The position numbers were made by a program, and so were the translations under genes. Shown here one piece after another: positions 1 through 64,000 of a DNA stretch of 64,000 nucleotides. Under the pieces are notes generated by a model. It saw nothing but the letters and a program-made list of their open reading frames with translations. It was not told where the DNA came from and did no database searches. This DNA comes from Escherichia phage SF. Location of the stretch: sequence record MH359124. One strand, given 5' to 3'. Positions within the stretch are counted from its first letter, which is position 1, and every line of letters starts with the position of its first letter.

Positions 1-312
1 GCCGAGTTCACCTCTAGCAACAGTAACAATAACACCACCGGTAGAAGCATCTATGTCATGTCTACTTCCTACTGGAACAGGGGTGAAATAATCAGTAGGG
101 CCTCCTTTTTGGTAGTATCCAGTGGCATGGATTATTTGTCCATTTGGTCCTGTCCCATTAGCAGTTGCCATTTTTCGTTGGTCACCAAACGCATTGTAAA
201 TAGCATTTATATCATTGTTTATTTTAACACCGCCGTCAAAAAGGATATCGCCTGTAGAAGCGTTACCAATTTCGCCAACGTCAATCAATTGTTTTGGAGT
301 TTGAATATACAT
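1..312 (-). CDS. 9: baseplate wedge protein gp9, N-terminal part (gene runs off the window start)
   Basis: Complement ATG at 310-312 after AAGGA; reverse translation MYIQTPKQLIDVGEIGNASTGDILFDGGVKINNDINAIYNAFGDQRKMA resembles T4 gp9 N-terminus; downstream of gene 8 as in T4; not in ORF track because no stop in window. Confidence 0.8.
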   Translation of the reverse strand, partial: MYIQTPKQLIDVGEIGNASTGDILFDGGVKINNDINAIYNAFGDQRKMATANGTGPNGQIIHATGYYQKGGPTDYFTPVPVGSRHDIDASTGGVIVTVARGELG

Positions 313-337
313 GTGGCTAATCCTTAATAGTTTATAC

Positions 338-345
338 TATTTATA
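338..345 (-). promoter_or_regulatory. T4-type late promoter TATAAATA upstream of gene 9
   Basis: Complement of tatttata reads TATAAATA about 25 nt upstream of gp9 ATG. Confidence 0.45.
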
Positions 346-352
346 CACGAAA

Positions 353-370
353 GGGAGACCGAAGTCTCCC
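353..370 (-). terminator. stem-loop GGGAGAC-CGAA-GTCTCCC between genes 8 and 9
   Basis: Perfect 7 bp inverted repeat with 4 nt loop just after gp8 stop, followed by U-rich stretch on minus strand. Confidence 0.4.
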
Positions 371-374
371 TAAA

Positions 375-1379
375 TTAGAACATAAACAAAATATTGATCT
401 CTTCGGTTTGGTCCATTGCCATAATAATAGGTGGACGGTTTTCCATATAAATCATTTCACCAGAATGACGCTGTAAATCTCTGGGGTCATAATAATCCTT
501 TTCAGCCTTTATATTAGGGTCATTAGGACGGAGTTTAGCTTCCAAGGGGTTTGTGATAATAGAAATTTGTCTAAATCCTTTATTACCAGGCAGTGCTGCA
601 TTAGGGAAATAAACTGAGTCTAAATAGGCTTTAAAACGAATTATGTTTGCTTTAACTCTATACACAAGGCCAAAATCATCTTGTTGCCAGGTTAGATTGT
701 TTTCATATCCCCAACGAGCAGGGTCTTCTTTAACTTCTTCCGGCCATGGAACGACTATATATTCATTAGTACATCGGTTTATAGACACATCAGGTGGAAT
801 CTCATAAAGATACTCCCATATATATCCGTCACCAACTTCGATAATCCCTTCAGCATCTCCACGGCCTTCAGGAGGGGTTAAAGACCTAACAGACGGAGTC
901 CATTTACCACCTAATTTAAGACATTCTTCTTTGTTGTCGAGAGACTCAATAGAACACATCCCAACATCAGGAACATCTACGCAACGGTATACTAACCATC
1001 CGGCCCCGACTTCAGTGGCATTATATGGGGCTGTATTACATACGACTATATCATTTATTTTGAATGTATAAGGGTCTGGATAACGAATATCTCCCCAGTC
1101 ACGTCTAGGAATAACCGAGTCTAACATAGATGGGATAACTTTAACTAAACCCATCATGTTAGTCCACATATCTGTTACACCTAAAACCGAGTCTGTTGGA
1201 TACGGTGGGGCGAAGCCCACCTCATTTTCATTAGCAGCCCATGGTTCAGACCGACCAAACGTTATAAAGATGGTGTTTTTATTATCACCATCACCTATTG
1301 AATTGTAGAAATTCAACATTTTTTCAGTTCTAAATTTTGAAGTAACTATCGCACGATAGACAACACTTGAATCATTCAT
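375..1379 (-). CDS. 8: baseplate wedge protein gp8
   Basis: 334 aa, same length as T4 gp8, position between gp7 and gp9. Confidence 0.85.
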   Translation of the reverse strand: MNDSSVVYRAIVTSKFRTEKMLNFYNSIGDGDNKNTIFITFGRSEPWAANENEVGFAPPYPTDSVLGVTDMWTNMMGLVKVIPSMLDSVIPRRDWGDIRYPDPYTFKINDIVVCNTAPYNATEVGAGWLVYRCVDVPDVGMCSIESLDNKEECLKLGGKWTPSVRSLTPPEGRGDAEGIIEVGDGYIWEYLYEIPPDVSINRCTNEYIVVPWPEEVKEDPARWGYENNLTWQQDDFGLVYRVKANIIRFKAYLDSVYFPNAALPGNKGFRQISIITNPLEAKLRPNDPNIKAEKDYYDPRDLQRHSGEMIYMENRPPIIMAMDQTEEINILFMF

Positions 1380-4300
1380 CTAATTTAACCTGTGGTGGAT
1401 TAATCGGGTCTCTAGGATTTCCCACGTTATCTAACAATCTTTCATTAACAAGCTCTCTAAATCTAGAGAACGTTGTACCTGATGCATCAAATAATGGGCT
1501 CATTGGCTTGCGTCGTTCGGACGGTAATTGTCCTTGGAAAATAGAATTATCATTTTCTTCGTCATAATTTGCAGGTAAAGGGTATTCGATACCGGCATAA
1601 GGACCGGCATCATAAATTACTTCACCTGTAACAGGATTGAATTCTACATTACCTTGAGGGTCTAAACGAGCGACGCGGTCTGCATATTCCGTAGGCAGTC
1701 CGGAATCCCACTTATAATTTTTATATTTATTAATAATAGTTTCAACATGTTTAAGCGTTAATCCTGTGTTAATAAACATTGTTAATAAGGTTATTGCAAT
1801 AAATCCAAATCCTACCGGATGTACAAAACGTAGTACGTCAGATTTCCAACGAGAGGATGGAAGATTTGACTTTATTTTCATGACGTAATAAGCTCTACCA
1901 CGATTAAAATAATCAATAGTGTTTTGGGCAAGTTCTTTACCTTTAATACCGCGAACTATTTCACCTTCAAAATCTGCTAGTCTTTCGGCTTTTACTTCTT
2001 GACCGACTAAAAGCCTACCTAAAAGGTTATGAATAGTCACAGTCCATTGTAATTTACCTTTAGAATAGCTTCTTTCTAAATATGTAACATTACATCTACC
2101 TGTAGCGGTGTATATAGTTTGTCCAACCAAATCTTCACTTATAGAATCAGATTGAATTATGATATCGTACTCTGTTCCAGCAGATGACTCAATTTCCACT
2201 TCAACGTCTTCGTTATAAAGAACTTTAAACAAAAACTTATACGACGCTTCAGTTCCTTTAGTAGAATAAAAATCGTAACTTCTGGACTCAAAGAACCTAG
2301 AAACTAGATCACGTTTCTCAGCATTCAAATAAATGTTCCGTTTATAAATTTCAGACCAAAGATATTCCCATGCGTGTTCTTCTCGTGGGTATTTATTTTT
2401 AATCAAATTCAATAAGTTATTATAATGAGTCCCGTATCCATCAGAAAGATATTGAATATACGCTTCACAAAATGCTTCAAAGTTTGTATTATCCAACAGA
2501 TAAGACTCTGGCATCATTGTAGTGAGTAATGGGCGTAAATCCGGGTCAGCTAGACCTGTTTCTTCAACAGGAACCCAAGAAGTTTCTTTTTCTTGGTTTT
2601 GTAATGAGGAGGTCAAAAATACGTTAGTGGGCTTCCAAATTATAGAAACATTATCTCTAACACGATAACTAAAATCGTAATATGAAATTATTTCACCTGA
2701 TGATTTATAAAACAACATACCAGATGCGTATTTTTTAAATCCAGTGAATTCTATATTCGGCATAACAATCTTACAATCACCATCATTCCAGTATTCATGA
2801 ACTTTACGATCAGGTGAAGTGCTAGGGTGGCTTTCCACTACCTTTGTGTAAAGCAAATCAGAATAAATCACTACCGCTCTATCAGAGTTATTAATCCAAG
2901 AACGTGTGCCTGATTTTCTAGAATAACTAAAGAAAGGTTCTGCATAATACTGCATAGGAGTTGGTGAAAAAGTTTCCCAATTACTTTCTTCGTTTGATGC
3001 GAAAATCATCATATGGTAATGTTTATCTGCGAGCCATTCTCTAGGATATTCATACTTAACTGCTTCTAAAAGTCCATACTTAGATTGCGTTTCTGGGTCG
3101 TCAACAATATCAGATTCTAAAAATTTAAAATTACTAGAGGAGATATAAAGCTCAACACCATCAGTAGACATATTGGTGAAAGCCGGTTCTATACGACGGC
3201 GTTCTTCTTCGGTATTACCAAATATCCTTTTAAATGTTCCAGCGTCATGGTCTAAAACGTATACACCTTTATCAACGGAATCCAAAATAGGCTTTGTTCT
3301 TGGGTCGTCATTAACGTTTTCGACTTCACCAATAATAAGAGCGAATATTCTTCCACCAACAGAATCCATTTTATAACAAACTGCTTTAGGGTTGCCTGTT
3401 ATTGTAAACGTCTCGGGTTCAAACAACCGTTCGGAATAGGTCGGAGATAATGGATCTGAATCAATAGGAGCGTTACTGGTTTTAACGAAGCGAACTTTAT
3501 CTCTGGCCGCAATATAAACATAGTCATCATTACAAGTAATAGCTTCTGCAATACGTGATACGTTTCCTGGTAATGACGCGTATGTACCGAAAATCTCTAC
3601 ATCAAAACCTAAATTTAATCGGTCCCCGATTTTAGCAAACGTTACATCTTGTGAACTGAAACGAACATCATTAGCAGACCAACGAATATCGGATGATTTA
3701 CGCCCGTAAAAAATCTTATCATAGCCGAGCAAATACGTCGTATATTCTGATTGGTAATATACGGTTCGTGAAAGTGGATATCCTACACGGTCATTAAGCA
3801 ATTTAACCGCTTTCCATGTTTGGCCTTTATCATTAGACACTTTTACAATAGGTTGGAATCTTTCAAAAAGGTAAAGAATTCCTTCAGATTCCATTAGATA
3901 TACTCGATTTATATCTTTACATACGTCCTGGATATGCCCCTGGATTTCATGATACTGATTTTCGCCAATTATAAAATTTCTAATCGATGACACATCGGTG
4001 TATGCAGGACTAAATTGGAACGACTCGCTCATCAGCGCTGCCATGATCGTGTCATTATTAAAATCAACGTAGTTGGTATTATTTTTTGTAAATTTTTCAG
4101 AAATAAACTCATTAGCTAATTGCATTTCAATCATATGTTGGAATGTATAAGCGTTTATTTCAAATGTTTCAAACTCTTCGGTGTATCTCCAATCAGACTG
4201 CTCAAATCCCTCCGCTGCTGTAGCCACACGCATCATATATGTTGTTAATGAATTTAAACCAGACTCAAAGAAATTGTTATCAGCGGTATATCCTAAATTA

Positions 4301-4470
4301 GTCCATCTATAGCTATTACGGGGAATTGCTTCCCCATTAGCTGTTTTGGTCTCAGCTATTTCCACAAAATAGTAGAAATTAGCGCCAACCTCATCCCAGC
4401 GAATTTGAACTTGGTTTGCGGACAATTTAGATAATCTGAGACTCGTGACTGCTGGCGCTTTTACTGTCAT
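1372..4470 (-). CDS. 7: baseplate wedge initiator gp7
   Basis: 1032 aa, same length as T4 gp7; synteny 6-7-8; stop overlaps gp8 start. Confidence 0.85.
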   Translation of the reverse strand: MTVKAPAVTSLRLSKLSANQVQIRWDEVGANFYYFVEIAETKTANGEAIPRNSYRWTNLGYTADNNFFESGLNSLTTYMMRVATAAEGFEQSDWRYTEEFETFEINAYTFQHMIEMQLANEFISEKFTKNNTNYVDFNNDTIMAALMSESFQFSPAYTDVSSIRNFIIGENQYHEIQGHIQDVCKDINRVYLMESEGILYLFERFQPIVKVSNDKGQTWKAVKLLNDRVGYPLSRTVYYQSEYTTYLLGYDKIFYGRKSSDIRWSANDVRFSSQDVTFAKIGDRLNLGFDVEIFGTYASLPGNVSRIAEAITCNDDYVYIAARDKVRFVKTSNAPIDSDPLSPTYSERLFEPETFTITGNPKAVCYKMDSVGGRIFALIIGEVENVNDDPRTKPILDSVDKGVYVLDHDAGTFKRIFGNTEEERRRIEPAFTNMSTDGVELYISSSNFKFLESDIVDDPETQSKYGLLEAVKYEYPREWLADKHYHMMIFASNEESNWETFSPTPMQYYAEPFFSYSRKSGTRSWINNSDRAVVIYSDLLYTKVVESHPSTSPDRKVHEYWNDGDCKIVMPNIEFTGFKKYASGMLFYKSSGEIISYYDFSYRVRDNVSIIWKPTNVFLTSSLQNQEKETSWVPVEETGLADPDLRPLLTTMMPESYLLDNTNFEAFCEAYIQYLSDGYGTHYNNLLNLIKNKYPREEHAWEYLWSEIYKRNIYLNAEKRDLVSRFFESRSYDFYSTKGTEASYKFLFKVLYNEDVEVEIESSAGTEYDIIIQSDSISEDLVGQTIYTATGRCNVTYLERSYSKGKLQWTVTIHNLLGRLLVGQEVKAERLADFEGEIVRGIKGKELAQNTIDYFNRGRAYYVMKIKSNLPSSRWKSDVLRFVHPVGFGFIAITLLTMFINTGLTLKHVETIINKYKNYKWDSGLPTEYADRVARLDPQGNVEFNPVTGEVIYDAGPYAGIEYPLPANYDEENDNSIFQGQLPSERRKPMSPLFDASGTTFSRFRELVNERLLDNVGNPRDPINPPQVKLDE

Positions 4471-6437
4471 TGTGAAATAGGCTCCAAATCTATGGTTAAA
4501 TATTGCGGACGTAAGTCATTTTCAAATACAATTAACGACCCGTCTTTAGTAAAGATAACATCATCAGCTGGGTCTGAATAGAGTTCAATAGTTTGAACTT
4601 CAAACCTATCAGAAGTTAAATCAATTTTAGCTATATTCCAATAAATTGAATCAGCCGGATAATTTACTTCACCTATAGAGTAATATTTGTTTCTTCCGTC
4701 CTTAACATTAAGTTTATTAAAATCGTCACCAGTATATGGTTGAATATAAGCGTTTTCTATAACGTCGCCATCTGCAAACGGGCCAATAATAACTTGTCCA
4801 ATGCCGCGGTCATTTCTATCTGAACCTACAATGCGAACGTCGTATTTAATAGTAACTTCCGTTTCAGGGTCAACGCGTAAACTATCAAATGAAAACACGT
4901 TAGATTCTAATGTTCTATCTTTAATCTGGTTATTGTATTTAATACCTGTTTCAGGTGTTTTGTAGAAGTTCTGTACCTCGCGAACCATTTGAATAGTCGC
5001 AGACGAACCAATGATAGAAATATCTGCGTCATCGACATACGTTAGCATTTTAGATTTTGCGAATGACGAGTTAAAAATTTCCACGTCTTCAATATAATAA
5101 CGGTCGATTTTATTAATAATTTGGCCTTCTAACCATTGTTCAGATTCCTGTAATTTGTTCAATGCATACGTAACGCGAATATTCATTTTAATAAACAAAT
5201 AATCAGGAGAAATAACAACAGGAGTTATCGTCCCTAAGTTATACTCATTAAGATAATTTTTAATATCGTCTCGTTGGACGGAAGTCAAATATAACCCAGA
5301 CTTAGGTTTAGCAGCAATAAATGCGTACCCAGGCTTAGATGAATCCGTAAATGTCTGAACCGCTTGAATAATAGAACCAAATCGCTCAGAGACGAATGTG
5401 TCGTAATCAGTCGCGGTCACACATCGTTGTTGAGTTTCGCGTTTAATTGTACCTAATTCACGGATACGTTCAATATCTTCAGGGTCGCCGCCGCCATCCG
5501 CGCCAACGAAGTCAGGGTTATTACTTGGGTTTTCATTAATTCCAATAACCGTGATATTAGCTAATGTATCAGCATAAGAAAATCCTACTGCACCATTTGC
5601 TTCAGCACCATTAGTAGAAATATATTCAATTACGATTTTAGAACCCTGAACAGGTTTAAGGCCACCAATATAGTTAGATGTTAACGCACCTTCTGATGTG
5701 TTAATAGAGATTTCGCCTTCACCAAAATAAAATTCAGTGTTCCCATCAACTGTTTCACGCATATAATAGATTGTTGACGTAGAACCAGCGTGAACCATCG
5801 ACTTACGAGTCCAGTTAATCCATTCTGCTCCGTCAACATACAACTTAACCAAATTACGGTCAATATTCTTATCACGAATAATGATAGGTTTTAATCTATC
5901 AAATGTTAATTCAGTGCGAACAATACGTCCTTGAGCTAATCGAAGACGTGGAAAATATTGGTTATTTTTGTCTTTAACTACAATGACATCTTCAGTAGAA
6001 ACAAAGTTATACGGGTTAACAGAAGTATCTTTAGCGTATGCTAAGAAACGAGTGCCACGTGGAATGGTGATATAGTTTCTATTTAATGCATCCGTACATG
6101 TGAGCATAATTTCTGTTTGTGCTGCTGATTTAGATGAAGGCAGATATCCGTTATCTTGAGCCGCTTGTACAACAGAACTACGCAAGTTTGCAGTACGCAT
6201 AAAACTTTCATACACTGCACTATTACTGAACTGTTGGATGTAAAGAGTGTTATATGCTAAAAGGTCACACAATACGTTTAAACGTGAACCTTCAAAATCA
6301 TAATCAAGAAATTCATTCTGTCCGTTGAGCCATTCGATAATGTTCTGTTTGATTTCGGCAAATGTGCCCCCGATAAAAATCTCGGGAATAGCATTCGCTG
6401 TTCGGGTTAATTGATAATTTACAGGAGTGTTTGCCAT
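4467..6437 (-). CDS. 6: baseplate wedge protein gp6
   Basis: Start moved to internal Met (MANTPVNYQLTRTANAIPEIF, matches T4 gp6 N-terminus); 656 aa. Confidence 0.85.
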   Translation of the reverse strand: MANTPVNYQLTRTANAIPEIFIGGTFAEIKQNIIEWLNGQNEFLDYDFEGSRLNVLCDLLAYNTLYIQQFSNSAVYESFMRTANLRSSVVQAAQDNGYLPSSKSAAQTEIMLTCTDALNRNYITIPRGTRFLAYAKDTSVNPYNFVSTEDVIVVKDKNNQYFPRLRLAQGRIVRTELTFDRLKPIIIRDKNIDRNLVKLYVDGAEWINWTRKSMVHAGSTSTIYYMRETVDGNTEFYFGEGEISINTSEGALTSNYIGGLKPVQGSKIVIEYISTNGAEANGAVGFSYADTLANITVIGINENPSNNPDFVGADGGGDPEDIERIRELGTIKRETQQRCVTATDYDTFVSERFGSIIQAVQTFTDSSKPGYAFIAAKPKSGLYLTSVQRDDIKNYLNEYNLGTITPVVISPDYLFIKMNIRVTYALNKLQESEQWLEGQIINKIDRYYIEDVEIFNSSFAKSKMLTYVDDADISIIGSSATIQMVREVQNFYKTPETGIKYNNQIKDRTLESNVFSFDSLRVDPETEVTIKYDVRIVGSDRNDRGIGQVIIGPFADGDVIENAYIQPYTGDDFNKLNVKDGRNKYYSIGEVNYPADSIYWNIAKIDLTSDRFEVQTIELYSDPADDVIFTKDGSLIVFENDLRPQYLTIDLEPISQ

Positions 6438-6445
6438 TTTAATTC

Positions 6446-6739
6446 CTATTTTATAAAGACTTTTGACGAGGCCTGAGAAACAGTATCCCCGCATGAAATT
6501 GGGTCGGCCATTTGAACGGCCTTTTTACCGGTGACGTATACTTTAGATGTACGAGGTTCAGTAACACCTCCATGAGTCTCGTATGGTTTTTTAATTTCTG
6601 TATGAGGTGTTATTTGGTCTCCTGCCACAAGAACAGGAATACCGCCGGTGAACACTTTAGATTGGGAAGCATTTATTACAGTAGGAGGCCATGCTTCATG
6701 ACCTGATGTAACGCACTTGTCGTAACTTAAGCCAGACAT
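6446..6739 (-). CDS. 5.4: PAAR-repeat spike tip protein gp5.4
   Basis: Internal Met start [21 protein letters not shown]; 97 aa; matches T4 gp5.4. Confidence 0.8.
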
Positions 6740-6741
6740 TT

Positions 6742-7257
6742 TCACGGCCTCACATAAACATAGTTTCGTAATTGTTGAGCCCATTTGCTCCAATTTCCTA
6801 CTATAGTTTTTGTATAAACCTTAGTAAGAGTTTTTTGTACTGGAGCCGGTGGAGGTTCCGTACCAGAGTCACTTCTAGAACCGCCTGATGAACTTTCTTC
6901 TTGGTAATTATAAATCATTTCAACCGTATAACTAAACACTTTACGAAGATTCTGAGGAGCTCTCCACAAATATAACTGTGTGGATTCATCTTTTGGTAAA
7001 TCGTCCCATGAAGATGCGGTTTTAAAATCGTCATTTAATCGGTATTTCAATGCATCCGAAGAAAAGCTAAACACACTTTCATATGTTCCATATAAACGAT
7101 TACCATCTACCGTAATGCCTTGTGTCGGTTCATAATCTGTTATATTTATTGACACTAAAGTTTCGGTTGTTTCTAACTGTGGAGTAAAAAGGACGTCAAT
7201 AGACGCCCCTTCCATGTCTTCTCCTAAGTCGGTATTTAAAGGAAGTATTTGTGCCAT
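6742..7257 (-). CDS. 5.1: gp5.1-like baseplate-associated protein
   Basis: 171 aa ORF between gp5 and gp5.4 as in T4; name by position. Confidence 0.55.
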
Positions 7258-7260
7258 ATA

Positions 7261-8994
7261 TTACCCAATATCAATACGAGATCCGTCAACAGTGTATTGT
7301 CCTGAAGCTATTGAGCTCATTGTAGACATTGTCTCTGACCAATCCCCGGCAACAGTCATATCAACATTACCATTAACAGTCCATTTAACGTTTCCGTTGA
7401 CGGTGTAATCATGATTCCCTTCGACCTGAGTTTTAGCATCGCCTTTAACAAGAATATCTGCGTTTCCATCAACAACTATTTTGATATTGCCCTTAACGTA
7501 AAGAGTTCCATCGCCTTCAACAGTTTTAGATTGGTTACCACGAATAAAGATTGTGTCATTGCCGTCTATTTGATGGAGGCGGTCTGCCATGTTATAATAT
7601 ATTTCGTTAGCACCAACGTTAACAAGTTTATCACCGGAAATCAAGAAGTTCCCATCACCATTAGTGATGTCAAAAAGGTCTTCTACAGTTTTACGAGTGC
7701 GACGACCGGACGGAGAAACTTCCTCATATGACCCTGTTGGATGAACTAAGCGATAACGTTCGTTACCTGGAGTGTCGTCAAACTCTTGGATATGACCGCT
7801 TTCTGTTTCCATAGCGTGAACATACGGGTATTCACCACGATAACTTGATTCCGGTTCTTTAAAAAGGATACGCGAATCTAACGGAACAGGAGGACCGGCT
7901 GGGTCTTCTGGATCTGTATTTCTAGTAACTAAATCGGCACCAACTCCCGGTGAAGGCGGTGTTTTAACAGGAACACCATATGATTCCATGTTACCAGTTA
8001 AAATAATTGTTGTTACACGTGAAGCACGCCCTTTAGTCTGTTGGAACCATAACGAATCGCGTCCAGATTTGTATGCGGTTTTCCAATCACCTGCGGCCAT
8101 TGCTTTAAGCATAGTATTGAATTTTGCTACACCACCAACGCCCATCTGGAAGCACATGTTTTCTAATGCCATTTGGCGAGATCTGTTCATTTTAGCATAA
8201 ACAGGACCTACTTTAGAATTAGAACGAATGTCTTTCTGCATCTTAGCAAGGTCCTTCTCAAATAACGCTGTTGCTTCTTCTAACGTAATAGTTCCCGGAT
8301 TTCCTGTTACTTCACGCCCTACTTGATCAGATAACAATTTATTAATCCGAGACATATCTCGGGTTTTTTCCATTACGATAAGGTGTCCAATACCTACTGT
8401 AGGATATCCGAGATGGTCCCAATACACTTTATCACGAAGACCTTCGTCACGACGTAACATTTCTGTTATTGTAAAATTAGGGTCATCATCTTCTGGAATA
8501 TTTGCTAAATCTGTATCATCTGGGTTTATACCATAATCTAAGTTGTTATCTTGAATTACGTTAGAGTTCGAATAATAACCAGCTTCACCACCTTGGTTTA
8601 GTACGTTCGTATCATTACCTAAACGTCGCGGATACTGACCTGTCGGGTCTGAAAAACCTTCAAGTCTATTAGGCTTTTCACGTACTATTCCGCCGTATGT
8701 ACCAAGTACAATCCCGTTTGTTTTCCATTTGTCTAAGAAATGACCATATACTCGAGTTCCTTCAACAGGACCTGTAACAGAACCACCAATACCAGACATT
8801 GATGCAGACGTAATAGGTTGAATAACAGTCATCCATGGAAGTTTTTCTGTAGGAATACCTTGTACGTCACCTTGTGCTCTCTGTGCTGGATGAAGACCAA
8901 CGACTCGAACTCGAACTCGCCCTTGTTTTAATGGGTCCATTCTGTCCTCGACAACGCCCACGAACCAATTAAGGCTACTGCTAATCATTTCCAT
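7261..8994 (-). CDS. 5: baseplate hub subunit and tail lysozyme gp5
   Basis: 577 aa; N-terminus MEMISSSLNWFVGVVEDRMDP and central T4-lysozyme-like domain (LRDKVYWDHLGYPTVGIGH); C-terminal beta-helix VxGxxxx repeats. Confidence 0.95.
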   Translation of the reverse strand: MEMISSSLNWFVGVVEDRMDPLKQGRVRVRVVGLHPAQRAQGDVQGIPTEKLPWMTVIQPITSASMSGIGGSVTGPVEGTRVYGHFLDKWKTNGIVLGTYGGIVREKPNRLEGFSDPTGQYPRRLGNDTNVLNQGGEAGYYSNSNVIQDNNLDYGINPDDTDLANIPEDDDPNFTITEMLRRDEGLRDKVYWDHLGYPTVGIGHLIVMEKTRDMSRINKLLSDQVGREVTGNPGTITLEEATALFEKDLAKMQKDIRSNSKVGPVYAKMNRSRQMALENMCFQMGVGGVAKFNTMLKAMAAGDWKTAYKSGRDSLWFQQTKGRASRVTTIILTGNMESYGVPVKTPPSPGVGADLVTRNTDPEDPAGPPVPLDSRILFKEPESSYRGEYPYVHAMETESGHIQEFDDTPGNERYRLVHPTGSYEEVSPSGRRTRKTVEDLFDITNGDGNFLISGDKLVNVGANEIYYNMADRLHQIDGNDTIFIRGNQSKTVEGDGTLYVKGNIKIVVDGNADILVKGDAKTQVEGNHDYTVNGNVKWTVNGNVDMTVAGDWSETMSTMSSIASGQYTVDGSRIDIG

Positions 8995-9569
8995 TATGCA
9001 ATCTCCATCTCACGAATCAAATCTGTTATAAACGAGTTTATATCTTCTTTTGCAACGATTTTTATTTTACGAAGTTTTTCATTATCTAATACTGCCGCTT
9101 CATAAGTATCTACTGCAGCTAAAGGTCCTTTATATTGTGGATACTTACGAGCTTTATCGCCTTTATCATACCATACTAATGGCTCATCTGGATATGAAAC
9201 TAAGTTATAAAATTTCTCGCGTTTTTCGTTAATATGATAAAGAACTTGGTCTCCGCCAGCATTTGCATATTTCTGAATAGAAGCTTGATACGCTGCTTCC
9301 TGAGATGTAATCCAACCATAATACGGATCATAGTTATCATTACACATCAAAAGGACCCAGTATAATTGAGGGTTGCCATAAATTATGTTTGCTAGTTCTT
9401 CAGGACGCGGAGAGCCTTTAATGTAATAAGAACGTAATCTATAATTGGCAGCAACACGCTTAAAGTACTCTTTATAGTTACGAAATATGTCTGTCATAGG
9501 AATAGTAGGTGCGTTCTTATTAACTGTTTTAGCACTATATCCTATTGGGTCGAAGAATGTAAATAACAA
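8994..9569 (-). CDS. 53: baseplate wedge protein gp53
   Basis: 191 aa, MLFTFFDPIGYSAKTVNKNAPTIPMTDIFRNY; apparent TTG start 6 nt after AAGGAG; stop overlaps gp5 start. Confidence 0.75.
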   Translation of the reverse strand: MLFTFFDPIGYSAKTVNKNAPTIPMTDIFRNYKEYFKRVAANYRLRSYYIKGSPRPEELANIIYGNPQLYWVLLMCNDNYDPYYGWITSQEAAYQASIQKYANAGGDQVLYHINEKREKFYNLVSYPDEPLVWYDKGDKARKYPQYKGPLAAVDTYEAAVLDNEKLRKIKIVAKEDINSFITDLIREMEIA

Positions 9570-9596
9570 GATAGTCTCCTTCCAATATGAAATTGG

Positions 9597-9604
9597 TATA
9601 AATA
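9597..9604 (+). promoter_or_regulatory. late promoter TATAAATA for genes 4-2-3
   Basis: Exact TATAAATA about 27 nt upstream of gp4 ATG, followed by GGAGGA RBS. Confidence 0.55.
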
Positions 9605-9611
9605 ATAATAC

Positions 9612-9619
9612 TATTTATA
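9612..9619 (-). promoter_or_regulatory. late promoter TATAAATA (minus strand) for gene 53 block
   Basis: Complement of tatttata; divergent from the plus-strand late promoter. Confidence 0.45.
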
Positions 9620-9630
9620 AGGAGGACAAC

Positions 9631-10080
9631 ATGGCCTACTCTGGTAAATGGGTCCCAAAAAATTTAAAAAAATACCGTGGAGACCATACCAAAATAACGT
9701 ATCGTTCAAACTGGGAAAAATTCTTTTTCGAATGGTTGGATAAAAATCCAGAAATTATTGCATGGGGTAGTGAAACAGCAGTAATTCCATATTTTTGTAA
9801 TGCTGAAGGTAAGAAACGTCGATACTATATGGACATATGGATGAAAGATGCATCAGGTCAAGAGTTCTTTGTAGAAATAAAACCAAAGAAAGAAACTCAG
9901 CCGCCTATTAAGCCTGTAAATCTTACGACCGCAGCAAAGAAACGTTATATGAACGAGATCTACGTGTGGTCTGTGAACTGTGATAAATGGAAAGCTGCTT
10001 CTGCTGTCGCAGAAAAGAGAAATATAAAATTTCGAGTTCTAACCGAAGATGGACTTAGGAAACTCGGATACAAGGGGTAA
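9631..10080 (+). CDS. 4: head completion protein gp4
   Basis: Start at internal ATG after GGAGGA ([18 protein letters not shown]); 149 aa vs T4 gp4 150 aa; position before gene 2. Confidence 0.8.
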
Positions 10081-10082
10081 TT

Positions 10083-10904
10083 ATGAGCATATTCCAAATT
10101 ATATCTGAAGGCGTACAAGCCCCTAAGATTGCTCAGTCTATGAATGAAAGAAAATGGATTGAGATAGGATTAGAATACAAGAAAGCTAAAGAGAAAGGAA
10201 TCACTGCAAAAGCATTTGCAGAATCAAAAGGAATAAAATACTCGTCGTTTACATCTGCAATGTCTAGATATGCATCATCTATTAAGACTGCACAGAAAAT
10301 TGAAACGCTTGAATCTAAACCTAAAAATAAACTCAATAAGCAAGAACGTCAACTTCTGATGATAAACTCGTTTCGCAGTTCAATACGAGAAAAGATTAGA
10401 AATGAAGGCGCAGCAGTAAACAACAAATCATCTAAGTGGTTTGTTGAAACAATTAAGAAAAGTGTAAAAGGTCATAAAGTAGTCAAGCCTACGCCAGGCA
10501 AAATTTATACTTACGTGTATGATGCTAAACATAAAGATACTCTGCCATATTGGGACCGATATCCTTTGATTATTTATTTAGGATTAGGTAAACATAATTT
10601 GATGTATGGGCTAAACTTGCACTATATCCCACCTAAAGCACGTCAACAGTTTCTTGAAGAATTGCTGAAGCAATATGCTAGCACAACTACTATTACTAAT
10701 AACACAAAGTTGAAGATAGACTGGAGCAAGGTGAAAGGATTTCAAGGTGCTGACAAAATGATTAAAGCATACCTGCCAGGCCACATTAGAGGAACAATAA
10801 CAGAAATAGCTCCTAAAGACTGGGCTAACATAATCATGTTACCTACTCAGCAGTTTATGTCAAAAGGAAAACGTTTCTCTGCGAATACTGTTTGGAAATC
10901 TTAA
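10083..10904 (+). CDS. 2: DNA end protector protein gp2
   Basis: 273 aa vs T4 gp2 274 aa; synteny 4-2-3. Confidence 0.8.
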
Positions 10905-11006
10905 TTCTATTCTCTTCCGTTCTTCTGATATTCTGTTGAACCAGATTAATGGAAGAGACCTAAAACCATTATACTGCATTTTTATTAAAGCGTTTTTGAG
11001 GTGCTT

Positions 11007-11591
11007 ATGACTCGTCCAGCGAGACAGATTTTTAACCAAACAAATATAACAAACTTTGTTGTGGATATCCCGGATAGTACACGAACTTCAGGTTTTGTGC
11101 TCAATGCCCAAACGGCTCCACTACCAGGTGTGAGAATTCCTGTTGTTGAAACTGTGACTGGCACAATGGGGTTAGGACGTGCAATGCGTGCAGGCACCAC
11201 ATTTGAATATGACCCTTTTGTTGTACGATTTATAGTTGATGAAGACATGACGTCCTGGATGAACATGTATAAATGGATGCTCAGCACTAATAACTATATA
11301 ACCGGGCATAATACTGCACACTCCGATGGTCCTGAGTTTGTTACTTTGCACATTTTAAACAACAATAAGACAGAAGTAGTTTTGACGGCAAATTTCTATA
11401 AACCATGGATTTCCGATTTGAGTGAAATTGAATTTAGTTACACTGAAGACTCTGACCCTGCCGTTACGTGCGTAGCAACTATTCACTACGCGTATATGAC
11501 GATAGAAAAGGATGGCGAAGTCATTGTATCTCAACAACCACGTCAAGCTGCCGAATCTAAATCCATTTCTAGACACCCTTCCTTGCGCTAA
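11007..11591 (+). CDS. 3: tail completion / sheath stabilizer gp3
   Basis: MTRPARQIFNQTNITNF; synteny between gene 2 and gene 1. Confidence 0.7.
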   Translation: MTRPARQIFNQTNITNFVVDIPDSTRTSGFVLNAQTAPLPGVRIPVVETVTGTMGLGRAMRAGTTFEYDPFVVRFIVDEDMTSWMNMYKWMLSTNNYITGHNTAHSDGPEFVTLHILNNNKTEVVLTANFYKPWISDLSEIEFSYTEDSDPAVTCVATIHYAYMTIEKDGEVIVSQQPRQAAESKSISRHPSLR

Positions 11592-11645
11592 TCGCTTCTA
11601 GCTCCATATGTTATAATCGTTCATAAATTATATGAGGAAAATCCT

Positions 11646-12380
11646 ATGGAGCTAATCTTTTTAAGCGGCATCAAACGTAGTGGTAAAGACACTACTGCTG
11701 ATTACATCAATTCAAACTTTAAATCCATAAAATATCAATTAGCATATCCAATTAAAGACGCTCTAGCAATAGCTTGGGAACGTAAACACGCCGAAAACCC
11801 AGATGTATTCACTGAGTTGAAATATGAATACTTTGAAGGCATTGGATACGACCGTGAAACGCCATTAAATCTCAATAAATTGGATGTTATTGAATTATTG
11901 GAAGAAACGCTAATTTATTTACAACGACAATACCTGCCAATTAATGGTGTTAACGTATTATCATCACTAGAAGGTGGATACTCATATCTAGATATTAAAC
12001 CGTACGAAGCCCTGCGTGAAGCTATAAATAATATCAACGACACGTGGTCGATCCGCCGTCTTATGCAAGCCCTCGGTACGGATGTTGTCGTTAATTTATT
12101 TGACCGTATGTATTGGGTTAAGCTTTTTGCATTAAACTATATGGATTATATTGGAAGTGATTTCGATTACTACGTTGTGACCGATACACGCCAAGTCCAT
12201 GAAATGGAAACCGCTAGAGCGATGGGTGCTACAGTTATTCATGTGGTTCGCTCTGGTACGGAATCCACTGATAAACATATTACAGAAGCTGGGTTGCCTA
12301 TTGAAGAAGGCGACTTAGTTATTACAAACGACGGCTCTTTAGAAGAGCTTTATTCTAAAATTGAAAAAATCTTAAGGTAA
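11646..12380 (+). CDS. 1: deoxynucleoside monophosphate kinase gp1
   Basis: 244 aa, MELIFLSGIKRSGKDTTADYI P-loop; matches T4 gene 1 product. Confidence 0.9.
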   Translation: MELIFLSGIKRSGKDTTADYINSNFKSIKYQLAYPIKDALAIAWERKHAENPDVFTELKYEYFEGIGYDRETPLNLNKLDVIELLEETLIYLQRQYLPINGVNVLSSLEGGYSYLDIKPYEALREAINNINDTWSIRRLMQALGTDVVVNLFDRMYWVKLFALNYMDYIGSDFDYYVVTDTRQVHEMETARAMGATVIHVVRSGTESTDKHITEAGLPIEEGDLVITNDGSLEELYSKIEKILR

Positions 12381-12384
12381 TAAA

Positions 12385-13070
<686 letters not shown>

Positions 13071-13083
13071 TTTTCAAAAACAG

Positions 13084-13125
13084 TTTACATAAGGATGATG
13101 GCGTGTTACTATCATCCTATCAAAT
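13084..13125 (+). promoter_or_regulatory. early promoter with stem-loop (PeSL-like): GTTTAC -35, TACTAT -10 inside inverted repeat GGATGAT/ATCATCC
   Basis: Sequence cagTTTACataaGGATGATggcgtgtTACTATCATCCtatcaaa upstream of ATG 13147. Confidence 0.6.
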
Positions 13126-13146
13126 AAACAACCTCAAGGAAATAAA

Positions 13147-13458
13147 ATGAAAACCTATCAAGAGTTTATCGCTGAAGCTACTAAAGCCGATAAAAATTTT
13201 ATTATTAACACCACCGGTCCGTTAGATGATGAATACGCTAATGCTATTATTAAGTCAATTTCTAATCAAGGCGTTGAAGTAACAAATTTCGAATATAAGA
13301 AAAATGATACTTATATGATAATTAGTATCAAAAAAGGTTCAAAAGCCAAAATTAAATCCGCATTTGGTGTTATGCGAGTTGACCAAATCGATAACCACGA
13401 TTTTTCACAAACAGGGGCCAAACGCCAAAATACCATTTCTTCTAAAGGCATAAAATAA
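13147..13458 (+). CDS. internal-protein-like injected protein with capsid targeting sequence
   Basis: N-terminus MKTYQEFIAEA equals T4 IP capsid-targeting sequence; 103 aa. Confidence 0.7.
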   Translation: MKTYQEFIAEATKADKNFIINTTGPLDDEYANAIIKSISNQGVEVTNFEYKKNDTYMIISIKKGSKAKIKSAFGVMRVDQIDNHDFSQTGAKRQNTISSKGIK

Positions 13459-13500
13459 TTTACAACACGATAGGACTATGTTATAATAGTCCTATCAAAA
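13458..13500 (+). promoter_or_regulatory. PeSL-like early promoter: TATAAT flanked by GATAGGACTA / TAGTCCTATC
   Basis: aatttacaacacGATAGGACTAtgtTATAATAGTCCTATCaaaac. Confidence 0.6.
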
Positions 13501-13519
13501 CAACCAAATGGAACCTAAA

Positions 13520-13783
13520 ATGAAAACTTTCAACGAATTCATCTCAGAATCGTCTGGTGTGAAAATTAACAAAGCGGTCAATCAGGTTATTGCTGATATT
13601 CTTAATTTGTATAACATTGACTTAACTCCGCATATCACGCTTGGTAACAAACGAAACTTTTTCATATTTGACACATCCGAACTTGATGAAAATCAGTTCA
13701 ATAACATTCAACGTTTTGCGAATGATAAAGGTCTTCGACACGAGCCTGGCGGCTATAAAAAATACGCAATATATTTGAAATAA
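13520..13783 (+). CDS. internal-protein-like protein (CTS variant MKTFNEFISE)
   Basis: Start at internal ATG; CTS-like N-terminus; 87 aa. Confidence 0.6.
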   Translation: MKTFNEFISESSGVKINKAVNQVIADILNLYNIDLTPHITLGNKRNFFIFDTSELDENQFNNIQRFANDKGLRHEPGGYKKYAIYLK

Positions 13784-13785
13784 AG

Positions 13786-13828
13786 GTATACAAGCCTATA
13801 GGGATATGTTATAGTAGTCCTATCAAAA
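13786..13828 (+). promoter_or_regulatory. PeSL-like early promoter (GTATAC -35, TATAGT -10 in imperfect inverted repeat)
   Basis: gtatacaagcctatagggatatgtTATAGTAGTCCTATCaaaacaa. Confidence 0.5.
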
Positions 13829-13852
13829 CAAATGAGTAAATGGAGAAATAAA

Positions 13853-14038
13853 ATGAAACGCGCTGAACTGATTCGTAATGTTGCTATAGTAATTGCTTCA
13901 ATGGCTTTTAGTTTTTCGATGTTTGTAGGATTCATTTGTGGACTACTGACAACAACTGAAAACTCTATCTCATTGGTAGTAGCATTTCTAATCGGCTTAA
14001 TCGCTATCGTTATGGATAAAATTGCAAAAGGTGAGTAA
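13853..14038 (+). CDS. small membrane protein (2 predicted TM helices)
   Basis: MKRAELIRNVAIVIASMAFSFSMFVGFICGLL; ATG after GGAG. Confidence 0.55.
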   Translation: MKRAELIRNVAIVIASMAFSFSMFVGFICGLLTTTENSISLVVAFLIGLIAIVMDKIAKGE

Positions 14039-14039
14039 A

Positions 14040-14402
14040 ATGAAATATCATGTATATGCGGATTTTGAAGCAAATCCTTCTAAAGACCATGATTGTCGTT
14101 TGATACGCAGACCATTTGATTCAGCAGCTCAAGCATGGGCTTGGATTAAAACTTGTACTCCTTCTTACACTTTCTTTGAAGTGGTAGATGATAACGGTGT
14201 TCTACATCCAGAACCTACAGAAACTATTAATTTCCTTCTGTTTGCTGGTTACGACTGTTATCCTCTTGGCGGTATTGACGATCTTGTTGCTACAGGAAAA
14301 ACTGTTGAAGCTCTTCGTGAAATCTATAAAAATGCTGAAGAAAATTTTGACTGGTACCAGATTGTCAGTGCACATACTTTTGAAGTGGTGGAACACTCAT
14401 GA
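14040..14402 (+). CDS. hypothetical protein
   Basis: ORF with internal ATG start MKYHVYADFE, phage-typical codon usage. Confidence 0.55.
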   Translation: MKYHVYADFEANPSKDHDCRLIRRPFDSAAQAWAWIKTCTPSYTFFEVVDDNGVLHPEPTETINFLLFAGYDCYPLGGIDDLVATGKTVEALREIYKNAEENFDWYQIVSAHTFEVVEHS

Positions 14403-14689
14403 TTCTTTATGCTAAAGTAAAATCTGTCGAGAATGGATATGAAAGCGATCAACGTGCAGCTAAAGCACTAGTCGATGACTATGGTATTTTGACTAATTTT
14501 GAAGTTGAAAAGGTTTACATCGACCGTTCGTCTTCACAGGTTAAATTGCTCTGTGAAGATGATAAATTTAACACAGTTAACTTTGATTTCTTTATTGAAA
14601 CAGAAAAAGGCCCTCTTGAATATGATATTTTCAAGAATCCTTTGAAATTACGTTGCATTGAATATAATTACATTAATATGGTACGGTGA
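14399..14689 (+). CDS. hypothetical protein
   Basis: 96 aa ORF, ATGA start/stop overlap with upstream gene. Confidence 0.55.
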   Translation: MILYAKVKSVENGYESDQRAAKALVDDYGILTNFEVEKVYIDRSSSQVKLLCEDDKFNTVNFDFFIETEKGPLEYDIFKNPLKLRCIEYNYINMVR

Positions 14690-14693
14690 TTAA

Positions 14694-15209
14694 ATGAATA
14701 TTTGTTTAGGCAGTACAATTCCTAAAGGTTACGTAATTGATGTCACTACCTATGAAAGTGATGGCGACAATTATAAAACCAAAACATTGTTTGAAGTGGA
14801 AGAGCATGAGCTCCAACAGTTTAAATATCTCTTGAAGAAATTTAAGAGCCGTCATTCTAGCACCAAAGCCGAACGTTATTGCGGTAATACACCATTCGGT
14901 CGTTGTTCGCTTATTATCTACGAATATCTGGTTGAAGGACTGTTCTCAGACCAACTCCAACCGGAATTTATTAAAAAGGTCTTTGGCATCGAAGTAGACC
15001 TTGGTGATAAATCTGAAGAAGACGAAGCCCGCGTATTCGACCTGTTCTTTGTGAAAGGCGGTGAGATATCTCAAGGACTTATTTATATTCTTGGCTATGC
15101 TTCTGAATACTATGATTACGATTTCTTGCGTGTAGTTGAACGTGTCGAATTTGCTTATATTGAAGAAGAAATCGTTTTGCCAACCGTTAAAATGATTGAT
15201 TTGCTTTAA
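14694..15209 (+). CDS. hypothetical protein
   Basis: 171 aa ORF. Confidence 0.55.
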   Translation: MNICLGSTIPKGYVIDVTTYESDGDNYKTKTLFEVEEHELQQFKYLLKKFKSRHSSTKAERYCGNTPFGRCSLIIYEYLVEGLFSDQLQPEFIKKVFGIEVDLGDKSEEDEARVFDLFFVKGGEISQGLIYILGYASEYYDYDFLRVVERVEFAYIEEEIVLPTVKMIDLL

Positions 15210-15288
15210 GAATTATGTGTTATTATTAATTCATACCATCTATTACCAAAGGTGCTCTAAAGTGCCTTTCATAATAGAAAGTTATTTA

Positions 15289-15362
15289 GGCCCTGTAGCT
15301 CAACGGTTAGCAGCAGTCCCCTCATAAGGGAAAGGTTACCAGTTCGAATCTGGTCTGGGTCA
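15289..15362 (+). tRNA. tRNA with anticodon CAT (Met or lysidine-modified Ile)
   Basis: Hand fold: acceptor GGCCCTG/CTGGGTC (one mismatch, one GU), D-loop with GG, anticodon loop CTCATAA, T-arm ACCAG-TTCGAAT-CTGGT. Confidence 0.7.
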
Positions 15363-15368
15363 TATATT

Positions 15369-15445
<77 letters not shown>

Positions 15446-15463
15446 ACTTTAAGTGAGGAAAAT

Positions 15464-15808
15464 ATGAAAGGCAACATTTATCTGGTAGTTCATGATTTAA
15501 CGTTTTATTTTAACGAATATGATACAGTTATTTCTCATCGATTGATTAATTCGCTGTATCAGCATGCCGATTACATCTATGTTCAAAATGAATTTGGTCA
15601 TTGGAAGTTCATTAAAAATCGTTCTGGGTTAACTAGTTTTGAATACTTTGACCGTAAAGACCTTTTAAACGAAATCCCATTGCAACATCGGTTCCAGAAA
15701 CGTGAATCATTATATTATTGCCGCCATATACCAAACGCCGAATGTGTTAATGAAGCGATTAATCTATGGCGTCGGCGTCGAGAGCAAATTGATGATATGC
15801 CAAAATAA
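15464..15808 (+). CDS. hypothetical protein
   Basis: Start moved to ATG after GAGGAAAA (MKGNIYLVVHD); track ORF N-terminal extension overlaps tRNA-Arg. Confidence 0.55.
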   Translation: MKGNIYLVVHDLTFYFNEYDTVISHRLINSLYQHADYIYVQNEFGHWKFIKNRSGLTSFEYFDRKDLLNEIPLQHRFQKRESLYYCRHIPNAECVNEAINLWRRRREQIDDMPK

Positions 15809-15809
15809 G

Positions 15810-16120
15810 AAGCCGGGTCGCTACCGGTAAGTCGTCGGACTGATGTTCCCTGCGTAAGGACTGGTCTTAAATAAATCTTTATGATTTGTTAATATCCCCT
15901 TACATCACAGCAGAAACGGCGCACAGAATTATCGATTCGAGGAAATATCTTTGCCGTAAGCCGAGTAGCGTTTTTGACGGAACGTTCGGATATGGTCGAG
16001 ATATGGCCTTTTAAAAATATTGAGTAGCGTCAACTGCTTAATAACCGGGTTCGAATCCCGGCGTTTCGTACAAACACTTGCCTTAGCAGGTGGAACCCCG
16101 ACAAGGTTGCCGCAAGGCAT
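15810..16120 (+). ncRNA. tRNA-like structured small RNA region (possible rnaC/rnaD-type stable RNAs)
   Basis: No convincing protein ORF; canonical T-arm CCGGG-TTCGAAT-CCCGG at 16045-16061 with possible acceptor pairing CGGAACG/CGTTTCG; multiple hairpins; ends at strong terminator. Confidence 0.35.
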
Positions 16121-16149
16121 AGCCCCTTCCGAAAGGTTGGGGCTTTTTG
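16121..16149 (+). terminator. rho-independent terminator AGCCCC-TTCCGAAAGGTT-GGGGCT-TTTTT (repeat copy 1)
   Basis: GC stem plus T-run. Confidence 0.7.
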
Positions 16150-16193
16150 GCATAATAATAAATAGATAAGTTAATTAACTTAGGAAAAGCAAA

Positions 16194-16658
16194 ATGAAAT
16201 CATACGCCGAATTTTTGACTGAACAATCTAGTTCAGATGTAAAAGCCGCTGCGATTGCAGCAATTCAAGCAGGTAAATATTCTTACAAAGACGCCTCTGA
16301 TGAAGAACGTTTCCGTTTTATTAGAGATTTTAAAGCCGAAGGTTTTACTAATGCTAATACTGTTAGCCGAGTTTTTAAAAGCCTAGCTGCATCAGGTGAA
16401 TTGTTCCAGAAAGCTACAGGTAAAGCACCTGCGCCAAAAGCGGACCCTAAAGCCGCTCAAGAAAAAAATATCGCCAAAGGAATTATTTCTAAGTATGAAG
16501 CAATTCTTAAAGAGCTTTTAGTAATCAAAACAGAAGGCCAGAAACTGGCACGAGCACATAGCTTCAAAGATAATCCTCACGCTCATAGCCTTGAGTATGT
16601 TGAAGATATCCAAAAACTTATTAAAGACCGTATCTGGTCTGCTAAACAAATTAAATAA
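16194..16658 (+). CDS. internal-protein-like protein (CTS variant MKSYAEFLTE)
   Basis: 154 aa, N-terminal CTS-like motif, Ala/Lys-rich. Confidence 0.6.
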   Translation: MKSYAEFLTEQSSSDVKAAAIAAIQAGKYSYKDASDEERFRFIRDFKAEGFTNANTVSRVFKSLAASGELFQKATGKAPAPKADPKAAQEKNIAKGIISKYEAILKELLVIKTEGQKLARAHSFKDNPHAHSLEYVEDIQKLIKDRIWSAKQIK

Positions 16659-16664
16659 TAGAAT

Positions 16665-16691
16665 GCCCCTTCCTTACGGTTGGGGCTTTTT
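16665..16691 (+). terminator. rho-independent terminator GCCCC-TTCCTTACGGTT-GGGGC-TTTTT (repeat copy 2)
   Basis: Near-identical to hairpin at 16121 and 32092. Confidence 0.7.
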
Positions 16692-16804
16692 GGTATCTAG
16701 GCCTTTCCGGGAATCTCTAGGCATCATTTAGTTTATACCCTTTATAATAATATATTATCCTACCTTTTAATTGCCTCTCTCTGCCCTAGAATTCCCCGGA
16801 ACTT

Positions 16805-16862
16805 TTTAAAAATTTTTTTTCACAAAACTGTTTACATCCCTGTTCTTCCGTGGTACTATACA
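16805..16862 (+). promoter_or_regulatory. early promoter with upstream A/T tract (GTTTAC -35, TACTAT -10)
   Basis: aaaaatttttttt...ctGTTTACatccctgttcttccgtggTACTATac. Confidence 0.5.
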
Positions 16863-16901
16863 ACTATCAACTACCGATACAGAAAAAACTTGGAGAATGA
16901 A

Positions 16902-17165
16902 ATGGATAATTACGGCGAACTGTTCAACTTCTTTATGAAATGTGTTCCAGAAGATTTCGGACGTACGGTGAATGATATTAAAGTTATCGGTCCTGAACAC
17001 CCTGTGTATGAAACCTATGCAGTAATGGGTAATGAAGACGGACAGTGGTATACAATTAAAGTTGTGATTAATATGTTCTCGGCCGAAGGCTACGCCAAAT
17101 CGTCTACCAAAGTTTACCATGATAACGATTTTGATGCGGAAGATTATTTCAATAATATGAAATAA
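16902..17165 (+). CDS. hypothetical protein
   Basis: ATG after GGAG; MDNYGELFNFFMKC. Confidence 0.5.
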   Translation: MDNYGELFNFFMKCVPEDFGRTVNDIKVIGPEHPVYETYAVMGNEDGQWYTIKVVINMFSAEGYAKSSTKVYHDNDFDAEDYFNNMK

Positions 17166-17167
17166 AT

Positions 17168-17205
17168 GTGTACATGGGCTCATGATTAAGATATTATGAG
17201 CCCTA
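17168..17205 (+). promoter_or_regulatory. PeSL-like promoter (TGTACA -35; TATTAT -10 inside GGGCTCAT / ATGAGCCC)
   Basis: gTGTACAtGGGCTCATgattaagaTATTATGAGCCCtatt. Confidence 0.55.
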
Positions 17206-17223
17206 TTAATGAGAAAGAATGTT

Positions 17224-17529
17224 ATGAGTCTTTATACTGAACTGAATAAAAAATCTGAAGAATCTGCTGAAACTATTTTTAAAAACGTGCAAAAGCGTAT
17301 TTTAGAAAAGATGTATAACACTGCAGCTAAAGGTGAAAAATCTTGCCGGTTTCCGATGAGGTGTTCTTCTGATTTATGCGCAAATACTATTGAATGGCTG
17401 GAAAGTGAAGGTCTTACGGTAGAGAAAAACCCGGCGACTTCTATTGACAGTGAATCATATATTAGTATTTCTTGGGATAAACCACGTATTAATGAAGGAC
17501 ACTACAAGTTGTTGAGTTGGAAAAATTAA
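17224..17529 (+). CDS. hypothetical protein
   Basis: MSLYTELNKKSEESAETIF; ATG after GAGAAAG. Confidence 0.5.
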   Translation: MSLYTELNKKSEESAETIFKNVQKRILEKMYNTAAKGEKSCRFPMRCSSDLCANTIEWLESEGLTVEKNPATSIDSESYISISWDKPRINEGHYKLLSWKN

Positions 17530-17595
17530 AATAATGATGTACAAGCACCAAAGATGGTGATACTATAGACTTATCAACTACAGAGGAGAAACAAA

Positions 17596-17823
17596 ATGGC
17601 TACAGTTAGTATTGATGTCGTTGATTATGAATACACTGAAGAAGTTATTCGCAACCGTCACCCTGAAGTTCGTATCGATTCAGTCCAAGATTCCAAGTTC
17701 TGGACAACTGAGCTTAATCTGAGTGGTCCTTATGAAGCTGTTAAGAAGTTCATGGTTGAAGAATACTGTGAAGGCATGCACCCGGAAGACGCCGAGTTTT
17801 ATGTCAATTTGATTAAAAAATAA
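17596..17823 (+). CDS. hypothetical protein
   Basis: 75 aa ORF with GGAG RBS. Confidence 0.55.
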   Translation: MATVSIDVVDYEYTEEVIRNRHPEVRIDSVQDSKFWTTELNLSGPYEAVKKFMVEEYCEGMHPEDAEFYVNLIKK

Positions 17824-17868
17824 TTTACAAACTCTTGAGAGCAGAGTATAATGCTCTCATTGGATAAT
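17823..17868 (+). promoter_or_regulatory. PeSL-like promoter (TTTACA -35; TATAAT -10 inside GAGAGCA / TGCTCTC)
   Basis: aatTTACAaactcttGAGAGCAgagTATAATGCTCTCattggataataaa; paralogous to element at 47951. Confidence 0.6.
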
Positions 17869-17893
17869 AAACCACCAATTGAAAGGTAATAAT

Positions 17894-18487
17894 ATGAACA
17901 CACTGAAGAAACTTGTTGAATTCATCCGCACTAAACTGGGTACTGCTATGGCTAAAAATCTAACTGTCGAAGAACAGTATAACGCAGCTGCAGATAAGTT
18001 GATTACCCAAATCAAAGAACTAAAAACGGCTTCTGTTAAATCTATTAATGAAGAAAAACGTATTCGCGAACTTGTTATTGAAAAGAATAAGCAAGCCGCT
18101 TCTAAGGAACGTGAAATTCGTAAGCTCCTGGCTGAAGGACAAGATGTTACCATGCATGCTAAGCTTGGTCTTCTGTATCGTCGAACTGCCGAACAACTTA
18201 ATACAAAAGCTGATGGGTATGCCGCTATGCGAATTGAAATTGCTCGTAAGGTGGTTGAACTTGACGACGCTCGTCAGAATCTGGCAATCAAACTCGAATA
18301 CATTCGTGAAACTCGAGCAGCTAATGCCCTTGGTATCTCTACGGCCGATGATGTAATTGAAATCGCTGCACTGACTAAGGTTGATATCGAAGACACTCTG
18401 ACTCGTGTTGAAACGTTCAATGGCACTCCAACCGGTGTCGAAACCACTTCTGCTGATGTACAAGAATATATTAACTCTTTGAAATAA
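17894..18487 (+). CDS. coiled-coil protein, possibly PspA/IM30-like
   Basis: 198 aa, heptad-rich, Lys/Glu-rich helices; family assignment tentative. Confidence 0.5.
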
Positions 18488-18495
18488 AATAATAC

Positions 18496-18517
18496 GGAGG
18501 ACTCCGGTCCTCCTTTT
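18496..18517 (+). terminator. rho-independent terminator GGAGGAC-TCCG-GTCCTCC-TTTT
   Basis: Perfect 7 bp GC stem, tetraloop, T-run. Confidence 0.7.
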
Positions 18518-18536
18518 GGATAATAAAGGAGTTAAC

Positions 18537-19133
18537 ATGCGAAACCAAAATAATGATATTGACTCGATGTTCGAAGAGTTCCGAAATAAGGTAAATCCAC
18601 CTACGTCTTTAGTTGATTCATTACGATATGTTGCAACTGGACGTAAATGGTACTGGTCGTCTTCTTATGAGACAACTGAATATGCAAATAACCGAAAATC
18701 TTTATTAGCCCCAGGTATTATGATTCATGATATCGGAGCTATTGCTAAACTAGTTGCAGACCATGATATTAGATTCACCGATTTCGTTGCTCCTACGTGG
18801 TCTGTTTGTTGTTTAAACACTGAATGGGAATATATCAGCGAACGCTCTGAAGATTATTATGGTTTTAGAGACAAGCTTTTAAGGTCTAACATGTTTTATA
18901 TTGATACAGAAGTTCTGGTCAATAATAAAAAATACTATTTCACTTTAATAGTCGATTCTGAAACTATGTATGAAGGCAAGCCTTTGCTTAAAAGAGTTGA
19001 TGCTTTAAGTGCTATTGATGCGCTTTATGAAACCATGGTTGTTAGTCCTAATTTCACTAACAATTTAATCCTTGAGCAATTTATTATGGAATGTAGAGAA
19101 TATGTCAAAGCCAACCCTATACATGCCAAGTAA
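18537..19133 (+). CDS. hypothetical protein with C-terminal FIMECR motif
   Basis: ATG after AAGGAG; MRNQNNDIDSMFEEF. Confidence 0.55.
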   Translation: MRNQNNDIDSMFEEFRNKVNPPTSLVDSLRYVATGRKWYWSSSYETTEYANNRKSLLAPGIMIHDIGAIAKLVADHDIRFTDFVAPTWSVCCLNTEWEYISERSEDYYGFRDKLLRSNMFYIDTEVLVNNKKYYFTLIVDSETMYEGKPLLKRVDALSAIDALYETMVVSPNFTNNLILEQFIMECREYVKANPIHAK

Positions 19134-19497
19134 GCCCTGGGCGTATGAATACAAGCGTAAATTAATCCCAAATGAAGTACTATTTGGCCCTATTTTAGCT
19201 TTAGCATTTTTAATCTTTATGATTATAGGAGCTGTTTTAGATTCTAGTGAAGTTATATCGTCTGATGCAGTGTTTTTACTTATTATAGTCGGGTCGTTTA
19301 TTGTACCATTTTTATTAATGCCTATTAACTGGGTAGGATATTGGCACCAAGGCCGTCATCACAGAGCCCGATTAAGAGAATGGAAAGTTCAGTGCGCAAA
19401 AGCCCAAGCTCAGTATGATGAAGCTGTTAAAAAGTACGAATATGAAGAAGCTATGGAATTCGTTAAGGAAATAAGATGCAAAAGCCTCAACTCTTAA
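19102..19497 (+). CDS. small membrane protein (2 TM helices)
   Basis: Start uncertain (ATG 19102 or 19123); LFGPILALAFLIFMIIGAVL and FLLIIVGSFIVPFLL. Confidence 0.5.
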   Translation: MSKPTLYMPSKPWAYEYKRKLIPNEVLFGPILALAFLIFMIIGAVLDSSEVISSDAVFLLIIVGSFIVPFLLMPINWVGYWHQGRHHRARLREWKVQCAKAQAQYDEAVKKYEYEEAMEFVKEIRCKSLNS

Positions 19498-19835
19498 CCG
19501 TATGGCCTTCTCTTGGTGAGAACATTCTAATTTTTATTATGAGTATTGGCGTGGGATTTGCCTTTGGATTAGTTGGATTTCTTATTGACGGCGTTGTGTT
19601 AGGATTTATAGGGAACACTGGTGGATTCACAGACCAATGGCAGGACTTACGGTATACCCAAGCCTTTGCATCCATCGCATCATTTTGTACTGTAGTCTAT
19701 TTTTACTATGATTTTATAAACCATAACAAGAAAAATAAAAAGGTTTACGCTTCTCAAATGATTAGTTATAATGAACTCCTAGCTAGACGTGAAAATGAAA
19801 CAATAGAAAACTTTATTAAGGAATGTAGAAAATGA
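19476..19835 (+). CDS. membrane protein with C-terminal ENFIKECRK tail
   Basis: 119 aa; hydrophobic segments; conserved C-terminal motif shared with 21982 and 22975 genes. Confidence 0.55.
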   Translation: MQKPQLLTVWPSLGENILIFIMSIGVGFAFGLVGFLIDGVVLGFIGNTGGFTDQWQDLRYTQAFASIASFCTVVYFYYDFINHNKKNKKVYASQMISYNELLARRENETIENFIKECRK

Positions 19836-20137
19836 GTAAGATTATTGAAATTAAAGTACCAGAGTTTAATGATGCCAAATCCGCTTCAGATGCAATTTAT
19901 AAACTTCTGAATCAAGCTGAACGTATCGAAGAAGAAGCAACAAAGATCGCAGACCAATATGCCGTATCATTTTCTGTAGGTGATTATGGTAGCGGTCGTA
20001 CTTATTATCCTAAGGGTGAAATCGTATCCCAGTGGATGAAAAATGAAATTGAAAATAATGGTGGCGATGTTAAGCGTGAAGGTAATGGTTACGTTATTAC
20101 TGAAGGTGCTTGGGTTTCGTCTTCTGCGTTGTGCTAA
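19832..20137 (+). CDS. small protein, tandem paralog A (C-terminus GAWVSSSALC)
   Basis: 101 aa; ATGA overlap with upstream stop. Confidence 0.55.
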   Translation: MSKIIEIKVPEFNDAKSASDAIYKLLNQAERIEEEATKIADQYAVSFSVGDYGSGRTYYPKGEIVSQWMKNEIENNGGDVKREGNGYVITEGAWVSSSALC

Positions 20138-20146
20138 GGAACCACT

Positions 20147-20419
20147 ATGTCTAAAGAACAAACCGAACTGGCTGAAGCCGTAGCAAAAATCTATGCAGCT
20201 ATTGAGGCTGCCAAAGAAATTGCTGATAAACAAAACACAACATTCGACTTGTATCCAGCTTATGGTATGGGTGGAACATATCATTCACCCGGACAGCTTA
20301 AAGCCGATCTTGAACGTTGTACAAAAAACGGCTATGCTGAATGGGCTGACGTTTACCAATACGACTACAACCTGAGCCTCGAAACTGGTGGTTGGATCGC
20401 ATCTTCTCACACTTGCTAA
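20147..20419 (+). CDS. small protein, tandem paralog B (C-terminus GGWIASSHTC)
   Basis: 90 aa; junction TGCTAAGGAACCACTATGTCT conserved with next paralog. Confidence 0.55.
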   Translation: MSKEQTELAEAVAKIYAAIEAAKEIADKQNTTFDLYPAYGMGGTYHSPGQLKADLERCTKNGYAEWADVYQYDYNLSLETGGWIASSHTC

Positions 20420-20428
20420 GGAAACCAT

Positions 20429-20626
20429 ATGTCTCGTGAATTAGATTGTGCTGTACGTACTGCAGTAGCTGCCCTGGAAAACCTGTTCCAAATTGCAACA
20501 GAAGAACGCGAAGAAGTTACATTATGGATTGAAGATAACGCAGGTCTGAATCTCCAGGACGCGATCTCATTATCCCACAATAGTATCACTGTTCAAGGCT
20601 GGGTATCGTCTAGTTATTCTTGCTAA
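20429..20626 (+). CDS. small protein, tandem paralog C (C-terminus QGWVSSSYSC)
   Basis: 65 aa. Confidence 0.55.
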   Translation: MSRELDCAVRTAVAALENLFQIATEEREEVTLWIEDNAGLNLQDAISLSHNSITVQGWVSSSYSC

Positions 20627-20628
20627 AA

Positions 20629-20672
20629 CAGTTTACAACAAGATAGGGCTATGTTATAGTAGTCCTATCAAA
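20629..20672 (+). promoter_or_regulatory. PeSL-like promoter (GTTTAC; TATAGT inside GATAGGGCTA / TAGTCCTATC)
   Basis: caGTTTACaacaaGATAGGGCTAtgtTATAGTAGTCCTATCaaa. Confidence 0.6.
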
Positions 20673-20688
20673 TTAAATGGAGTCCACA

Positions 20689-20928
20689 ATGATTTATTAC
20701 GAAAGTATTGGAACCGAAGTGGTTGCTAAAACCATTACTCGTGAAAAGTTTGCAAAGATATTCGATATGCGTTATAAAAAATCTGAACACAAAGGCATTC
20801 GATTCGAAGATGCGCACTGTACAATTTGCCCTTATAATGAAGACATAAATGGTACAATCGTTCCATTGGTAGAGGCTTCACATGATGACCTCTGGGATGA
20901 ATATAATATCGCATGTCGCGAAATTTAA
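20689..20928 (+). CDS. hypothetical protein
   Basis: ATG after GGAG; MIYYESIGTEVVAK. Confidence 0.5.
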   Translation: MIYYESIGTEVVAKTITREKFAKIFDMRYKKSEHKGIRFEDAHCTICPYNEDINGTIVPLVEASHDDLWDEYNIACREI

Positions 20929-20953
20929 GTAATCTAAATTCGAGGAAATTATT

Positions 20954-21910
20954 ATGATGTTAGTTATTGGTTCTCGTGCACTTCACTATCATGGACTTAT
21001 TGATTCTAATGCTATCAAAAATAGTGACTGGGACTTTATTGCAGACCAAGGTTCTTGGAATGCATTCAAAAATCAAATGATGGGTGTATATGTTCATCAA
21101 GATAACCCTGATGTCCAAGTTTTCAAATGCTTCCATAATGGACGCGAAACTCATTTTGAAGCATATATTGTTCCGGCAATCACTAATGTCCGTGAATTAG
21201 TCGGTGAACTCACTCCTGAAGATTTCACATCTTCTTACGACCTTTTAAAATACGCCAAGAAAAATTTGACCAAAGACCGTTTGAACGGGTTTTACTGGGC
21301 AACTCCTGAGATATGTCTTGCAATTAAGATGTCTCATCGTTTCAAGAAAAATAATCCATTCTTTTTAAAGACTATGAACCATATTCAGTATCTTCGTGGT
21401 AAAGGTGTTACACTGAACGACGAACTTACTGAAATTATGCTGAAACGCCAGAAAGAAACCTTGAACTATGCTCACCCAGTTCTTGACACTTCTAAAAGTG
21501 CGTTCTTTAAAGATGACATCTATACATATGACCATGATACTATTCATGAAGCCATTGCACTAACAGACCGCCCGGCTTATACATTTTACATGAAAGATGG
21601 TTCTGAAGTCATGACCTCACGCGAGAAGTTTGAATCATTACCAGAAATGGTAAAATTGGCTGGTGTATACGAAGAATCATGTGTACTAGCATTAGAACGT
21701 TCTCAGATTCCTAACGACTTTAAAATTAACCCTGAAGCCAGTTTTATGATGGCATTGGAAAAAGTCTGTACAAGCATCACCTCTGGTTGGTTCCGTGAGT
21801 ATGCCTGGGAAAACTATAGCAAAGTAGTAAGTATGTACCAAAGCTTAGGACATGATGATTACGTCAAACGTTTCAAACAAAATTTCCATATGGTAAAACC
21901 TTTCAAATAA
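20954..21910 (+). CDS. hypothetical protein, possible nucleotidyltransferase-fold N-terminus
   Basis: 318 aa; N-terminal LVIGSRALHYHG...SDWDF loosely resembles GS...DxD NTase motif. Confidence 0.55.
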   Translation: MMLVIGSRALHYHGLIDSNAIKNSDWDFIADQGSWNAFKNQMMGVYVHQDNPDVQVFKCFHNGRETHFEAYIVPAITNVRELVGELTPEDFTSSYDLLKYAKKNLTKDRLNGFYWATPEICLAIKMSHRFKKNNPFFLKTMNHIQYLRGKGVTLNDELTEIMLKRQKETLNYAHPVLDTSKSAFFKDDIYTYDHDTIHEAIALTDRPAYTFYMKDGSEVMTSREKFESLPEMVKLAGVYEESCVLALERSQIPNDFKINPEASFMMALEKVCTSITSGWFREYAWENYSKVVSMYQSLGHDDYVKRFKQNFHMVKPFK

Positions 21911-21920
21911 CTTCACAAAA

Positions 21921-21966
21921 CTGTTTACATAATTATAGGGACTATGTTATAGTAGTCCTATTAAAA
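21921..21966 (+). promoter_or_regulatory. PeSL-like promoter (GTTTAC; TATAGT inside ATAGGGACTA / TAGTCCTAT)
   Basis: ctGTTTACataattATAGGGACTAtgtTATAGTAGTCCTATtaaaac. Confidence 0.6.
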
Positions 21967-21981
21967 CATGAGGAGAATATT

Positions 21982-22287
21982 ATGAAATTAACAGAAACCA
22001 ATCGAATCGGTCTTTTAACAATATTTGCATCACCTTTTTACGCAGCTCTTTCTGTTGCAGTATTACAAAAGGCCTACGATATGGATGGAGTTACTGGTTT
22101 TGTATTCTTATCGCCGTTTTTGCTATTCGTTGGAGCATTGTTATTATACGCCACGACTAGTTTCGACCATAATGTCTGGGTCAATTATAAATGTAAATTG
22201 TCTGAAGAAGAACACGCAGAAGCTCGTAAAAAAGCTATTGAATCTACCAATCTAGAAAATTTCATTAAAGAATGTCGAGGAAAATAA
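21982..22287 (+). CDS. membrane protein with C-terminal ENFIKECRGK tail
   Basis: 101 aa; 2 hydrophobic helices. Confidence 0.55.
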   Translation: MKLTETNRIGLLTIFASPFYAALSVAVLQKAYDMDGVTGFVFLSPFLLFVGALLLYATTSFDHNVWVNYKCKLSEEEHAEARKKAIESTNLENFIKECRGK

Positions 22288-22288
22288 T

Positions 22289-22975
22289 ATGAATAGTTCT
22301 AAAGTGTTTAATAGTCAAGCTCGTGCAGTAGGTGGTTTTGCTCATGCGATTAAAAACGAGCAGATTAAAAACGAGCCTATGTTCTTTAACTGCGATTTGA
22401 ATTTTGCTTTTGATAATGGCGGTCCAATTACTCGTAGCTTTATCCAAAATCTTCCTGACGATTGGAAAGACTCGGATGTAGTATTTGATTCACGAGTCCA
22501 CATGCTGATGCCTGGTTGGTATCCTGCTATTCCTGGATATCACCATGATGATGTTCCTCGCCCTGATATTCCAGTTGGTCAACACTTTATTACTGCAGGA
22601 CAACCTGATTATGACAATCCTCGCTATTTGTCTGAACATATTCTTGGTCTTGTTAACGCTGATGTGTGTCCTACTCATTTTGCAACAGGAGCTGCAGAGT
22701 TCAGTCAGATTCCTGATGGCGAACTTATCTATCGCCAGTGGCACAAAGAAGTCCTCGAAAAAATTGAAAAAGGCGAACTAGAGAAATGGGAAGCTCCAGA
22801 TCGTACTCTTCTTCAGTTTGATTGGCAAACATGGCACACTGGTTCTCGTGCAATTAGTAATGGATGGCGTTGGTTCGGACGTGTATCTCGTAATACAGGC
22901 CGAGTTAAAAAGATTACCAATGAAATTCGTGTCAATGCTCAAGTTTATCTGGAATTCCCTATGGAAGGCTGGTAA
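22289..22975 (+). CDS. hypothetical protein, possible metal-dependent oxygenase-like (HHDD ... H ... R)
   Basis: 228 aa; YHHDD then CPTHF about 57 aa later then Arg; assignment speculative. Confidence 0.5.
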   Translation: MNSSKVFNSQARAVGGFAHAIKNEQIKNEPMFFNCDLNFAFDNGGPITRSFIQNLPDDWKDSDVVFDSRVHMLMPGWYPAIPGYHHDDVPRPDIPVGQHFITAGQPDYDNPRYLSEHILGLVNADVCPTHFATGAAEFSQIPDGELIYRQWHKEVLEKIEKGELEKWEAPDRTLLQFDWQTWHTGSRAISNGWRWFGRVSRNTGRVKKITNEIRVNAQVYLEFPMEGW

Positions 22976-23466
22976 TGATACATAAAATTCACTGGACAAA
23001 CATGGACGATGGCGACGAAGGTATTTCATATTATTCTATAGATTGGACAGGATGTCCATCCTACTTAGTGAAACATATTTGCCAAGAATTTAAAATCGAC
23101 CAGCCAGCAGGTATTATCGTGAACAGATACATTAATGGATATCAACCTATCGATGAAGTAATACGAACAACTCAAGCTGAGCTTGAAAGGTTTTTCAATA
23201 AGTGTCAATGGATAACAGGATGGATTATATTTGTACCGTCTATATGGTTTTTCAGTACTAAGGTGAGTTCTTTCGGTTTTGTTGATATTATTGCTATCTT
23301 ATTAGCATCTAGTATCATAAGTGTTGTTGGTGGCATCATTGGCGGCGGTACCGCCGCCATCATTATTAATCTTATTAAAAGTAGTTTACAAGAACATAAA
23401 GACAAGATAAAGGCCAAGAATAATGAAGTTGAACGTTTTATTACCGAATGCAGGAATTTGAGATGA
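22975..23466 (+). CDS. membrane protein with C-terminal ERFITECRNLR tail
   Basis: 163 aa; C-terminal hydrophobic and Gly-rich segment. Confidence 0.55.
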   Translation: MIHKIHWTNMDDGDEGISYYSIDWTGCPSYLVKHICQEFKIDQPAGIIVNRYINGYQPIDEVIRTTQAELERFFNKCQWITGWIIFVPSIWFFSTKVSSFGFVDIIAILLASSIISVVGGIIGGGTAAIIINLIKSSLQEHKDKIKAKNNEVERFITECRNLR

Positions 23467-23699
23467 GTATAGCAATTTACATTAAATCAGAATCATGTGA
23501 TTCTTATCTGTACACATACGATAAAGATGTGTCAGAAGAAAAAATCAAAGACGACCTTAATATGGACCTTGATTTGTTCCGTCCTATTTCAGATTACAAA
23601 CTAGCATTCTCCGATAGCGAGCGTCCTGATAAAGAAACTCGCATTGAAGAATTTATGTCCGAATTAATGGCCAAATCATGGGACCGAGATGATGAGTAA
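23463..23699 (+). CDS. hypothetical protein
   Basis: ATGA overlap start MSIAIYIKSES; start could also be 23448. Confidence 0.5.
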   Translation: MSIAIYIKSESCDSYLYTYDKDVSEEKIKDDLNMDLDLFRPISDYKLAFSDSERPDKETRIEEFMSELMAKSWDRDDE

Positions 23700-24147
23700 G
23701 AAAAATAAAGTGAAAGAACTATCAGCCGGTATTATTTTCATGACAAAAGATAAAGAGTTATTCATGGGCCGTGTGACTGGTTCTCGTCCTAAAGGTTCTT
23801 TAACTCATCGGTGGGATATTCCTAAAGGCCGTGTCGAACCTGGCGAATCTCCTATTGAAGCCGCTATTCGTGAATGCGAAGAAGAAACTGGGTTTACACA
23901 ATATGACCCTGCCTTCCTGAAAGACCTAGGTGAACATCATTACTCAGACAATAAGAATATTCATCTGTTCCTATATACCATCCCTGTAGAGCACGAGCAA
24001 TTCAGAAACAGTGTTTGTAATTCCTATCATACATTCCCAGACGGACGACAGATTCCTGAATTTGATGCATTCGCTTTAATTAAACCTTCTCAATGGGAAT
24101 ATGTAATGGGCAAATCATTATATAAGGTGCTCACTACCCTCCTATAA
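23689..24147 (+). CDS. nudE: Nudix hydrolase (NudE-like)
   Basis: Nudix box GRVEPGESPIEAAIRECEEETGF; immediately upstream of lysozyme gene as T4 nudE (e.1). Confidence 0.85.
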   Translation: MMSKKNKVKELSAGIIFMTKDKELFMGRVTGSRPKGSLTHRWDIPKGRVEPGESPIEAAIRECEEETGFTQYDPAFLKDLGEHHYSDNKNIHLFLYTIPVEHEQFRNSVCNSYHTFPDGRQIPEFDAFALIKPSQWEYVMGKSLYKVLTTLL

Positions 24148-24155
24148 GTAATAAA

Positions 24156-24179
24156 TACCTCCTATAAACGTGGGAGGTA
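24156..24179 (+). promoter_or_regulatory. RBS-sequestering hairpin with late-promoter-like TATAAACG in loop, upstream of gene e
   Basis: TACCTCC-tataaacgtg-GGAGGTA; right arm is the lysozyme Shine-Dalgarno; mirrors T4 gene e early/late translational control. Confidence 0.5.
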
Positions 24180-24181
24180 TT

Positions 24182-24670
24182 ATGAATATATTTGAAATGC
24201 TTCGTAATGACGAAGGTCTTAGACTGACTTTATACAAAGACACTGAAGGCTTTTGGACGATTGGCATAGGCCATTTAGTAGCAAAGAACCCATCTTTAGC
24301 CGTAGCTAAAGCTGAACTTGACAGAATGATCGGACGTAAATGCGACGGTACAATTACCCTTGATGAGGCTGAAAAGCTATTTAATGAAGACGTTGATAAA
24401 GCTGTTCGCGGAATCTTGGGTAATGCTAAACTTAAACCGGTATATGATTCTTTAGATGCAGTTCGTCGATGTGCGTTGGTCAATATGGTCTTCCAAATGG
24501 GTGTAGCAGGCGTCGCTGGTTTTACTAATTCTCTTCGTATGCTTCAACAGAAACGTTGGGACGAAGCGGCAGTAAATCTAGCCCAATCTAAATGGTATCG
24601 TCAGACACCTAATCGCGCGAAACGCGTAATCTCAACATTTAAAACAGGAACTTGGAAAGCGTATATATGA
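24182..24670 (+). CDS. e: endolysin (T4 lysozyme, gene e)
   Basis: [32 protein letters not shown]...; near-identical to T4 lysozyme over full length (162 aa). Confidence 0.97.
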
Positions 24671-24948
24671 AAACATATAGTGAATTTTTATCAGAATCTA
24701 TTCTTAACGAAGCTACTGACACCTTTGCAACTAAGCTAGGTGCAGCTTTGGTTGAAGCCGAAAGTCTATTAGCACGTATTTCTGAACTTGCTAGTAAGAT
24801 AGATACTCGCAAATTTGAACGTACAAGCGATATCGTTAAGCTTGAAGCCTTGTTGCGTATGTGCGATAAACCGGAAGAAATCGCCAAGAACGGTTCGCTG
24901 ATGAAACAACGTCTTGAAAAATATATTTCAGGCGCTTCAGAAAAATAG
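24667..24948 (+). CDS. internal-protein-like protein ([13 protein letters not shown])
   Basis: ATG overlaps lysozyme stop (ATATGA); adjacent to e like T4 ipIII/ipII. Confidence 0.6.
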
Positions 24949-25004
24949 TGTTTACTTCCTCCAAGGGTTTTGATACTATACATTCATCAACTACTTGGAG
25001 GAAA
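24947..25004 (+). promoter_or_regulatory. early promoter (GTTTAC, TACTAT) with arms TTCCTCCAAG / CTTGGAGGAA pairing upstream region to the denV RBS
   Basis: gtGTTTACTTCCTCCAAGggttttgaTACTATacattcatcaactaCTTGGAGGAAattATG. Confidence 0.5.
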
Positions 25005-25006
25005 TT

Positions 25007-25420
25007 ATGACTCGTATCAATTTAACACTTGTTTCTGAACTGACCGACCAACATCTTATGGCTGAGTATCGTGAATTACCACGCGTATTTGGTGCAGTCC
25101 GTAAACATGTTCAAAACGGTAAACGTGTAAAGGATTTTAAAATCTCTCCAACATTTATCTTAGGCACAGGTCACGTAACATTCTTTTACGACAAACTCGA
25201 ATTTTTACGTTTACGTCAAATCGAGCTAATCGCTGAATGCTTGAAACGTGGTTTCAAAATCAAGGACACAACTGTCCAGGATATTTCCGACATCCCTGCC
25301 GAATTTCGTAATAATTATATCCCGACTGAAGCGTCCATTGCGATAAGTCAAGCACGCTTAGACGAAAAAATTGCCCAACGTCCTACTTGGTACAAATACT
25401 ATGGTAAATCAATTTACTAA
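25007..25420 (+). CDS. denV: endonuclease V, pyrimidine dimer DNA glycosylase (DenV)
   Basis: [35 protein letters not shown]...; matches T4 DenV (137 aa). Confidence 0.95.
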
Positions 25421-25449
25421 GGAAAAAGGTGGCGATGGTAAAGCTTAAA

Positions 25450-25500
25450 CAGTTTACGCTTAAGTATTAATATGGTATAATTACTCTATCAAAACAAACA
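25450..25500 (+). promoter_or_regulatory. early promoter (GTTTAC -35, TATAAT -10)
   Basis: caGTTTACgcttaagtattaatatggTATAATtactctatcaaaacaa. Confidence 0.55.
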
Positions 25501-25511
25501 AGGAAACAAAA

Positions 25512-25814
25512 ATGAAAACATATCAAGAATTTATTACCGAAGCGCGAGTGAGTGCAGGTAAATTAGAAGCCGCTATAAATAAAAAGGCCCATTCATTTCA
25601 CGATTTGTCCGATAAAGACCGTAAGAAACTTGTAAGCCTTTATATTGACAAAGAGCGTATTCTCGCTCTTCCTGGCGCTAATGAAGGTAAACAGGCCAAG
25701 CCTTTGAATGCTGTCGAAAAGAAAATTGATAACTTTGCTTCTAAATTCGGTATGTCTATGGATGACCTTCAGCAAGCGGCTATCGAAGCAGCTAAAGTAA
25801 TTAAAGGTAAATAA
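25512..25814 (+). CDS. ipII: internal protein II-like (CTS MKTYQEFITEA)
   Basis: 100 aa; N-terminal CTS; resembles recalled T4 IPII; next to denV as in T4. Confidence 0.65.
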   Translation: MKTYQEFITEARVSAGKLEAAINKKAHSFHDLSDKDRKKLVSLYIDKERILALPGANEGKQAKPLNAVEKKIDNFASKFGMSMDDLQQAAIEAAKVIKGK

Positions 25815-25868
25815 CAGTTTACTTTCTCCTAGAATTGTGATAGTATATTCATAATTACTTGGAGAGGT
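25814..25868 (+). promoter_or_regulatory. PeSL-like early promoter (GTTTAC; TAGTAT) with CTCC/GGAG arms
   Basis: caGTTTACtttctcctagaattgtgaTAGTATattcataattacttGGAGAGG. Confidence 0.45.
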
Positions 25869-25986
25869 AAAATGACTCAATGAAAAAATTTTAATGAAGC
25901 CACACTGGTATAAGTATTAAGGCAAAAATATTTACATTCAAATAACATGGGAACAAGCTGGACCTCATGATTCTATGAGGGATTCC

Positions 25987-26085
25987 CGCCAACCTGTAAT
26001 AAGGTCGAGCCCAAGTGCGGTAATGGGTAATACAGAAATGGACAATTCGCGTGCCATGGAATGGCACAAACCTAGAGAGAACAAA
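25987..26085 (+). repeat. about 100 nt repeated leader element, copy A (upstream of CTS gene 26086)
   Basis: CCAACCTGTAATAAGGTCGAGCCCAAGTGCGGTAATGGGT...CGTGCCATGGAATGGCAC...AGAGAACAAAATG; second copy at 26485. Confidence 0.6.
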
Positions 26086-26415
26086 ATGAAAACATATCAA
26101 GAGTTTATCACTGAAGTTACATTATCTGCGGAACAGAAAGCTGCTATCGAAGAAGGTAAAAATCCCAAAGTAACATATAAAGTAAATAGTAAAGGCGTTT
26201 TTGATGGCTTGGTTCAAGACCCTGAATTGAAAAAAGCTCTTTCTAAAACTAATGCGTACTTTGCTCCTAAATTTAACACAGCCGGTGTACTTATTGGATT
26301 GGATGTATTCAACTCTAAAGGTGTTCTATCTAATGCCTTTGGTTATGCCGCTAACAAAATTACTAAAGCCGCATGGGAATCCAATACCAAACAAGCTCAA
26401 AAGCCTAGAGTATAA
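26086..26415 (+). CDS. internal-protein-like protein (CTS MKTYQEFITEV)
   Basis: Start at internal ATG; track N-terminal extension covers the repeated leader; 109 aa. Confidence 0.65.
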   Translation: MKTYQEFITEVTLSAEQKAAIEEGKNPKVTYKVNSKGVFDGLVQDPELKKALSKTNAYFAPKFNTAGVLIGLDVFNSKGVLSNAFGYAANKITKAAWESNTKQAQKPRV

Positions 26416-26484
26416 TTCTTGCCTAATAAAGGGAAACGCAACCTCTCCTTATGAACGTCGAGTCCTCTGAGTGATGTACCTTTT

Positions 26485-26587
26485 CCAACCTGTAATAAGG
26501 TCGAGCGCAATGCGGTAATGGGTTTACATAGCGAGTCGAAGGACATAACACGTGCCACGGAATGGCCCAACCTAAAAGAGAAACTAA
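26485..26587 (+). repeat. repeated leader element, copy B (upstream of gene 26588)
   Basis: CCAACCTGTAATAAGGTCGAGCGCAATGCGGTAATGGGT...CGTGCCACGGAATGGCCC...AAGAGAAACTAAATG. Confidence 0.6.
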
Positions 26588-27127
26588 ATGAGAACATTTT
26601 TAACTGGACCTTATCTATCCCTGATGAATGCTTTTACACACCATTCTGATGCTAGAGTAGAAGAAATTTGTAAGAATGGTTATATCCCGCCATTTGAAGA
26701 CGTACTCAAGCAGTACTGTACACTTCGTTTAGACGGCGGCAGACAATCAGGTAAATCAACTGCAGTAACTAATTTTGCGGCTAATTGGCTGCACGACGGT
26801 GGAACAGTTATTGTTCTTTCTAATACTTCAGCTTATGCTAAAATTTCTGCTGGCAACATTAAAAAAGAATTTTCTCGTTATTCTAGCGATGATATTCGAT
26901 TCCGTTTATTTACTGATTCTGTCCGTAGTTTTATTGGCAATGAAGGTTCTAAATTCCGTGGATTAACGCTTTCTCGTATTCTGTATATAATTGACGAGCC
27001 TATTAAAGCTCCTGATATGGATAAGATTTACAATGTCCATATTAAATCAGTACAGCACTGCTGCAAAAGCAAATATTGCATCAGCGGTACTGCTCGTCCT
27101 CAATTTTTTGTGATTGGACTGCAATGA
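26588..27127 (+). CDS. small P-loop NTPase
   Basis: Walker A GGRQSGKST and Walker B-like LYIIDEP; 179 aa. Confidence 0.6.
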   Translation: MRTFLTGPYLSLMNAFTHHSDARVEEICKNGYIPPFEDVLKQYCTLRLDGGRQSGKSTAVTNFAANWLHDGGTVIVLSNTSAYAKISAGNIKKEFSRYSSDDIRFRLFTDSVRSFIGNEGSKFRGLTLSRILYIIDEPIKAPDMDKIYNVHIKSVQHCCKSKYCISGTARPQFFVIGLQ

Positions 27128-27432
27128 TGACCACTATTGAAGTTTTTGAGTATTGTTATAACAGCCCAGTATGCAATAAAAGGGCTCTTGTAGAAAATTA
27201 CGAGATTTACCATTTTAAACCTAAACGATACCGTTTGACTAAAGGTCCGTTCGCAGGGCAGCAGGTTCTTTGTACTGCTCCTAATGCACGGTTGATGACT
27301 AGTATTCCGCATTTCAAAATGGAATTTATTGATGGGCCATTTAAGGGATTAATCACTCAAAGTTTAATGGCGTTTAATTCCGACCCATTTTTGATTAAAG
27401 AAAAATCTTGGATAAATTTATTTTCTAATTGA
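27124..27432 (+). CDS. hypothetical protein
   Basis: ATG overlapping upstream stop; MMTTIEVFEYCYNSPVCNKR. Confidence 0.5.
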   Translation: MMTTIEVFEYCYNSPVCNKRALVENYEIYHFKPKRYRLTKGPFAGQQVLCTAPNARLMTSIPHFKMEFIDGPFKGLITQSLMAFNSDPFLIKEKSWINLFSN

Positions 27433-27438
27433 GGTTAT

Positions 27439-27801
27439 ATGAAAGCATATCAAATTCTTGAAGGTGCACATAAAGGCACTATTTATTTTGAAGACGGTAC
27501 TCAAGCCCGGATTATCGTCTCTAAGACTTTTAAAGAAGACGCTATTGTAGACCCGGAAATTTTCTACGGTTTGAATGCCCGTGAAATTGAAATTGAACAT
27601 CAACCTAAAGTTAAAATTGAAGGTGGTCAACACCTGAACGTTAACGTTCTGCGTCGTGAAACTTTGGAAGATGCAGTTAAGCATCCAGAAAAATATCCGC
27701 AGCTGACCATCCGTGTATCCGGTTATGCAGTTCGCTTTAACTCTCTGACTCCGGAACAGCAGCGCGACGTTATCGCTCGTACCTTTACTGAGAGTCTATA
27801 A
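27439..27801 (+). CDS. grcA: autonomous glycyl radical cofactor (GrcA/YfiD-like; T4 Y06I-type)
   Basis: C-terminal RVSGYAVRF glycyl radical motif; C-terminal 60 aa appear identical to E. coli GrcA as recalled; E. coli-like codons in 3' half. Confidence 0.85.
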
Positions 27802-28025
27802 TGGCTAAATTGATTATAGAAGGGTCTGAAGATGTTTTAAAATGTTTTGCCGCCTGGTTTAGTTGCTCAGGCGAGCAATCATTCATTGAAGCATTTAGAA
27901 CGTGTGATATTACTGGAAAATATCCGTCAACCGATATCACCGTACGCGGATATGGTATTAATGAGCCTATCCAATTGGTCGAATATGACCTTGCCACAGA
28001 TGAGGAAATTCCTTATGTCGATTGA
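27801..28025 (+). CDS. hypothetical protein
   Basis: 74 aa ORF starting at grcA stop. Confidence 0.5.
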   Translation: MAKLIIEGSEDVLKCFAAWFSCSGEQSFIEAFRTCDITGKYPSTDITVRGYGINEPIQLVEYDLATDEEIPYVD

Positions 28026-28281
28026 AGACATCAAAGGCTACAAGCCGCATACCGATGATAAAATCAGTAAAGTGAACGCTATTAAAGATGCAGAAGTCCG
28101 TCTTGGATTGTTGTTTGATGCTCTGATTGAAGAAGCATATATCTTGAAAGAAAATGAAACAGAGCAACAAACCAAAGAAGATATGGATGCAGTGCAGGCT
28201 CTTAAGTATGCTAAGCAACATCTAAAAGAGGCCAGCATGTGGGCATGTCGTGCAGTATTTCGACCTGAGGAAAAATACTAA
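28015..28281 (+). CDS. hypothetical protein
   Basis: Internal ATG start MSIEDIKGYKPHTDDK. Confidence 0.5.
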   Translation: MSIEDIKGYKPHTDDKISKVNAIKDAEVRLGLLFDALIEEAYILKENETEQQTKEDMDAVQALKYAKQHLKEASMWACRAVFRPEEKY

Positions 28282-28496
28282 TGGCTTCTACTATTACCGG
28301 GTTATTAGACTTTCAAGAAAAGGTCAACAAAATTTGTAGTGAATACTTAAAGTATCTTGAAGAAGACCTTGAAGATTGTAAGGAAGAAGGCGAAGAAGAC
28401 TATGCTGACCAGCGTAGTCGCCAAATCGAAGAGATGAGGCATTTCGCCGATATGGTATCTAAAGAATCTTGGGCTTTAACTCCATTTTATCAATAA
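28281..28496 (+). CDS. hypothetical acidic protein
   Basis: 71 aa. Confidence 0.5.
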   Translation: MASTITGLLDFQEKVNKICSEYLKYLEEDLEDCKEEGEEDYADQRSRQIEEMRHFADMVSKESWALTPFYQ

Positions 28497-28498
28497 AG

Positions 28499-28552
28499 TT
28501 GTTTACTTCTCCTCTAGATGTGTTACTATAGACCTGTCAACTAGAGGAGAAA
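28499..28552 (+). promoter_or_regulatory. PeSL-like early promoter with SD-containing stem (TCTCCTCTAG / CTAGAGGAGA, TACTAT -10 in loop)
   Basis: GTTTACTTCTCCTCTAGatgtgtTACTATagacctgtcaaCTAGAGGAGAaatcaaaATG. Confidence 0.6.
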
Positions 28553-28557
28553 TCAAA

Positions 28558-29016
28558 ATGACTATCAATTCAGACGTTTTTATCCGCCGTAATAAACTCC
28601 GTCGAATCTTTGAAACGGAGTTCCGCAAAATAAATGCTGGTATAAAAGATGCTGCAAAGTCTCTTGGACTACCAGGCTTTCATATCAAGTATTCTCAACA
28701 TCTCTTAGATCGTGCTATCCAGAGAGAAATAGATGAGAATTACGTTTTTGAATTATTTCGTAAAGTAAAAAATCATGTTAAAGAAGTTGCAGAATTTTTA
28801 TCAATGCCTGCACGTCCAGATGTTGATGAAGATTTTGTCGAAGGTGTCGAATATCGCCCAGGCCGTTTAGAAATAACTGACGGAAATCTTTGGTTAGGAC
28901 TTACAGTTTGTCGCGAAAATCCGGCATTCAAAATGAAGACTCTCCAATGCAGAATGGCTATTATTAACAGTAAACGACTACCAGGAAAAGCTTCTAAAGC
29001 AGTGATTAAAATCTAG
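28558..29016 (+). CDS. regB: RegB site-specific endoribonuclease
   Basis: MTINSDVFIRRNKLRR...YSQHLLDRAIQREIDE...; matches T4 RegB (152 aa). Confidence 0.9.
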   Translation: MTINSDVFIRRNKLRRIFETEFRKINAGIKDAAKSLGLPGFHIKYSQHLLDRAIQREIDENYVFELFRKVKNHVKEVAEFLSMPARPDVDEDFVEGVEYRPGRLEITDGNLWLGLTVCRENPAFKMKTLQCRMAIINSKRLPGKASKAVIKI

Positions 29017-29024
29017 AGGTAAAC

Positions 29025-29567
29025 ATGAGAAAAGCACTACTCGCTGGTCTATTTGCTCTTTCATTATCAGCACATAGCTCCGAGCATACTTTTAGTAATG
29101 TCCAACTCGATAACTTGAATTATGCTTATCAGTTTGGGGAACAGTTTTCTAAGGACGGAAAATTTAAAACGCATGAAAATATGCATAAGAAAGGACTTGG
29201 ATACATAATGGCCGCAATACTATGGCAGGAATCATCTGCCGGTATTAATCTTAAAGATAAGAAAGGTCACCATGCGTATGGAATGTTCCAAAATTATCTA
29301 CCAACAATGAAGGCAAGAATTAACCAGCTTGGTTATAATATGTCTGATGCCCAAATTAAGAAAATGCTATCTAAGCGGTCTAATTCAGCCAGATGGGCTT
29401 ATATCGAATTTTCTTATTGGTTAAATATACATAACGGGGATATAAGAAAAGCTATATCCTCATATAATGCGGGATGGAAGACAAGTGCTGGAAGTAAATA
29501 TGCTTCTGAAGTCCTAGAAAAGGCTAATTACCTTAAATCAAATAAACTACTGGAAATAAAAGAATGA
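29025..29567 (+). CDS. secreted SLT-domain lytic transglycosylase-like protein
   Basis: N-terminal signal peptide MRKALLAGLFALSLSAHS; ES...GMFQ and SYNAGW motifs. Confidence 0.6.
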   Translation: MRKALLAGLFALSLSAHSSEHTFSNVQLDNLNYAYQFGEQFSKDGKFKTHENMHKKGLGYIMAAILWQESSAGINLKDKKGHHAYGMFQNYLPTMKARINQLGYNMSDAQIKKMLSKRSNSARWAYIEFSYWLNIHNGDIRKAISSYNAGWKTSAGSKYASEVLEKANYLKSNKLLEIKE

Positions 29568-29911
29568 CCAAAATGTTGGCTTTAATAGTTGGCTTGGTTT
29601 CATTTAACACTCTTGCTAATACTACATATACTGATGTAACGGAGTATACAAACAGAACGGCGTCTGATTATTGTGGTAAAAGTCAAGAGTGTAAAGTAGA
29701 TTTTTCACAAAAATTGTTATATGCATATAAAGACGGAGAAAAAGATGGGGCGTCTAGTAGGTTCAAGGCGTCTACCTTAATTAAAAGATACTATAAAAAA
29801 TGGCAAATATTAGAATGCTCGGTGGCGGAACCTAAAGATAAGGCAGCATGCAATTCTATGGTGGACCGTCTAGTTGACTCTTATACTAGAGGACTTGCAG
29901 CAAGTGATTAA
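29564..29911 (+). CDS. small secreted/periplasmic protein
   Basis: Signal peptide MTKMLALIVGLVSFNTLA; 115 aa. Confidence 0.55.
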   Translation: MTKMLALIVGLVSFNTLANTTYTDVTEYTNRTASDYCGKSQECKVDFSQKLLYAYKDGEKDGASSRFKASTLIKRYYKKWQILECSVAEPKDKAACNSMVDRLVDSYTRGLAASD

Positions 29912-30371
29912 AAACTATATCAAGGGCGATATTGTCGCCCTGTTTTCTAAAGGTAATAATATCGCTCACGGGTGTAATTGTTTTCATACAATGGGCGCTG
30001 GTGTGGCAGGACAATTAGCAAAGGCTTATCCAAAAATTCTGGAAGCCGATAAACTTCAAACCGAATTCGGAGACGAGTCTAAACTCGGGACTTATTCGGT
30101 TTATGAAAAATATTTTAAGACACATAAAGCTTATTGCTTTAATCTTTATACACAGTTTGAGCCTGGACCTAATTTTGAGTACTCTGCTTTAATGAATTGT
30201 ATAATAGAATTAAATGAATTCGGAAAGAATAAGATAACAAAACCTGTAATTTATATGCCAAGAATTGGTGCAGGTATCGGTGGTGGAAACTGGGATGTCA
30301 TCGAAGAGATTTTAGATACGTATTCCACTAAACTAGAAATTGTGATTGTTGATTGGGAACCATTATTATGA
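29874..30371 (+). CDS. macrodomain protein, TARG1/DarG-like putative ADP-ribosyl hydrolase
   Basis: IAHGCNCFHTMGAGVAGQ and PRIGAGIGGGNW resemble TARG1 motifs (AHCISEDCRMGAGIA, PRIGCGLDRL); start uncertain (TTG 29874 or GTG 29904). Confidence 0.6.
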   Translation: MTLILEDLQQVIKNYIKGDIVALFSKGNNIAHGCNCFHTMGAGVAGQLAKAYPKILEADKLQTEFGDESKLGTYSVYEKYFKTHKAYCFNLYTQFEPGPNFEYSALMNCIIELNEFGKNKITKPVIYMPRIGAGIGGGNWDVIEEILDTYSTKLEIVIVDWEPLL

Positions 30372-30580
30372 ATATACATTATCCACATCCATATGACCCA
30401 AAGAATAAGGCAGTAATTATTCGTCAATGGGAACGCATTTGTCGTACTAAATGTCCAATTAATAGTCCGCATGATGTAGATAAAGACTACATTGGAACAT
30501 TCGTTGAATATACCTTTATTGATAAGAAAGGTCGTAAACAACACGTAGAAGAATATTGCTTAAAGGTGACATGGTTATGA
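30368..30580 (+). CDS. hypothetical protein
   Basis: ATGA overlap start MNIHYPHPYD. Confidence 0.5.
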   Translation: MNIHYPHPYDPKNKAVIIRQWERICRTKCPINSPHDVDKDYIGTFVEYTFIDKKGRKQHVEEYCLKVTWL

Positions 30581-30762
30581 GTTTAAGTAAAGAACAAAAA
30601 GACCGACTGTTTTCTCTTATTCATGAAGTTATGGATAAAAACAATGAATTGGAAAAAGTTTGTGATGAATGCGGTCCTTTTAATACCGATGAATATGAAG
30701 AACTGTGTAAAGATTTCGACGATAAAGAACAAGAACTTATTGATTATATAAATTCCTTATGA
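30577..30762 (+). CDS. hypothetical acidic protein
   Basis: MSLSKEQKDRLFSLIHEV; paralog-like to next ORF. Confidence 0.5.
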   Translation: MSLSKEQKDRLFSLIHEVMDKNNELEKVCDECGPFNTDEYEELCKDFDDKEQELIDYINSL

Positions 30763-30947
30763 TTACTCGCGAACAAAAGAATGAAATACGATTTTTAATC
30801 AGCGAAATTATTAGTTTAGAACGAGATTTATCTTTTGAATTGGCTTCGGATTATGGAGATGCTGAAACATACTACGAATTAGTAAAATCTATCGATAAAG
30901 CTGAAAATGATTTAGAAACATATTTAGAAAATTTAACTAAGGACTAA
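30759..30947 (+). CDS. hypothetical acidic protein
   Basis: MITREQKNEIRFLISEII; similar pattern to previous ORF. Confidence 0.5.
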   Translation: MITREQKNEIRFLISEIISLERDLSFELASDYGDAETYYELVKSIDKAENDLETYLENLTKD

Positions 30948-30948
30948 G

Positions 30949-31530
30949 ATGGCGAGTTTAATTTTTACTTATGCAGCAATGAATGCTGGAAAATCTGCTT
31001 CTCTTTTGACTGCTGCACATAATTATAAAGAACGTGGCATGGGTGTATTAGTTCTTAAACCGGCTATTGATACTCGCGATTCAAAAGGTGAAATAGTCTC
31101 TCGTATTGGTATTCGTCAAGACGCCAATATAATTACAAAAGACATGGATATCTTTGAATTCTATAAATGGGCTGCAGCACAAAAGGATATTCATTGTGTA
31201 TTTGTTGACGAAGCTCAGTTCTTAACCACTGAAAAGGTGTATCAACTTAGTCGTATTGTTGACGTATACAATGTGCCGGTAATGGCATATGGACTACGAA
31301 CAGATTTTAAAGGTAATCTATTTGAAGGTTCTCAAGCATTAATGGCTATTGCCGATAAGCTTGTTGAACTTAAAGGTGTCTGTCATTGTGGTAAAAAGGC
31401 CACAATGGTAGCTAGAGTCACGGAAGACGGACTTCCAATTACAGATGGCAGTCAAATTGAAATTGGTGATACCGATAGATATGTGTCATTATGCCGGAAG
31501 CATTGGAATGATTTGACAGGGTTGTTATAA
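30949..31530 (+). CDS. tk: thymidine kinase
   Basis: 193 aa; P-loop AAMNAGKSA; C-terminal CHCGKKA zinc motif; matches T4 Tk. Confidence 0.92.
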   Translation: MASLIFTYAAMNAGKSASLLTAAHNYKERGMGVLVLKPAIDTRDSKGEIVSRIGIRQDANIITKDMDIFEFYKWAAAQKDIHCVFVDEAQFLTTEKVYQLSRIVDVYNVPVMAYGLRTDFKGNLFEGSQALMAIADKLVELKGVCHCGKKATMVARVTEDGLPITDGSQIEIGDTDRYVSLCRKHWNDLTGLL

Positions 31531-31557
31531 ATACTAATATCTAACCAAGAGGTATAT

Positions 31558-31770
31558 ATGCAGCAATTAAACGAAAGACAACTTCGTAATCTTACTGTAA
31601 CCCAATTGGATGAAATCCGAAGAGAATTAGGACATTCTATTTCTCATTTAAACGAGGATATCCGTCAAACTGGTTCTAAAGCTGATTATACACGCAAGCG
31701 CAAGCTGGAAAAATACCTCACAGATGTTAAGGCCGTCCAAAGGCGAAAAATAAATACTGGCCAAAATTAA
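31558..31770 (+). CDS. hypothetical protein
   Basis: 70 aa basic ORF. Confidence 0.5.
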
Positions 31771-31782
31771 CAGGAGGCCTAT

Positions 31783-32085
31783 ATGGCCTTAAGAGCGATA
31801 GCCATTGCGGCGATGCTGGGGTTTTTTGCAGCAACAACTCCTATCGTTGGCACTGCATATGTCGACCCATACTTTGACAACTTTATGGAATCAGGGATTA
31901 AAAACGTATATACTTTGTTCGAAATTCAAAATGTTGAGAATTCCGAAAAATTTTATAAGTATATGGCAAAGCATTACAAAAATAGCCCCTGTGATGATGC
32001 ATTTGAATGTCATGAACAAGGCATAAAAACTGCCAGACAATTTGCCGAGTTCATGAAAATAAAATTAGAGCCTACATCTATCTAA
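31783..32085 (+). CDS. small secreted protein
   Basis: Signal peptide MALRAIAIAAMLGFFAATTPIVGTA. Confidence 0.55.
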   Translation: MALRAIAIAAMLGFFAATTPIVGTAYVDPYFDNFMESGIKNVYTLFEIQNVENSEKFYKYMAKHYKNSPCDDAFECHEQGIKTARQFAEFMKIKLEPTSI

Positions 32086-32091
32086 TTTACT

Positions 32092-32121
32092 AGCCCCTTC
32101 CGAAAGGTTGGGGCTTTTTTG
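32092..32121 (+). terminator. rho-independent terminator AGCCCC-TTCCGAAAGGTT-GGGGCT-TTTTTT (repeat copy 3)
   Basis: Identical stem-loop to 16121 copy. Confidence 0.7.
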
Positions 32122-32128
32122 CATTTAG

Positions 32129-32184
32129 CAGTTTACTTCTCCTCAGGTTGTGTTATAGTAGACCTTACTTACTAGAGGAGAACG
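32129..32184 (+). promoter_or_regulatory. PeSL-like early promoter with SD-containing stem (TTCTCCTC / GAGGAGAA; TATAGT in loop)
   Basis: caGTTTACTTCTCCTCaggttgtgtTATAGTagaccttacttactaGAGGAGAAcgttATG. Confidence 0.6.
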
Positions 32185-32186
32185 TT

Positions 32187-32366
32187 ATGTCACGTAAAGA
32201 AAAAATTTCTAAGTTAATGTTTTTAATTGAAGAGTACGCTAACGCTGTATCCGATTGGGAAAATGCCCACGGGTGTGAAGACGGTGATATCGATATCAAT
32301 AAGGCAATGAAAAAGATGGCTGAAGCCCACACCGAATTGCAAATGTATGTTAACGAGATTATGTGA
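32187..32366 (+). CDS. hypothetical protein
   Basis: MSRKEKISKLMFLIEEYANAV. Confidence 0.5.
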   Translation: MSRKEKISKLMFLIEEYANAVSDWENAHGCEDGDIDINKAMKKMAEAHTELQMYVNEIM

Positions 32367-32373
32367 GGACATT

Positions 32374-32580
32374 ATGCTTTACGATTATACCGGAAAATCT
32401 GAAGACGGTGTACTTGAACTTTTACCTGAAAGCGCTGAAGATGATGATATGGTGGTGATGTTTTGTAAAAATGGTCCTGGGGATAAGGGATGGATTTATC
32501 TTCGCCAAGAAAATGACTTAATTGTTTTGGACCCTAAACAAGTTGAAGAACTTTATCAACATTTAAAACACAATCGGTAG
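32374..32580 (+). CDS. hypothetical protein
   Basis: ATG after GAGG; MLYDYTGKSEDG. Confidence 0.5.
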   Translation: MLYDYTGKSEDGVLELLPESAEDDDMVVMFCKNGPGDKGWIYLRQENDLIVLDPKQVEELYQHLKHNR

Positions 32581-32626
32581 TTTACGACTTGGTAGGACTA
32601 TGATATAGTAATCCTACCAAAACAAA
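32578..32626 (+). promoter_or_regulatory. PeSL-like promoter (GTTTAC; TATAGT inside GGTAGGACTA / TAATCCTACC)
   Basis: aGTTTACgacttGGTAGGActatgaTATAGTaaTCCTACCaaaacaa. Confidence 0.6.
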
Positions 32627-32637
32627 TGGAGAACAAA

Positions 32638-32748
32638 ATGAAACTTTTGCTTATCGCTTATGTTGTAGTACAATACAATTATCCGATGTTTACTTATAAC
32701 ATGGTAAACAGCATAGTGAATCTTATTGAAACGAGTATGGTAAAATGA
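32638..32748 (+). CDS. small hydrophobic peptide (36 aa)
   Basis: ATG after GGAG; MKLLLIAYVVVQYNYPMF; below track length cutoff. Confidence 0.3.
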   Translation: MKLLLIAYVVVQYNYPMFTYNMVNSIVNLIETSMVK

Positions 32749-32924
32749 CACGTGAACAAGCTAATAAATTGATGGACCTTATCCGTGACTTACGTGAAGC
32801 TGATTCAGATTTGAATGATGTAGCTTATCATGCGGTAAATGATAGCGGAGACTTTTACGAAAATCAGGTTGATGCTTGCCAGAATGCTTTGGTGAATTTT
32901 GTTGAAACTTTAATTGGTGAATAA
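32745..32924 (+). CDS. small hypothetical protein (59 aa)
   Basis: ATGA-coupled start MTREQANKLMDLIRDLREAD; below track length cutoff. Confidence 0.4.
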   Translation: MTREQANKLMDLIRDLREADSDLNDVAYHAVNDSGDFYENQVDACQNALVNFVETLIGE

Positions 32925-32925
32925 T

Positions 32926-33456
32926 ATGAAAACTGTAATTGAAACAACCGAGTTGTTTGGTGATTTATGTATTGAAAAACGTGGTTATGCTTACGTTCTG
33001 ACACAAGAAGACGATGCGGTTACTATTCTTCCTATGGAACTCGACAAGATTTTGAAACTCAATCCACCCGGCCATGCATCTGTAATTAACATTAACGAAG
33101 ACCTTCAAGTTCGTTTTTATCATGGACTTTATAGTGGGGTTAATATCGAAACTGAAGACGAATGTTTTTCTATTAATAATTGGAAAACATTCGTCACTAA
33201 GGTGAAAGAATTAATGGAATCTGAAACAGCCAAAAAGGCCAAACTTCAATGGGCTAAATGCCGTAATGCTTTTATTACAAATCAGGACCGCCCTGACTAT
33301 ACAACAGTCCTAGGCGTTAATCCTTCTTATGAAGATGGTGATGTCGTAGTTATTCGTCAAATTGATGACCTTCGTCAACATATCATTACATTAGACAAAG
33401 ATGAAGCAGTTGCTCTTAAAGCTTATCTTGATTCTATTATCCCGACTTTGAAATAA
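32926..33456 (+). CDS. hypothetical protein
   Basis: MKTVIETTELFGDL; 176 aa. Confidence 0.55.
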   Translation: MKTVIETTELFGDLCIEKRGYAYVLTQEDDAVTILPMELDKILKLNPPGHASVININEDLQVRFYHGLYSGVNIETEDECFSINNWKTFVTKVKELMESETAKKAKLQWAKCRNAFITNQDRPDYTTVLGVNPSYEDGDVVVIRQIDDLRQHIITLDKDEAVALKAYLDSIIPTLK

Positions 33457-33465
33457 GGAATTATT

Positions 33466-33939
33466 ATGATTATCAATGAAAACTCTTGGCACTTTAAAAT
33501 TTATGCCGCGTTCAATAGTACATGGAATCGCCCGAAAACGTTGTGTGCTTATTTTTGGAAAACGTTAATCCCGGTATTGTCTGTTTCAATTATCGGATTT
33601 GCGATTTTAGCAGCAGTCGTAATCATTGGCCAGGAAATTTTAACTAAATTCTTTGTTTTTAGCAGTTTATGGACATTAGTTCCAGCCTCAATTGGCGTAG
33701 GCGTTTTAATGGTAGCAGTCATGGCTTTTATTGCTACCGGGTTGGTAATTGGTCCGTCTTGGTTGTTAGACAAATATAACGACAGAAAATATTATAAAGA
33801 AATTGAGTTCATTGCGCAAAACCAAGAACGAATTAAAAATGGACTTGAGCCTATTGAACGTAAGAAATCATTAATAGGCGAATACCTTAAAGCTCGTAAA
33901 GAAAAAGTCTGTCCTACTCTTGAATATAAGGCTAAATGA
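33466..33939 (+). CDS. membrane protein (about 3 TM helices)
   Basis: LIPVLSVSIIGFAILAAVVIIG and LWTLVPASIGVGVLMVAVMAFIATGLVIG. Confidence 0.55.
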   Translation: MIINENSWHFKIYAAFNSTWNRPKTLCAYFWKTLIPVLSVSIIGFAILAAVVIIGQEILTKFFVFSSLWTLVPASIGVGVLMVAVMAFIATGLVIGPSWLLDKYNDRKYYKEIEFIAQNQERIKNGLEPIERKKSLIGEYLKARKEKVCPTLEYKAK

Positions 33940-34925
33940 TGAAAACAATTATGAAAGGCTACTTTGGTAGCCACCTTTATGGAACGTCTACTCCTGAATC
34001 TGACGTCGATTTTAAAGAAATTTATGTCCCTCATGCTCGTGATATCTTGACCGGTAACGTTAAAGAACACATGAGCAAGAACACGAATAACACATCTTCT
34101 AAGAACACAAAAGACGACGTGGACCACGAGTTGTATAGTCTCAAATATTTCTTTAAACTAGCTATGGATGGTGAAACTGTCGCATTAGATATGCTTCACA
34201 CTCCGCAAAGTCTAGTAGTTAAATCTGATTTGCCTGACATGTGGAAGTATATTCAAGACAACAGGTCTCGTTTCTATACCACTAACATGAAATCTTATTT
34301 AGGGTATGTCCGTAAGCAAGCTTCTAAATACGGTGTCAAGGGTTCTCGACTGGCTATTCTTCGTCAAGCCCTTAAACGTTCTAATGAATGGGGTCAATAC
34401 TTTGATAATGGTGCAGTAATTCGTTTATCACATATGAAGAATGTTCTGCCCGTAGGTGAATTTGCTTCGTGGGTTGAAACCGAAAACGAGAAAACAGGTA
34501 AGCAAACGTTCTATAATCTGTTAGACCGTAAATTCCAAGACACATTAACCAATAAAGAGTTCAATGCCATCCTGGTTAAACTGGAAGAGAACTATGGCGA
34601 ACGTGCTCGTAAGGCAGAAGCTAACGAAGGTATTGACTGGAAAGCATTGAGTCATGCATGTCGTGGTGGACTTCAACTATTAGAAATTTATAAAACCGGC
34701 GACCTGGTTTACCCACTTCGGGATGCTCCATTTATTCTAGATGTTAAGCTTGGTAAACATACGTTTAAAACTGTACAAGAATTCCTAGAAGATATCGTTG
34801 ACCAAGTTGAACAAGCATCAGAACAAGCTGCCAAGAACGGTATGCAACAAAAAGTAGATATGAGTTTCTGGGATGATTTCCTTGAGCAAGTCTACTTAGA
34901 AAACCACAATTCGTACTATAAATGA
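33936..34925 (+). CDS. nucleotidyltransferase-fold protein (pol-beta superfamily GS...DxD motif)
   Basis: N-terminus YFGSHLYGTSTPESDVDF; 329 aa. Confidence 0.6.
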   Translation: MMKTIMKGYFGSHLYGTSTPESDVDFKEIYVPHARDILTGNVKEHMSKNTNNTSSKNTKDDVDHELYSLKYFFKLAMDGETVALDMLHTPQSLVVKSDLPDMWKYIQDNRSRFYTTNMKSYLGYVRKQASKYGVKGSRLAILRQALKRSNEWGQYFDNGAVIRLSHMKNVLPVGEFASWVETENEKTGKQTFYNLLDRKFQDTLTNKEFNAILVKLEENYGERARKAEANEGIDWKALSHACRGGLQLLEIYKTGDLVYPLRDAPFILDVKLGKHTFKTVQEFLEDIVDQVEQASEQAAKNGMQQKVDMSFWDDFLEQVYLENHNSYYK

Positions 34926-34926
34926 T

Positions 34927-34944
34927 AAGGGCCTTCGGGCCCTT
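34927..34944 (+). terminator. stem-loop AAGGGCC-TTCG-GGCCCTT
   Basis: Perfect GC-rich hairpin right after stop; weak T tract. Confidence 0.45.
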
Positions 34945-34971
34945 TAGGGGGTCAAAATATTTTTAAAAAGT

Positions 34972-35016
34972 AGTGTACATGCTTTTAGGATATGTTATTA
35001 TAGACATATCAAAACA
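34972..35016 (+). promoter_or_regulatory. PeSL-like promoter (GTGTAC; TATTAT inside GGATATG / CATATC)
   Basis: taGTGTACatgcttttaGGATATGttatTATAGACATATCaaaacaa. Confidence 0.5.
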
Positions 35017-35031
35017 AGAGGAGAAAACAAA

Positions 35032-35250
35032 ATGAAAACCAAAATGTTAGAAATGATTCGTGAAGCTGGTGATAAAGGTCTTATGGTTAACACTCGTGAT
35101 GCAGACCAACGTCAAGCATTCGGTGAACTGAAATCCAAAGGTCTGGTTAAAGCATCCTTGGGAATCGGTAATGCATTACGAGTCACTTTGACTCCTGCTG
35201 GTAAAGCAGTGTTCTTTCAACCTCTTACCAAAAAATCTCGTCGCAAATAA
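35032..35250 (+). CDS. small basic protein, possible DNA-binding
   Basis: 72 aa, Lys/Arg-rich C-terminus. Confidence 0.5.
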   Translation: MKTKMLEMIREAGDKGLMVNTRDADQRQAFGELKSKGLVKASLGIGNALRVTLTPAGKAVFFQPLTKKSRRK

Positions 35251-35251
35251 T

Positions 35252-35296
35252 TGTTTACTTTTGCTTTAAACGTGTTATTATAGACCTATCGAAACG
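35252..35296 (+). promoter_or_regulatory. PeSL-like promoter (GTTTAC; TATTATAGACCTATC)
   Basis: ttGTTTACttttgctttaaacgtgtTATTATAGACCTATCgaaac. Confidence 0.5.
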
Positions 35297-35320
35297 AAAT
35301 GAGTAAATTTGGAGAATAAA

Positions 35321-36301
35321 ATGTTCAACGTTCAAATCAAAAAAGGTATCTATCGTAATAACGAAATCTCTGGTTCTTATGTTGCCACAAAGACCTGGTT
35401 CCCGGCAAAGCTTAATCCTGAATGTTCCCACTTAGGTGATGGTAAAATTTTCGTTATGATTGATGGTTCTGAACGTGGAGTATGGGTCTTCAAATCAGAC
35501 ATCGTAATGGAAGGAGCTGAGACATCACCAGTTGCAGTTGTTGAAAGCACTGAAGATATGAAAACTCGTATCAACAAACGCTTTAAAGTAATGAGCATGA
35601 TGACGAATGGCATTATCGATGGCAAAATTCGTTCACTCATTATTTCAGGTGCAGCTGGTATTGGTAAGACGTATTCTCTGGATAAAGCACTTAATAATGC
35701 TAATGATAACGGTTTCATCAAATACAAAAGCATTAATGGTAAAATCTCTGGTATTGGCCTTTACGAACAACTTTGGCTCAACCGTGATGCAGACAGCGTT
35801 CTCTTAATCGACGACGTTGATGTATTCTCGGATATGGACATCTTGAACCTTCTTAAAGCAGCATTAGATACCGGTGATAAACGCAAAGTTTGTTGGAGCA
35901 CTGCGTCATCTTATCTCGATGATAAGGGTATTGATAAAGAATTTGAGTTTGAAGGTACTATCGTTTTCATTACAAACGTTGATATCGATAAAGAGTTAGA
36001 ACGCGGTTCGAAACTTGCTCCGCACCTTCAAGCTTTAGTATCTCGTTCAGTGTATCTCGACCTTGGAGTACACTCTAATGAAGAGATTATGGTTCGAGTT
36101 GAAGATGTAATATTATCTACTGACATGATGCAGAAACGTGGTCTGACGGATGCAGAAACGTATAAAGCATTGTCCTGGATGAAGGCTAACGTATCTCGTC
36201 TTCGCAATGTATCATTACGTACGGCTCTTTATGTAGCAGATTTTATTTCAACTGATAAAGACGGTTGGGAGGAAATCTCTGAAGTTACACTTCTGAAATA
36301 A
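35321..36301 (+). CDS. AAA-type ATPase
   Basis: Walker A GAAGIGKTYS, Walker B VLLIDDVD; 326 aa. Confidence 0.65.
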   Translation: MFNVQIKKGIYRNNEISGSYVATKTWFPAKLNPECSHLGDGKIFVMIDGSERGVWVFKSDIVMEGAETSPVAVVESTEDMKTRINKRFKVMSMMTNGIIDGKIRSLIISGAAGIGKTYSLDKALNNANDNGFIKYKSINGKISGIGLYEQLWLNRDADSVLLIDDVDVFSDMDILNLLKAALDTGDKRKVCWSTASSYLDDKGIDKEFEFEGTIVFITNVDIDKELERGSKLAPHLQALVSRSVYLDLGVHSNEEIMVRVEDVILSTDMMQKRGLTDAETYKALSWMKANVSRLRNVSLRTALYVADFISTDKDGWEEISEVTLLK

Positions 36302-36311
36302 AGGTGAAATT

Positions 36312-36653
36312 ATGTTTGAACAATTTATTTACAATCTTTATAACGCAGGTCAGACTTTTTCCAAAGCTATGAAACAATCCGTCGAGGACTATGATAAAGA
36401 AGTTATCAACGGATATACCAATAGAGTTTATAAAACCGATTGTGAAGAAGGAGACTACAAGAGACTGCTCTTGGCCGCGAAGACTCAGGCCTTAATAAAT
36501 CTAGACCGAAAGCAGGTAAAGTTGGCAGGCGACTTCCGAGGTGAACTCTGCGCCATCAGGAATGAATATCGCATTCGTATCGAACACCAACGGAAAAATA
36601 CTACCCAATCCGCTTGGTTCAGTGGAAAAAATACCGAAAAAAGTTTCTTTTAG
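36312..36653 (+). CDS. hypothetical protein
   Basis: 113 aa. Confidence 0.5.
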   Translation: MFEQFIYNLYNAGQTFSKAMKQSVEDYDKEVINGYTNRVYKTDCEEGDYKRLLLAAKTQALINLDRKQVKLAGDFRGELCAIRNEYRIRIEHQRKNTTQSAWFSGKNTEKSFF

Positions 36654-36696
36654 TTGTTTACAAGGTCTATGGTTATGTTATTATAGACCTATCAAC
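36654..36696 (+). promoter_or_regulatory. PeSL-like promoter (GTTTAC; TATTAT inside AGGTCTAT / ATAGACCT)
   Basis: ttGTTTACaAGGTCTATggttatgtTATTATAGACCTatcaac. Confidence 0.6.
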
Positions 36697-36711
36697 TACT
36701 GGAGGTAAAAC

Positions 36712-37239
36712 ATGAACGCTAAAGATATTTTCAACCTGGTAAATTATAACGACGGTAAATTTAAATCTGAAGCACAAAGCAAGTTCTTTAATGACGTTGC
36801 TTATGGTAACGAGATTACCGTGGACGGAGGTCAGATTTTCAAATCTCGTTGGAATTGGATTGCTATCATCGATTCAGTTGGAATTGTGGAAGTCTACAAA
36901 AACACTAACAAAAAACGTACATTATTCTGGTCTCGTGAAACTAACGAGCAGTACAAAAAGGATAAAGCATCTCGTTTATCCAAAGTAACCCAGGAAGATA
37001 TCGAGTTTATCAAGAAAGATATCGAGATGTACGAAAATTTAATCGCTGAAGACCAGGCAGTACTCGATAAGTTTGATGAAATTAAAGCTTCTCGTGAAAT
37101 CCCTGACTTCATGAAAGAAACAGTAAACGAACGATACGCTCTCACTTCAGAACGTATTGCAAACTATACAAAACAGAAAGCAGAACGTATTAGTACTCTT
37201 CGGAAATTTGAAGAACGTTTAAAGACGGTTCACGCATAA
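36712..37239 (+). CDS. hypothetical protein
   Basis: 175 aa. Confidence 0.55.
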   Translation: MNAKDIFNLVNYNDGKFKSEAQSKFFNDVAYGNEITVDGGQIFKSRWNWIAIIDSVGIVEVYKNTNKKRTLFWSRETNEQYKKDKASRLSKVTQEDIEFIKKDIEMYENLIAEDQAVLDKFDEIKASREIPDFMKETVNERYALTSERIANYTKQKAERISTLRKFEERLKTVHA

Positions 37240-37240
37240 A

Positions 37241-37268
37241 CGCTTTACCCAAGGACGGGTTATAATGG
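37241..37268 (+). promoter_or_regulatory. promoter family member (CCAAGGACGGGT-TATAAT)
   Basis: ctttacCCAAGGACGGGTTATAATgg; paralogous to 38297 and 39315. Confidence 0.5.
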
Positions 37269-37301
37269 TTTTGAGTTCTAATTCAATCTGAGGAAATAGT
37301 T

Positions 37302-38297
37302 ATGAGCATTACATCTGATGCGGTAAAACATGAAATTAACGGTTTATGTGCTTCACAGATTAAAGTGTGGTTTAAAGACCATAATGATCGCAGAGCACTT
37401 AATTATGAGCAAATTGCTATCCAAGTTCATCAATTACTGACTAGTAAATTTGATTTTCATATGCCGTCTGAAATCTATACTAATCTGCCGCGAGCACTTA
37501 TTAAAGCGTGTAAAGGTTACGGAAAATCAATGGCCGATGGAATCTTCAGCGCGCTGAATAAACTTAACGTTCTGTCGATGATTAACTCTAACAACATTCT
37601 GCGTAATCTAGGACGTACCGATTTGTTCGGTCGTGAACAGTGTAAAATGCCTTTGAAATGGATTGTTGCTCATCTTAACGAGAACCAAACACGTTTTATG
37701 GCCGTATCAGCACGCTTACAAATGGGCCTAGATCGTCAGATGAACTTTAAAACTCATCCACGTTATTCAGGTTCAACAGACTTTTATAAATGTGAGCTTC
37801 AAAAGGTTGGTGGCAAAACTGTCTTAGTAGTTCGTGTAACGTTTGAAGGACGACGTCAAGGATATTTTGACATAATCGGCTCTGGACTTAAACATTGTGG
37901 ATTTATCGACGAAGTTGATATCAAGCGAGACGGCATTGGATACCGTATTGGATATGTTTGTACTCTTAAAGAAGAGATTTCAGGGCCAGCACCAGGACTA
38001 AAAGACGTTAGATATAAAGACGAGCTCGTTGAAGAAATAAAAGAAGTTGAATATGATATCAACCAAGAAGATGCTCTTAAAGACCTTATTGATGAACTGA
38101 ACCAAGACGTTATTCCTGTTCAGAAATTTGAATCAAAACATGCTGAGCAAATCAAATATTTTGAAGCTTTGATTAACGAACTTAATGTAACTATTCAACA
38201 GACTGACGATGAAATCTCACGATTAGCAGGCTTAAACGGTAAAAATAAAACAGAACGAGCTAATCTTATTCAAGTAGTAAAACTTCTTAAGGAATGA
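37302..38297 (+). CDS. hypothetical protein with C-terminal coiled coil (tandem gene 1 of 3)
   Basis: 331 aa. Confidence 0.55.
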   Translation: MSITSDAVKHEINGLCASQIKVWFKDHNDRRALNYEQIAIQVHQLLTSKFDFHMPSEIYTNLPRALIKACKGYGKSMADGIFSALNKLNVLSMINSNNILRNLGRTDLFGREQCKMPLKWIVAHLNENQTRFMAVSARLQMGLDRQMNFKTHPRYSGSTDFYKCELQKVGGKTVLVVRVTFEGRRQGYFDIIGSGLKHCGFIDEVDIKRDGIGYRIGYVCTLKEEISGPAPGLKDVRYKDELVEEIKEVEYDINQEDALKDLIDELNQDVIPVQKFESKHAEQIKYFEALINELNVTIQQTDDEISRLAGLNGKNKTERANLIQVVKLLKE

Positions 38298-38328
38298 TGT
38301 ACAACCAAGGATGGTTAGAGTATAATAA
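38297..38328 (+). promoter_or_regulatory. promoter family member (TGTACAACCAAGGATGGTTAGAGTATAAT)
   Basis: Near-identical to 39315 element. Confidence 0.55.
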
Positions 38329-38352
38329 ATTTTTCAACATGAGGAATATAAA

Positions 38353-39312
38353 ATGGCTTCTATTACACGTAGAGAACTTATCAAAGAATTTACCTCGAAC
38401 GCATATACCCCAGGTCCTAATCCTATCCGTATGCCTGTAAAGACTCCTGAAGAGATTGAGGAAGTCTGTTCATATTATGGGATTACTTCTCGTAAGTTTA
38501 CTCAATTTGAATGCGTTACTAACACACCCGTTAAAGAGTTCATTAAAAATGGTGAGTTCAGCCGTTTATTAGCCAAACAGAAACTTCGTAATTTTTGTAT
38601 CGGCGGCTACGGACAATATTTTGCTAAACAGTTCAGAAATAACCTTAACAATCTGATGGCCATTGCTTCTCGTATTCGTCCTCAAGCAATTAACATGAAA
38701 CGTTTGAAATATACTTACGATAAGTTAGAAATCATGGTTATCAGCGAGAACGAGTTCACTCTTACGTATAAACCTAAGAATGATAACGTTGCTCGTGTAT
38801 TCCACCAAGCGTTGGAAGTGTTAGGTGATAATATCCACCAGATTAAAGCAATTTATTCTCGTGAGCTTAATATTATCGACCCTATCAAGAATAAGGGCCA
38901 TATCGCTATCCAGGCTCGTGTATCTATTGGTAAAAAGGTTCCTGCGCCATGGTGGCACAAAGACTCTGAATACTATCAAAATCTTAAAAAGGAAAATGCA
39001 TTGTTTGAAGCATCGCTTACTGGGACCCCAATTGAACAGGCCGAAGTCCTAAGTGCTTATTCTACTTCGGGTAAATCAATGTTTAAAGGTTTGCCAAATG
39101 TGTGCAAACTGTCTGCAGTAAAACTAAATGTTTCTAATGACCTTCTTCCGGCCGAAGATTACCATTACAATCAAATCAAGGCCACTGTGGGCCAACTGTC
39201 TGTTGAACTTGACAAAGCACAAGCTAAGCTTCGTGATGCTCAACAAGTAGTTACCAAGCTCCAGTTGCAGTACTCTAAACTTTTTAACGCAATGAATGCA
39301 TTAAAATCATAA
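38353..39312 (+). CDS. hypothetical protein with C-terminal coiled coil (tandem gene 2 of 3)
   Basis: 319 aa. Confidence 0.55.
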   Translation: MASITRRELIKEFTSNAYTPGPNPIRMPVKTPEEIEEVCSYYGITSRKFTQFECVTNTPVKEFIKNGEFSRLLAKQKLRNFCIGGYGQYFAKQFRNNLNNLMAIASRIRPQAINMKRLKYTYDKLEIMVISENEFTLTYKPKNDNVARVFHQALEVLGDNIHQIKAIYSRELNIIDPIKNKGHIAIQARVSIGKKVPAPWWHKDSEYYQNLKKENALFEASLTGTPIEQAEVLSAYSTSGKSMFKGLPNVCKLSAVKLNVSNDLLPAEDYHYNQIKATVGQLSVELDKAQAKLRDAQQVVTKLQLQYSKLFNAMNALKS

Positions 39313-39314
39313 AT

Positions 39315-39348
39315 CAGTTTACAACCAAGGACGGTTGGAGTATAATCT
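39315..39348 (+). promoter_or_regulatory. promoter family member (GTTTACAACCAAGGACGGTTGGAGTATAAT)
   Basis: GTTTAC -35 and TATAAT -10 with 18 nt spacer. Confidence 0.55.
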
Positions 39349-39374
39349 TTCTATCTTAACGAGAGGAAAATATT

Positions 39375-40319
39375 ATGACACGTTCACATTACATTGATTA
39401 TTTTGCAGGTCTTATCGCTAACGTTCATGCCCAACGTGCTTCTGGTTCATTAGGATTTGATGTTCCACACAGAGTTGTAGTAAGTGACATTCTTCGCGAT
39501 TTTGGTACATACACAGGCCAAGAAAATCATATCTGTAAAGATACTCAGAATGCATATTCTCATTCATTAGGGACACTGCTTCAATGGTTTAAACGTTCTC
39601 GTTTATTATCTTCTACTGTAGCTCGTGATAACATTAAAAACTTTATGAAGCCGAGCTTTATTAAATCTGTGACATCTAAAATTGATTTAGTTGAATTTAC
39701 TATTATTAACGATGTTAAAAAGACTCATTTGGCTGATTGGTTATCTACCATTCCTGAAACTAAATTTGCTGATAAATTTGCTTGTGAATTCAATAACCAA
39801 GTGAATATGCTTTTTAAACATTCACGTAAATTATTCACAGGCGGTGATGGACGCACAAATAAAGTTCATGTTAAAGATTGGGTTACTGCAGTATTCAAAC
39901 CAACTGGTAATGGTAACGCATCATTGTCAATTGATATCCAGGTTCCTTATTACTACTCACGTAATCTCGGTACCATGAAAGCCGAAGAAATTAATAAGCA
40001 CAACAAAACTATTCGTTCGTTGTCTTATAAACTTCGTATGATGTTACAGACTATGGATGTTGTTGAAATGTTCAGCGAAACCGAAGATAACGGTTCAATG
40101 TTATTCAGTTCTCGTATTCAAATTAAGCTGAAGAACCCTAATGTGTTTAAGCCTATTAAAGAACCTAAAGCAGAAAAGGTTGATATCATGGCTGAAGAAC
40201 GTGAGTACCTCAAATCTCGTCTGAAAGAAGTCGAAGCCCAGATTGCAGAACAAACTAAATCGTTAAAAGCTCTGAATGCGAAAGCGGACGGTTTACGAAA
40301 TGCCATTGAGGTTTTATAA
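39375..40319 (+). CDS. hypothetical protein with C-terminal coiled coil (tandem gene 3 of 3)
   Basis: 314 aa. Confidence 0.55.
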   Translation: MTRSHYIDYFAGLIANVHAQRASGSLGFDVPHRVVVSDILRDFGTYTGQENHICKDTQNAYSHSLGTLLQWFKRSRLLSSTVARDNIKNFMKPSFIKSVTSKIDLVEFTIINDVKKTHLADWLSTIPETKFADKFACEFNNQVNMLFKHSRKLFTGGDGRTNKVHVKDWVTAVFKPTGNGNASLSIDIQVPYYYSRNLGTMKAEEINKHNKTIRSLSYKLRMMLQTMDVVEMFSETEDNGSMLFSSRIQIKLKNPNVFKPIKEPKAEKVDIMAEEREYLKSRLKEVEAQIAEQTKSLKALNAKADGLRNAIEVL

Positions 40320-40624
40320 TGAAACTACGTCTTTTAGAGGATATTGACATGAGCACTAATCATGGCTTGGTTAAGTTTATTGACGATAGTTCAAAGATTG
40401 AATTTGTTCAGCGAGATAAAATCCACGGTGAAGAAGAGTTCGTTCCTCCGGCATGGAACGAAATAATGAAAATGGTTGAACGACGTGAAAATGCTGCCAA
40501 ATCGGCAGCAAAACATCCATGCCCGGAATGTGGAACTATCCAAGTCCAACTGGTTAACTGGACCACTGATAACTTGAAATTGAAATGCCGTAAATGCTTC
40601 CACAAATTTGAGAGAACATTATAA
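40319..40624 (+). CDS. zinc-ribbon protein
   Basis: CPECG ... CRKC four-cysteine motif at C-terminus. Confidence 0.55.
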   Translation: MKLRLLEDIDMSTNHGLVKFIDDSSKIEFVQRDKIHGEEEFVPPAWNEIMKMVERRENAAKSAAKHPCPECGTIQVQLVNWTTDNLKLKCRKCFHKFERTL

Positions 40625-41037
40625 TGAGATATAGCCTTCGTTGTTTTATTATAGCTTTAGTTTTTGCCATCATTCCATTCATTTGGAACAGCCAGAATAC
40701 TTACATGGAAACTAAAGTAATTCCTGTGGAGGTAGTGGAATTAATTTCAGGACAATCTACAGGAAAATATTCTAAATTAGAATTTATTGCCGTCTATAAA
40801 GATGAGCAAGGACGAGTTTTTGACAGGCATGTATCACCGTCGTTTTATACGCTTCTGAATAAAGGTGATACGATAGCTATAGAAATTCGTGAGATGGATA
40901 TCAAACAAACTACTAAAAATAACTTAATTTGGTTCTTTGGTACAGTGTTGTTGGTTTCTATCTGTATCACAGGTTTTATTACATGTATTGTATTTGGCGT
41001 TGCATATTTAATCGATGAAAGGAAAAATAATGTTTAA
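40624..41037 (+). CDS. membrane protein
   Basis: N- and C-terminal hydrophobic helices. Confidence 0.55.
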   Translation: MRYSLRCFIIALVFAIIPFIWNSQNTYMETKVIPVEVVELISGQSTGKYSKLEFIAVYKDEQGRVFDRHVSPSFYTLLNKGDTIAIEIREMDIKQTTKNNLIWFFGTVLLVSICITGFITCIVFGVAYLIDERKNNV

Positions 41038-41293
41038 AGTGTACGGGTATGACTCTACTATTCATAAATGCATTTATTGTGATAATGCGAAACGATTGCT
41101 GACTGTTAAGAAACAACCATTCGAATTCATTAATGTTATGCCGGAAAAAGGTGTGTTCGATGATGAGAAAATTGCTGAGCTTCTGGTTAAGCTTGGACGT
41201 GAATCACAAGTCGGATTGACTATGCCTCAAGTGTTTGCTCCTGATGGAAGTCACATTGGTGGATTTGACCAACTACGAGAATATTTTAAATGA
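41030..41293 (+). CDS. nrdC: thioredoxin/glutaredoxin NrdC
   Basis: MFKVYGYDSTIHKCIYCDNAKRLL; 87 aa; matches T4 NrdC. Confidence 0.9.
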   Translation: MFKVYGYDSTIHKCIYCDNAKRLLTVKKQPFEFINVMPEKGVFDDEKIAELLVKLGRESQVGLTMPQVFAPDGSHIGGFDQLREYFK

Positions 41294-41586
41294 ATATCGA
41301 TTTAACTTTCCCAGGCCCTTATGACCGGAACGAATTAGAAACTTTGTTATATCAAGAAATGTGCTCTCGTGCTAAGAACGATATTCAGTATGCTATTGAT
41401 AATCCATGGGGCGAATTTCGGGTAATGATGGGTAATAGAATCATCGGTGTCCAATGGCGATTCGTTGGCCTTGAGCCTGAGGACTATGAAGAAAACGAGC
41501 ATGGTGACTGGATTCCTGTTGGTGAATACCACTGGGAATACGGTGGTCCTGACTTCGAAGTTTCCTGTGCATGGGTAGAACAATAA
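41290..41586 (+). CDS. hypothetical protein
   Basis: 98 aa, ATGA coupling. Confidence 0.5.
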   Translation: MNIDLTFPGPYDRNELETLLYQEMCSRAKNDIQYAIDNPWGEFRVMMGNRIIGVQWRFVGLEPEDYEENEHGDWIPVGEYHWEYGGPDFEVSCAWVEQ

Positions 41587-41604
41587 CCTGCGAGAATATT
41601 TTAA

Positions 41605-41961
41605 ATGACATATTCATTAAATCTTAAAGATTTCCAAGATGTATACGAAGTTTGTGCCAATGAACTTGGTCCTGATGCTCCAACTATTATTGAAGTTTTA
41701 AATGTGCTCCCTTCATCATTAGCTTACGAAGCCAAATCATGGGGTTGGAACGACACTGTCGTTCGTGATGACCTTTACGTCCTGATGAACGATATGATGG
41801 TTAAAAAGGCAGAACCGGTTGCACCAATGGTTACCATTACCGTTGAAGAATATAATCGCCTGCAAGCCATTGAAGAGCTTCTGTGGAACATTGAATGTGA
41901 CCTGCCGTCAGGGCTAGAATCCTGGATTGATTATGAAGAGCTCAATAAACTCCGGGGTTAA
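41605..41961 (+). CDS. hypothetical protein
   Basis: 118 aa. Confidence 0.5.
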   Translation: MTYSLNLKDFQDVYEVCANELGPDAPTIIEVLNVLPSSLAYEAKSWGWNDTVVRDDLYVLMNDMMVKKAEPVAPMVTITVEEYNRLQAIEELLWNIECDLPSGLESWIDYEELNKLRG

Positions 41962-42008
41962 ACCGTGGTATTCGGCTCGATGGGAGACAGTCGAGCCAGA
42001 CGTCGAAA

Positions 42009-42042
42009 CAGTTTACAATGACGAAGAAACGTGTTATGATGA
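42009..42042 (+). promoter_or_regulatory. early promoter (GTTTAC -35, TATGAT -10) preceded by hairpin GGCTCGA/TCGAGCC
   Basis: caGTTTACaatgacgaagaaacgtgtTATGATg. Confidence 0.4.
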
Positions 42043-42080
42043 ACCTTCAATAAATGAATTAATTGATATGGAGTATGGTT

Positions 42081-42491
42081 ATGAATATTTCTGAAACTCG
42101 CGGTAAATGGTTCAAGATCGTTAAAGAAGATGAAGAACTACAAGTCAAGTTTCCTGAATTAAAGAAAGGAACAATCATCAAGGTAATTGGTATTTCAACA
42201 ACGGCTGACCTGGCGAGCGGCATCGTTGAAGTGATGCTGTCTACCGGCGAGAAACTTTGCATCCACGACCGTGATATTGGTTTTTGGTGTTTCTGGGAAT
42301 CCAATTCAATAGATGAACTCGAAGAAATTGACCAAGTAGTTTGTGGCAGTGAACTTGGTGAATTCGAAGGGGAACGTATTTCTTATGCTTTAGCTAAATT
42401 AGCCGCACAAGAAAATAATGACGGCTATGAAGGTAATCTGATGCAAGCCGCAGCTGAATACATTGAATATTTAGAAAGACGTTTAAGTTAA
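42081..42491 (+). CDS. hypothetical acidic protein (position of T4 pin)
   Basis: ORF between nrdC and 49; start uncertain (42063-42081). Confidence 0.5.
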   Translation: MNISETRGKWFKIVKEDEELQVKFPELKKGTIIKVIGISTTADLASGIVEVMLSTGEKLCIHDRDIGFWCFWESNSIDELEEIDQVVCGSELGEFEGERISYALAKLAAQENNDGYEGNLMQAAAEYIEYLERRLS

Positions 42492-42500
42492 AGGTTTATT

Positions 42501-42680
42501 ATGAAAACTGAATTATTTTATGGCGAAAGAACAAACGGCCAAAAATCTTGGAAATTTGTTATAATTGGCGCTCCAAACAATCCGAACATGAGGACTTCAA
42601 TCATTTCGGTAACACGTCCTACTAAAAGAATGATTCGCCAATACAAACGTTTCCATCGTGACTTTTATAACGTTTACTAA
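42501..42680 (+). CDS. small basic protein (59 aa)
   Basis: MKTELFYGERTNGQKSWKFVIIG; below track cutoff. Confidence 0.4.
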   Translation: MKTELFYGERTNGQKSWKFVIIGAPNNPNMRTSIISVTRPTKRMIRQYKRFHRDFYNVY

Positions 42681-42682
42681 AT

Positions 42683-42713
42683 TATAAATACCCTTATCTA
42701 TTTAAGGTAAGGG
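42683..42713 (+). promoter_or_regulatory. late promoter TATAAATA plus hairpin CCCTTA/TAAGGG upstream of gene 49
   Basis: atTATAAATACCCTTAtctatttaaggTAAGGGtttatcATG. Confidence 0.5.
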
Positions 42714-42719
42714 TTTATC

Positions 42720-43193
42720 ATGTTATTATCAGGCGCAAAATACAAAGAAGAAAAACAAAAATTTTATGATGCACAGAATGGTAAGTGTCCTATTTGCCAC
42801 CGTGAATTAGACCCTGATGTTCAAGGTAACCATCTTGACCACGACCACGAATTAAACGGGCCAAAAGCAGGTAGAGTTCGTGGGTTACTCTGTAATCTGT
42901 GCAACGCAGCAGAAGGCCAAATGAAGCATAAGTTCAACCGTTCCGGTCTTAAAGGACGTGATGTCGACTACCTCGAATGGCTTGAAGCTCTTCTTGCTTA
43001 TTTGAAACAAGATTATTCTGATAATAATATCCATCCTAATTTTGTTCCAGACAAAACTAAAGAGTTCTCAAGACTAGGTAAAGAGGAAATGATGGCTGAG
43101 ATGCTTCAAAGAGGATTTGAATATAATGAATCTGATACCAAAACACAATTAATAGCTTCATTCAAAAAGCAGCTTAGAAAGAGTTTAAAATGA
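42720..43193 (+). CDS. 49: endonuclease VII (Holliday junction resolvase gp49)
   Basis: MLLSGAKYKEEKQKFYDAQNGKCPICHREL...; 157 aa; matches T4 gp49. Confidence 0.95.
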   Translation: MLLSGAKYKEEKQKFYDAQNGKCPICHRELDPDVQGNHLDHDHELNGPKAGRVRGLLCNLCNAAEGQMKHKFNRSGLKGRDVDYLEWLEALLAYLKQDYSDNNIHPNFVPDKTKEFSRLGKEEMMAEMLQRGFEYNESDTKTQLIASFKKQLRKSLK

Positions 43194-45007
43194 AAATTGA
43201 AAAAGAAATTGAAGGATTAATTCATAAAACTAATAAAGATCTTTTGAACGAGAATGCTAATAAAGATTCTCGTGTTTTTCCAACTCAACGGGACCTTATG
43301 GCTGGTATTGTGTCTAAGCACATTGCCAAAAATATGGTCCCGTCTTTTATTATGAAAGCACATGAAAGCGGAATTATCCATTTCCATGATATTGATTATT
43401 CCCCTGCACTTCCATTTACTAATTGCTGTTTAGTAGATTTAAAAGGAATGCTTGAAAACGGATTTAAGCTAGGTAACGCTCAAATTGAAACGCCTAAATC
43501 GATCGGTGTTGCTACTGCAATTATGGCACAAATTACTGCACAGGTTGCTTCTCATCAATATGGCGGAACGACTTTTGCGAATGTAGATAAAGTACTTTCT
43601 CCTTATGTTAAACGCACCTATGCAAAACATATTGAGGATGCAGAAAAATGGCAAATCGCTGATGCGTTGAATTATGCTCAATCCAAAACAGAAAAAGATG
43701 TCTATGACGCGTTCCAAGCTTATGAATATGAAGTAAATACTCTCTTTAGTTCAAACGGACAAACGCCTTTTGTAACAATTACATTTGGTACTGGAACTGA
43801 CTGGACTGAACGAATTATTCAGAAGGCAATTCTTAAAAACCGCATTAAAGGCCTTGGTCGTGATGGAATAACTCCTATTTTCCCTAAGCTTGTTATGTTC
43901 GTTGAAGAAGGCGTTAATCTTTATAAAGATGATCCAAACTATGATATTAAACAACTTGCGTTAGAATGTGCAAGCAAAAGAATGTATCCTGACATTATTT
44001 CGGTTAAGAATAATAAAGCTATTACCGGTTCTTCAGTTCCTGTTTCTCCAATGGGTTGCCGTAGTTTCTTGAGCGTATGGAAAGATTCGACTGGTAATGA
44101 AATTCTTGATGGACGTAATAATCTCGGTGTTGTAACACTGAATCTTCCTCGTATCGCATTAGATTCTTATATTGGAACACAGTTCAATGAACAGAAATTT
44201 ATTGAATTGTTCAATGAACGAATGGATTTGTGTTTTGAAGCATTGATGTGTAGAATTAGTTCTTTAAAGGGTGTTAAAGCGACTGTTGCTCCTATTCTTT
44301 ACCAAGAAGGTGCATTTGGGGTTCGTCTTAAACCTGACGATGATATAATTGAGTTATTTAAAAACGGTAGAAGTTCAGTGTCTTTAGGATACATTGGTAT
44401 TCACGAATTGAATATTCTTGTCGGTCGTGATATTGGACAAGAAATTTTGACTAAAATGAATGCTCGTCTTAAGCAGTGGACTGAAAGAACTGGATTTGCT
44501 TTTAGTTTATACTCTACTCCTGCTGAAAACCTTTGTTATCGCTTCTGTAAACTTGATACTGAAAAATATGGAAGTGTAAAGGATGTTACTGATAAAGGCT
44601 GGTACACTAATAGTTTCCATGTTTCAGTAGAAGAAAATATCACTCCGTTTGAAAAGATTTCTCGCGAAGCCCCATATCATTTCATTGCGACAGGCGGTCA
44701 CATTTCTTATGTTGAACTTCCTGATATGAAAAATAACTTAAAAGGTCTTGAGGCTGTCTGGGATTACGCTGCACAACATTTAGATTATTTTGGTGTTAAT
44801 ATGCCAGTAGATAAATGTTTTACATGTGGAAGTACACATGAAATGACTCCTACTGAAAACGGATTTGTTTGTTCTATTTGTGGAGAAACTGATCCTAAAA
44901 AGATGAACACCATAAGAAGAACATGCGGTTATCTTGGAAATCCGAACGAACGTGGATTTAATCTCGGCAAAAATAAAGAAATCATGCATAGGGTTAAACA
45001 CCAATGA
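43190..45007 (+). CDS. nrdD: anaerobic ribonucleoside-triphosphate reductase NrdD
   Basis: 605 aa as T4 NrdD; C-terminal CxxC...CxxC and glycyl radical motif RRTCGYLG; uninterrupted (no intron). Confidence 0.95.
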   Translation: MKIEKEIEGLIHKTNKDLLNENANKDSRVFPTQRDLMAGIVSKHIAKNMVPSFIMKAHESGIIHFHDIDYSPALPFTNCCLVDLKGMLENGFKLGNAQIETPKSIGVATAIMAQITAQVASHQYGGTTFANVDKVLSPYVKRTYAKHIEDAEKWQIADALNYAQSKTEKDVYDAFQAYEYEVNTLFSSNGQTPFVTITFGTGTDWTERIIQKAILKNRIKGLGRDGITPIFPKLVMFVEEGVNLYKDDPNYDIKQLALECASKRMYPDIISVKNNKAITGSSVPVSPMGCRSFLSVWKDSTGNEILDGRNNLGVVTLNLPRIALDSYIGTQFNEQKFIELFNERMDLCFEALMCRISSLKGVKATVAPILYQEGAFGVRLKPDDDIIELFKNGRSSVSLGYIGIHELNILVGRDIGQEILTKMNARLKQWTERTGFAFSLYSTPAENLCYRFCKLDTEKYGSVKDVTDKGWYTNSFHVSVEENITPFEKISREAPYHFIATGGHISYVELPDMKNNLKGLEAVWDYAAQHLDYFGVNMPVDKCFTCGSTHEMTPTENGFVCSICGETDPKKMNTIRRTCGYLGNPNERGFNLGKNKEIMHRVKHQ

Positions 45008-45474
45008 ATTATGATAGATTTTATCCTTGCGATTTTGTGAATGGCCCTGGATGCAGGGTCGTTCTTTTCGTTACAGGTTGTTTGCATAAATGCGAGGGGT
45101 GTTATAATAAATCAACATGGAATGCTAGAAACGGTATTCCATTCACTGGTGAAACACTAGAACAATTAATTGAATGTTTGAATAATGATTATATAGAAGG
45201 ATTAACTATAACTGGAGGAGACCCTCTCTATCCTGATAACCGAGATGTTATTCACTCTGTAGTTCAAACAGTAAAAAATCTTTATCCCAATAAAAGCATT
45301 TGGTTGTGGACAGGATATAAGTTTGAAGATATTAAACAACTAGAAATGCTTAAATATGTTGATGTTATTATTGATGGGAAGTATGAGAAAAATCTTCCGA
45401 CTAAAAAACTGTGGCGAGGATCAGATAATCAGCGACTTTGGTCAAATACCGATGGGGTGTGGAAACATGATTAA
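45004..45474 (+). CDS. nrdG: anaerobic RNR activating protein NrdG (radical SAM)
   Basis: CDFVNGPGCRVVLFVTGCLHKCEGC; 156 aa. Confidence 0.9.
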   Translation: MNYDRFYPCDFVNGPGCRVVLFVTGCLHKCEGCYNKSTWNARNGIPFTGETLEQLIECLNNDYIEGLTITGGDPLYPDNRDVIHSVVQTVKNLYPNKSIWLWTGYKFEDIKQLEMLKYVDVIIDGKYEKNLPTKKLWRGSDNQRLWSNTDGVWKHD

Positions 45475-45588
45475 ATTGAATTATATTATGGATACTATAA
45501 ATGATATGATTTTTCATTTTGGTCCAGAATTTTATTCCCAATATAGCTTAGTGTTTATCAATGTTTGGTTAATTAATTAAGGGTAAAT

Positions 45589-45804
45589 ATGTATAAATTT
45601 CGTAAAGGTTTAGCTGATTTTCTTACAACTGTAACGTTCTTTTTGTTTATGGCAGTTGGAGCTATTTTTCTTATTCCTTTTACTGTTGTATTTTTCGTGA
45701 TTAGTTTAATTTCTCCTGAAAAGGGTTTATCCTCCAGCGAATTCAACGAACGTTTGGACAAAATTACTAATAAACTGAATTCTGTTCTTGATAAAAAGGC
45801 TTAA
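45589..45804 (+). CDS. small membrane protein
   Basis: FLTTVTFFLFMAVGAIFLIPFTVVFFVISLI. Confidence 0.5.
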   Translation: MYKFRKGLADFLTTVTFFLFMAVGAIFLIPFTVVFFVISLISPEKGLSSSEFNERLDKITNKLNSVLDKKA

Positions 45805-45806
45805 TT

Positions 45807-46124
45807 ATGATTAGTTTTGAGCAGTATGTGGTAGAGAGTTGGAAGGGGTTTGATATGTTCGGTAATGACTATTATTTTTACGAATGTGATCTAAATCCTA
45901 GTTTTTGGGCTGGACGTGAACGAGATCTCGAAGAAATTAATGCTCGTGCCGAATTGTTAGGTGAATTACCTACGGTTTATTTTACCTTTGATGCATCCGG
46001 ATTTGTTATCCAGGTTTATTTTCCTGAAGAAAATTCTGGTGATGATTCTGTTAACCCGCCATATTGGGCTTACCAAGGAATTATTTCTCGTGGAACAAAA
46101 CTCGAACTTAAAGAACAAGATTGA
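45807..46124 (+). CDS. hypothetical protein
   Basis: 105 aa. Confidence 0.5.
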   Translation: MISFEQYVVESWKGFDMFGNDYYFYECDLNPSFWAGRERDLEEINARAELLGELPTVYFTFDASGFVIQVYFPEENSGDDSVNPPYWAYQGIISRGTKLELKEQD

Positions 46125-46413
46125 AATTTATGGCATCCCTGAAGAAGTAGGACGTTGTCCAGGATGTTATACTGTTACAAAACTTTTAAAGGAGCTCAAT
46201 GCTCCTTATACATTTTATAAAGTCCTCACTAATAATGGTAAGATTGAATATGACCGTCCTTTAATCGTATCTCTTGCTAAACGTGCAGGATTCACTTCAC
46301 TTAATATTCGTTATCCTGTCATATTTTTAAATGGTAAGAAACAAAAGAATATTGCAGAGTTTAAAAAGTCCTTGATTTCATTAGGATACGACTCTGATAT
46401 CATAGAAGATTGA
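46090..46413 (+). CDS. glutaredoxin-like protein (NrdH-like), start codon unclear
   Basis: KIEIYGIPEEVGRCPGCY thioredoxin-fold start with CPGC; no in-frame ATG near the fold start (candidates GTG 46090, ATT 46120). Confidence 0.5.
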   Translation: MEQNSNLKNKIEIYGIPEEVGRCPGCYTVTKLLKELNAPYTFYKVLTNNGKIEYDRPLIVSLAKRAGFTSLNIRYPVIFLNGKKQKNIAEFKKSLISLGYDSDIIED

Positions 46414-46436
46414 CCAGGTGCCGCCTGGTCTTCTTT
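46412..46436 (+). terminator. rho-independent terminator GACCAGG-TGCCG-CCTGGTC-TTCTTT
   Basis: 7 bp stem plus T-rich tail directly after stop. Confidence 0.6.
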
Positions 46437-46519
46437 ATCCCATTTCTAATATAATCTATTGGAATCTTTACTTCACCATCTCCTTGTGCCCCTCTCAAAT
46501 CAAAAATATTTTCATAAAA

Positions 46520-46572
46520 CAGTTTACATCCTCAATAGATGTGTTAAGATTAAACCATCTTCTACTATAGAG
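46520..46572 (+). promoter_or_regulatory. early promoter (GTTTAC) with imperfect CCTCAATAG / CTATAGAGG arms
   Basis: caGTTTACatCCTCAATAGatgtgttaagattaaaccatcttctaCTATAGAGGaaaataaaATG. Confidence 0.45.
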
Positions 46573-46581
46573 GAAAATAAA

Positions 46582-46764
46582 ATGACAATTGAAGATAAAG
46601 AAATTAAGGTCGACCAGTACTATTCTGTCAACGGTAATGCCGTACAGATAACCAGAGTTTCAAGCCTGGATGTTTGGTACCGTTCAATCAAATATCCAGA
46701 AATTGGTGAAATGCTTTGTGACCGTGGTATCTTCTGTTCAATTGCGAAGGAAATTAAGCCATGA
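46582..46764 (+). CDS. hypothetical protein
   Basis: MTIEDKEIKVDQYYSVNGN. Confidence 0.5.
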   Translation: MTIEDKEIKVDQYYSVNGNAVQITRVSSLDVWYRSIKYPEIGEMLCDRGIFCSIAKEIKP

Positions 46765-47009
46765 TTAGTTTAGATTCAAAGAAAGTTGTTCTAACCCTTA
46801 AAGTTAATGACGAGCGACTGGTATTCATTACCATTTCCGATTTGCATGTTGAAATTGCTAATGGCGTTCGTACTTATCAAGCAAATAAAACTCAATGGGA
46901 TTATATCCCGATGTTGACGCTTACTCAGCGTTTAGAATCAATCGGTCTTAAAGACCTTTCAGTAAGTGAAGTGAATTTTATCAAACGCATTGTATCAATC
47001 AATCTCTGA
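46761..47009 (+). CDS. hypothetical protein
   Basis: 82 aa. Confidence 0.5.
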   Translation: MISLDSKKVVLTLKVNDERLVFITISDLHVEIANGVRTYQANKTQWDYIPMLTLTQRLESIGLKDLSVSEVNFIKRIVSINL

Positions 47010-47016
47010 GGTACTT

Positions 47017-47310
47017 ATGGGTAAAACATATCGTCGTAAAGATTTGAAAGTTCGTGATTACGACTATTTTGGTAAACGTAAAGCTCCTGACGGTGTTAGC
47101 CACAAAGACATGGTTGAAAATATTTTCCGCTCAGATAAATGGAAACGTATGAAAGGCGTTGATTCTGAAGTCAAGAATGAAATGAATCGACAACTCCGCA
47201 AAGAAGTTCGTAAGTTGAAAAAAGATGTTTACAGTAAAGAAGATTATGATTATAATACTTCTCATACTGAAGCCAAACGTAAAGCTAACGAATGTTATCG
47301 TTACAGTTGA
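47017..47310 (+). CDS. hypothetical basic protein
   Basis: MGKTYRRKDLKVRDYDYFGKRK. Confidence 0.5.
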   Translation: MGKTYRRKDLKVRDYDYFGKRKAPDGVSHKDMVENIFRSDKWKRMKGVDSEVKNEMNRQLRKEVRKLKKDVYSKEDYDYNTSHTEAKRKANECYRYS

Positions 47311-47317
47311 GGAAATT

Positions 47318-47452
47318 ATGAATATCAAACGAATGCTTTTTAAGCAGGGATTATATACTTTAAATGTTAATCCAAAGGGTGATACAACTAAATGGTCTGT
47401 AAATGACTGGATTAAGTTCATCGATGAAAATGGGGCGTGGAACACAAAATGA
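47318..47452 (+). CDS. small hypothetical protein (44 aa)
   Basis: ATG after GAGGAAAT; MNIKRMLFKQGLYTLN. Confidence 0.4.
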   Translation: MNIKRMLFKQGLYTLNVNPKGDTTKWSVNDWIKFIDENGAWNTK

Positions 47453-47649
47453 ATCCTGAAAATATTGTGTCATGGCAACTTCGTGAAGAACGTGCCGAAT
47501 TCTTTGCCAATATGAAACTCAACGGTATTGAGGACGAAGACTTTTTACGTTGGTTCTGGATTTACAAATACAAAGAATGCCAACATGCTGTGCTATTGAC
47601 TTGCGCAGTTATGTACGAAGGCTGGAAAGGTGCCAAAAAGTTCGGTTAA
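47449..47649 (+). CDS. hypothetical protein
   Basis: MNPENIVSWQLREERAEFF. Confidence 0.45.
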   Translation: MNPENIVSWQLREERAEFFANMKLNGIEDEDFLRWFWIYKYKECQHAVLLTCAVMYEGWKGAKKFG

Positions 47650-47692
47650 TAGTTTACGATGGTAGGAAGATAATAACAGGTCTTCCTATCGT
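47650..47692 (+). promoter_or_regulatory. PeSL-like promoter (GTTTAC; TAGGAAGA / TCTTCCTA arms)
   Basis: taGTTTACgatggTAGGAAGAtaataacaggTCTTCCTAtcg. Confidence 0.55.
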
Positions 47693-47712
47693 CTTAAAAT
47701 GAGGAAAATATC

Positions 47713-47952
47713 ATGGCCCAAGAATTAGATTTTATCAAATTCAAAAAACACCTCGACGTTAAAATTGGTGATTCAATTGTTAGGATTGAGTATGACATTT
47801 TAACAGATGCTATTACTGTTAGATGTGATGGAAATAGTTTCAGCTTCGATACAACCGAAAACAAATACCCGATCTATAAAGGCATTTTTGATATGGGTGT
47901 TGATATTACTCCACGTGATACAAATTACTTACTTTTCATGCTTAAAAAATAG
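47713..47952 (+). CDS. hypothetical protein
   Basis: 79 aa. Confidence 0.5.
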   Translation: MAQELDFIKFKKHLDVKIGDSIVRIEYDILTDAITVRCDGNSFSFDTTENKYPIYKGIFDMGVDITPRDTNYLLFMLKK

Positions 47953-47995
47953 TATACAAACTCTTGAGAGTATAATTCTCTCATTGGATAATAAA
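47951..47995 (+). promoter_or_regulatory. PeSL-like promoter (GTATAC; TATAAT between GAGAG / CTCTC)
   Basis: aGTATACaaactcttGAGAGTATAATTCTCTCattggataataaa; paralog of 17823 element. Confidence 0.6.
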
Positions 47996-48013
47996 ATAAC
48001 CGAGGAAAATAAT

Positions 48014-48346
48014 ATGTCTACTAAAATCAAAAACGTAGTTAATTCTTTCGCTTTCGATAAAGTTGTTGCTCTTCTGGAATCTGGCAATATTGTTACTCCT
48101 CAAGTTCTTGACGCGTGGGAATTCCGTCTTTATGAAATCATGCAAAAACACGACCAGAAAATTGGACGTAATTCTATTCGTGAAATTCTAGTACAATATA
48201 TTCTTTCTGAATTTGACGTTGCCGCATTTGGTGTTGAATCTAAAGCTTATCAGAAACATGAAATCTCTGAAAAGACTATCCGTCGTATGAAAAAACAACG
48301 TAAGAAAAAATTTGTTGACCTGAAAATTGTTAAGGCGGTAAAATGA
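48014..48346 (+). CDS. hypothetical protein
   Basis: MSTKIKNVVNSFAFDK; ATG after GAGG. Confidence 0.55.
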   Translation: MSTKIKNVVNSFAFDKVVALLESGNIVTPQVLDAWEFRLYEIMQKHDQKIGRNSIREILVQYILSEFDVAAFGVESKAYQKHEISEKTIRRMKKQRKKKFVDLKIVKAVK

Positions 48347-48570
48347 GCGTATTAACAGAAACTTTGATTAATGACCTGCGTCTAGCTGGTTACGAAGTTG
48401 GTACAAATAGTCTAGGTCTTCCTCAGATTGAAGGGCCTGGATTTATTTTGGAATACGAATTCAAACAATGGTGGTTATATGCTACGGTTGACGATGCGTT
48501 GAATATTGATTTCGTTGACCAATTTGATTCGCTGGATGCTGCTCTTGAAGCAGCAAAGGAACTAGAATGA
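48343..48570 (+). CDS. hypothetical protein
   Basis: 75 aa. Confidence 0.5.
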   Translation: MSVLTETLINDLRLAGYEVGTNSLGLPQIEGPGFILEYEFKQWWLYATVDDALNIDFVDQFDSLDAALEAAKELE

Positions 48571-48836
48571 AATTAACTCGAATCAGTATAACTGAAGAAA
48601 AGCTGGGCGAATTTTATGTTGACGAATACATGAAAGTCACGTATTTTCCATTCGTTAAAGGTGTTGGTTTTTGGGAAACTCATGTATCTCAATTAAACGA
48701 AGGCGACTATAACGAAACACATGAGAACTTTTTAGATTTTCTTTATAATGCCGGTCTTACTGAGCTTTATATCGATATCCATGAGTTCAAACGTTTAATG
48801 GAAAAAGTGTTTCAGGCTTATTGTTTGCTCCGATAG
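48567..48836 (+). CDS. hypothetical protein
   Basis: 89 aa. Confidence 0.5.
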   Translation: MKLTRISITEEKLGEFYVDEYMKVTYFPFVKGVGFWETHVSQLNEGDYNETHENFLDFLYNAGLTELYIDIHEFKRLMEKVFQAYCLLR

Positions 48837-48839
48837 TAT

Positions 48840-48890
48840 CTCGTGCTTTAAGATAGGTCTCTAAATATTATGATATAATAGACCTATGAA
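48840..48890 (+). promoter_or_regulatory. promoter with stem-loop upstream of gene 55 (TATAAT between ATAGGTCT / AGACCTAT)
   Basis: gtgctttaagATAGGTCTctaaatattatgaTATAATAGACCTATgaa. Confidence 0.5.
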
Positions 48891-48908
48891 TTGAGCTAAG
48901 AGGTACTT

Positions 48909-49466
48909 ATGACTGAACAAAAACCTAAAAATAACTATGTGAATAATAAAGAGCTTCTCGCCGCTATAATCGAGTGGAAAAAGGAGCTCTTAAATAATAA
49001 AGACCCAAACAAAATTATTCGTCAGAATGATACCATCGGTTTAGCAATTATGCTTATCGCCGAAGGCCTATCCAAACGTTTCAACTTTTCAGGATATACC
49101 CAATCTTGGAAGCAGGAGATGATTGCAGATGGGATTGAAGCCTCTATTAAGGGACTTCATAATTTCGACGAAACCAAGTACAATAACCCACATGCATACA
49201 TAACTCGAGCTTGTTTTAATGCTTTTGTCCAACGTATCAAAAAAGAACGTAAGGAAGTTGCAAAGAAATATAGTTACTTCGTTCATAACGTCTACGACAG
49301 TCATGACGATGATATGGTAGCGTTGGTAGATGAAACGTTTATTCAAGACATCTACGATAAAATGACGCATTATGAAGAATCCGCTTATAAAGCTCCTGGG
49401 GCTGAAAAGAAGGAAGTTGTTAGCGATTCGCCTAGTTTGGATTTTTTATATGAGGATGACAATTGA
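48909..49466 (+). CDS. 55: late-transcription sigma factor gp55
   Basis: 185 aa; [49 protein letters not shown]; matches T4 gp55. Confidence 0.95.
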
Positions 49467-49665
49467 CATCTCTAACTACTTAGAAGAACCTTTTGACGAA
49501 GCAATCCCTTATTTGGTAAAACTGTTGGGTCGTGAATTTAAAATTAATTTTGACATCGACCCTTTGAACCCACATGACGTGTCATTTTCGATAAATGGGA
49601 CTCCGGTTGAGTATGAGTTCTGTATTGAAGAGGATGGACGTTTTTATTTTAATTTAATGAGATAA
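49456..49665 (+). CDS. hypothetical protein
   Basis: Internal ATG start [13 protein letters not shown]. Confidence 0.5.
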
Positions 49666-49666
49666 T

Positions 49667-49990
49667 ATGACTACCGAGATTATTGAAAATAAAGAAGCGG
49701 AAGATGCAGTAGCTAAAATGCTACAAGAAATCCAAAAGAAAAATGAAGCTGAAGCACGTAAAAAATCCGAAAAGATTCTTAAAAAGAATCGTTTTGAACT
49801 AAACCGTCTTTATGCTCATGCTCAAGAAGCAGCAATTCAAAACAACTTCGAAGCTTATGAATATGCTATTAAGAAATCTCGGGATATTCTACGACAACCA
49901 TATAATGACAAGTTAATTAAAATCCAGTGGGTTACTACTCGTCAGGCTATTGAGGACATCATTAATGGCGCTAGTTCAAACAAAGTTTAA
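49667..49990 (+). CDS. hypothetical protein
   Basis: 107 aa. Confidence 0.5.
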   Translation: MTTEIIENKEAEDAVAKMLQEIQKKNEAEARKKSEKILKKNRFELNRLYAHAQEAAIQNNFEAYEYAIKKSRDILRQPYNDKLIKIQWVTTRQAIEDIINGASSNKV

Positions 49991-50171
49991 ACGTCTTAAT
50001 CTGAACGCAGGATTCACCCTTAAATTGGGAGGTCCTCTTTGTGTTAAAATTTCCGAAAAGGAATATCACGACGGTTCTATTACAGAAATTTGTCCGCCTA
50101 TTGTAAAGGCAGACCCAAAACAACTCGTGTGGGTTGATTCATTTCAAGTTAAGAAATGGTGGAAACGATGA
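49965..50171 (+). CDS. hypothetical protein
   Basis: MALVQTKFKRLNL. Confidence 0.4.
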   Translation: MALVQTKFKRLNLNAGFTLKLGGPLCVKISEKEYHDGSITEICPPIVKADPKQLVWVDSFQVKKWWKR

Positions 50172-50210
50172 GAGAAATCGATTTAGGTATTTTCTGAGAG
50201 GTGATTATGC

Positions 50211-50384
50211 ATGACGAACGACCCGACCTCTGAAAATTTCGATAAAATCCGTAAAGGCAAAGCAGAAAGAATGAGACGTTTTAAAGAGTCTTATGATAAA
50301 GCTAAAGCCGAAGGAACTATTACATACAAGCCCATTCGATTTAAAAGTTCAAATGAGCCTCTGTACGGTGTACTATGTGGATAG
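50211..50384 (+). CDS. small basic protein (57 aa)
   Basis: ATG after GAGGTGATT; MTNDPTSENFDKIRKGKAERMRRFK; followed by terminator. Confidence 0.45.
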   Translation: MTNDPTSENFDKIRKGKAERMRRFKESYDKAKAEGTITYKPIRFKSSNEPLYGVLCG

Positions 50385-50410
50385 GAACTCTTCGGAGTTC
50401 CTTTTTTTTT
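50383..50410 (+). terminator. rho-independent terminator AGGAACTC-TTCG-GAGTTCCT-T9
   Basis: 8 bp stem, tetraloop, nine Ts. Confidence 0.8.
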
Positions 50411-50456
50411 GCTTTATAAACGGATGATAGAATGAATTAACTAATGAGGAAATAAT

Positions 50457-51476
50457 ATGAAAATTTTGCACTTAGGCGACTTCCATATCGGAGTCAAACA
50501 AGACGACCCATGGGTTCAAGATATTCAACGTGATGGTATTCGTCAAGCAATTGAATACTCTAAGAAACACGGGATTAAAACTTGGATTCAATACGGTGAC
50601 TGGTTTGACGTCCGTAAAGCAATAACACATCGTACAATGGAATTCAATCGTGAAATCGTTGATATGATTTCTAAAGCAGGCATTCACGTTCATGTCACGA
50701 TAGGAAACCATGACATGGCGTTTAAGAATACAATAACACCTAACACTGTTTCCGAATTGTTAACTCAATTTGAAAACTTTACTATTTACGAGCATCCAAC
50801 TACTGTAGATTTTGACGGATGTCTGATTGATATCGTTCCATGGATGTGTGAAGAAAATACAGGTGAAATCTTAGAGCACATCAAGACTTCTTCCGCAGCG
50901 TATTGTGTTGGGCACTGGGAACTGAATGGCTTTTATTTCTATAAAGGAATGAAGTCTCATGGGCTTGAACCTGATTTCTTAAAGACTTATAAACAAGTCT
51001 GGTCCGGCCACTTCCACACAATCTCTGAAGCTGCTAACGTCAAATATATTGGGACACCATGGACCCTTACTGCAGGTGATGAGAACGACCCGCGCGGATT
51101 CTGGGTATTTGACACTGATGTTGAACGTATGGAATTTATTCCTAATGAAACAACATGGCATCGACGAATCACTTATCCGTTTAAAGGCAAAATCAATTAT
51201 TCTGATTATACTAATATAGCCTTACGTGTTATAGTATCAGAAATTGATTCAGAGTTGACTAAGTTTGAATCTGAACTTGAAAAAGTAGTTCACTCTCTTC
51301 GTATGGTTTCTAAAGTTGATAACAGTGTTGAATCTGATGACGACCAGGAAATCGAGATTAAATCACTTCAAGATATCATTAAAGAATATATTGACGCGAT
51401 TCCAGATATCTCAGACGAAGACAGAGAAGTGCTGGTCAAATATTCCAACGAACTTTATATTGAGGCAACACAATGA
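50457..51476 (+). CDS. 47: recombination endonuclease subunit gp47 (Mre11-like)
   Basis: 339 aa; MKILHLGDFHIG and GNHD phosphoesterase motifs; matches T4 gp47. Confidence 0.95.
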   Translation: MKILHLGDFHIGVKQDDPWVQDIQRDGIRQAIEYSKKHGIKTWIQYGDWFDVRKAITHRTMEFNREIVDMISKAGIHVHVTIGNHDMAFKNTITPNTVSELLTQFENFTIYEHPTTVDFDGCLIDIVPWMCEENTGEILEHIKTSSAAYCVGHWELNGFYFYKGMKSHGLEPDFLKTYKQVWSGHFHTISEAANVKYIGTPWTLTAGDENDPRGFWVFDTDVERMEFIPNETTWHRRITYPFKGKINYSDYTNIALRVIVSEIDSELTKFESELEKVVHSLRMVSKVDNSVESDDDQEIEIKSLQDIIKEYIDAIPDISDEDREVLVKYSNELYIEATQ

Positions 51477-51730
51477 CTTTAGATGAATTTAACAATGCTG
51501 GGCTTGGGCTTGAAGTTGAAATGGACGTTAAAGATGATGATGGATTCGAGAACACTATCAAGTATTGGATTGAGCCATTACGCGTTGAAGGCAATGAAGT
51601 TAAAGCAGTTCATGTCTGCACCGACTGGGCTATTGAATTTAGCTTTAATATAATGGACAACGATACTCCTGGCTCTATTCTTAAAATGGCTGAAGCGTGT
51701 ATTGAGGATGCGTATAATGACGAAGACTGA
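51473..51730 (+). CDS. hypothetical protein
   Basis: 85 aa acidic. Confidence 0.5.
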   Translation: MTLDEFNNAGLGLEVEMDVKDDDGFENTIKYWIEPLRVEGNEVKAVHVCTDWAIEFSFNIMDNDTPGSILKMAEACIEDAYNDED

Positions 51731-51956
51731 TTATGAAATCCATCGTCATGAATTTAGTATTGGTGACGGTTATATTGGTATTGTTGAATGGACTGAGAAT
51801 TACGAGGAATCAACTCCTCGTTTCTTTGGAACAATGTATGTTACCTGTGAGTACGCGCCGGGTGTTGTTATGTATGCAGAACTAGATGAATATTTTGCTG
51901 ATAGAGATGACATGTTAAAATATGTAGAGGACTTCATTCGAAGAGAATACATATGA
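51717..51956 (+). CDS. hypothetical protein
   Basis: MTKTDYEIHRHEF. Confidence 0.5.
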   Translation: MTKTDYEIHRHEFSIGDGYIGIVEWTENYEESTPRFFGTMYVTCEYAPGVVMYAELDEYFADRDDMLKYVEDFIRREYI

Positions 51957-53641
51957 AATCATTTAAATTAAATCGTGTTCGTTATCAAAACATCATGTCG
52001 GTAGGTGGGAATCCTATTGACATCCAATTAGATAAAGTCCAAAAGACATTAATCACTGGTAAAAATGGTGGTGGTAAATCTACGATGTTAGAAGCCATTA
52101 CTTTCGGACTTTTCGGTAAACCATTTCGTGATGTTAAGAAAGGACAAATCATTAATAGCACGAACAAGAAAGAGCTCTTAGTTGAGCTTTGGATGGAATT
52201 CGATGGTAAAAAATACTTCATTAAACGCGGCCAAAAGCCCAATATTTTCGAAATCTCCGTTGACGGTGTTCGTCTTGATGAATCTGCCAGCAGTCGTGAC
52301 TTCCAAGAAGAATTTGAACGTAGCATCGGAATGTCATACGCGTCTTTTAAACAAATCGTTGTGCTTGGGACGGCAGGGTATACCCCTTTCATGGCTCTTA
52401 GCACCCCTGCTCGTAGAAAACTTGTCGAAGACCTTTTAGAAGTCGGCACACTCGCTGAAATGGATAAAATCAATAAGTCTCTAGTTCGAGAACTTAATTC
52501 CCAGGGGCAAGTTCTCGATGCCAAGAAAGATGGTGTTATCCAACAAATTAAGATTTATAACGAGAATATCGAACGTCAAAAGAAATTATCTGGCGATAAT
52601 GTAGCGCGTCTACAGAATATGTATGACGACCTAGCCAAAGAAGCTCGTTCATTAAAAGCAGAAATTGAAGAAGCTAACGAGCGTCTACTTAATATCGTTC
52701 TTGATGAAGACCCTACTGAGGCATTCAACAAGATCGGACAAGAAGCATTCTTGATTAAATCTAAAATCGACTCATATAACAAAGTTATTAAGATGTATCA
52801 TGACGGTGGTACATGTCCTACTTGTGCATCACAGTTGCACCAGGGTGATCCTATTGTCTCTAAGATTACCAATAAGCTTCAAGAATGTAATCACTCATTC
52901 GAGCAACTTACATGTCACAGAGATAATCTGAGTGTCCTAGTGGACGAATATAGAGCTAATGTTAAGACTAAACAGGACCTTGCATCTGATATTCGTACCA
53001 AGAAACAAGCAATGATTGCCACTATTGATAAAGCTAAGAAAGTTAAAGCTGCAATAGAACAAGCCTCAGCTGAATTTATCGACCATGCTGATGAGATAGC
53101 TTTGCTTCAAAAAGAACTTGATAAAATCATTAAAACAAAATCGGATATCGTTCTTGAAAAATACCATCGTGGTATTATCACAGATATGTTAAAAGATTCT
53201 GGTATTAAAGGTGCTATCATTAAAAAATATGTGCCTCTGTTCAACAAGCAGATTAACCATTATCTTAAAATCATGGAAGCTGATTATGTGTTTTCTATTG
53301 ACGAAGAATTCAATGAATCTATAAAATCACGTGGTCGTGAAGATTTTAGTTATGCTTCATTTAGTCAAGGTGAAAAGGCCCGTATCGATATCGCGTTGTT
53401 GTTTACATGGCGAGATATTGCTGAAAAGGTCTCTGGTGTTAAAATCAACACTCTGATTCTTGATGAGGTTTTTGATGGTGCTGTCGATTCTGAGGCTGTT
53501 AAGGCTATAGATACCATTCTTGGAAGTTTACAAAATACTAATGTGTTCATTATCTCTCATCGAGACCATGACCCTCAACGTTATGGACAACATCTTCAGA
53601 TGAGCAAAGTTGGACGATTTACTGTAATGACCGTTTCATAA
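51953..53641 (+). CDS. 46: recombination endonuclease subunit gp46 (Rad50-like ATPase)
   Basis: 562 aa; Walker A GKNGGGKST, coiled coil, CPTC zinc hook, D-loop LILDEVFDG. Confidence 0.95.
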   Translation: MKSFKLNRVRYQNIMSVGGNPIDIQLDKVQKTLITGKNGGGKSTMLEAITFGLFGKPFRDVKKGQIINSTNKKELLVELWMEFDGKKYFIKRGQKPNIFEISVDGVRLDESASSRDFQEEFERSIGMSYASFKQIVVLGTAGYTPFMALSTPARRKLVEDLLEVGTLAEMDKINKSLVRELNSQGQVLDAKKDGVIQQIKIYNENIERQKKLSGDNVARLQNMYDDLAKEARSLKAEIEEANERLLNIVLDEDPTEAFNKIGQEAFLIKSKIDSYNKVIKMYHDGGTCPTCASQLHQGDPIVSKITNKLQECNHSFEQLTCHRDNLSVLVDEYRANVKTKQDLASDIRTKKQAMIATIDKAKKVKAAIEQASAEFIDHADEIALLQKELDKIIKTKSDIVLEKYHRGIITDMLKDSGIKGAIIKKYVPLFNKQINHYLKIMEADYVFSIDEEFNESIKSRGREDFSYASFSQGEKARIDIALLFTWRDIAEKVSGVKINTLILDEVFDGAVDSEAVKAIDTILGSLQNTNVFIISHRDHDPQRYGQHLQMSKVGRFTVMTVS

Positions 53642-53642
53642 A

Positions 53643-53680
53643 CGCTTTAACACGATGTGGTTATAATGACCACATCAAAT
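53643..53680 (+). promoter_or_regulatory. PeSL-like promoter (TATAAT between GATGTGGT / ACCACATC)
   Basis: gctttaacacGATGTGGTTATAATgACCACATCaaa. Confidence 0.55.
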
Positions 53681-53695
53681 TAAATGGAGAACAAC

Positions 53696-53884
53696 ATGGA
53701 GTATTCAACCGGTCAACATCTTCTCGTTGTCCCTGAAATTAAAAAATATGTTTTGACCAATACGTTTTCAGGTGAAGAACATATTGTTACTGAACAAATG
53801 CTCAAATCTGCTTTTAAAGATGAGTATAATAAAATAATGTCTAATCGCAATTCCGCATGGACAGTTACCGACTTCTACGAATAA
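53696..53884 (+). CDS. hypothetical protein
   Basis: ATG after GGAG; MEYSTGQHLLVVPEIKK. Confidence 0.5.
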   Translation: MEYSTGQHLLVVPEIKKYVLTNTFSGEEHIVTEQMLKSAFKDEYNKIMSNRNSAWTVTDFYE

Positions 53885-53896
53885 GAGAGAAATAAT

Positions 53897-54313
53897 ATGT
53901 TTACTACTGCTAAAGGTTTCACTGCTGCTGATCTGAAAGTTACTTCTATCCGTACTGACGCTAACCCACATAACCATAATCGTGTTCGTAAAGCATGGGT
54001 CCTGCATTGTGATGACGCAAGTGCTAAAAAACTCCAATCTTTGCCGCAAGAAACTCGTTTTATGATTTATGGTTTTATTGATAACGATGTATCTGATATG
54101 TGGATTCATCTGATGCGTAAGCACTATAAAGATTCTATTGAAGCCGGCGGAAAAATCGTTCTTGATAAAGATGGTTCTGAGCGTCTGGAAGATTTCTACT
54201 GTGTTGATGCCGACGAACAACTAATTGCAGCTGGCGAAATTGTTGCTTCTAAAATTCCAGAATATATTGAATCACTGCCTGAAGCTATTAAAAAGCAGAT
54301 GGTTTCTGCTTAA
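53897..54313 (+). CDS. hypothetical protein (position of T4 rpbA between 46 and 45)
   Basis: 138 aa; name by position only. Confidence 0.55.
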   Translation: MFTTAKGFTAADLKVTSIRTDANPHNHNRVRKAWVLHCDDASAKKLQSLPQETRFMIYGFIDNDVSDMWIHLMRKHYKDSIEAGGKIVLDKDGSERLEDFYCVDADEQLIAAGEIVASKIPEYIESLPEAIKKQMVSA

Positions 54314-54330
54314 TAAATTTGTTATAAACT
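54305..54330 (+). promoter_or_regulatory. middle-promoter-like element (MotA box TGCTTAA) upstream of gene 45
   Basis: ttcTGCTTAAtaaatttgtTATAAAct; T4 gene 45 has a middle promoter. Confidence 0.4.
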
Positions 54331-54355
54331 TTGAATTGTCTTGAAAGGAAATAAA

Positions 54356-55042
54356 ATGAAACTGTCTAAAGATACTATCGCTATTCTGAAAAACTTTGCC
54401 TCTATTAACTCCGGCATTCTGCTGAGTCAAGGTAAATTTATTATGACTCGTGCAGTTAATGGCACCACTTATGCGGAAGCAAATATCTCTGATGAAATTG
54501 ATTTTGACGTAGCACTTTACGATTTGAATAGCTTCTTAAGCATTTTGAGTCTAGTGTCTGATGATGCTGAAATTTCAATGCACACTGATGGCAATATTAA
54601 AATTGCAGACACACGTTCCACAGTTTATTGGCCTGCCGCTGACAAGAGCACCATTGTTTTTCCTAATAAGCCAATTCAATTCCCAGTGGCTTCTGTGATT
54701 ACTGAAATTAAAGCTGAAGACCTTCAACAATTGCTTCGAGTTTCACGTGGTCTTCAGATTGATACAATTGCTATTACAAATAAAGATGGTAAAATTGTTA
54801 TTAATGGCTATAATAAAGTTGAAGATTCTGGACTAACTCGTCCTAAGTATTCTTTGACTCTTACCGATTATGATGGTTCTAACAATTTTAACTTCGTAAT
54901 CAATATGGCTAATATGAAAATCCAGCCAGGTAACTATAAAGTAATGTTGTGGGGAGCTGGTGATAAAGTTGCAGCCAAGTTTGAAAGCCCTCAAGTAAGT
55001 TATGTTATTGCGATGGAAGCCGATTCTACTCACGACTTCTAA
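54356..55042 (+). CDS. 45: sliding clamp gp45
   Basis: MKLSKDTIAILKNFASINSGILL; 228 aa; matches T4 gp45. Confidence 0.95.
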   Translation: MKLSKDTIAILKNFASINSGILLSQGKFIMTRAVNGTTYAEANISDEIDFDVALYDLNSFLSILSLVSDDAEISMHTDGNIKIADTRSTVYWPAADKSTIVFPNKPIQFPVASVITEIKAEDLQQLLRVSRGLQIDTIAITNKDGKIVINGYNKVEDSGLTRPKYSLTLTDYDGSNNFNFVINMANMKIQPGNYKVMLWGAGDKVAAKFESPQVSYVIAMEADSTHDF

Positions 55043-55046
55043 GTCA

Positions 55047-55092
55047 AAGCTTTACGTTTAATGTAGTACTATTATGGAGGAGAAATCCTCCA
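55047..55092 (+). promoter_or_regulatory. promoter-like element plus hairpin GGAGGA-GAAA-TCCTCC upstream of gene 44
   Basis: gCTTTACgtttaatgtagTACTATtatGGAGGAgaaaTCCTCCag. Confidence 0.4.
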
Positions 55093-55117
55093 GTTTAATG
55101 ATAATGAGGAAAATTAC

Positions 55118-56080
55118 ATGATTACTATCAATTCCAAAGAACACATTCTAGAACAGAAATATCGTCCTTCTTCCATTGACGAATGTATTCTGCCTGCATA
55201 TGACCATGAAACATTCAAGTCTTTAGTATCTAAAGGAAAACTTCCTCATATTATTTTACACTCTCCATCTCCTGGTACCGGTAAAACAACCGTGGCAAAA
55301 GCATTATGTAACGATATCAACGCTGAAATGATGTTCGTCAACGGTTCTGATTGTAAAATTGATTTTGTACGCGGTCCGTTAACTGCATTTGCTCGTTCAG
55401 TCTCAATGGAAGGCAAGCCGAAAGTTATTGTTATCGATGAATTTGACCGTAGTGGCCTCGCCGAATCACAACGGCACCTTCGTACATTCATGGAAGAATT
55501 CTCTAGTAACTGTTCTATTATTATTACTGCTAACAACATCGATGGAATTATTGAACCATTACGTAGTCGTTGTCGAGTTATCGAATTCGGACGTCCAACT
55601 GAAGAAGATAAAATCTCGATGATGAAGAAAATGATTCATCGTATGGTTGAAATCTGTAAGAACGAAAATATCGAAATCGCCGATATGAAAGTTGTTGCAG
55701 CTCTGGTTAAAAAGAACTTCCCGGACTTTCGTCGTACAATTGGTCAATTAGACCAGTACTCGTCTAAAGGTGTTCTTGATGCAGGTATTTTGTCTATCGT
55801 AACTAATGACCGTGGCACAGTCTCTGATGTTATTGAAGCAATGAAGAACAAAGATATCAAACAGCTTCGTGCATTAGCTCCAAAATATGCCGCAGATTAT
55901 TCATGGTTCATCGATAAATTAGTTTCAGAATGTTATGACCAAGTTACACCTGGTAAAAGTATTATTTCGCTTTATGAAATTGCAGGCGAAAACAATAAGT
56001 TTCATGGATTAGCAAGTAATATTGAATTACATGTTATGTATATGCTTCTTCAACTGACCTGCGAACTGACTTGGAAATAA
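55118..56080 (+). CDS. 44: clamp loader large subunit gp44
   Basis: 320 aa; Walker [15 protein letters not shown] box. Confidence 0.95.
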
Positions 56081-56081
56081 T

Positions 56082-56645
56082 ATGAACTTATTCGATGATG
56101 ACGTCCGGCTTAACGAGCACCAAATTGCATGGAAGTCTAATGACGCTGATGCGATTCAAAAATGTGCTGATATGTTTAAAGAAAAACCCGAGAATGAATT
56201 CTTTAAAATCATTAATGCTATTAATGAAAAGAAATCTATGTCAATTGCTCAGGTCGACTACTCAAAATTTATGGTTGAGAACTCATTATCCCAGTTCCCA
56301 GAATGTATGCCAGCTGTTTACATGATGAACTTAGTCGGTTCTGAATTAAGTGATGAAGCGCATTTCAACTATATGATGGCGGCAATTCCGCGTGGTCGTC
56401 GATTCTCTAAATGGGCTAAACTAGTCGAAGACACTTCAGAGTTACTAGTTATCAAACTGTTGATGAAACATTACACAATCAACATGAATGATGCTACTGA
56501 GTATAAGCGGCTCCTTGAAAAAAATAACAAGTTGCCAATAGTCCTTAAAGAACTGAAGGCCATGGTCACTGATGAATTTCTCAAAGAAGTTACAAAAAAT
56601 GTGAAAGAACAAAAACAATTTAAAAAATTAGCATTGGAATGGTAA
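56082..56645 (+). CDS. 62: clamp loader small subunit gp62
   Basis: 187 aa; between 44 and regA. Confidence 0.9.
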
Positions 56646-56647
56646 AA

Positions 56648-57016
56648 ATGATTGAAATTAAATTGAAGAACCCTGAAGATTTTCTGAAAGTCAAAGAGAC
56701 TCTGACCCGTATGGGCATCGCTAATAACAAGGATAAAGTCCTTTACCAATCTTGTCATATCCTCCAAAAGCAAGGTAAGTACTATATCGTCCACTTTAAA
56801 GAAATGTTGCGTATGGATGGACGTCAGGTTGATATTGACGGTGAAGATTATCAGAGACGTGATTCGATTGCTCAGTTGCTTGAGGACTGGGGATTGATTG
56901 TTATTGAAGACTCTGCTCGTGAAGATCTATTTAGCCTGACTAATAACTTCCGAGTTATCTCTTTTAAACAGAAAGATGACTGGACTTTGAAAGCAAAATA
57001 TACAATTGGTAATTAA
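56648..57016 (+). CDS. regA: translational repressor RegA
   Basis: MIEIKLKNPEDFLKVKETLTRMGIANNKDKVLYQSCHILQK; 122 aa; matches T4 RegA. Confidence 0.92.
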   Translation: MIEIKLKNPEDFLKVKETLTRMGIANNKDKVLYQSCHILQKQGKYYIVHFKEMLRMDGRQVDIDGEDYQRRDSIAQLLEDWGLIVIEDSAREDLFSLTNNFRVISFKQKDDWTLKAKYTIGN

Positions 57017-57020
57017 AGCA

Positions 57021-57040
57021 ATGGGACTTCGGTCCCATTT
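57021..57040 (+). terminator. stem-loop ATGGGAC-TTCG-GTCCCAT
   Basis: Perfect hairpin after regA stop; short T tract; TATAAT follows at 57045. Confidence 0.45.
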
Positions 57041-57097
57041 GGAGTATAATAAGTTCATCAACAAACAAAAGACAATAACTCGTCTAAAGGAAATTAA

Positions 57098-59809
57098 ATG
57101 AAAGAATTTTACTTAACGGTTGAACAGATTGGTGATTCAATTTTCGAACGTTATATCGATTCTAACGGACGTGAACGTGTTCGTGAAGTAGAGTATAAGC
57201 CCTCGTTGTTTGCACATTGTCCAGAAAGTCAGGCCACGAAATATTTTGATATCTATGGTAAACCTTGTACTCGTAAACTGTTCGCTAACATGCGTGACGC
57301 GTCTCAATGGATTAAACGCATGGAAGATATCGGACTTGAAGCACTTGGCATGGACGATTTCAAATTGGCGTATTTGTCTGACACTTATAACTATGAAATC
57401 AAATATGACCATACAAAAATTCGTGTGGCTAACTTCGACATCGAAGTAACATCTCCGGACGGGTTCCCTGAGCCGTCACAAGCAAAACATCCGATTGATG
57501 CTATTACCCATTATGACTCAATTGACGACAGGTTCTACGTATTTGATCTATTGAATTCTCCATATGGTAATGTAGAAGAATGGTCTATCGAAATTGCGGC
57601 TAAGCTTCAAGAACAAGGTGGTGATGAAGTTCCGTCTGAAATTATCGATAAAATCATTTATATGCCGTTCGATAACGAAAAAGAATTGTTGATGGAATAT
57701 CTCAACTTCTGGCAACAGAAAACTCCTGTCATTTTGACTGGATGGAACGTTGAGTCATTTGATATTCCATATGTGTATAACCGAATCAAGAATATTTTTG
57801 GCGAATCTACCGCGAAACGTTTATCACCACATCGTAAAACTCGTGTTAAAGTTATCGAAAACATGTATGGTTCTCGTGAAATCATTACATTGTTCGGTAT
57901 CTCTGTTCTTGATTACATTGACCTTTACAAAAAATTCTCTTTTACCAATCAACCGTCATATTCTCTGGATTACATTTCAGAATTTGAATTGAACGTTGGT
58001 AAACTGAAATATGACGGCCCTATTTCTAAGCTTCGTGAAAGCAATCACCAACGATATATTTCTTATAACATTATCGACGTGTATCGTGTATTGCAAATTG
58101 ATGCTAAGCGTCAGTTCATCAACTTGAGTTTGGACATGGGTTATTATGCTAAGATACAGATTCAATCTGTGTTTAGTCCAATTAAAACATGGGATGCTAT
58201 TATTTTTAATAGCCTTAAAGAGCAGAACAAGGTGATTCCACAAGGTCGTTCTCACCCGGTTCAACCTTATCCTGGCGCTTTTGTTAAGGAACCTATTCCA
58301 AATCGATACAAATATGTAATGAGTTTCGACCTTACATCTCTGTATCCAAGTATTATTCGCCAAGTGAATATTAGCCCGGAAACAATAGCAGGAACGTTTA
58401 AAGTAGCTCCACTGCATGATTATATTAATGCAATCGCTGAACGTCCTTCTGATGTGTACAGTTGCTCTCCTAACGGCATGATGTATTATAAAGACCGTGA
58501 TGGTGTAGTTCCAACTGAAATCACTAAGGTCTTTAATCAACGTAAAGAACATAAAGGTTACATGCTTGCAGCTCAACGTAATGGTGAAATAATTAAAGAG
58601 GCATTGCATAATCCTAATCTTTCTGTTGACGAACCATTAGATGTTGATTATCGTTTCGACTTCAGCGATGAGATTAAAGAAAAGATTAAAAAGTTGTCTG
58701 CTAAATCTCTTAATGAAATGTTGTTTAGAGCTCAACGTACTGAAGTTGCAGGTATGACTGCACAGATTAACCGTAAATTGCTCATCAACTCGCTTTATGG
58801 TGCACTTGGAAACGTTTGGTTCCGTTATTACGATTTGCGTAATGCTACTGCAATCACAACATTTGGTCAAATGGCTTTACAGTGGATTGAACGTAAAGTT
58901 AATGAATATCTGAATGAAGTTTGTGGTACAGAAGGCGAAGCTTTCGTTCTATATGGTGATACAGACTCCATTTACGTATCTGCAGATAAAATTATTGATA
59001 AGGTTGGTGAATCTAAATTCCGTGATACCAACCATTGGGTAGACTTCTTAGATAAGTTTGCACGTGAACGTATGGAACCTGCTATTGATAGAGGTTTCCG
59101 TGAAATGTGCGAATACATGAATAATAAGCAACATTTGATGTTCATGGACCGAGAAGCTATCGCTGGGCCTCCACTCGGTTCTAAAGGTATTGGTGGATTC
59201 TGGACTGGTAAGAAACGTTATGCCTTAAACGTGTGGGATATGGAAGGTACTCGTTACGCTGAGCCTAAACTCAAAATCATGGGTCTAGAGACTCAGAAAT
59301 CTTCGACTCCTAAAGCAGTACAGAAAGCTCTTAAAGAATGTATTCGTCGTATGCTTCAAGAAGGTGAAGAATCATTACAAGAATATTTTAAAGAGTTTGA
59401 AAAAGAATTCCGTCGATTGAATTATATTAGCATCGCGTCGGTATCTTCTGCGAATAACATTGCTAAATATGATGTAGGTGGATTCCCTGGTCCCAAATGC
59501 CCGTTCCATATTCGTGGAATTCTGACGTATAACCGGGCTATCAAAGGTAATATCGATGCACCGCAAGTTGTAGAAGGTGAAAAAGTATATGTTCTGCCTT
59601 TACGTGAAGGAAACCCATTCGGTGATAAATGTATCGCATGGCCTTCTGGTACTGAAATCACAGATTTAATTAAAGACGACGTACTTCATTGGATGGACTA
59701 CACTGTTCTCCTTGAGAAGACATTTATTAAACCACTTGAAGGATTCACATCAGCAGCGAAACTCGATTATGAGAAGAAAGCATCTCTGTTCGATATGTTC
59801 GATTTTTGA
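57098..59809 (+). CDS. 43: DNA polymerase gp43 (family B)
   Basis: 903 aa; exonuclease FDIE, polymerase motifs SLYPS and YGDTDS; N-terminus MKEFYLTVEQIGDSIFERYID like T4 gp43. Confidence 0.97.
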   Translation: MKEFYLTVEQIGDSIFERYIDSNGRERVREVEYKPSLFAHCPESQATKYFDIYGKPCTRKLFANMRDASQWIKRMEDIGLEALGMDDFKLAYLSDTYNYEIKYDHTKIRVANFDIEVTSPDGFPEPSQAKHPIDAITHYDSIDDRFYVFDLLNSPYGNVEEWSIEIAAKLQEQGGDEVPSEIIDKIIYMPFDNEKELLMEYLNFWQQKTPVILTGWNVESFDIPYVYNRIKNIFGESTAKRLSPHRKTRVKVIENMYGSREIITLFGISVLDYIDLYKKFSFTNQPSYSLDYISEFELNVGKLKYDGPISKLRESNHQRYISYNIIDVYRVLQIDAKRQFINLSLDMGYYAKIQIQSVFSPIKTWDAIIFNSLKEQNKVIPQGRSHPVQPYPGAFVKEPIPNRYKYVMSFDLTSLYPSIIRQVNISPETIAGTFKVAPLHDYINAIAERPSDVYSCSPNGMMYYKDRDGVVPTEITKVFNQRKEHKGYMLAAQRNGEIIKEALHNPNLSVDEPLDVDYRFDFSDEIKEKIKKLSAKSLNEMLFRAQRTEVAGMTAQINRKLLINSLYGALGNVWFRYYDLRNATAITTFGQMALQWIERKVNEYLNEVCGTEGEAFVLYGDTDSIYVSADKIIDKVGESKFRDTNHWVDFLDKFARERMEPAIDRGFREMCEYMNNKQHLMFMDREAIAGPPLGSKGIGGFWTGKKRYALNVWDMEGTRYAEPKLKIMGLETQKSSTPKAVQKALKECIRRMLQEGEESLQEYFKEFEKEFRRLNYISIASVSSANNIAKYDVGGFPGPKCPFHIRGILTYNRAIKGNIDAPQVVEGEKVYVLPLREGNPFGDKCIAWPSGTEITDLIKDDVLHWMDYTVLLEKTFIKPLEGFTSAAKLDYEKKASLFDMFDF

Positions 59810-59849
59810 TATAATGACATGGACGGTAAACTAATTAAATGAGAGAAAT

Positions 59850-60485
59850 ATGAAAACTACTCCTATTACTATCGCTATTGACGCAATCATAAAACAAGCT
59901 TCTTCTTTGGCCGCTATGGCCAAAGTAATTAGTCAAAACCCTGCTCGTTATAATGCTATTTTAGAAACTCTTCGACGCCCGGGACTTAGTAATTATGAAA
60001 GCCGAGTAATTATTACAGGTGTTGGTAAGAACGCTAATATCGCAACTAAAGCTTCTGAGACTTTTGCTTCACTCGGTATACCGAGTATGTACTTGAACAC
60101 TGGGCATTATTCTCACGGTGATGCAGGATTCATTGCGCCTAATGATGTGTTGATTCATATTAGTCGTTCTGGTAAAACTGAAGAAATGATAGGTGTGGCT
60201 AAGCATCTTAAAATGATTCGTCCGAACGTCAAACAGATTCTGTTGCATTGTAACCCAGACATTCCGCAAGAAAATGAAGCCCTTTTTGATTACTCTTTCT
60301 GTACAGGCATCGCTGTAGAAGTTGACGAGAACTCTTTAGCTCCGACTATGTCCACTACATTGTTGTTAGCGCTTATCGATACGTTTGCTATCAACCTTTC
60401 GTCTGAACGTGGATTTACCTCTAATGACTTCCTTAAGTTCCACCCTGGTGGTGCACTAGGTGCCATGTTACGAGGCGAACAATGA
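59850..60485 (+). CDS. SIS-domain sugar-phosphate isomerase (GmhA/KdsD-like)
   Basis: ITGVGKNANIATKASETFASLGIPSMYLNTGHYSHGD matches SIS phosphosugar-binding fold; 211 aa, no CBS domains. Confidence 0.7.
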   Translation: MKTTPITIAIDAIIKQASSLAAMAKVISQNPARYNAILETLRRPGLSNYESRVIITGVGKNANIATKASETFASLGIPSMYLNTGHYSHGDAGFIAPNDVLIHISRSGKTEEMIGVAKHLKMIRPNVKQILLHCNPDIPQENEALFDYSFCTGIAVEVDENSLAPTMSTTLLLALIDTFAINLSSERGFTSNDFLKFHPGGALGAMLRGEQ

Positions 60486-60625
60486 AAGCAATAACAATAG
60501 GACTTTTACTATTGATGCTTGTCATGACTATCTACTGGAGCTTAACGGCTCCAGTAATGGTCCCGACTCTTATAATCGGATGGATTATGATTGGACTACA
60601 AGCAAAGTATGAATGCTTTAACTAG
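60482..60625 (+). CDS. small hydrophobic membrane peptide (47 aa)
   Basis: ATGA-coupled; MKAITIGLLLLMLVMTIYWSLTAPVMVPTLIIGWIMIGL; below track cutoff. Confidence 0.4.
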   Translation: MKAITIGLLLLMLVMTIYWSLTAPVMVPTLIIGWIMIGLQAKYECFN

Positions 60626-60666
60626 AATAGTGTACAATACTCCTACTTACCAATGAGGACCACAAC

Positions 60667-62352
60667 ATGAAAAAAGCTGTTATTCTTGGTGCTGGACTGG
60701 CAACTCGTTTGTATCCAATAACGCATCATATTCCTAAGGTGCTTGTTAACTATAAACAAGACACTATTCTGAGCAATTTGTATACAATCTATTCTGACCT
60801 TGGCGCAGATGAAATTATTGTAGTAGTTCATTCAAAATTTGCTGAAACCGTTCGAGCTTATTGTGAGCAAGAAGGGTTCAATGTGACTATTCGTACAGTT
60901 GATGAAGCGTATGGTTCTGCTTATGCTCTTGCTAAATTACACAAAGATTTAGACGGCCATAATGTAATTGTTAACTGGTGTGATATTATTCCCGATTTTG
61001 GTTCATGGTCTTGGAATGTTAACGCAATCTATGTTAAGGGTGACGAATGTCGATATAATTTCGACGGTGAAAATATCACTAACGTAGGTTCAACAGGTGG
61101 TAATGTTGTAGGAATTTATCAGTTCAAAGACTGGGAATTCTATATGGGTTCTACTGATGAGGAAATTCATGAATACTGCAAAGGACGCGATTTCGTAGAA
61201 TTCCTTTACGGCAGTGCATTCAATAAATCAGAGCTTATGAATCTAATTGATTTAGGTGATATGCCTAAACTTGAAAAAGCTCATGAAGTTCGTGAACTTA
61301 ATCGTAGTTTTAATGCAGTTGAAATTGGTGAAGAAACTGTAACTAAATTCGCATTAACCGAACAGGGTCGAGCTCTTCAGAAAGATGAGATTTCGTGGTA
61401 TCTTAAAGTGAAATCAGATTCAGTTCCTCAGTTAGTTTCTGTTAATGAAAATAACTTTGAAATGGAACGCATTAAAGGTAAGCCGGCATTTGAATATATT
61501 AAATCCAAATCAAGTCTTGCTCGACCACAAATTGTTGATGCAATCTTAGATGCACTGAAATTCAGCACAGACACTTATTTTGTAAGTCCTGAAACTGTTC
61601 GTCGTGATTTCACTAAAGAATTCTATACTAAAGTTATTGATCGTTGCGAAAGTATTCAACCATTGATTGATTCATTTGGTAAAATCACACATGTGAACTA
61701 CACTAAGATCGGACGTCTGAAGCCAATGTTGAAACAAGCTTTAGAACACCTTATTCGTTATCATAACCGTTCTCAGGGACAGTACTCTGTTATTCATGGC
61801 GACCCGAACTTCAGTAATACTATGATTACTGATAATGGTGAAGTCAAGTTTATCGACCCTCGTGGATATTTTGGCGAAACCAAGATTTACGGACCAAAAT
61901 TGTATGATGAAGCTAAAGTGCTTTACGCCGTTTCAGGTTATGATGAATTCAACGCTAATCCGACCTGGGGGCAGTTTACTATTGATGAAACAACTTGTAA
62001 TGTGACTATTAACATCAATCCATTAGTTTACAAATATGGAAAGATGAGTTCGTTTAACGAGTATCATCATTTGGCAGTGGCAATTATCTGGATTGCATTA
62101 GGTGGTTATTTCAAGAATAATCCACTTAAAGCGGTAGCCGCATATTATAAAGGTATGGAACTTCTGACTAAGCAATTACGTAACATGGGCCGTGTACTTC
62201 AGGACGGCTCTATTAGTTACGACGTAGCAGAACCTGTAACGGCTACTCTGATTACAAAAAATCCTGGTAAATGGGTACTAACTGATAAAGAAACTGGTGT
62301 TTCTTATCGTCCAATCGGTGGCGATATCACTCATCAATGGGAACGAATCTAA
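60667..62352 (+). CDS. bifunctional sugar-1-phosphate nucleotidyltransferase / APH-type sugar kinase
   Basis: N-terminal AVILGAGLATRLYPIT...PKVLV (RmlA/GlmU-type NTase signature); C-terminal VIHGDPNFSNTMIT and IDPRGYFG (aminoglycoside/choline/anomeric kinase motifs); 561 aa. Confidence 0.7.
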   Translation: MKKAVILGAGLATRLYPITHHIPKVLVNYKQDTILSNLYTIYSDLGADEIIVVVHSKFAETVRAYCEQEGFNVTIRTVDEAYGSAYALAKLHKDLDGHNVIVNWCDIIPDFGSWSWNVNAIYVKGDECRYNFDGENITNVGSTGGNVVGIYQFKDWEFYMGSTDEEIHEYCKGRDFVEFLYGSAFNKSELMNLIDLGDMPKLEKAHEVRELNRSFNAVEIGEETVTKFALTEQGRALQKDEISWYLKVKSDSVPQLVSVNENNFEMERIKGKPAFEYIKSKSSLARPQIVDAILDALKFSTDTYFVSPETVRRDFTKEFYTKVIDRCESIQPLIDSFGKITHVNYTKIGRLKPMLKQALEHLIRYHNRSQGQYSVIHGDPNFSNTMITDNGEVKFIDPRGYFGETKIYGPKLYDEAKVLYAVSGYDEFNANPTWGQFTIDETTCNVTININPLVYKYGKMSSFNEYHHLAVAIIWIALGGYFKNNPLKAVAAYYKGMELLTKQLRNMGRVLQDGSISYDVAEPVTATLITKNPGKWVLTDKETGVSYRPIGGDITHQWERI

Positions 62353-62738
62353 TGCACCGTGTAGAAAACATGCTTAATCTTTGTTTTGATGTCGATGATT
62401 GTATAACAGAGTGGAATAACAATCGTGATTACGTGAACTTCAAACCAGACGTCGAAATGGTGTCTGCCATTAATGCCCTGTATGATGCAGGGCATACCAT
62501 AACGCTTTACACTGCTCGCGGTATGAAGTCAGTCGGTCCTGGTCGTATAGCAATTGACATTCTCCCAAGTCTGATTCAGAACTTGTCAAACATTGGATTG
62601 AAGTACCATAATTTGCTAACACATAAACCAGTATATGATTGGATTATCGACGACAAAGCTATGCGTCCTGACGAATTCAAAGCTCTTATGAATAAAGGCG
62701 AATTCGAAACATTTAAATCATATAAACCGAATCTATAA
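62352..62738 (+). CDS. HAD-superfamily phosphatase-like protein
   Basis: Motif I LCFDVDDCIT (atypical), motif IV DWIIDDK; start may be 62337. Confidence 0.55.
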   Translation: MHRVENMLNLCFDVDDCITEWNNNRDYVNFKPDVEMVSAINALYDAGHTITLYTARGMKSVGPGRIAIDILPSLIQNLSNIGLKYHNLLTHKPVYDWIIDDKAMRPDEFKALMNKGEFETFKSYKPNL

Positions 62739-62798
62739 TAATTTAAGTAAGACCTGCAAAAACCATCGCGTCAATTAACGTGAGATGCAAAAAAAAAA

Positions 62799-63959
62799 AT
62801 GAATACTTTTAAAATCGGAACGAATTTTGATTTAGCTCTTCTTGATAAAATCGTAGAGCTCAATAAAACTTATCCTAATAGCTTGATAAACGAAGTATAC
62901 GGCTCTACAAGAGAAATGGCTTTTGTAGCAGCCAGACCTGATTTTAGGCTTCCTGACGTTGACAAAAAGATGTTAGAAGATTACGTTAAACGTTGTAACG
63001 AATTGGGTATTTGCTTTAACTATACACTCAACACGATAAATCCTGGTTCAAAAAGAGAACTAGTTGAGTGGAAGAAGAAAGCTATTCAGGATTATGTTCA
63101 GTATCTTTGGTCAATAGGTGTATGGCGTATTACTATCGCTAACCCTGTTGTTATGGAAATTGTTCGTGAAGTCAATAAAGACATTGAGATTGAAGTTTCA
63201 ACAATTCTACATGTCGATGCTGTAACTCAAATCAAATACTTGCATGACCAATATAATATCAAAAAGGTCTGCTGTGGAATTCATAAGAACCGTTCAGTTT
63301 CTTTCCTGAAGCGTGCAGCAGAGTTTTGTAATAAGAACAATATAATATTTGAAGTTCTCGTAAATGAATTCTGCTCTAATGCTGGTAAAGGGTATACAAC
63401 ACATTGTAGCTATCGTGACTCTTGCTATATTTTCCATAGCACCGATGTTACAGTAGATGATGCCAAATCCTTAAATGGATATCCAATGCAACACTGTATT
63501 AAAGCTCGTGATACAGATCCATTTAACTGGTTGAGAACTCGTTTTGTTCGTCCTCAAGATTTGAAACTTTATAATGATATTGGTATCACTCAATTTAAAG
63601 TTTCGGGACGTACAGGTAGCACAGACTACATTTTGAAAGTTCTTGAAGCTTATGCTTCTGAAAAGTTTGAAGGTAATTTGTTAGAACTGTGGAAGCCTTT
63701 AGAGACCATTTTCACTCTTGAAAATGAGACCGAGTTTTCACATACGGTAAATATTGAAACCTCTTTGTTAGATGGCTTTTTAGAAAAAAGGTGGTTCAAA
63801 CATCCGGATTTCGATTGTGCTAATGAAATCTGCGGGACGACGTGTACATATTGTGAAAGATATTATAAACGTCAGTTATCTAAAAATGGGTTATCAGAAA
63901 ACTCTATATCTATTATTGATATAACTAACTCTGATGACGCTTTGAGGTACCCAGAATGA
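62799..63959 (+). CDS. U32-family (peptidase U32 / RlhA-TrhP-UbiU-like) protein with CxxxCxxC cluster
   Basis: EVLVNEFCSNAGKGYTTHCSYRDSC resembles U32 signature EVFAFGSLC..GRCYLS; FKVSGRTGS resembles U32 KIEGR; C-terminal CANEICGTTCTYC. Confidence 0.55.
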   Translation: MNTFKIGTNFDLALLDKIVELNKTYPNSLINEVYGSTREMAFVAARPDFRLPDVDKKMLEDYVKRCNELGICFNYTLNTINPGSKRELVEWKKKAIQDYVQYLWSIGVWRITIANPVVMEIVREVNKDIEIEVSTILHVDAVTQIKYLHDQYNIKKVCCGIHKNRSVSFLKRAAEFCNKNNIIFEVLVNEFCSNAGKGYTTHCSYRDSCYIFHSTDVTVDDAKSLNGYPMQHCIKARDTDPFNWLRTRFVRPQDLKLYNDIGITQFKVSGRTGSTDYILKVLEAYASEKFEGNLLELWKPLETIFTLENETEFSHTVNIETSLLDGFLEKRWFKHPDFDCANEICGTTCTYCERYYKRQLSKNGLSENSISIIDITNSDDALRYPE

Positions 63960-64000
63960 TTTCTAGAAAAAACTTTTAACCACCAACTTAACGAAGAGAT

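Follow-up and report, generated by a model that had tools for sequence, protein, structure and literature searches.

The locus at positions 13083-13853 of the window (the whole analysed stretch, 64,000 nucleotides of Escherichia phage SF, sequence record MH359124) contains three similar promoter-like elements in succession. The sequence-only reading assigned them to the mobile PeSL-type cassettes that have been proposed to mediate modular shuffling. The locus raises the question of what these elements are, what their inverted repeats do and whether genes are exchanged at them.

The window belongs to the genus Mosigvirus (RB69-like, T4-type), with an identity of 96.9% to PHB12 and 94.5% to RB69 over positions 12500-15500; over 13000-37900 it is 95-97% identical to a similar set of relatives. 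According to the RB69 annotation, positions 13083-13853 represent the internal-protein locus between 57B and tRNA.4, and internal head protein families (PHROG) were the matches of both the 13147 and the 13520 ORF. The promoter-rich 13-47 kb stretch is the accessory early region (e.x, vs.x, regB, tk, mobD, nrdC.x, 55.x), flanked by late baseplate genes on the left and replication genes on the right. Rfam and tRNA scans of the window revealed two tRNAs only, and no known RNA family was found over the promoter elements.

The analysis described below indicates that the repeats are very probably the strong early promoters, sigma70-dependent, of an RB69-like T4-type phage, each preceded by the stop codon of one small gene and followed by the SD/ATG of the next, about two thirds of them with an inverted repeat private to the copy, and that the cassettes are substrates for recombination.

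Early promoters of the accessory region

A generic promoter and terminator scan was not discriminating (77 sigma70-like matches versus 67 expected, no enrichment), and a dedicated two-block weight matrix, iterated from a regular-expression seed, was therefore used. Over the whole window, 24 sites scored at least 21.3, while the next-best score was 12.1. The motif search of all copies proposed in the sequence-only reading thus gave a clearly delimited set, and its estimate of more than 20 elements was correct. All 24 early promoters are on the + strand, from 13083 to 47227, at gene starts and almost all directly 5' of an ORF. The claimed range of 13084-53680 holds up to 47227, but the element at about 53660-53680 proved to be a MotA-box middle promoter. 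Applied to RB69, the same matrix found 25 sites, corresponding one-to-one to early promoters predicted by Nolan et al. 2006 (Additional file 3), each exactly 14 nt inside its prediction; the counterparts of the focal trio are Pe:77187, Pe:76812 and Pe:76459. A literature search found no transcript maps for RB69 or phage SF, and start sites were placed by inference about 7 nt after the -10.

The elements are listed below, together with the associated genes, terminator and related sequences. Each element was folded from the -35 to about the ATG and compared with 200 dinucleotide shuffles (z).

13083-13149 (+), early promoter cassette 1, GTTTAC at 13083 (TTTACA hexamer from 13084), TACTAT at 13107
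13092-13101 / 13109-13118 (+), stem of cassette 1 around the -10, AGGATGATGG / CTATCATCCT, z -3.4
13147 (+), ATG of the cassette 1 gene, 103-aa internal head protein (PHROG); RB69 Pe:77187
13458-13522 (+), early promoter cassette 2, ATTTAC at 13458, TATAAT at 13482
13469-13479 / 13486-13496 (+), stem of cassette 2 around the -10, GATAGGACTAT / ATAGTCCTATC, z -6.3
13469-13478 / 13487-13496 (+), core repeat of cassette 2, GATAGGACTA - tgttataa - TAGTCCTATC, enclosing TATAAT
13520 (+), ATG of the cassette 2 gene, 87-aa internal head protein; RB69 Pe:76812
13786-13855 (+), early promoter cassette 3, GTATAC at 13786, TATAGT at 13810; RB69 Pe:76459
within cassette 3 (+), degenerate GATAGG.../...CCTATC copy of the stem, not significant, z +0.3 to +0.4
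13853 (+), ATG of the cassette 3 gene, 61 aa, tRNA.4-like, first of a multi-gene run
16120-16153 (+), repeated intrinsic terminator, GCCCCTTCCGAAAGGTTGGGGCTTTTT, also present at 16663-16696 and 32091-32124; indel breakpoint
16830-16904 (+), early promoter, no significant stem
17168-17226 (+), early promoter, stem around the -10, GGGCTCATGAT 17176-17186 / ATTATGAGCCC 17193-17203, z -3.8
17537-17598 (+), early promoter, small spacer hairpin, CACCA 17546-17550 / TGGTG 17555-17559
17823-17896 (+), early promoter of an e.6-like gene, stem around the -10, TGAGAGC / GCTCTCA, z -3.3
19743-19834 (+), early promoter within the upstream ORF, no significant stem; ECO111 and CCU7 both have a breakpoint exactly at 19743
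20631-20691 (+), early promoter, stem around the -10, GATAGGGCTAT / GTAGTCCTATC, z -4.0
21923-21984 (+), early promoter, stem around the -10, ATAGGGACTAT / GTAGTCCTAT, z -2.7; adjoins a 662-nt insertion in ECO111
24950-25009 (+), early promoter of a denV-like gene, spacer-SD pairing, TTCCTCCAAG 24956-24965 / CTTGGAGGAA (SD included), z -4.3
25452-25514 (+), early promoter of an internal virion protein gene, no significant stem
25817-25875 (+), early promoter, spacer-SD pairing, TTTCTCC... / ...GGAGAGG, z -3.2; only a 3-codon ORF downstream
28501-28560 (+), early promoter of regB, spacer-SD pairing, TTCTCCTCTAG 28507-28517 / CTAGAGGAGAA 28541-28551 (SD), z -3.4
32131-32189 (+), early promoter (mobD.2a-like gene), spacer-SD pairing, TCTCCTC / GAGGAGA; preceded by the intrinsic terminator 32091-32124
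32580-32640 (+), early promoter, stem around the -10, GGTAGGACTAT / GTAATCCTACC, z -4.5
34973-35034 (+), early promoter, stem around the -10, GATATG / CATATC, z -3.4; left partner of a TH58 hybrid
35253-35323 (+), early promoter, no significant stem; right partner of the TH58 hybrid
36656-36714 (+), early promoter of an nrdC.8-like gene, stem around the -10, AGGTCTATGGT / ATTATAGACCT; spacer-SD pairing instead in other lineages
38297-38355 (+), early promoter, small spacer hairpin, AACCaaggatGGTT
39317-39377 (+), early promoter, small spacer hairpin, CAACCaaggacGGTTG
42011-42083 (+), early promoter within the upstream ORF, no significant stem
46522-46584 (+), early promoter, spacer-SD pairing, TCCTCAATAG / CTATAGAGGA
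47227-47320 (+), early promoter within the upstream ORF, stem around the -10, z -3.3
47652-47715 (+), degenerate 'half' element, GTTTAC and a 14-bp stem-loop (-23.2 kcal/mol, z -6.5) without a properly spaced -10
47952-48016 (+), degenerate copy of the 17823 element, spacer shortened by deletions
53643-53698 (+), MotA-box middle promoter, CGCTTTA-N12-TATAAT, stem around the -10, GATGTGGT / ACCACATC, z -3.7

The consensus of the early promoters is represented by an A-rich tract, GTTTAC, a TGn-extended -10 and CCTATCAA, with ANNCCTATCAA as the consensus region around the predicted start. GTTTAC itself is present in 17 of the 24 copies, the remainder having ATTTAC, GTGTAC, ATGTAC or GTATAC; the -10 is TATAAT in 7, TACTAT in 5, TATAGT in 5, TATTAT in 4 and another sequence in 3 copies. 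Accordingly, the described combination of GTTTAC with TATAAT, TATAGT or TACTAT reflects the commonest hexamers, but variants of both occur. The spacer between GTTTAC and the TAnnnT -10 is 17-18 nt, as required of a T4-type early promoter, and TG at -15/-14 (extended -10) is present in 18 of the 24. Upstream lies an A-rich UP-like tract (about -40 to -44), with A in 12-22 of the 24 copies at each of the six positions preceding GTTTAC; the A+T content upstream of the early promoters is 75%, versus 63% in the whole window. Downstream of the promoter, a CAAAACAA-like box was found in 7 copies and CAACTAC in 5, followed by GGAG in 14 or some SD in 20 of the 24 and then usually by ATG; the box and GGAG, presented as common parts of the elements, are thus features of a portion of the copies and are absent from the rest.

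All three focal elements were found where the sequence-only reading had placed them (13083/13084, 13458 and 13786), and at each of them the stop codon of the upstream gene abuts or overlaps the -35 region. That each drives one small gene is true for 13083 and 13458, but the element at 13786 heads a run of genes, the next early promoter being located only at 16830.

Inverted repeats and their possible role

Folding better than that of the shuffles (p<=0.05) was found for 14 of the 24 early promoters, with a mean z of -2.1 over the set. A significant hairpin is absent from the other ten and, consequently, is not required for promoter function. The location of the -10 inside an inverted repeat, attributed earlier to the elements in general, was confirmed at focal elements 1 and 2, which are significant with both RNA and DNA parameters, but not at the third (13786), which is a decayed copy.

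The arms share no common motif: they differ between copies and match within a copy, for example, AGGATGATGG/CTATCATCCT, GATAGGACTAT/ATAGTCCTATC, GGGCTCAT/ATGAGCCC, TGAGAGC/GCTCTCA and GGTCTAT/ATAGACC. The mean folding energy of own left and own right halves is -11.5 kcal/mol, versus -7.6 for chimeras of different copies, and none of 20000 permutations reached the observed mean. The arms GATAGGACTA/TAGTCCTATC, given as an example in the sequence-only reading, occur in only about five copies (13458, 13786 in degenerate form, 20631, 21923 and 32580); the others have different arms or none. Compared with the GATAGG/CCTATC copies, the stem at 32580 shows a compensatory change of A-T to G-C.

The pairing follows three layouts. 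In the commonest one (about 11 copies), the stem encloses the -10, and its 3' arm ends 6 to 11 nt past the -10, that is, at -1 to +5 of the predicted start. In the second layout, the partner of the SD is a 5' arm located immediately past the -35 (24950, 25817, 28501, 32131 and 46522), and the third is a small hairpin within the spacer (17537, 38297 and 39317). The SD is also paired with a segment upstream of the predicted start at the middle promoter 11593 (gene 1). For 60 non-redundant promoters, each of the two main modes is significant on its own and specific to the copy: pairing of the spacer with the -10 to +8 region was matched in 0 of 20000 permutations, and pairing of the spacer with the 5'UTR/SD region in 20 of 20000. 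The spacer-SD design of the denV-like element at 24950 is the same in T4-like loci.

Matching of the arms is also characteristic of other lineages. Among 39 non-redundant promoters from eight loci, T4-like to 44RR-like, own halves have -11.5 kcal/mol versus -7.1 for chimeras (0 of 20000 permutations). At regB, pairing between the SD and the spacer following the -35 is common to the RB69-like, the T4-like and two further lineages and involves different flanking sequences, the arm pairs being TTCTCCTCTAG/CTAGAGGAGAA, TTTTCCTCTTGACTG/CAGTTAAGAGGAGAA, TTTCTCCTCTTTATG/CATAAAGAGGAGAAA and TCTCCTGTAAG/CTTACAGGAGA. Six pairs of this helix are changed on both sides, in an alignment anchored by hand on CCT/AGG, which is a caveat to this count, as MAFFT put the arms out of register; the covariation score is 0.267, versus 0.05-0.11 for slid controls, and 0 of 500 shuffles reached it. 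In other lineages, the promoters of e.6 and nrdC.8 keep a hairpin with new arms or with a switch of the main layout. The stems keep their positions in the five close relatives; among the changed pairs, 21 are kept and 48 broken, many of the latter in weak stems, and the substitution rate is 2.4% at paired versus 3.5% at unpaired sites, a divergence too low for covariation.

[quoted passage not shown] Because the predicted start thus falls between or after the arms, RNA from the element's own promoter would lack the 5' arm, and the hairpin would form only in read-through RNA from an upstream promoter, as deduced from the geometry. In the spacer-SD copies, the gene would be silent on read-through RNA and translated from the RNA of its own promoter alone. 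Stems around the -10 would most likely sequester the AU-rich promoter sequence of read-through RNA and act there as an insulator, pause or 3'-end stabiliser. We tentatively suggest, as a possibility short of an even chance, that a promoter nested in a read-through-only hairpin is a general selected design of T4-like early and middle promoters, beyond the recorded late cases, that its SD-pairing form (regB, denV, nrdC.8 and others) confines translation to the own promoter, and that the cassettes are in this sense autonomous.

The stem-loops could instead be terminators or attenuators of upstream transcription. This role was proposed for a G/C-rich PeSL of RB49 and examined by experiment: with the stem-loop of PeSL211/210, lacZ expression fell to about the same extent as with rrnB T1 (Arbiol et al., PMC2839356). 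The stems of the window are located directly 3' of the upstream stop codon. We consider this role unlikely. The stems are followed by CAAAACAA or CAACTAC and by no T-tract, which speaks against their identity as canonical rho-independent terminators; none was picked by the generic terminator scan, and true terminators are present separately in the same region (16120, 16663 and 32091). Moreover, the stems are AT-rich and of modest stability (-9 to -19 kcal/mol as RNA), and the loop is 15-30 nt long where the spacer pairs with the SD.

Recombination at the promoters

Breakpoints were determined from BLAST chains against RB69, TH58, ECO111 5-P, PHB12 and CCU7 over the region 12500-49000, and a promoter zone was defined as -50 to +100 of a GTTTAC, such zones covering 9.9% of the region. 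The promoter zones contain 22 of the 54 unique indel or replacement breakpoints (binomial p 3e-9), and a breakpoint is present at 16 of the 24 promoter-bearing gene junctions versus 15 of the 63 others (Fisher odds ratio 6.4, p 3e-4). Three further breakpoints are located at the thrice-repeated intrinsic terminator. About one in two of the relative-specific segments includes its own promoter, and the association could partly reflect ORFs moving with their promoter rather than crossovers inside promoters.

Crossovers inside the elements are represented by two hybrid promoters of TH58. The first one combines the left half of 34973 with the right half of 35253, the crossover being in the shared GTTATTATAGAC, and the ORF 35032-35250 is absent. 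The second one combines the promoter 13083 with the leader of the 13520 gene, the crossover being in CCTATCAAA..AACAAC, and the ORF 13147-13458 is absent. At the internal-protein locus, the repeat runs on into a shared MKTYQEFI leader; RB69 homology stops at 13546, just past this leader, and restarts exactly at 13786. As judged from these alignments, genes in the accessory early region are gained or lost by crossovers between promoter elements. Regardless of the hairpin, the 60-100 nt of shared sequence provides a recombination substrate, and the ORFs between two copies are deleted, inserted or swapped, as the comparison with the relatives shows. The gene-content comparison with related genomes that the sequence-only reading had suggested thus gave clustering of breakpoints at promoters in five relatives, and its proposal of mobile PeSL-type cassettes mediating modular shuffling is supported by this enrichment, by the TH58 hybrids and by the part-by-part match with PeSLs described below. 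If the elements are indeed context-insulated cassettes, this would also explain their free shuffling.

Crossovers in or beside the stems, together with a crossover that Arbiol et al. mapped to a loop (PMC2839356), may also point to a role of the inverted repeats in DNA, either as cruciforms or hairpins promoting recombination or template switching, or as palindromic operators of a dimeric regulator shutting off early promoters, a shut-off whose mechanism has been described as only partly understood. With DNA parameters, too, the stems are found to fold (z -3 to -4.4), and sense and antisense strands of the elements fold equally well, with no significant difference (p 0.18), so that an RNA-level role is not separable from a DNA-level role by this comparison. 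Still, a DNA-level role appears improbable: several stems need G-T pairing on the + strand, extrusion is poor for stems as short as 7-11 bp whose loops span 6-30 nt, and the specific targeting of the SD would be left unexplained. The arm sequences and symmetry centres vary between copies, leaving no common protein half-site, and an operator for a single dimeric repressor is thereby ruled out.

That the elements are plain early promoters with incidental inverted repeats, their likeness being due to convergent selection for strength and the breakpoints to accessory genes with their own promoters, is in keeping with the ten copies of 24 without a significant stem, the decayed stem of the third focal copy and the own promoters of about half of the relative-specific segments, but it is very doubtful in view of the within-copy matching of arms (0 of 20000 in the window phage and again in other lineages), the compensatory changes at regB and the crossovers inside elements in the TH58 hybrids.

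Comparison with known systems

The PeSL (Arbiol et al. [quoted passage not shown] All these parts recur, identically ordered, in the window elements, which likewise have small accessory ORFs around them; as in RB49 and phi1, promoter-to-promoter crossovers remove or add ORFs. They also resemble PeSLs in being confined to the hyperplastic 13-47 kb region and associated with indels. In contrast, RB49 PeSLs have a near-perfect TTGACA-N17-TATAAT and stems with G/C runs, whereas the window elements have GTTTAC, TGn-TAnnnT and AT-richer copy-specific stems; terminator function was shown for one RB49 stem, while the window stems have no T-tract.

PeSL-like elements at T-even internal-protein loci were noted in 1994 (Repoila et al. 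1994, as summarised in PMC2839356); these combine T4 early promoters with weaker AT-rich stems and are considered analogues, not homologues, of the RB49 PeSLs (PMC2839356). The focal locus 13083-13853 is the same locus, where T4-type early promoters and weak AT-rich stem-loops flank polymorphic internal-protein genes. PeSLs were later proposed throughout T4-like phages (Comeau et al. 2014, PMC4122927), but in PST and T4 the stem-loops were placed just upstream of the promoter (PMC4122927), whereas those in the window and in the T4-like loci examined straddle the -10 or reach the SD. The early promoter list of Nolan et al. 2006 (PMC1524935) includes 25 of 25 matrix calls in RB69, but a text search of that paper found no mention of inverted repeats or stem-loops.

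In T4, long transcripts of e, soc, 49 and I-TevI have their translation start region occluded by a hairpin within which a promoter is located (PMC3014915). The spacer-SD copies are similar in that the 5' arm is upstream of an internal start and the 3' arm is the SD. The difference is that the promoters of those T4 genes are late and delay expression, while those in the window are early (regB, denV-like and others) or middle (gene 1, 11593), with translation predicted from the own promoter only. The genes regB and denV are not among the SD-occlusion cases in a review of T4 post-transcriptional control (PMC3014915), and no earlier report of early promoters nested in SD-occluding hairpins was found in the literature covered, key older papers lying outside this coverage.

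The window elements therefore belong to the known PeSL kind, bordering on what is already known, and add an example from the RB69 group, while the quantitative covariation of the arms and the SD-masking subset nested around early promoters may be new. Gene gain and loss at PeSL-type elements is confirmed here with statistics and two exact hybrid joints. The published idea of a terminator fits the stems of the window poorly. From T4 to 44RR-like phages, the arms covary and straddle the predicted start, and a conserved subset is predicted to mask the ribosome-binding site. This geometry offers a testable role for the PeSL stem-loop, namely, context-insulated expression from the own promoter alone.

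Repeats at breakpoints and insertions in relatives

An amino-terminal leader of the form MKT(Y/F)xEF(I/L), similar to the sequence that targets T4 internal proteins to the capsid, is common to six ORF starts, namely, 13147, 13520, 16194, 24667, 25512 and 26086. Matches to internal head or virion protein families were found for four of the five leader-bearing ORFs scanned (26086 was outside the scan). The DNA encoding the leader is a dispersed repeat in its own right, represented by families D7, D8, D10 and D13, and marks homology breakpoints against the relatives RB69 and TH58. The window also has three nearly identical copies of an intrinsic terminator, GCCCCTTCCGAAAGGTTGGGGCTTTTT:

16120-16153, intrinsic terminator
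16663-16696, intrinsic terminator
32091-32124, intrinsic terminator

Of the five relatives compared, four have indel breakpoints that coincide with this terminator; among them is a 595-nt insertion with terminator copies on its flanks at 32092-32119.

Insertions of 0.7-1.0 kb without association with promoters interrupt otherwise conserved blocks in two relatives:

8367-9084 in ECO111 5-P, insertion
42479-43527 in TH58, insertion
44742-45626 in TH58, insertion

They lie around window positions 10084, 43726 and 44943-45004, within nrdD or next to it, and could be of the homing-endonuclease type.

Leader regions of gene 1 and promoter 25817

11593-11660, middle promoter with a MotA box, preceding the dNMP kinase gene (gene 1)
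25989-26031 and 26487-26529, two copies of a 43-nt block, CCAACCTGTAATAAGGTCGAGC.CAA.TGCGGTAATGGGT

The spacer of the gene 1 middle promoter, TAGCTCCAT, is complementary to ATGGAGCTA, comprising the start codon and the first codons, and the region folds at -17.4 kcal/mol (z -4.1, stability relative to shuffled sequence). The predicted structure is a start-codon-occluding hairpin with the middle promoter inside.

Downstream of the early promoter 25817, only a 3-codon ORF and a non-coding leader of about 200 nt were found. The copies of the 43-nt block, in regions 25873-26085 and 26440-26587, each precede a gene start (26086 and 26588, respectively) by 60-100 nt, and both are followed by a similar segment, cgtgccayggaatggc. 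The Rfam scan of the window gave no match for these regions. The block may represent a small RNA or a structured leader that is repeated.

Shared and decayed promoter cores

An almost identical promoter core, GTTCYTCYRTGGTACTATACAACTATCAACTAC, was found at window 16830-16880 and at positions 2254 and 17464 of the comparison sequence L048, with unrelated genes downstream. In the T4-like nrdC.8 copy the core pairs with the Shine-Dalgarno sequence; the window copy has no such partner. Two decayed elements were also present:

47652-47715, GTTTAC retained, with a 14-bp stem-loop of very high stability (z -6.5) but without a properly spaced -10
47952-48016, copy of the early promoter 17823 with spacer deletions

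Both are similar to the 'half PeSLs' (promoter-early stem-loops) described for PST and nt-1.

Follow-up and report, generated by a model that had tools for sequence, protein, structure and literature searches.

Ip7- and Ip9-family internal head protein genes as probable CTS-tagged modular cassettes at the ipI locus of an RB69-like Mosigvirus

Two adjacent small genes of a T4-type Escherichia phage, here called genes A and B, most probably (we put this at roughly 85%) encode internal head proteins (IPs) of the Ip7 and Ip9 families and fill the ipI locus of an RB69-like Mosigvirus as modular cassettes, their products being loaded into the head by a capsid targeting sequence (CTS). The genes lie on the + strand of the window, by which we mean the whole 64,000-nucleotide stretch of Escherichia phage SF (record MH359124) that was analyzed; this strand is the direction of its early genes. 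Gene A (13147-13458) encodes a 103-aa precursor starting MKTYQEFIAEA, and gene B (13520-13783) an 87-aa precursor starting MKTFNEFISE. Both open reading frames and both N-termini are exactly where the original prediction had placed them. The list of open reading frames opens gene B four codons earlier, at 13508 (MEPKMKTF...), but we set its start at 13520, giving 87 aa, because the MKT start is conserved in every family member at the locus.

The family assignments are firm. Gene A matched phrog_2667, "internal head protein", with E = 1.9e-38 and is 66% identical to RB15 Ip7 over its full length; gene B matched phrog_7673 with E = 7e-49 and is 71% identical to RB15 Ip9 (UniProt Q38376), also over its full length. 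Both genes thus belong to named IP families, and their counterparts in phage mogra, 99% identical, are annotated as "internal head protein 7" and "Ip9 putative internal head protein". Searches with tblastn found Ip7 relatives in 280 phage records, all of them T4-like and all full-length including the CTS, and Ip9 relatives in 180 phage records. The finding is already known in kind and in detail: annotations exist for close relatives, and publications from 1994 to 2010 covered the genes and their names, the CTS and the hot spot of shuffling.

The window comes from an RB69-like Mosigvirus, a T4-type phage. Many Mosigvirus genomes of Escherichia (AV118, JM10, PHB12, mogra, phiE142) share 97-98% identity with the 1.5 kb surrounding genes A and B, and RB69 itself matches 83% of the length of this region. 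The gene order is that of RB69 and T4 around ipI: gene 1 (dNMP kinase, 11646-12380), 57A (12385-12615), 57B (12615-13070, + strand), genes A and B, a tRNA.4-like gene (13853-14038, + strand), tRNA.3 and tRNA.2, and then the tRNA-Met and tRNA-Arg genes (15289-15445). The left anchor of the locus, named 57B in RB69, is an Acb1 anti-CBASS 2H phosphodiesterase (Pfam PF23474 Acb1, E = 6.5e-59); the right anchor, named tRNA.4 in RB69, encodes a small membrane protein without a CTS (phrog_1692). Genes A and B fill the classical, hypervariable ipI locus between these anchors, with gene A in the position of T4 ipI, and so lie in one of the two IP regions, 57B-tRNA.4 and e/denV. The head genes 21 and 22 are outside the window.

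A strict CTS pattern, MK[TS][YF]x[ED]F[ILV] at an ATG, matched at six sites in the window, each on the + strand (13147, 13520, 16194, 24667, 25512 and 26086), and at none in 200 shuffles; its occurrence is not a matter of chance. Genes A and B carry it in codons 1-10, as MKTYQEFIAE (13147-13176, + strand) and MKTFNEFISE (13520-13549, + strand), respectively. The first ten residues of gene A are identical to the CTS of T4 IPII and IPIII (MKTYQEFIAE), and it is because of identity to the experimentally defined T4 IPIII sequence that we assign a CTS role to both genes. In T4, the CTS comprises the first ten residues of IPIII, where targeting depends on residues 4 and 7 and processing by gp21 on residues 8 and 10; IPII and IPIII have the same propeptide, and the 10-residue CTS by itself packages foreign proteins in T4 heads (PMC9026906). 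The critical residues are Y4, F7, I8 and E10 in gene A and F4, F7, I8 and E10 in gene B. The possibility that orthologs lack the motif was also examined, and orthologs of A and B at 63-75% identity all retain it.

We then compared the CTS codons of 80 distinct CTS genes from the window and related loci. Their consensus is M-K-(T/S)-(Y/F)-x-E-F-(I/L/M)-x-E-(A/S), in which positions 5 and 9 are free to vary, and the conserved residues are those mapped by T4 mutants (PMC9026906). At the conserved positions Thr is encoded by four codons (ACT/ACA/ACC/ACG), Tyr (TAT/TAC), Phe (TTT/TTC) and Glu by two each, and Ile and Leu together by five (ATC/ATT/ATA/TTA/TTG). The residues are fixed while synonymous codons vary, which indicates purifying selection at the protein level. 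The genes can thus be called "CTS-bearing", as had been proposed, on the grounds that positions 4, 7, 8 and 10 are kept and that amino acids rather than codons are conserved across the 80 genes.

The same comparison bears on a different account of the common N-terminus, namely that it is kept only as recombination-linker DNA, A and B being ordinary early cytoplasmic proteins that are never packaged. This account draws on the breakpoints inside the CTS codons described below and on CTS-less homologs of the Ip9 domain that are early genes in siphoviruses, whose existence means that the domain can work without packaging. We nevertheless consider it very improbable, given that amino acids are conserved in the 80 genes while third codon positions vary and positions 5 and 9 drift, that the conserved residues are those needed in T4 for targeting and cleavage, and that ten residues alone suffice there to load foreign proteins (PMC9026906). 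From the CTS tag we infer packaging and injection of Ip7 and Ip9; a literature search found no virion proteomics for either, which we count against the preferred reading as CTS-loaded head proteins, and nothing relevant on the function of Ip7, Ip8 or Ip9.

Comparative genomics of cassette presence and absence had been suggested as a check on the proposal that these genes form a modular, exchangeable set, and it bore the proposal out. Among Mosigvirus backbones with flanks 94-98% identical, the 57B-tRNA.4 slot varies in content, with Ip7 and Ip9 in the window, mogra and phiE142, Ip7 and IPI in RB69, Ip7 alone in p000v, IPI and Ip9 in KAW3E185, IPI alone in CCU7, IPI and a fourth family in CAU_ECP01, and three genes in ESCO47; it is empty, with one hybrid promoter-hairpin, in two IMG/VR contigs (L013 and L015). 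There are at least eight cassette arrangements in these close relatives. The survey was widened with 36 loci fetched through 57B, and the approximately 45 loci hold arrays of 0 to 5 genes drawn, in differing order, from at least 15 mutually unrelated mature-protein families, nearly every slot gene opening with the CTS or a close variant. Ip7 and Ip9 were found in both orders and beside differing neighbors.

The breaks in homology between these near-identical backbones fall in the linkers of promoter, UTR and CTS. In comparison with IPI-first phages, collinear homology ends at 13169, after 23 nt of the gene A CTS codons, and picks up again at 13453, 3 nt ahead of the stop codon of that gene (13456-13458). 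In comparison with RB69, homology covers Ip7, the second promoter (P2, described below) and the opening 27 nt of gene B, ending at 13546, again within CTS codons, and resumes at 13786, at the start of a third promoter copy (P3). At such junctions the -35 element and the 5' arm of the promoter hairpin travel with the upstream gene, and the 3' arm, the 5'UTR and the Shine-Dalgarno sequence with the downstream gene, which places the crossovers within the common core GATAGGACTATGTTATAGTAGTCCTATCAAAACAA or within ATGAAAAC... What is exchanged is the mature-protein-coding part between repeated linkers of approximately 70-100 bp, each consisting of a stop codon, a -35 element, a hairpin overlapping the -10 element, a 5'UTR, a Shine-Dalgarno sequence, the ATG and the CTS codons. 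Three linker copies in the window are 63-86% alike (repeat families D1 and D2). The repeated linker provides the homology by which mature-protein-coding parts are replaced, inserted, deleted and re-ordered through recombination. Modular exchange of IP genes is an already published model (Arbiol 2010, PMC2839356, citing Repoila et al.).

Each of the two genes is preceded by a T4-type early promoter with an embedded hairpin. P1 (13084-13118, + strand; TTTACA-N17-TACTAT, 34 nt 5' of the gene A ATG) has its -35 element TTTACA at 13084-13089 and its -10 element TACTAT at 13107-13112. Its 10-bp stem pairs 13092-13101 with 13109-13118 (AGGATGATGG / CTATCATCCT) and folds as RNA at -13.2 kcal/mol (z = -4.55); the first slot keeps P1 whether the next gene is Ip7 or IPI. 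P2 (13459-13496, + strand; TTTACA-N17-TATAAT, 32 nt 5' of the gene B ATG) has its -35 element TTTACA at 13459-13464, abutting the stop codon of gene A, and its -10 element TATAAT at 13482-13487, and agrees with the sigma-70 consensus at 11 of 12 positions. Its stem is a perfect 11-bp inverted repeat (I7, 100% complementary; 13469-13479 with 13486-13496) that folds at -16.9 kcal/mol (z = -8.1). The degenerate copy P3 (13787-13824, + strand; repeat family D1, 86% identical to P2) precedes tRNA.4; its promoter part (13787-13815), with -35 TATACA and -10 TATAGT, deviates from the PST/T4-type consensus, and its mismatched stem is weak (-5.6 kcal/mol, z = -0.46), the stem at the P3 position being intact in L014. 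Similar promoter cores stand before non-CTS genes at 20632 and 21924. P3 and these two cores thus mark a promoter type of early accessory genes generally, not of CTS genes only.

We evaluated the hairpin further with 56 distinct promoter elements from the ipI locus of different phages, in which the stem position is held by several stems of quite different sequence. Covariation links the spacer arm to the stretch just past the -10 element: 74% of cells are paired in register, compared with 32-57% when the partner is slid. Changes on both sides of the stem were found in 52 cells, a count reached by none of 500 shuffles; the elements share ancestry and have recombined, however, so that these statistics overstate their independence. 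At pair 17-32, 26 sequences have G-C, 15 A-U and 13 G-U, and at pair 18-31, 20 have U-A, 15 C-G and 6 U-G. A compensatory change from A-T to G-C was also seen between L013 and the window, with L015 as the G-T intermediate. These patterns argue that the hairpin is a selected feature. In a comparison of the RNA and DNA levels, positions outside the -10 element held 37 G-T and 52 A-C mismatches. A terminator scan found nothing at the P1 and P2 hairpins, whose stems are not followed by a T-run, and Rfam gave no match for the hairpins or the intergenic regions.

The original prediction had described each gene as sitting directly behind a PeSL-like promoter, and this holds in part: an early promoter with a stem-loop does precede each gene, but the stem-loop lies inside the promoter rather than upstream of it. 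The closest known systems to P1 and P2 are the PeSLs of RB49/phi1, PST/T4 and nt-1/KVP40 (PMC2839356, PMC4122927). In a canonical PeSL the stem-loop immediately precedes the promoter and terminates transcription arriving from upstream (PMC4122927, Fig. 3 legend), and the PST/T4-type consensus is TTTACW-N17-TAYWAT with an AGNA-loop-TCNT stem (PMC4122927). Like PeSLs, P1 and P2 fit this promoter consensus and stem (AGGA...TCCT), flank small non-essential genes and coincide with breakpoints of insertion, deletion and replacement between close relatives. Unlike in PeSLs, the 5' arm occupies the spacer between -35 and -10 and the 3' arm runs over the -10 element to approximately +1, so that both stems lie entirely between -35 and approximately +1, the -10 element included. 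At P2 the -35 element directly adjoins the gene A stop codon, which leaves no room for an upstream stem-loop. The elements of the IP locus were themselves termed analogs of PeSLs, not homologs, by Arbiol 2010 (PMC2839356), and "PeSL-like" is best taken as an analogy only.

Genes A and B had also been proposed as additions to IP genes near lysozyme, and such genes exist: three CTS genes, at 24667, 25512 and 26086, lie around e and denV. The first (24667-24948, + strand; phrog_3499) is an Ip5-family gene directly after lysozyme e (24182-24670), and the second IP locus continues with genes for proteins of 100 aa (25512-25814, + strand; MKTYQEFITE; phrog_7857, internal virion protein) and 109 aa (26086-26415, + strand; MKTYQEFITE; phrog_3966). 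The Ip5-type gene is 48% identical to Bas37_0261, which lies at the ipI locus in Bas37, as ip5 does in RB15. Its position at e here and at ipI in Bas37 and RB15 implies that families move between the two IP loci. A CTS-like gene of 154 aa (16194-16658, + strand; MKSYAEFLTE; phrog_2280) lies past the tRNA genes, outside both classical IP loci.

RB15 is a close parallel to the window, having the same Ip7 and Ip9 families with the same CTS at the same 57B-tRNA.4 locus. RB15 is a Tequatrovirus, however, and the window a Mosigvirus; the RB15 order is ip5-ip9-ip7-ip8, with ip9 before ip7 instead of Ip7 before Ip9, and it has two more cassettes (ip5 and ip8), the Ip5-family gene of the window being at the other IP locus, by e. 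The T4 IPs resemble genes A and B in that gene B retains the critical CTS positions 4, 7, 8 and 10 and in that the mature products are small and basic, but with T4 IPI (family F5) the two genes share the CTS only. No similarity of their mature domains to IPI* was found in sequence or structure matches, and they do not fall with the IPI*-type GmrSD inhibitors on this evidence. Bas37_0260 of phage KarlGJung (MZ501089), a CTS protein that inhibits McrBC (bioRxiv 10.1101/2025.11.20.689424), shares with A and B the locus (the second slot, adjoining tRNA.4), the CTS and a similar size (77 aa). Its mature sequence is unrelated (family F6); we therefore rejected it as an Ip7 or Ip9, and its function is not transferable to either.

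Judging from the sequence, each gene would be transcribed from its own T4-type early promoter, and the first ten residues (M-K-T-Y/F-x-E-F-I-x-E) would act as the CTS, tethering the precursor to the scaffolding core as the prohead assembles. The prohead protease gp21 would then cut after Glu10, leaving in the head basic proteins of 93 aa (gene A; 10.3 kDa, predicted pI 9.5) and 77 aa (gene B; 8.9 kDa, predicted pI 9.0), which would be ejected into the cell with the DNA. The mature sizes and basic pI are typical of T4 IPs. No TATAAATA late promoter was found near A or B, the nearest + strand match being at 12023, and we count this against the proposed route, which would need sufficient protein at the time of prohead assembly. 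Once inside the cell, Ip7 and Ip9 may neutralize a first-line DNA-targeting host defense, probably a modification-dependent (type IV) restriction enzyme. The DNA of this phage group contains arabinosyl-hmC. The anti-restriction role is our best guess, made by analogy, because T4 Ip1, Ip2 and Ip3 are inhibitors of GmrSD type IV enzymes, each with a different one as its target (PMC12373910), and Bas37_0260 blocks McrBC. Plasmid-borne IPIII works even when it lacks the CTS (PMC9391042).

Predicted structures were used to look for further clues to function. The AlphaFold model of Ip7 (pLDDT 67 overall, approximately 85 in the core) has a beta-alpha-beta-beta-alpha core and a disordered, basic, Lys/Arg-rich tail (residues 75-103), and the AF2 model of Ip9 (pLDDT 85) an alpha-beta-beta-alpha-beta-beta fold. 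Structure searches with the two proteins returned only generic ferredoxin-like/ACT, or HAD-cap and GspM-like, folds. For Ip7 the matches were generic ferredoxin-like/ACT folds at E >= 0.01, with a single significant viral match to an uncharacterized 535-aa protein. Pfam gave no match for either protein, and no protein of known function resembles A or B in sequence or predicted fold, which also weighs against our explanation. A motif shared with Acb1 (D-x-TPHITL / TPHITLG) raised the idea that gene B encodes half of a 2H phosphoesterase. We rejected this idea: the motif is single, its HxT/S His is Tyr in most Ip9 orthologs, BLASTP against 57B matches 7/9 residues only, and the predicted fold is not that of a 2H protein.

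The basic character of both mature forms, together with the Lys/Arg-rich tail of Ip7, would also suit packaged proteins that serve the particle, as accessories of the core or scaffold or as DNA-condensing counter-ions; T4 IPIII mutants are slower in head assembly, and DNA binding was long ascribed to the IPs (PMC9026906). Such a role seems unlikely to us, since the locus is dispensable (empty in L013 and L015, with a single gene in p000v and CCU7) and is filled in different phages by unrelated folds, a pattern more in keeping with an arms race than with a structural requirement, and each of the four CTS proteins whose target is known inhibits restriction (PMC12373910; 10.1101/2025.11.20.689424). 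Every CTS protein characterized so far being a specific restriction inhibitor, Ip7 and Ip9 are good candidates for new anti-defense activities. They are widespread (280 and 180 records) and probably injected, and they are likewise good candidates to account for the differing host ranges of therapeutic Mosigvirus phages. The discovery value of the two genes is small, and they matter as a pointer. The linker architecture offers a natural design rule for payload swaps into T4-type heads.

A modestly new point is the presence of the Ip9 mature domain, without a CTS, in unrelated phages. The 43-kb siphovirus Bas70 encodes a 72-aa homolog (57% identity) in the first gene of an early rightward operon, and a Seuratvirus one of 74 aa (44% identity). 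In Ackermannviridae the domain is the C-terminal domain of 755-861-aa proteins encoded beside structural genes; in a 755-aa Kuttervirus protein, whose gene adjoins structural genes, it makes up the C-terminal approximately 75 residues. These CTS-less homologs, which open at helix 1 of the domain, illustrate the CTS as an add-on tag. The presence of the domain in phages not known for hmC-modified DNA argues against a strictly hmC-specific restriction target. Tentatively, and with the odds somewhat against it, we suggest that phages in general use the Ip9 mature domain as an early anti-host module, made into a pre-loaded, injected effector in T4-like phages through addition of the 10-residue CTS. 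If so, the target of Ip9 would be a host function or defense common to phages of very different DNA chemistries, and the CTS-bearing and CTS-less homologs would constitute a natural experiment on the value of pre-packaging. Only 10 Ip9 relatives came out of an exhaustive HMMER search through 1.8 billion representative proteins, some with a CTS variant (MKFNEFLTE, MKSFKEYLTE) and others beginning directly at helix 1.

The cassettes of the ipI locus, which in the window encode an Ip7-family protein (gene A, 13147-13458) and an Ip9-family protein (gene B, 13520-13783), can be fused or missing in related phages. P0024, a 77-aa protein of Escherichia phage OLB35 annotated as 'ip7 protein', is an Ip7/Ip9 chimera in which an N-terminal part from Ip7 (...GSKAKIKSSF) is followed by the C-terminal 33 residues of Ip9 (DENQFNNIQRFANDKGLRHEPGGYKKYAIYLK). 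This looks like the joining of two adjacent cassettes by deletion. The locus is empty in two IMG/VR contigs (L013:3956-4024 and L015:3214-3274), where 57B is 97-98% identical and a single hybrid promoter-hairpin links 57B to tRNA.4. In L013 the stem of this hybrid hairpin has undergone a compensatory change from A-T to G-C, and L015 shows the G-T intermediate.

Near-copies of the core shared by the promoter-hairpins preceding gene B and tRNA.4 (GATAGGGCTATGTTATAGTAGTCCTATC) were also found in the window at 20632-20673 and 21924-21966, before two genes that do not bear the capsid targeting sequence (CTS), whose products are an 83-aa protein and a 101-aa membrane protein. The promoter-hairpin element is a general linker of the phage's early accessory region. 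The RB69 ortholog of Ip7, ORF156c (L002:4049-4375), is 108 aa long versus 103 aa and lacks the Ip7 stop codon. Because of this loss, translation reads on across the -35 hexamer of the following promoter and ends within the 5' arm of that promoter's hairpin.

The mature domain of Ip9 has only 10 relatives among 1.8 billion representative proteins, and we found CTS-less homologs of it beyond the T4-like phages. In the siphovirus Bas70 the homolog is a 72-aa early gene product (L009:2507-2725, 57% identity), and in Seuratvirus KS_S4 it is a 74-aa protein (L010:1992-2216, 44% identity). In Kuttervirus pertopsoe it forms the C-terminal domain of a 755-aa protein (L049:4223-6490) whose gene adjoins structural genes.

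At the second internal protein (IP) locus, the CTS gene at 24667-24948 overlaps the end of lysozyme e and is a member of the Ip5 family, sharing 48% identity with Bas37_0261 and RB15 Ip5. Since this family occupies the other IP locus in Tequatrovirus, IP families move from one locus to the other. Within the second locus, a non-coding stretch of about 200 nt (25880-26085) separates two CTS genes; it is 90-99% conserved among 747 phage records, with Tequatrovirus, Yersinia, and Klebsiella phages among them. Its conservation peaks at about 25937-26090 and is far higher than that of the flanking IP genes. The stretch had no match in Rfam and does not stand out in folding energy (z = -0.76).

A 154-aa gene situated in neither of the classical IP loci (16194-16658; phrog_2280, a phrog of unknown function) has a CTS-like start (MKSYAEFLTE) and may represent a third IP locus. 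This gene is directly preceded by the tRNA region and a terminator-like hairpin. It has no early promoter in front of it, and the upstream sequence AATAAATAG is late-promoter-like. The non-coding stretch at 15810-16170, downstream of tRNA-Arg, appears structured, with a strong terminator-like hairpin near 16125-16150. ARAGORN and Rfam gave no calls in this stretch. It contains GGTTCGAATCC, which resembles a tRNA T-arm, and may be the counterpart of the small stable RNAs of the T4 tRNA region.

Follow-up and report, generated by a model that had tools for sequence, protein, structure and literature searches.

The question raised by this locus is whether a short gene, located between the small stable RNAs and e.8 of a T4-type phage, encodes an internal head protein (Ip) that has so far escaped annotation. 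It is addressed here within the window, i.e. the whole 64,000-nucleotide stretch of DNA that was analysed, which is of Mosigvirus (RB69/PhAPEC2-like) type. The 154-aa, Ala/Lys-rich protein beginning with MKSYAEFLTEQ that had been pointed out by a sequence-only reading is indeed encoded at 16194-16658 on the + strand, with an ATG start and a composition of 15.6% Ala and 13.6% Lys. A Shine-Dalgarno-like AGGA (16182-16185, + strand), read from the sequence, lies 8 nt 5' of the ATG. The small-RNA region that the same reading had placed upstream could be identified as that of rnaD and rnaC when it was aligned with the annotated records of RB27 and T4. rnaD (species 2 small stable RNA; 15806-15926, + strand) is assigned by homology, being transferred from RB27 (L001 3999-4119) by megablast alignment and register. 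rnaC (species 1 small stable RNA; 15932-16070, + strand), the final gene of the tRNA/small-RNA unit, is likewise assigned by homology, RB27 (L001 4125-4263) and T4 rnaC both aligning there. An Rfam scan returned no family for the rnaC/rnaD region. The gene order on the + strand, as taken from the annotated RB27, PhAPEC2 and T4 records, is 57A, 57B, ipI, trna.4/.3/.2, the tRNA genes, rnaD, rnaC, the gene under study, e.8 and, further on, e and the ipII/ipIII locus. The gene thus has the last small stable RNA on its 5' side and, as the next gene 3' of it, e.8 (16902-17165, named from the RB27, PhAPEC2 and T4 annotations). The region is 94-98% identical to that of the Mosigvirus phages PhAPEC2, ST2 and phiC120, and about 84% identical to that of Tequatrovirus phages.

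The neighbouring tRNA/small-RNA unit shows some features of its own. Just two tRNA genes, Met-CAU and Arg-UCU, are detected at 15289-15445 on the + strand (ARAGORN, Rfam), as compared to three in PhAPEC2, ten in RB27 and eight in T4, so that this phage has a much reduced set. Inside the unit, between tRNA-Arg and rnaD, lies a 130-aa ORF (15416-15808, + strand) that is RB69ORF150c-like and falls in phrog_3355, annotated as of unknown function; a homolog is present there in T2, and segB in the corresponding region of T4. Finally, a metagenomic protein of 94 aa (P0010) consists of a trna.3-like N-terminus fused to the C-terminal 32 residues of the protein studied here, and is to be compared with 14022-14402 and 16560-16658 of the window. 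This chimera implies a natural deletion of the whole tRNA/small-RNA region, joining both genes.

The leader as a candidate capsid targeting sequence

The first ten codons of the gene (16194-16223, + strand), coding for MKSYAEFLTE, come out of a motif scan and of a weight-matrix ranking as a candidate capsid targeting sequence (CTS), with a predicted gp21 cleavage at L-T-E/Q. The CTS of T4-type Ips is an N-terminal propeptide of 10-19 residues, and the leaders of T4 IPII and IPIII both read MKTYQEFIAE. As established by amber-suppressor analysis of the IPIII CTS, targeting involves mainly residues 4 and 7 and processing residues 8 and 10, and the first 10 residues of T4 IPIII suffice to bring foreign proteins into the head (PMC9026906, a review of Black's work). 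With Y4, F7, L8 and E10, the leader studied here fits all four positions, Y4 and F7 being the same residues as in the IPII/IPIII leader and L8-T9-E10 forming, at the level of the sequence motif, a gp21-type site. Two points count against an internal protein: the leader has other residues than MKTYQEFIAE at positions 3, 5, 8 and 9, and CTS tolerance has been mapped solely for IPIII in T4.

When every ATG of the 64 kb was scanned in six frames, exactly six matched MK[ST][YF]x[ED]F[ILV]xE, all of them on the + strand (13147, 13520, 16194, 24667, 25512 and 26086), and a looser pattern gave no further matches in the window. The expectation is 5e-5 matches in the 684 frames that start with ATG and have 40 aa or more. 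A leader weight matrix was also trained on the five other leaders of the window and on those of T4 IPI, IPII and IPIII, the present leader being left out. It ranks the latter 6th of 684, straight after the five training ORFs, with 20.5 bits for a background of mean -12.4 and sd 6.5. Both the excess of strict matches over expectation and this rank show that the leader does not match by chance; a coincidental resemblance, which the sequence-only reading had named among the outcomes that would undo its proposal, is thus ruled against. The proposal itself, that of a diverged CTS, is supported: the four key positions fit, the leader is one of six in the window, its L-x-E end is kept across genera, and an ortholog was detected in purified fD1 virions (for the last two points, see below). 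One further leader-like sequence, MQLANEFISE at 4125 on the - strand, was rejected as a chance match, since its Met lies within gp7, a baseplate protein of 1032 aa.

The other five ORFs bearing the motif (13147-13458, 13520-13783, 24667-24948, 25512-25814 and 26086-26415, all on the + strand and from the motif scan) are either members of annotated families of internal proteins or located at the two classical, already known Ip loci; three of them match PHROGs designated as internal head protein or internal virion protein. Together with the gene studied here, the phage would therefore carry six candidates for internal proteins, distributed over three loci. For the ORF called at 13508, the start at 13520 (MKTFNEFISE) is probably better than the upstream one (MEPK).

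Predicted flanking terminators and late promoter

The gene is bracketed, as had been claimed, by two near-identical terminator hairpins. The upstream copy (16122-16150, + strand), found by pattern search, has a predicted energy of -18.2 kcal/mol and a U run, reads GCCCCTTCC-GAAA-GGTTGGGGCTTTTTGG, and is predicted to be the intrinsic terminator ending the rnaC unit. The downstream copy (16665-16693, + strand; pattern search and RNA fold) reads GCCCCTTCC-TTAC-GGTTGGGGCTTTTTGG and is a predicted intrinsic terminator as well, located at the right junction of the cassette described below. Both copies are identical at 26 of 29 positions, the stems and T-tails being the same and the loop alone differing. 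A third, near-identical copy (32093-32121, + strand) lies directly 3' of an rI-like gene and is followed by an early promoter (GTTTAC…TATAGT), so that the hairpin is a dispersed repeat in this genome. The pattern has no copy in shuffled sequence, for three in the window, and each of the three is predicted to form a GC-rich stem-loop with a U run after it (-16 to -18 kcal/mol, z -2.6 to -3.05). Furthermore, the annotators of PhAPEC2 marked both homologous hairpin sites as terminators, and the single homologous hairpin of T4 also sits 3' of rnaC.

Hairpin 1 and the ATG are 43 nt apart, and a promoter scan of this interval gave no sigma-70-like promoter. A predicted late-promoter box, AATAAATA, which is a variant of TATAAATA, is present there at 16157-16164 (+ strand), 29 nt 5' of the ATG. 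At the homologous position, directly after the hairpin, a perfect TATAAATA is found in RB27, phiD1, Mineola, VMC04 and WG01 (four genera), AATAAATA being found instead in the Mosigviruses, including the phage of the window. That this box is a 7/8 variant counts against the internal-protein reading. On the + strand of the window, AATAAATA is found three times, in all cases 24-29 nt 5' of an ORF start (this gene, lysozyme e and the rI-like gene), which is the spacing of canonical TATAAATA boxes, and among the variants of T4 late promoters the one with A at -13 is the most frequent, with 9 of 50 sites (Geiduschek and Kassavetis, PMC2988020).

Three of the five other CTS ORFs (13147, 13520 and 25512) have sigma-70-like early promoters, unlike the gene studied here. 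The early sigma-70-like promoter predicted by the scan for e.8 (TTTACA-17-TACTAT, 16831-16859, + strand), which is conserved in T4 and RB27, lies about 140 nt from hairpin 2, outside the cassette. As it has a late box, no early promoter and a hairpin on either side, the gene looks like a single-gene late unit between two terminators. In such a unit, a gp55-type late promoter located directly after the rnaC terminator would drive transcription, the second terminator copy would end the transcript, and the protein would be made when proheads assemble. Late synthesis fits the need of a prohead component.

Presence, absence and possible exchange of the cassette

The gene together with one hairpin copy forms a unit of 543 bp, extending from 16122 to 16665. 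It had been suggested that the gene is an independently acquired cassette, and comparison with related phages upholds the cassette, whose polymorphism may reflect gain or loss alike. T4, T2 and PST lack the gene between rnaC and e.8, the two being separated in T4 by 284 nt without any ORF. The single T4 hairpin is directly followed by GGTATCTAAGCCTTTCC…, i.e. by the sequence located 3' of hairpin 2 in the window and in RB27; the T4 sequence after its hairpin reads GGTATCTA(A/G)GCCTTTCC… and continues as after the second copy of the window. Because the single hairpin of T4 joins the post-hairpin-2 sequence, the gene and one hairpin are polymorphic as a block that is either present or absent, the hairpin marking its junction. 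The junction is thus found as one hairpin in T4, as hairpin-gene-hairpin in the window and RB27, and as three hairpins with two genes in PhAPEC2. Gain or loss of the cassette might proceed by recombination between the hairpin repeats.

In PhAPEC2 and phiC120, the second unit is located right 3' of the gene and is composed of a AATAAATA box, a 187-aa ORF starting with MKTYAEFLTE (PhAPEC2 L002 4985-5548; phiC120 L009 1284-1847) and a further hairpin. The RB69ORF149c-like protein that it encodes (PhAPEC2_133, Shfl2p135, RB14ncORF136c) resembles the one studied here by its slot right after it, its near-identical leader, its own box and hairpin, and its similar length and helical/linker layout, both proteins scoring about 183 bits against phrog_2280. 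They apparently differ in their bodies: 9 of the 10 leader residues are common to our protein and PhAPEC2_133, there is no BLASTP similarity past the leader, and the hhalign probability between leader-trimmed families is weak, from 9% down to 3.5%. The RB69ORF149c-like protein is found in 165 phage records, with at least 95% identity in nearly all of them across Mosigvirus and Tequatrovirus, and is absent from the window. It has the appearance of a second Ip candidate that lacks annotation and has recently spread by horizontal transfer, and no paper mentioning ORF149c was found.

The slot is also occupied in Jiaodavirus VMC04, where the same hairpin, a TATAAATA box and a leader (ATGAAATTTAAAGA…, MKFKDFLTE) are followed by a different, 194-aa body. 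Like the RB69ORF149c-like PhAPEC2_133, this slot protein also scores against phrog_2280. The hairpin, late promoter and leader could thus constitute a conserved 5' docking module placed ahead of differing protein bodies. In the Dhakavirus WG01 (L008 701-1165), the protein is 96% identical to that of the window, versus about 74% for Tequatrovirus orthologs, which suggests an exchange of the cassette between genera. WG01 has an unrelated membrane-like ORF 3' of the gene.

This arrangement is reminiscent of the promoter-early stem-loop (PeSL) model, in which shuffling is mediated by hairpins (Arbiol et al., 2010; Comeau et al., 2014; PMC2839356, PMC4122927). A terminator stem-loop is repeated at indel junctions, in a hyperplastic region of T4-type genomes, and the third copy at 32093, with its adjoining early promoter, shows the classic arrangement. 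In contrast to PeSL, the stem-loop at the gene is coupled to a late box (TATAAATA/AATAAATA) rather than to a sigma-70 early promoter, and the repeat is essentially the hairpin alone, of about 30 bp.

Protein family, virion association and possible role

The protein matches phrog_2280, annotated as of unknown function, with an E value of 1.1e-53 (residues 1-154 against positions 1-172 of a 178-position profile). This is its sole full-length match among PHROGs, phrog_7857 being matched over residues 1-43 at E 0.008. No hit passed the threshold in the Pfam, NCBIfam and PADLOC scans, and no match was obtained in a PDB sequence-profile search. By tblastn, the family is found in 510 phage records, every one of them labelled hypothetical, which span Mosigvirus, Tequatrovirus, Dhakavirus and Jiaodavirus; the identity to the protein is about 99% in Mosigvirus, 96% in the Dhakavirus WG01 and about 74% in Tequatrovirus, and in Klebsiella Jiaodavirus its N-terminal half only is matched. 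HMMER, run exhaustively against 1.84 billion cluster representatives, found 8 proteins only, so that the family offers too little breadth for profile analyses of greater depth.

The AF2 model (pLDDT 78.6) is all-helical, with helices at 13-25, 36-48, 54-67, 85-121 and 128-151. It consists of a three-helix N-domain, a Lys/Pro/Ala-rich linker (72-84) and a pair of long C-terminal helices, the leader being a low-confidence, detached segment. As Foldseek gave insignificant helical-bundle/ferritin matches alone against the PDB (E > 0.5), and just the protein's own family plus one marginal Serratia phage PS2 protein against BFVD, the fold yields no functional lead. IPI* has a solved NMR structure in the literature. 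No similarity to Ip1-3 beyond the leader was detected by sequence-profile, PDB sequence or fold search. Ip1-3 are also unrelated to one another.

Some variants of the protein are truncated. P0007 (108 aa) and P0009 (111 aa, Shigella phage SfPhi01) shift to the +1 frame at an A7 homopolymer inside the gene (16462-16468, + strand), to give …AQEK/ISPKELFLSMKQFLKSF, and P0008 (93 aa) likewise breaks after …AQEK. All three keep the leader, the N-domain and the linker only. They could result from homopolymer sequencing errors or be real truncations.

In the family alignment, overall identity goes down to 33-36% (Klebsiella phages), and the leader ends with L-x-E in every member, in the forms MKSYAEFLTE, MKTYNEFLMTE, MKSYAQFLNE-AVLNE, MLKFNEFLAE, MLEYSEFLKE, MKFKEFLAE and MITFNDILAE; in the Tequatrovirus forms, another L-x-E follows five residues beyond the first. 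Virion proteomics of relatives is available for an ortholog. In Yersinia phage fD1 (phiD1, Tequatrovirus), g140, of 157 aa, is flagged as particle-associated (PPAP) after LC-MS/MS of purified virions (PMC8309999, Table S3). As 113 of the 277 phage proteins, including DenV and NudE, were particle-associated in the same preparation, together with 672 host proteins (PMC8309999), the detection of g140 is weakly specific. These data show that the ortholog is made and co-purifies with virions, and they modestly support packaging. In the part of the CsCl-virion MS table of the ValerieMcCarty Jiaodavirus paper that was covered, the two annotated Ips have 26-66 PSMs and there is no peptide of the VMC04 slot protein (leader MKFKDFLTE), bearing in mind that VMC04-type phages carry a different protein in this slot and not the one studied here. 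The fPS-2/fPS-90 paper contains no virion proteomics.

One reading of these data is that the protein is a late cytoplasmic one, which is not loaded into the head and whose leader is a relic, its DNA persisting only as recombination homology. The four deviations from the canonical leader, the low specificity of the fD1 detection and the missing VMC04 slot protein, as far as that part of the table goes, would be in keeping with it. A relic would nevertheless be expected to decay, whereas the L-x-E end and the aromatics at both targeting positions are kept in homologs at 33-48% identity; in addition, late-only expression suits a head component, and a leader of this length is enough, in the case of IPIII, for the incorporation of a foreign protein into the T4 head (PMC9026906). 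We therefore consider a relic leader unlikely.

Most of the scaffolding core is degraded or expelled during head maturation. The protein could accordingly be an accessory of the prohead core, brought to the scaffold and lost again by degradation or expulsion, i.e. neither retained nor injected. Its leader and cleavage motif, an internal L-K-E site at residues 105-107 and its helical C-terminal half are compatible with such a fate. This L-K-E site is however the only internal one and falls within a long predicted helix, peptides of the ortholog are recovered from mature fD1 particles, and a dispensable, polymorphic gene would be unexpected for an assembly factor. A core accessory is, of the alternatives envisaged here, the one to which we give the least weight, and it appears very improbable.

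The reading that we favour, and that we hold to be somewhat better than an even bet, is that the gene encodes a previously unannotated Ip of T4-type phages, made late, packaged, trimmed by gp21, injected and directed against host defence. The leader MKSYAEFLTE would act as a CTS and bring the protein into the scaffolding core of the prohead, as its sequence suggests and in line with the virion MS of the ortholog. The prohead protease gp21 may then cut after L-T-E10, to judge from the motif, and leave a basic, all-helical protein of about 16 kDa that would be kept with the DNA. This predicted mature form (16224-16658 on the + strand, stop codon included) has 144 aa, 15.9 kDa and, without the first 10 residues, a pI of 9.6, similar to that of the other basic Ips of the window. 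By analogy with T4, it would be injected with the DNA and act at once in the new host. T4 Ip1, Ip2 and Ip3 each inhibit one variant of the GmrSD-type type IV restriction enzymes (PMC12373910), and loss of ipIII stops T4 from infecting ECOR17 (PMC9391042). Inhibition of a first-response defence would, by the same analogy, be its most likely role. As structure and profile searches hint at no function, this anti-defence role is drawn from analogy and is our best guess; the accessory distribution of the gene, which varies between close relatives, fits this guess.

A packaged and processed internal protein could alternatively be a general component of the head, either DNA-associated or charge-neutralising, instead of inhibiting a specific defence. 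This would agree with a mature protein that is basic and Lys/Ala-rich, with its Lys/Pro/Ala linker, and with the lack of similarity to any known anti-defence protein in the PADLOC, PDB-profile and BFVD searches. The gene is however dispensable, as T4, T2 and PST do without it, and its polymorphism and exchange between genera are the pattern of accessory counter-defence genes. Moreover, all three T4 Ips, once considered as general components, are now linked to specific defences (PMC12373910, PMC9391042). To us, a general head component has a low probability, comparable to that of the relic leader.

Compared to T4 IPI-III and Ip4-10, the protein shares the 10-residue MK(T/S)(Y/F)xEF(I/L)xE leader with its gp21 L/I-x-E site. 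It is likewise small, basic and non-essential, its presence varies between close relatives, the leader alone is shared, and several such genes coexist in one genome. It differs by a mature sequence unrelated to any named Ip, by a longer mature form of 144 aa with two domains and a linker (about 76-100 aa for IPI and IPII), by a late promoter only, early sigma-70-like promoters being present at three of the five other CTS genes of the window, and by its third locus, rnaC-e.8, which is not beside 57B or e. Recognised Ip loci adjoin 57B or e, a feature that is customary and not defining. The location of the gene outside both of them counts against an internal protein. Polymorphic Ips of T-even phages, Ip4-10 or IpIV-VI, have reportedly been described (Repoila et al., 1994; Mullaney & Black, 1996). 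One paper refers to "two Ip loci" and to ip1-10, Ip4-10 being without assigned targets (PMC12373910), and its supplements contain none of the characteristic motifs of the protein studied here, so that the rnaC-e.8 locus and this family have apparently not been counted. Neither Nolan 2006 nor Petrov 2010 mentions CTS or Ips. The absence of the family from the laboratory phages T4 and T2 would account for its lack of study.

All in all, the product of the gene is probably an internal, injected protein that had escaped annotation, the gene representing a third Ip locus. A bolder possibility, which we put forward tentatively and would not expect to hold in full, is that rnaC-e.8 is a third Ip locus made of portable hairpin, late promoter and CTS units, which would serve as a natural dock for expression, packaging and delivery. 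phrog_2280 would then be a new class of injected counter-defence proteins, with a target differing from those of Ip1-3, and recombination at the hairpin or at the 20-30 nt coding for the leader would allow protein bodies to be captured or swapped, to be made late, loaded into the head and injected.

Host immunity encounters injected internal proteins before any other phage product, and this family is present in about 510 sequenced T4-type phages, many of which are candidates for therapy against E. coli, Shigella, Yersinia and Klebsiella. The product of this gene, being likely to be injected, is a concrete candidate for a host-range determinant and is useful for annotation. It would extend the pool of Ip genes to a third locus and to a late-only, terminator-bounded cassette design, thus adding to the established concept of internal proteins without overturning it.

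Follow-up and report, generated by a model that had tools for sequence, protein, structure and literature searches.

A short C-terminal protein motif shared by dissimilar e.x proteins of T-even phages and its linkage to the PspA/IM30-like gene e.6

Introduction

PspA-family proteins have adjacent small membrane partners, as in PspB/PspC-PspA of E. coli, LiaI-LiaH of B. subtilis, and PspM-PspA of mycobacteria (PMC11237479). At the phage locus described here, a PspA/IM30-like gene likewise adjoins genes for small membrane proteins with one or two TM segments and helical ends predicted to be cytoplasmic. The phage arrangement differs from the Psp and Lia systems in being encoded by a lytic phage and in having three to six partners per genome, soluble ones included, with one explicit common C-terminal motif. 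In sequence, these partners resemble neither PspB nor PspC nor LiaI (no Pfam matches), and the binding of their tails to the PspA-like protein, e.6, is putative. A second comparison is offered by ESCRT-III proteins, whose C-terminal MIM helices bind MIT domains, and by Vipp1/ESCRT-III polymers, in which helix α5 contacts the hairpin tip at "Interface 1" (PMC8281802). Here the likeness is one of principle only, a short amphipathic C-terminal helix as a plug common to several membrane-remodelling proteins; in the phage, a PSSM of the tails fails to match the C-terminal helix of e.6, and no MIT-like partner was found. The third comparison is with the PeSLs (promoter-early stem-loops) of T4-type phages, which are mobile cassettes with a regulatory role (Arbiol et al. 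2010, PMC2839356; Comeau et al. 2014, PMC4122927).

Our literature search, which had incomplete coverage, returned no paper on the motif or on a PspA-like protein in T4-type phages, and nothing relevant on e.x gene functions or phage PspA homologues. T4 is the best-studied phage, and to our knowledge no function has been assigned to its genes e.2 to e.6. Gene clusters of T4 contain overlapping stop and start codons (ATGA) and Shine-Dalgarno sequences embedded in coding sequence.

Results and Discussion

Five motif-bearing genes in the e.x block

The 64 kb window, by which we mean the whole stretch of DNA analysed, belongs to a Mosigvirus, an RB69-like T-even phage, and carries the T4 "e.x" block in the order e.6, e.5, e.4, e.3, inserted genes, an e.2 homologue, nudE, and lysozyme e. 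All features given below lie on the + strand. The conserved anchor gene of the cluster is the e.6 homologue (17894..18487; 197 aa), which looks PspA/IM30 (Vipp1)-like. It is followed by the soluble e.5 homologue (18537..19133; 198 aa; phrog_2607), with EQFIMECR at 19074-19097, 11 residues from the stop. The e.4 homologue (19102..19497; 131 aa; two TM segments) carries the variant tail EFVKEIRCK at 19456-19482, and the e.3 homologue (19476..19835; 119 aa; a membrane protein; phrog_2330) ends in ENFIKECRK and its stop codon at 19806-19835 (motif at 19806-19829). Further downstream are a protein of 101 aa with two TM segments (21982..22287; phrog_9798), found in Mosigvirus records only and ending in ENFIKECRGK (motif at 22255-22278), and the e.2 homologue (22975..23466; 163 aa; phrog_2203), ending in ERFITECRNLR (motif at 23431-23454). 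The latter consists of a soluble N-terminal part, two TM segments, and the tail, and its homologue in other Tequatroviruses is the intact e.2 of 162 aa.

All five FIxECR-type tails of the original prediction are present in the sequence. Six-frame translation of the whole 64 kb gave exactly five matches to F[IV]xE[CI]R, all near the C-terminus of these five genes, which are the only carriers among the window's 196 ORFs. The chance expectation from residue frequencies is 0.23, and 40 first-order Markov simulations gave a mean of 0.225 matches with a maximum of 2. The motif codons also run into the next gene start as described, with -1, 2, 4, 8, and 10 nt between the Arg codon and the ATG that follows. 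One position required correction: 19095-19125, listed among the five motif junctions, is the e.5/e.4 junction and not the EFVKEIRCK tail. In that tail (EFVKEIR at 19456-19476, Cys at 19477-19479), the Cys codon is forced because the e.3 ATG overlaps it (AGA TGC), so that the e.4 motif aligns as F V K E I R and has Ile in position +4.

The e.5 homologue shares 48% identity with T4 e.5, and the motif is invariant between the two. In its AF2 model, which is of low confidence (pLDDT 64.5), the motif lies within a C-terminal helix (177-192), and a Foldseek search with this model returned no meaningful structural match. When e.5 was used as the query for related loci, only six were recovered. At curated Pfam cut-offs, neither the five tail proteins nor the e.6 of the window gave a match.

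Shape of the motif and dissimilarity of its carriers

The consensus reads Φ(-3)-E-x-[F/W](0)-[I/V/L](+1)-x-x-[C, sometimes I/M/V/L/A/T](+4)-[R/K](+5). Its conserved positions are helically periodic among 29 proteins from six genera, and Φ(-3), F/W(0), I/V/L(+1), C(+4), and R/K(+5) are predicted from this pattern to form one face of an amphipathic helix at or near the C-terminus. The carriers, mostly membrane proteins, are dissimilar: besides the two-TM e.4/e.3 type and the e.2 type, there are the soluble e.5 type and further soluble proteins of small size. In membrane carriers the tail follows the last TM segment by about 25-45 residues and is predicted to be cytoplasmic by the positive-inside rule. 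Since only the motif is conserved across genera and the rest has diverged beyond recognition, a function specific to the motif is indicated.

Two such functions were considered and rejected. A metal-binding or disulfide role of the Cys does not fit the residues that take its place, I/S/M/V in some proteins of enterobacterial phages and L/M/V/A/T/S in distant lineages, nor the predicted cytoplasmic location of the tails. A cleavage site for the gp21 prohead protease (IxE) does not fit either, the Glu at +3 not being conserved beyond three genera.

The description of the carriers as otherwise unrelated holds for most of them. BLASTP with the tails trimmed gave e.3-e.4 as the sole match (E 1e-3), the remaining family pairs having E>0.05, and the 101-aa protein has a weak hit in the C-terminal half of the profile for the e.2 family (phrog_2203, E 0.0017). 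These similarities, together with the tandem gene arrangement and duplicated e.2-like pairs with near-identical tails in Kanagawavirus and a Klebsiella phage, are what would be expected if the tail were a relic of common descent, kept in diverged tandem duplicates as a helix for an intramolecular or self-association role with no shared partner. We regard this as quite unlikely: apart from the motif, no similarity was detected between the soluble e.5-type or small soluble families and the membrane families; no other segment is conserved across genera; and e.6 and a motif gene stay paired even after relocation within the genome in Slopekvirus.

Conservation at the protein level

The original prediction placed the conservation at the DNA junction, a view contradicted by synonymous-site data and by variable spacing. 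Mean pairwise nucleotide identity among the tails was 0.743, where amino-acid sequence and codon usage together predict 0.734±0.03 (P=0.34). The tails of e.3 and the 101-aa gene both contain ENFIKECR, yet four of the eight codons differ, all synonymously. Across 108 distinct tail contexts, from 36 related loci and six genera, Arg was encoded by AGA (32), CGT (29), AGG (17), CGA (11), CGC (10), and CGG (2), and Cys equally by TGT and TGC (54 each). Positions +2 and +3 vary freely in protein and DNA alike, and the motif is separated from the stop by 0-15 residues and from the next ATG by 1-70 nt.

A cassette acting as DNA, that is, a nucleotide-conserved recombination and/or translational-coupling linker enabling module exchange, is thus largely refuted by the synonymous-site data: identity no higher than the encoded amino acids predict, use of every synonymous codon, and variable spacing all speak against it, and we consider it highly improbable. 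Several local features would nonetheless suit it. A 22-nt repeat, identical at 20/22 positions, is shared by the e.5 and e.3 tails; stop and start codons overlap at two junctions, among them e.3, whose stop overlaps the following ATG (ATGA); and AGR codons are enriched at the tail Arg when the next ATG is within 14 nt (36/62, against 13/39 otherwise; P=0.024). The AGR bias fits an overlap with the Shine-Dalgarno sequence of the next gene. It is one of two minor DNA-level effects that hold up, the other being the e.2 deletion described below. The likeness to T4 gene clusters is of limited reach: tails abut or overlap the next start and Arg is biased to AGR near the ATG, features that account for codon bias but not for the cross-genus conservation of F, I/V, C, and R.

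We favour, as the probable reading, a short protein motif: selection on the FIxECR tail acts at the amino-acid level, and the tail has a putative docking role toward e.6. On this reading, the tail meets the start of the next gene simply through the tight packing of T4-type genes, and this adjacency adds a secondary purine (AGR) codon bias and, occasionally, microhomology for deletions. The case also illustrates how a repeat in coding sequence at the ends of genes may pass for a DNA cassette.

Linkage of motif genes to e.6

In 36 IMG/VR loci, the strict motif was present in the last 26 residues of 123 of the 750 ORFs located up to 8 kb downstream of e.6, and of none of the 654 upstream ORFs. 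In 35 of the 36 loci, the motif is carried by an ORF whose start lies no more than about 400 nt from the e.6 end. In all, about 1100 phage records are e.6-positive. Motif genes adjoin e.6 directly downstream in nearly every lineage examined and directly upstream in one distant lineage. In Slopekvirus, where e.6 has been relocated to the nrdD-nrdG region, MEKFIHSCKK is still encoded by the gene that follows. In distant lineages, variant tails are co-resident with e.6; picked out post hoc, they read F[AT][KR]x[LMV]K in L018, I[LVI]xx[AT][RK] in L058, and IIxx[AS][RK] in L059. Among 310 ORFs in the first 75 kb of RB49, which include the syntenic region, neither e.6 nor the tails were found. Linkage to e.6 is also expected from simple co-inheritance of a tandem gene cluster.

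Resemblance of e.6 to PspA/IM30

Profile comparisons make e.6 look like a PspA/IM30 (Vipp1) homologue. When profile A4 was compared with PDB sequences, eight of the top nine matches were Vipp1/PspA (E 1.2e-4 to 3e-3), and its alignment to solved PspA/Vipp1 was colinear from the N-terminus (positions 1-146 against 1-147). The e.6 of the window itself has no direct match to Pfam PspA (PF04012); the family member P0071, which matches the e.6 profile with E 3e-20, scores 35.1 bits against PF04012 (cut-off 33.9; E 1.4e-8). The protein has the layout of PspA/IM30, with an α0 helix, a long α1/α2-3 hairpin, and then α4 and α5. Mimicry of helix α5 by the tails was considered and rejected: a PSSM of 76 tails scores the C-terminal helix of e.6 itself at -4.8, giving the idea no sequence support.

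A putative docking role of the tails

Our best inference is that the tails serve as a common docking helix for e.6. Through the tail, the adaptor proteins would bind the e.6 polymer, the proposed hub, and would recruit or regulate e.6 at the inner membrane early in infection, an arrangement that would resemble PspB/C-PspA or LiaI-LiaH. The motif might instead be a docking or sorting signal for another target: the surface of the membrane, or a factor of the host, for which a protease, a chaperone, and membrane machinery are candidates. An amphipathic helix with a basic residue at +5, on tails predicted to be cytoplasmic and near the membrane, would suit such a signal, and the binding of e.6 is itself putative. 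We consider a target other than e.6 unlikely: a host-directed signal would not need strict e.6 linkage and need not change alongside distant e.6 lineages, and the motif occurs also on soluble proteins.

Docking on e.6 would have a wider implication, which we put forward tentatively as a possibility of lower probability. T-even phages, T4 included, may encode their own PspA/Vipp1 (ESCRT-III-superfamily) protein, e.6, together with variable adaptors (e.5, e.4, e.3, e.2, and lineage-specific extras), all plugging into e.6 by one C-terminal helix motif, as a phage-borne system that would remodel or protect the host inner membrane during infection. With one motif linking e.2-e.6 and with e.6 looking PspA/IM30-like, five orphan genes are brought under one testable hypothesis, that of a phage-encoded membrane-stress/remodelling module with motif-tagged adaptors.

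Gene-content variation at tails and early-promoter repeats

Like PeSLs, the tails are short repeats found at gene boundaries in a hyperplastic region and have been proposed to mediate modular gene shuffling; one tail-to-tail deletion, that of e.2, exists. They differ in kind: PeSLs are intergenic, non-coding, composed of a promoter and a hairpin, and conserved as DNA, whereas the tails are coding, conserved in amino acids, free in synonymous change, and without promoter or hairpin. All five motifs lie inside ORFs, unlike the intergenic PeSLs. The early-promoter pattern TTTACW-N17-TAYWAT is absent from all five tails, and no local inverted repeat was found at them.

That pattern occurs at 20631 and 21923, within two early-promoter-like elements with inverted repeats of the PeSL type. 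Copy 1 (20625..20672) shows direct repeats D7/D13 and a match to GTTTACA-N17-TATAGT, and copy 2 (21918..21965) shows the repeat and the promoter pattern.

The proposal of a recombination linker for module shuffling is favoured by a single event, the e.2 deletion, in which the crossover falls in tail junctions, and is opposed by a Mosigvirus indel at promoter repeats. Gene e.2 is precisely missing in T2, PST, ZN18, and other Tequatroviruses (38 of the 60 best records), and the crossover lies inside sequence common to the e.3 and e.2 tail junctions (TGCAGGAAA..TTAAA..ATGA). A coding repeat of this type can thus still seed microhomology deletions, as in the e.2 loss of T2. This deletion of T2/PST/ZN18-type Tequatroviruses is the one case with indel endpoints in the tail element. 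For the 101-aa gene 148 Mosigvirus-type records were found, and likewise 148 for the e.2-type gene, so that no tail-to-tail deletion is visible in Mosigvirus, which counts further against a DNA cassette. PeSL-type elements, which do not belong to the motif, are the kind of DNA cassette tied to gene shuffling here. The Mosigvirus gene-content variation that was seen, one extra ORF of 66 aa in PNJ-9, is flanked by intergenic early-promoter repeats rather than tails, the ORF being inserted at the copy-2 site between two such elements.

Gene order and the C-terminal motif in phage SF

The 5.2-kb region matches Mosigvirus (RB69-like) phages such as PHB12 and HX01 at 96–97% identity, and its gene order was read off by comparison with annotated T4 and other relatives. 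The tRNA genes and then e.8/e.7-type genes lie 5′ of the e.6 homologue (17894–18487), which is followed by the homologues of e.5 (18537–19133), e.4 (19102–19497) and e.3 (19476–19835). A block without a T4 counterpart (19832–22975), containing three small paralogues, an 83-aa gene, a 318-aa DUF7275/DUF7277 gene, a 101-aa membrane protein and a 228-aa gene, separates e.3 from the e.2 homologue (22975–23466). A 78-aa gene, nudE and the lysozyme gene e (24170) lie 3′ of e.2.

The proteins of e.5, e.4, e.3 and e.2 and the 101-aa protein carry the FIxECR-type tail. The original prediction had described these five motifs, and we confirmed them, each abutting the next start codon as claimed; the EFVKEIRCK tail had been misplaced and actually lies at 19456–19482, and the motif is far more general than first noted. 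When all 64 kb were translated in six frames, F[IV].E[CI]R matched exactly five times, always on these genes, against an expectation of 0.23 (mean of Markov simulations, 0.225). The looser pattern [FW][IVL]..C[RK], sought in the last 26 residues of 196 ORFs (≥50 aa, both strands), recovered only four of these genes. The fifth, e.4, falls outside this pattern: because the e.3 ATG, which overlaps it (AGA-TGC), dictates the Cys of its IRCK, its aligned motif is the variant FVKEIR. All five proteins belong to PHROG families of unknown function, and none has a Pfam match above curated cut-offs.

The tail is conserved as protein

A search of relatives found the motif beyond Mosigvirus, in several genera and metagenomic relatives. 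T4-type Tequatroviruses have four motif genes (e.5 FVKECR, e.4 FVKESRC, e.3 FV[IS]DCR and intact e.2 FITECR), and three to six occur in each of Dhakavirus, Kanagawavirus, Moonvirus, a Klebsiella phage, Yersinia phage fHe-Yen9-01 and metagenomic relatives, where the carriers include small soluble proteins of 92–113 aa. Alignment of 29 proteins from six genera, numbered from F/W as 0, gave a hydrophobic residue at −3, Glu at −2, F/W at 0 (100%), I/V/L at +1 (100%), Cys at +4 (24/29) and R/K at +5 (100%). With this spacing the conserved positions form one helix face, and a low-confidence AF2 model of e.5 places the motif within a C-terminal helix (177–192). The carriers had been called otherwise unrelated; with tails trimmed their families are mutually undetectable, but similarity between e.3 and e.4 was detected. 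In the membrane members one or two TM segments are predicted, with a stretch rich in Lys/Arg after them; by the positive-inside rule their tails should be cytoplasmic.

Conservation had been assigned to the DNA junction, as a recombination or translational-coupling linker for shuffling membrane-protein modules. This was not borne out, as tail identity is no higher than the amino acids and codon usage predict. Compared pairwise, the four canonical tails averaged a nucleotide identity of 0.743, against 0.734 ± 0.03 (P = 0.34) when synonymous codons were resampled by window codon usage. The e.3 and 101-aa proteins both carry ENFIKECR, and 4 of the 8 codons differ, every difference being synonymous. 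A repeat finder picked up a single pair of tails, those of e.5 and e.3 (20/22 nt), as a DNA repeat, and this was no better than many chance repeats close by. In relatives (108 distinct tail contexts, 36 loci), the amino acids are retained while codons turn over: Phe is TTT 71 and TTC 31 times, Cys is TGT and TGC 54 times each, Arg is AGA 32, CGT 29, AGG 17, CGA 11, CGC 10 and CGG 2 times, and the two internal positions each use more than 20 different codons. Spacing also varies (0–15 residues to the stop, 1–70 nt to the next ATG). The tail is thus a protein-level, helix-face motif on dissimilar proteins, and the DNA-cassette interpretation is largely wrong.

Residual effects at the DNA level

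Part of the recombination claim stood, in one tail-to-tail deletion. Tequatroviruses either have e.2 (T4 type) or lack it precisely, as do T2, PST, ZN18 and others. Of the 60 best records, 38 are without the gene, and at the deletion junction the e.3 tail is joined to the e.2/nudE junction inside a common TGCAGGAAA. The loss is one microhomology deletion between two tails. The Mosigvirus PNJ-9 goes against the linker: its extra 66-aa ORF is bracketed not by tails but by two early-promoter-like, PeSL-type repeats (locus L004, 6414–6753), an arrangement similar to the PeSL shuffling model. A near-identical pair of such elements (GTTTACA-N17-TATAGT) lies at 20625–20672 and 21918–21965 of the window, both overlapping an inverted repeat, ATAGGG[A]C...GTCCTAT.

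Among 101 tails, 49 encode the Arg with AGR, compared with a genome usage of 21%. Counts that are phylogenetically non-independent gave AGR in 36 of 62 tails with the next ATG within 14 nt versus 13 of 39 otherwise (P = 0.024). This bias fits overlap with the downstream Shine–Dalgarno sequence.

Several e.x variants were also seen. The 102-aa e.2 of the T4 reference (NC_000866, 3492–3961, minus strand) is a frameshifted remnant; the rest of the gene, with the tail NNFITECRKLK*, can be read in other frames as far as nudE. The gene is intact (162 aa) in other Tequatroviruses, annotated as e.2a/e.2b in T4T and absent from T2. In IMGVR_UViG_2974787500, a Tequatrovirus without e.2 that matches Yersinia phage ZN18, e.5 is split into two ORFs of 145 and 92 aa (7986–8601). 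In some lineages the e.x genes seem prone to decay. At 23448–23466 of the window, the Glu-Cys codons of the tail contain an ATG (GA-ATG-C) in the same frame as the gene that follows, and T4 nudE is annotated from this tail-internal ATG (NC_000866, 3491; MQEIKMKT...). A start five codons downstream, overlapping the stop (ATGA), seems likelier.

The neighbouring e.6 is a probable PspA/IM30-family homologue

The e.6 homologue is about 88% identical to that of T4 and occurs in about 1100 phage records; the window sequence itself had no Pfam match and no direct PDB sequence match. Its AF2 model (pLDDT 78) has an N-terminal helix, a long hairpin (25–80, 86–145) and two short C-terminal helices, and the top eight Foldseek PDB matches were all Vipp1/PspA (best E 7.6e-4, TM 0.47–0.55). 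Among 45 family representatives from an exhaustive profile search, one reached Pfam PspA_IM30 at 35.1 bits (gathering score 33.9; E 1.4e-8). A 33-sequence e.6 profile against PDB placed Vipp1/PspA at 8 of the top 9 sequences (E 1.2e-4 to 3e-3), with colinear alignment from residue 1 to about 146. We assign e.6 to the PspA/IM30 (Vipp1) family with moderate-to-good confidence; our literature search found no paper calling T4-type e.6 a member.

The tail is tightly linked to this PspA-like gene. The strict motif was sought in the last 26 residues of ORFs around e.6 at 36 IMG/VR loci retrieved with an e.6 profile. It was present in 123 of the 750 plus-strand ORFs lying up to 8 kb downstream and in 0 of 654 upstream ORFs. 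A motif ORF starts within about 400 nt of the e.6 end at 35 of the 36, Aeromonas phages included. In one Slopekvirus, where e.6 lies between nrdD and nrdG, MEKFIHSCKK is still present in the gene that follows e.6. The first 75 kb of RB49 (310 ORFs, syntenic region included) contain neither e.6 nor a tail. Beside the most divergent e.6 lineages, adjoining small or membrane proteins have common variant endings at the same spacing, recognised post hoc: F[AT][KR]x[LMV]K at L018, I[LVI]xx[AT][RK] in four consecutive genes at L058, and IIxx[AS][RK] in two multi-TM proteins at L059. These Cys-less, lineage-specific endings flanking distant e.6 homologues suggest that e.6 and the tails may have co-evolved.

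The FIxECR tail is likely a common docking motif for the phage PspA-like protein, and the tails would dock adaptor proteins onto e.6 on the cytoplasmic side of the inner membrane. PspA-family proteins pair with adjacent small membrane partners (PMC11237479), which serves as the model for this docking. Vipp1/ESCRT-III polymerisation requires a C-terminal helix (α5) to bind the hairpin tip (PMC8281802). Mimicry by the tails of e.6's own last helix was rejected, no resemblance being found.

Other features of the region

The three tandem paralogues (19832–20626), of 101, 90 and 65 aa, share the ending GW(V/I)SSSxxC*, a second common C-terminal motif in the region, distinct from the FIxECR tail; in other genera such genes number up to five, with endings such as WVSSSMEC, WQSSSYSC and WYSSSMQNC. 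The N-termini MKTYQEFITEAR (25512–25814) and ..KTFNEFISESS (13508–13783) rank 10th and 11th of 16738 11-mers by a tail PSSM. The likeness (FITEAR to tail FITECR) may be coincidence; the first of the two N-termini resembles the capsid-targeting sequence of T4 internal proteins. The 228-aa protein (22289–22975) is unusually widespread. Identity is 75–82% in phages of Aeromonas, Klebsiella and Erwinia, 68% in a phage of Stenotrophomonas and about 29% in phages of Mycobacterium and Gordonia; among these last, one record labels the homologue oxidoreductase. The gene for the 228-aa protein contains a perfect 14-nt repeat at 22348–22376, two copies of GATTAAAAACGAGC with one base between them.
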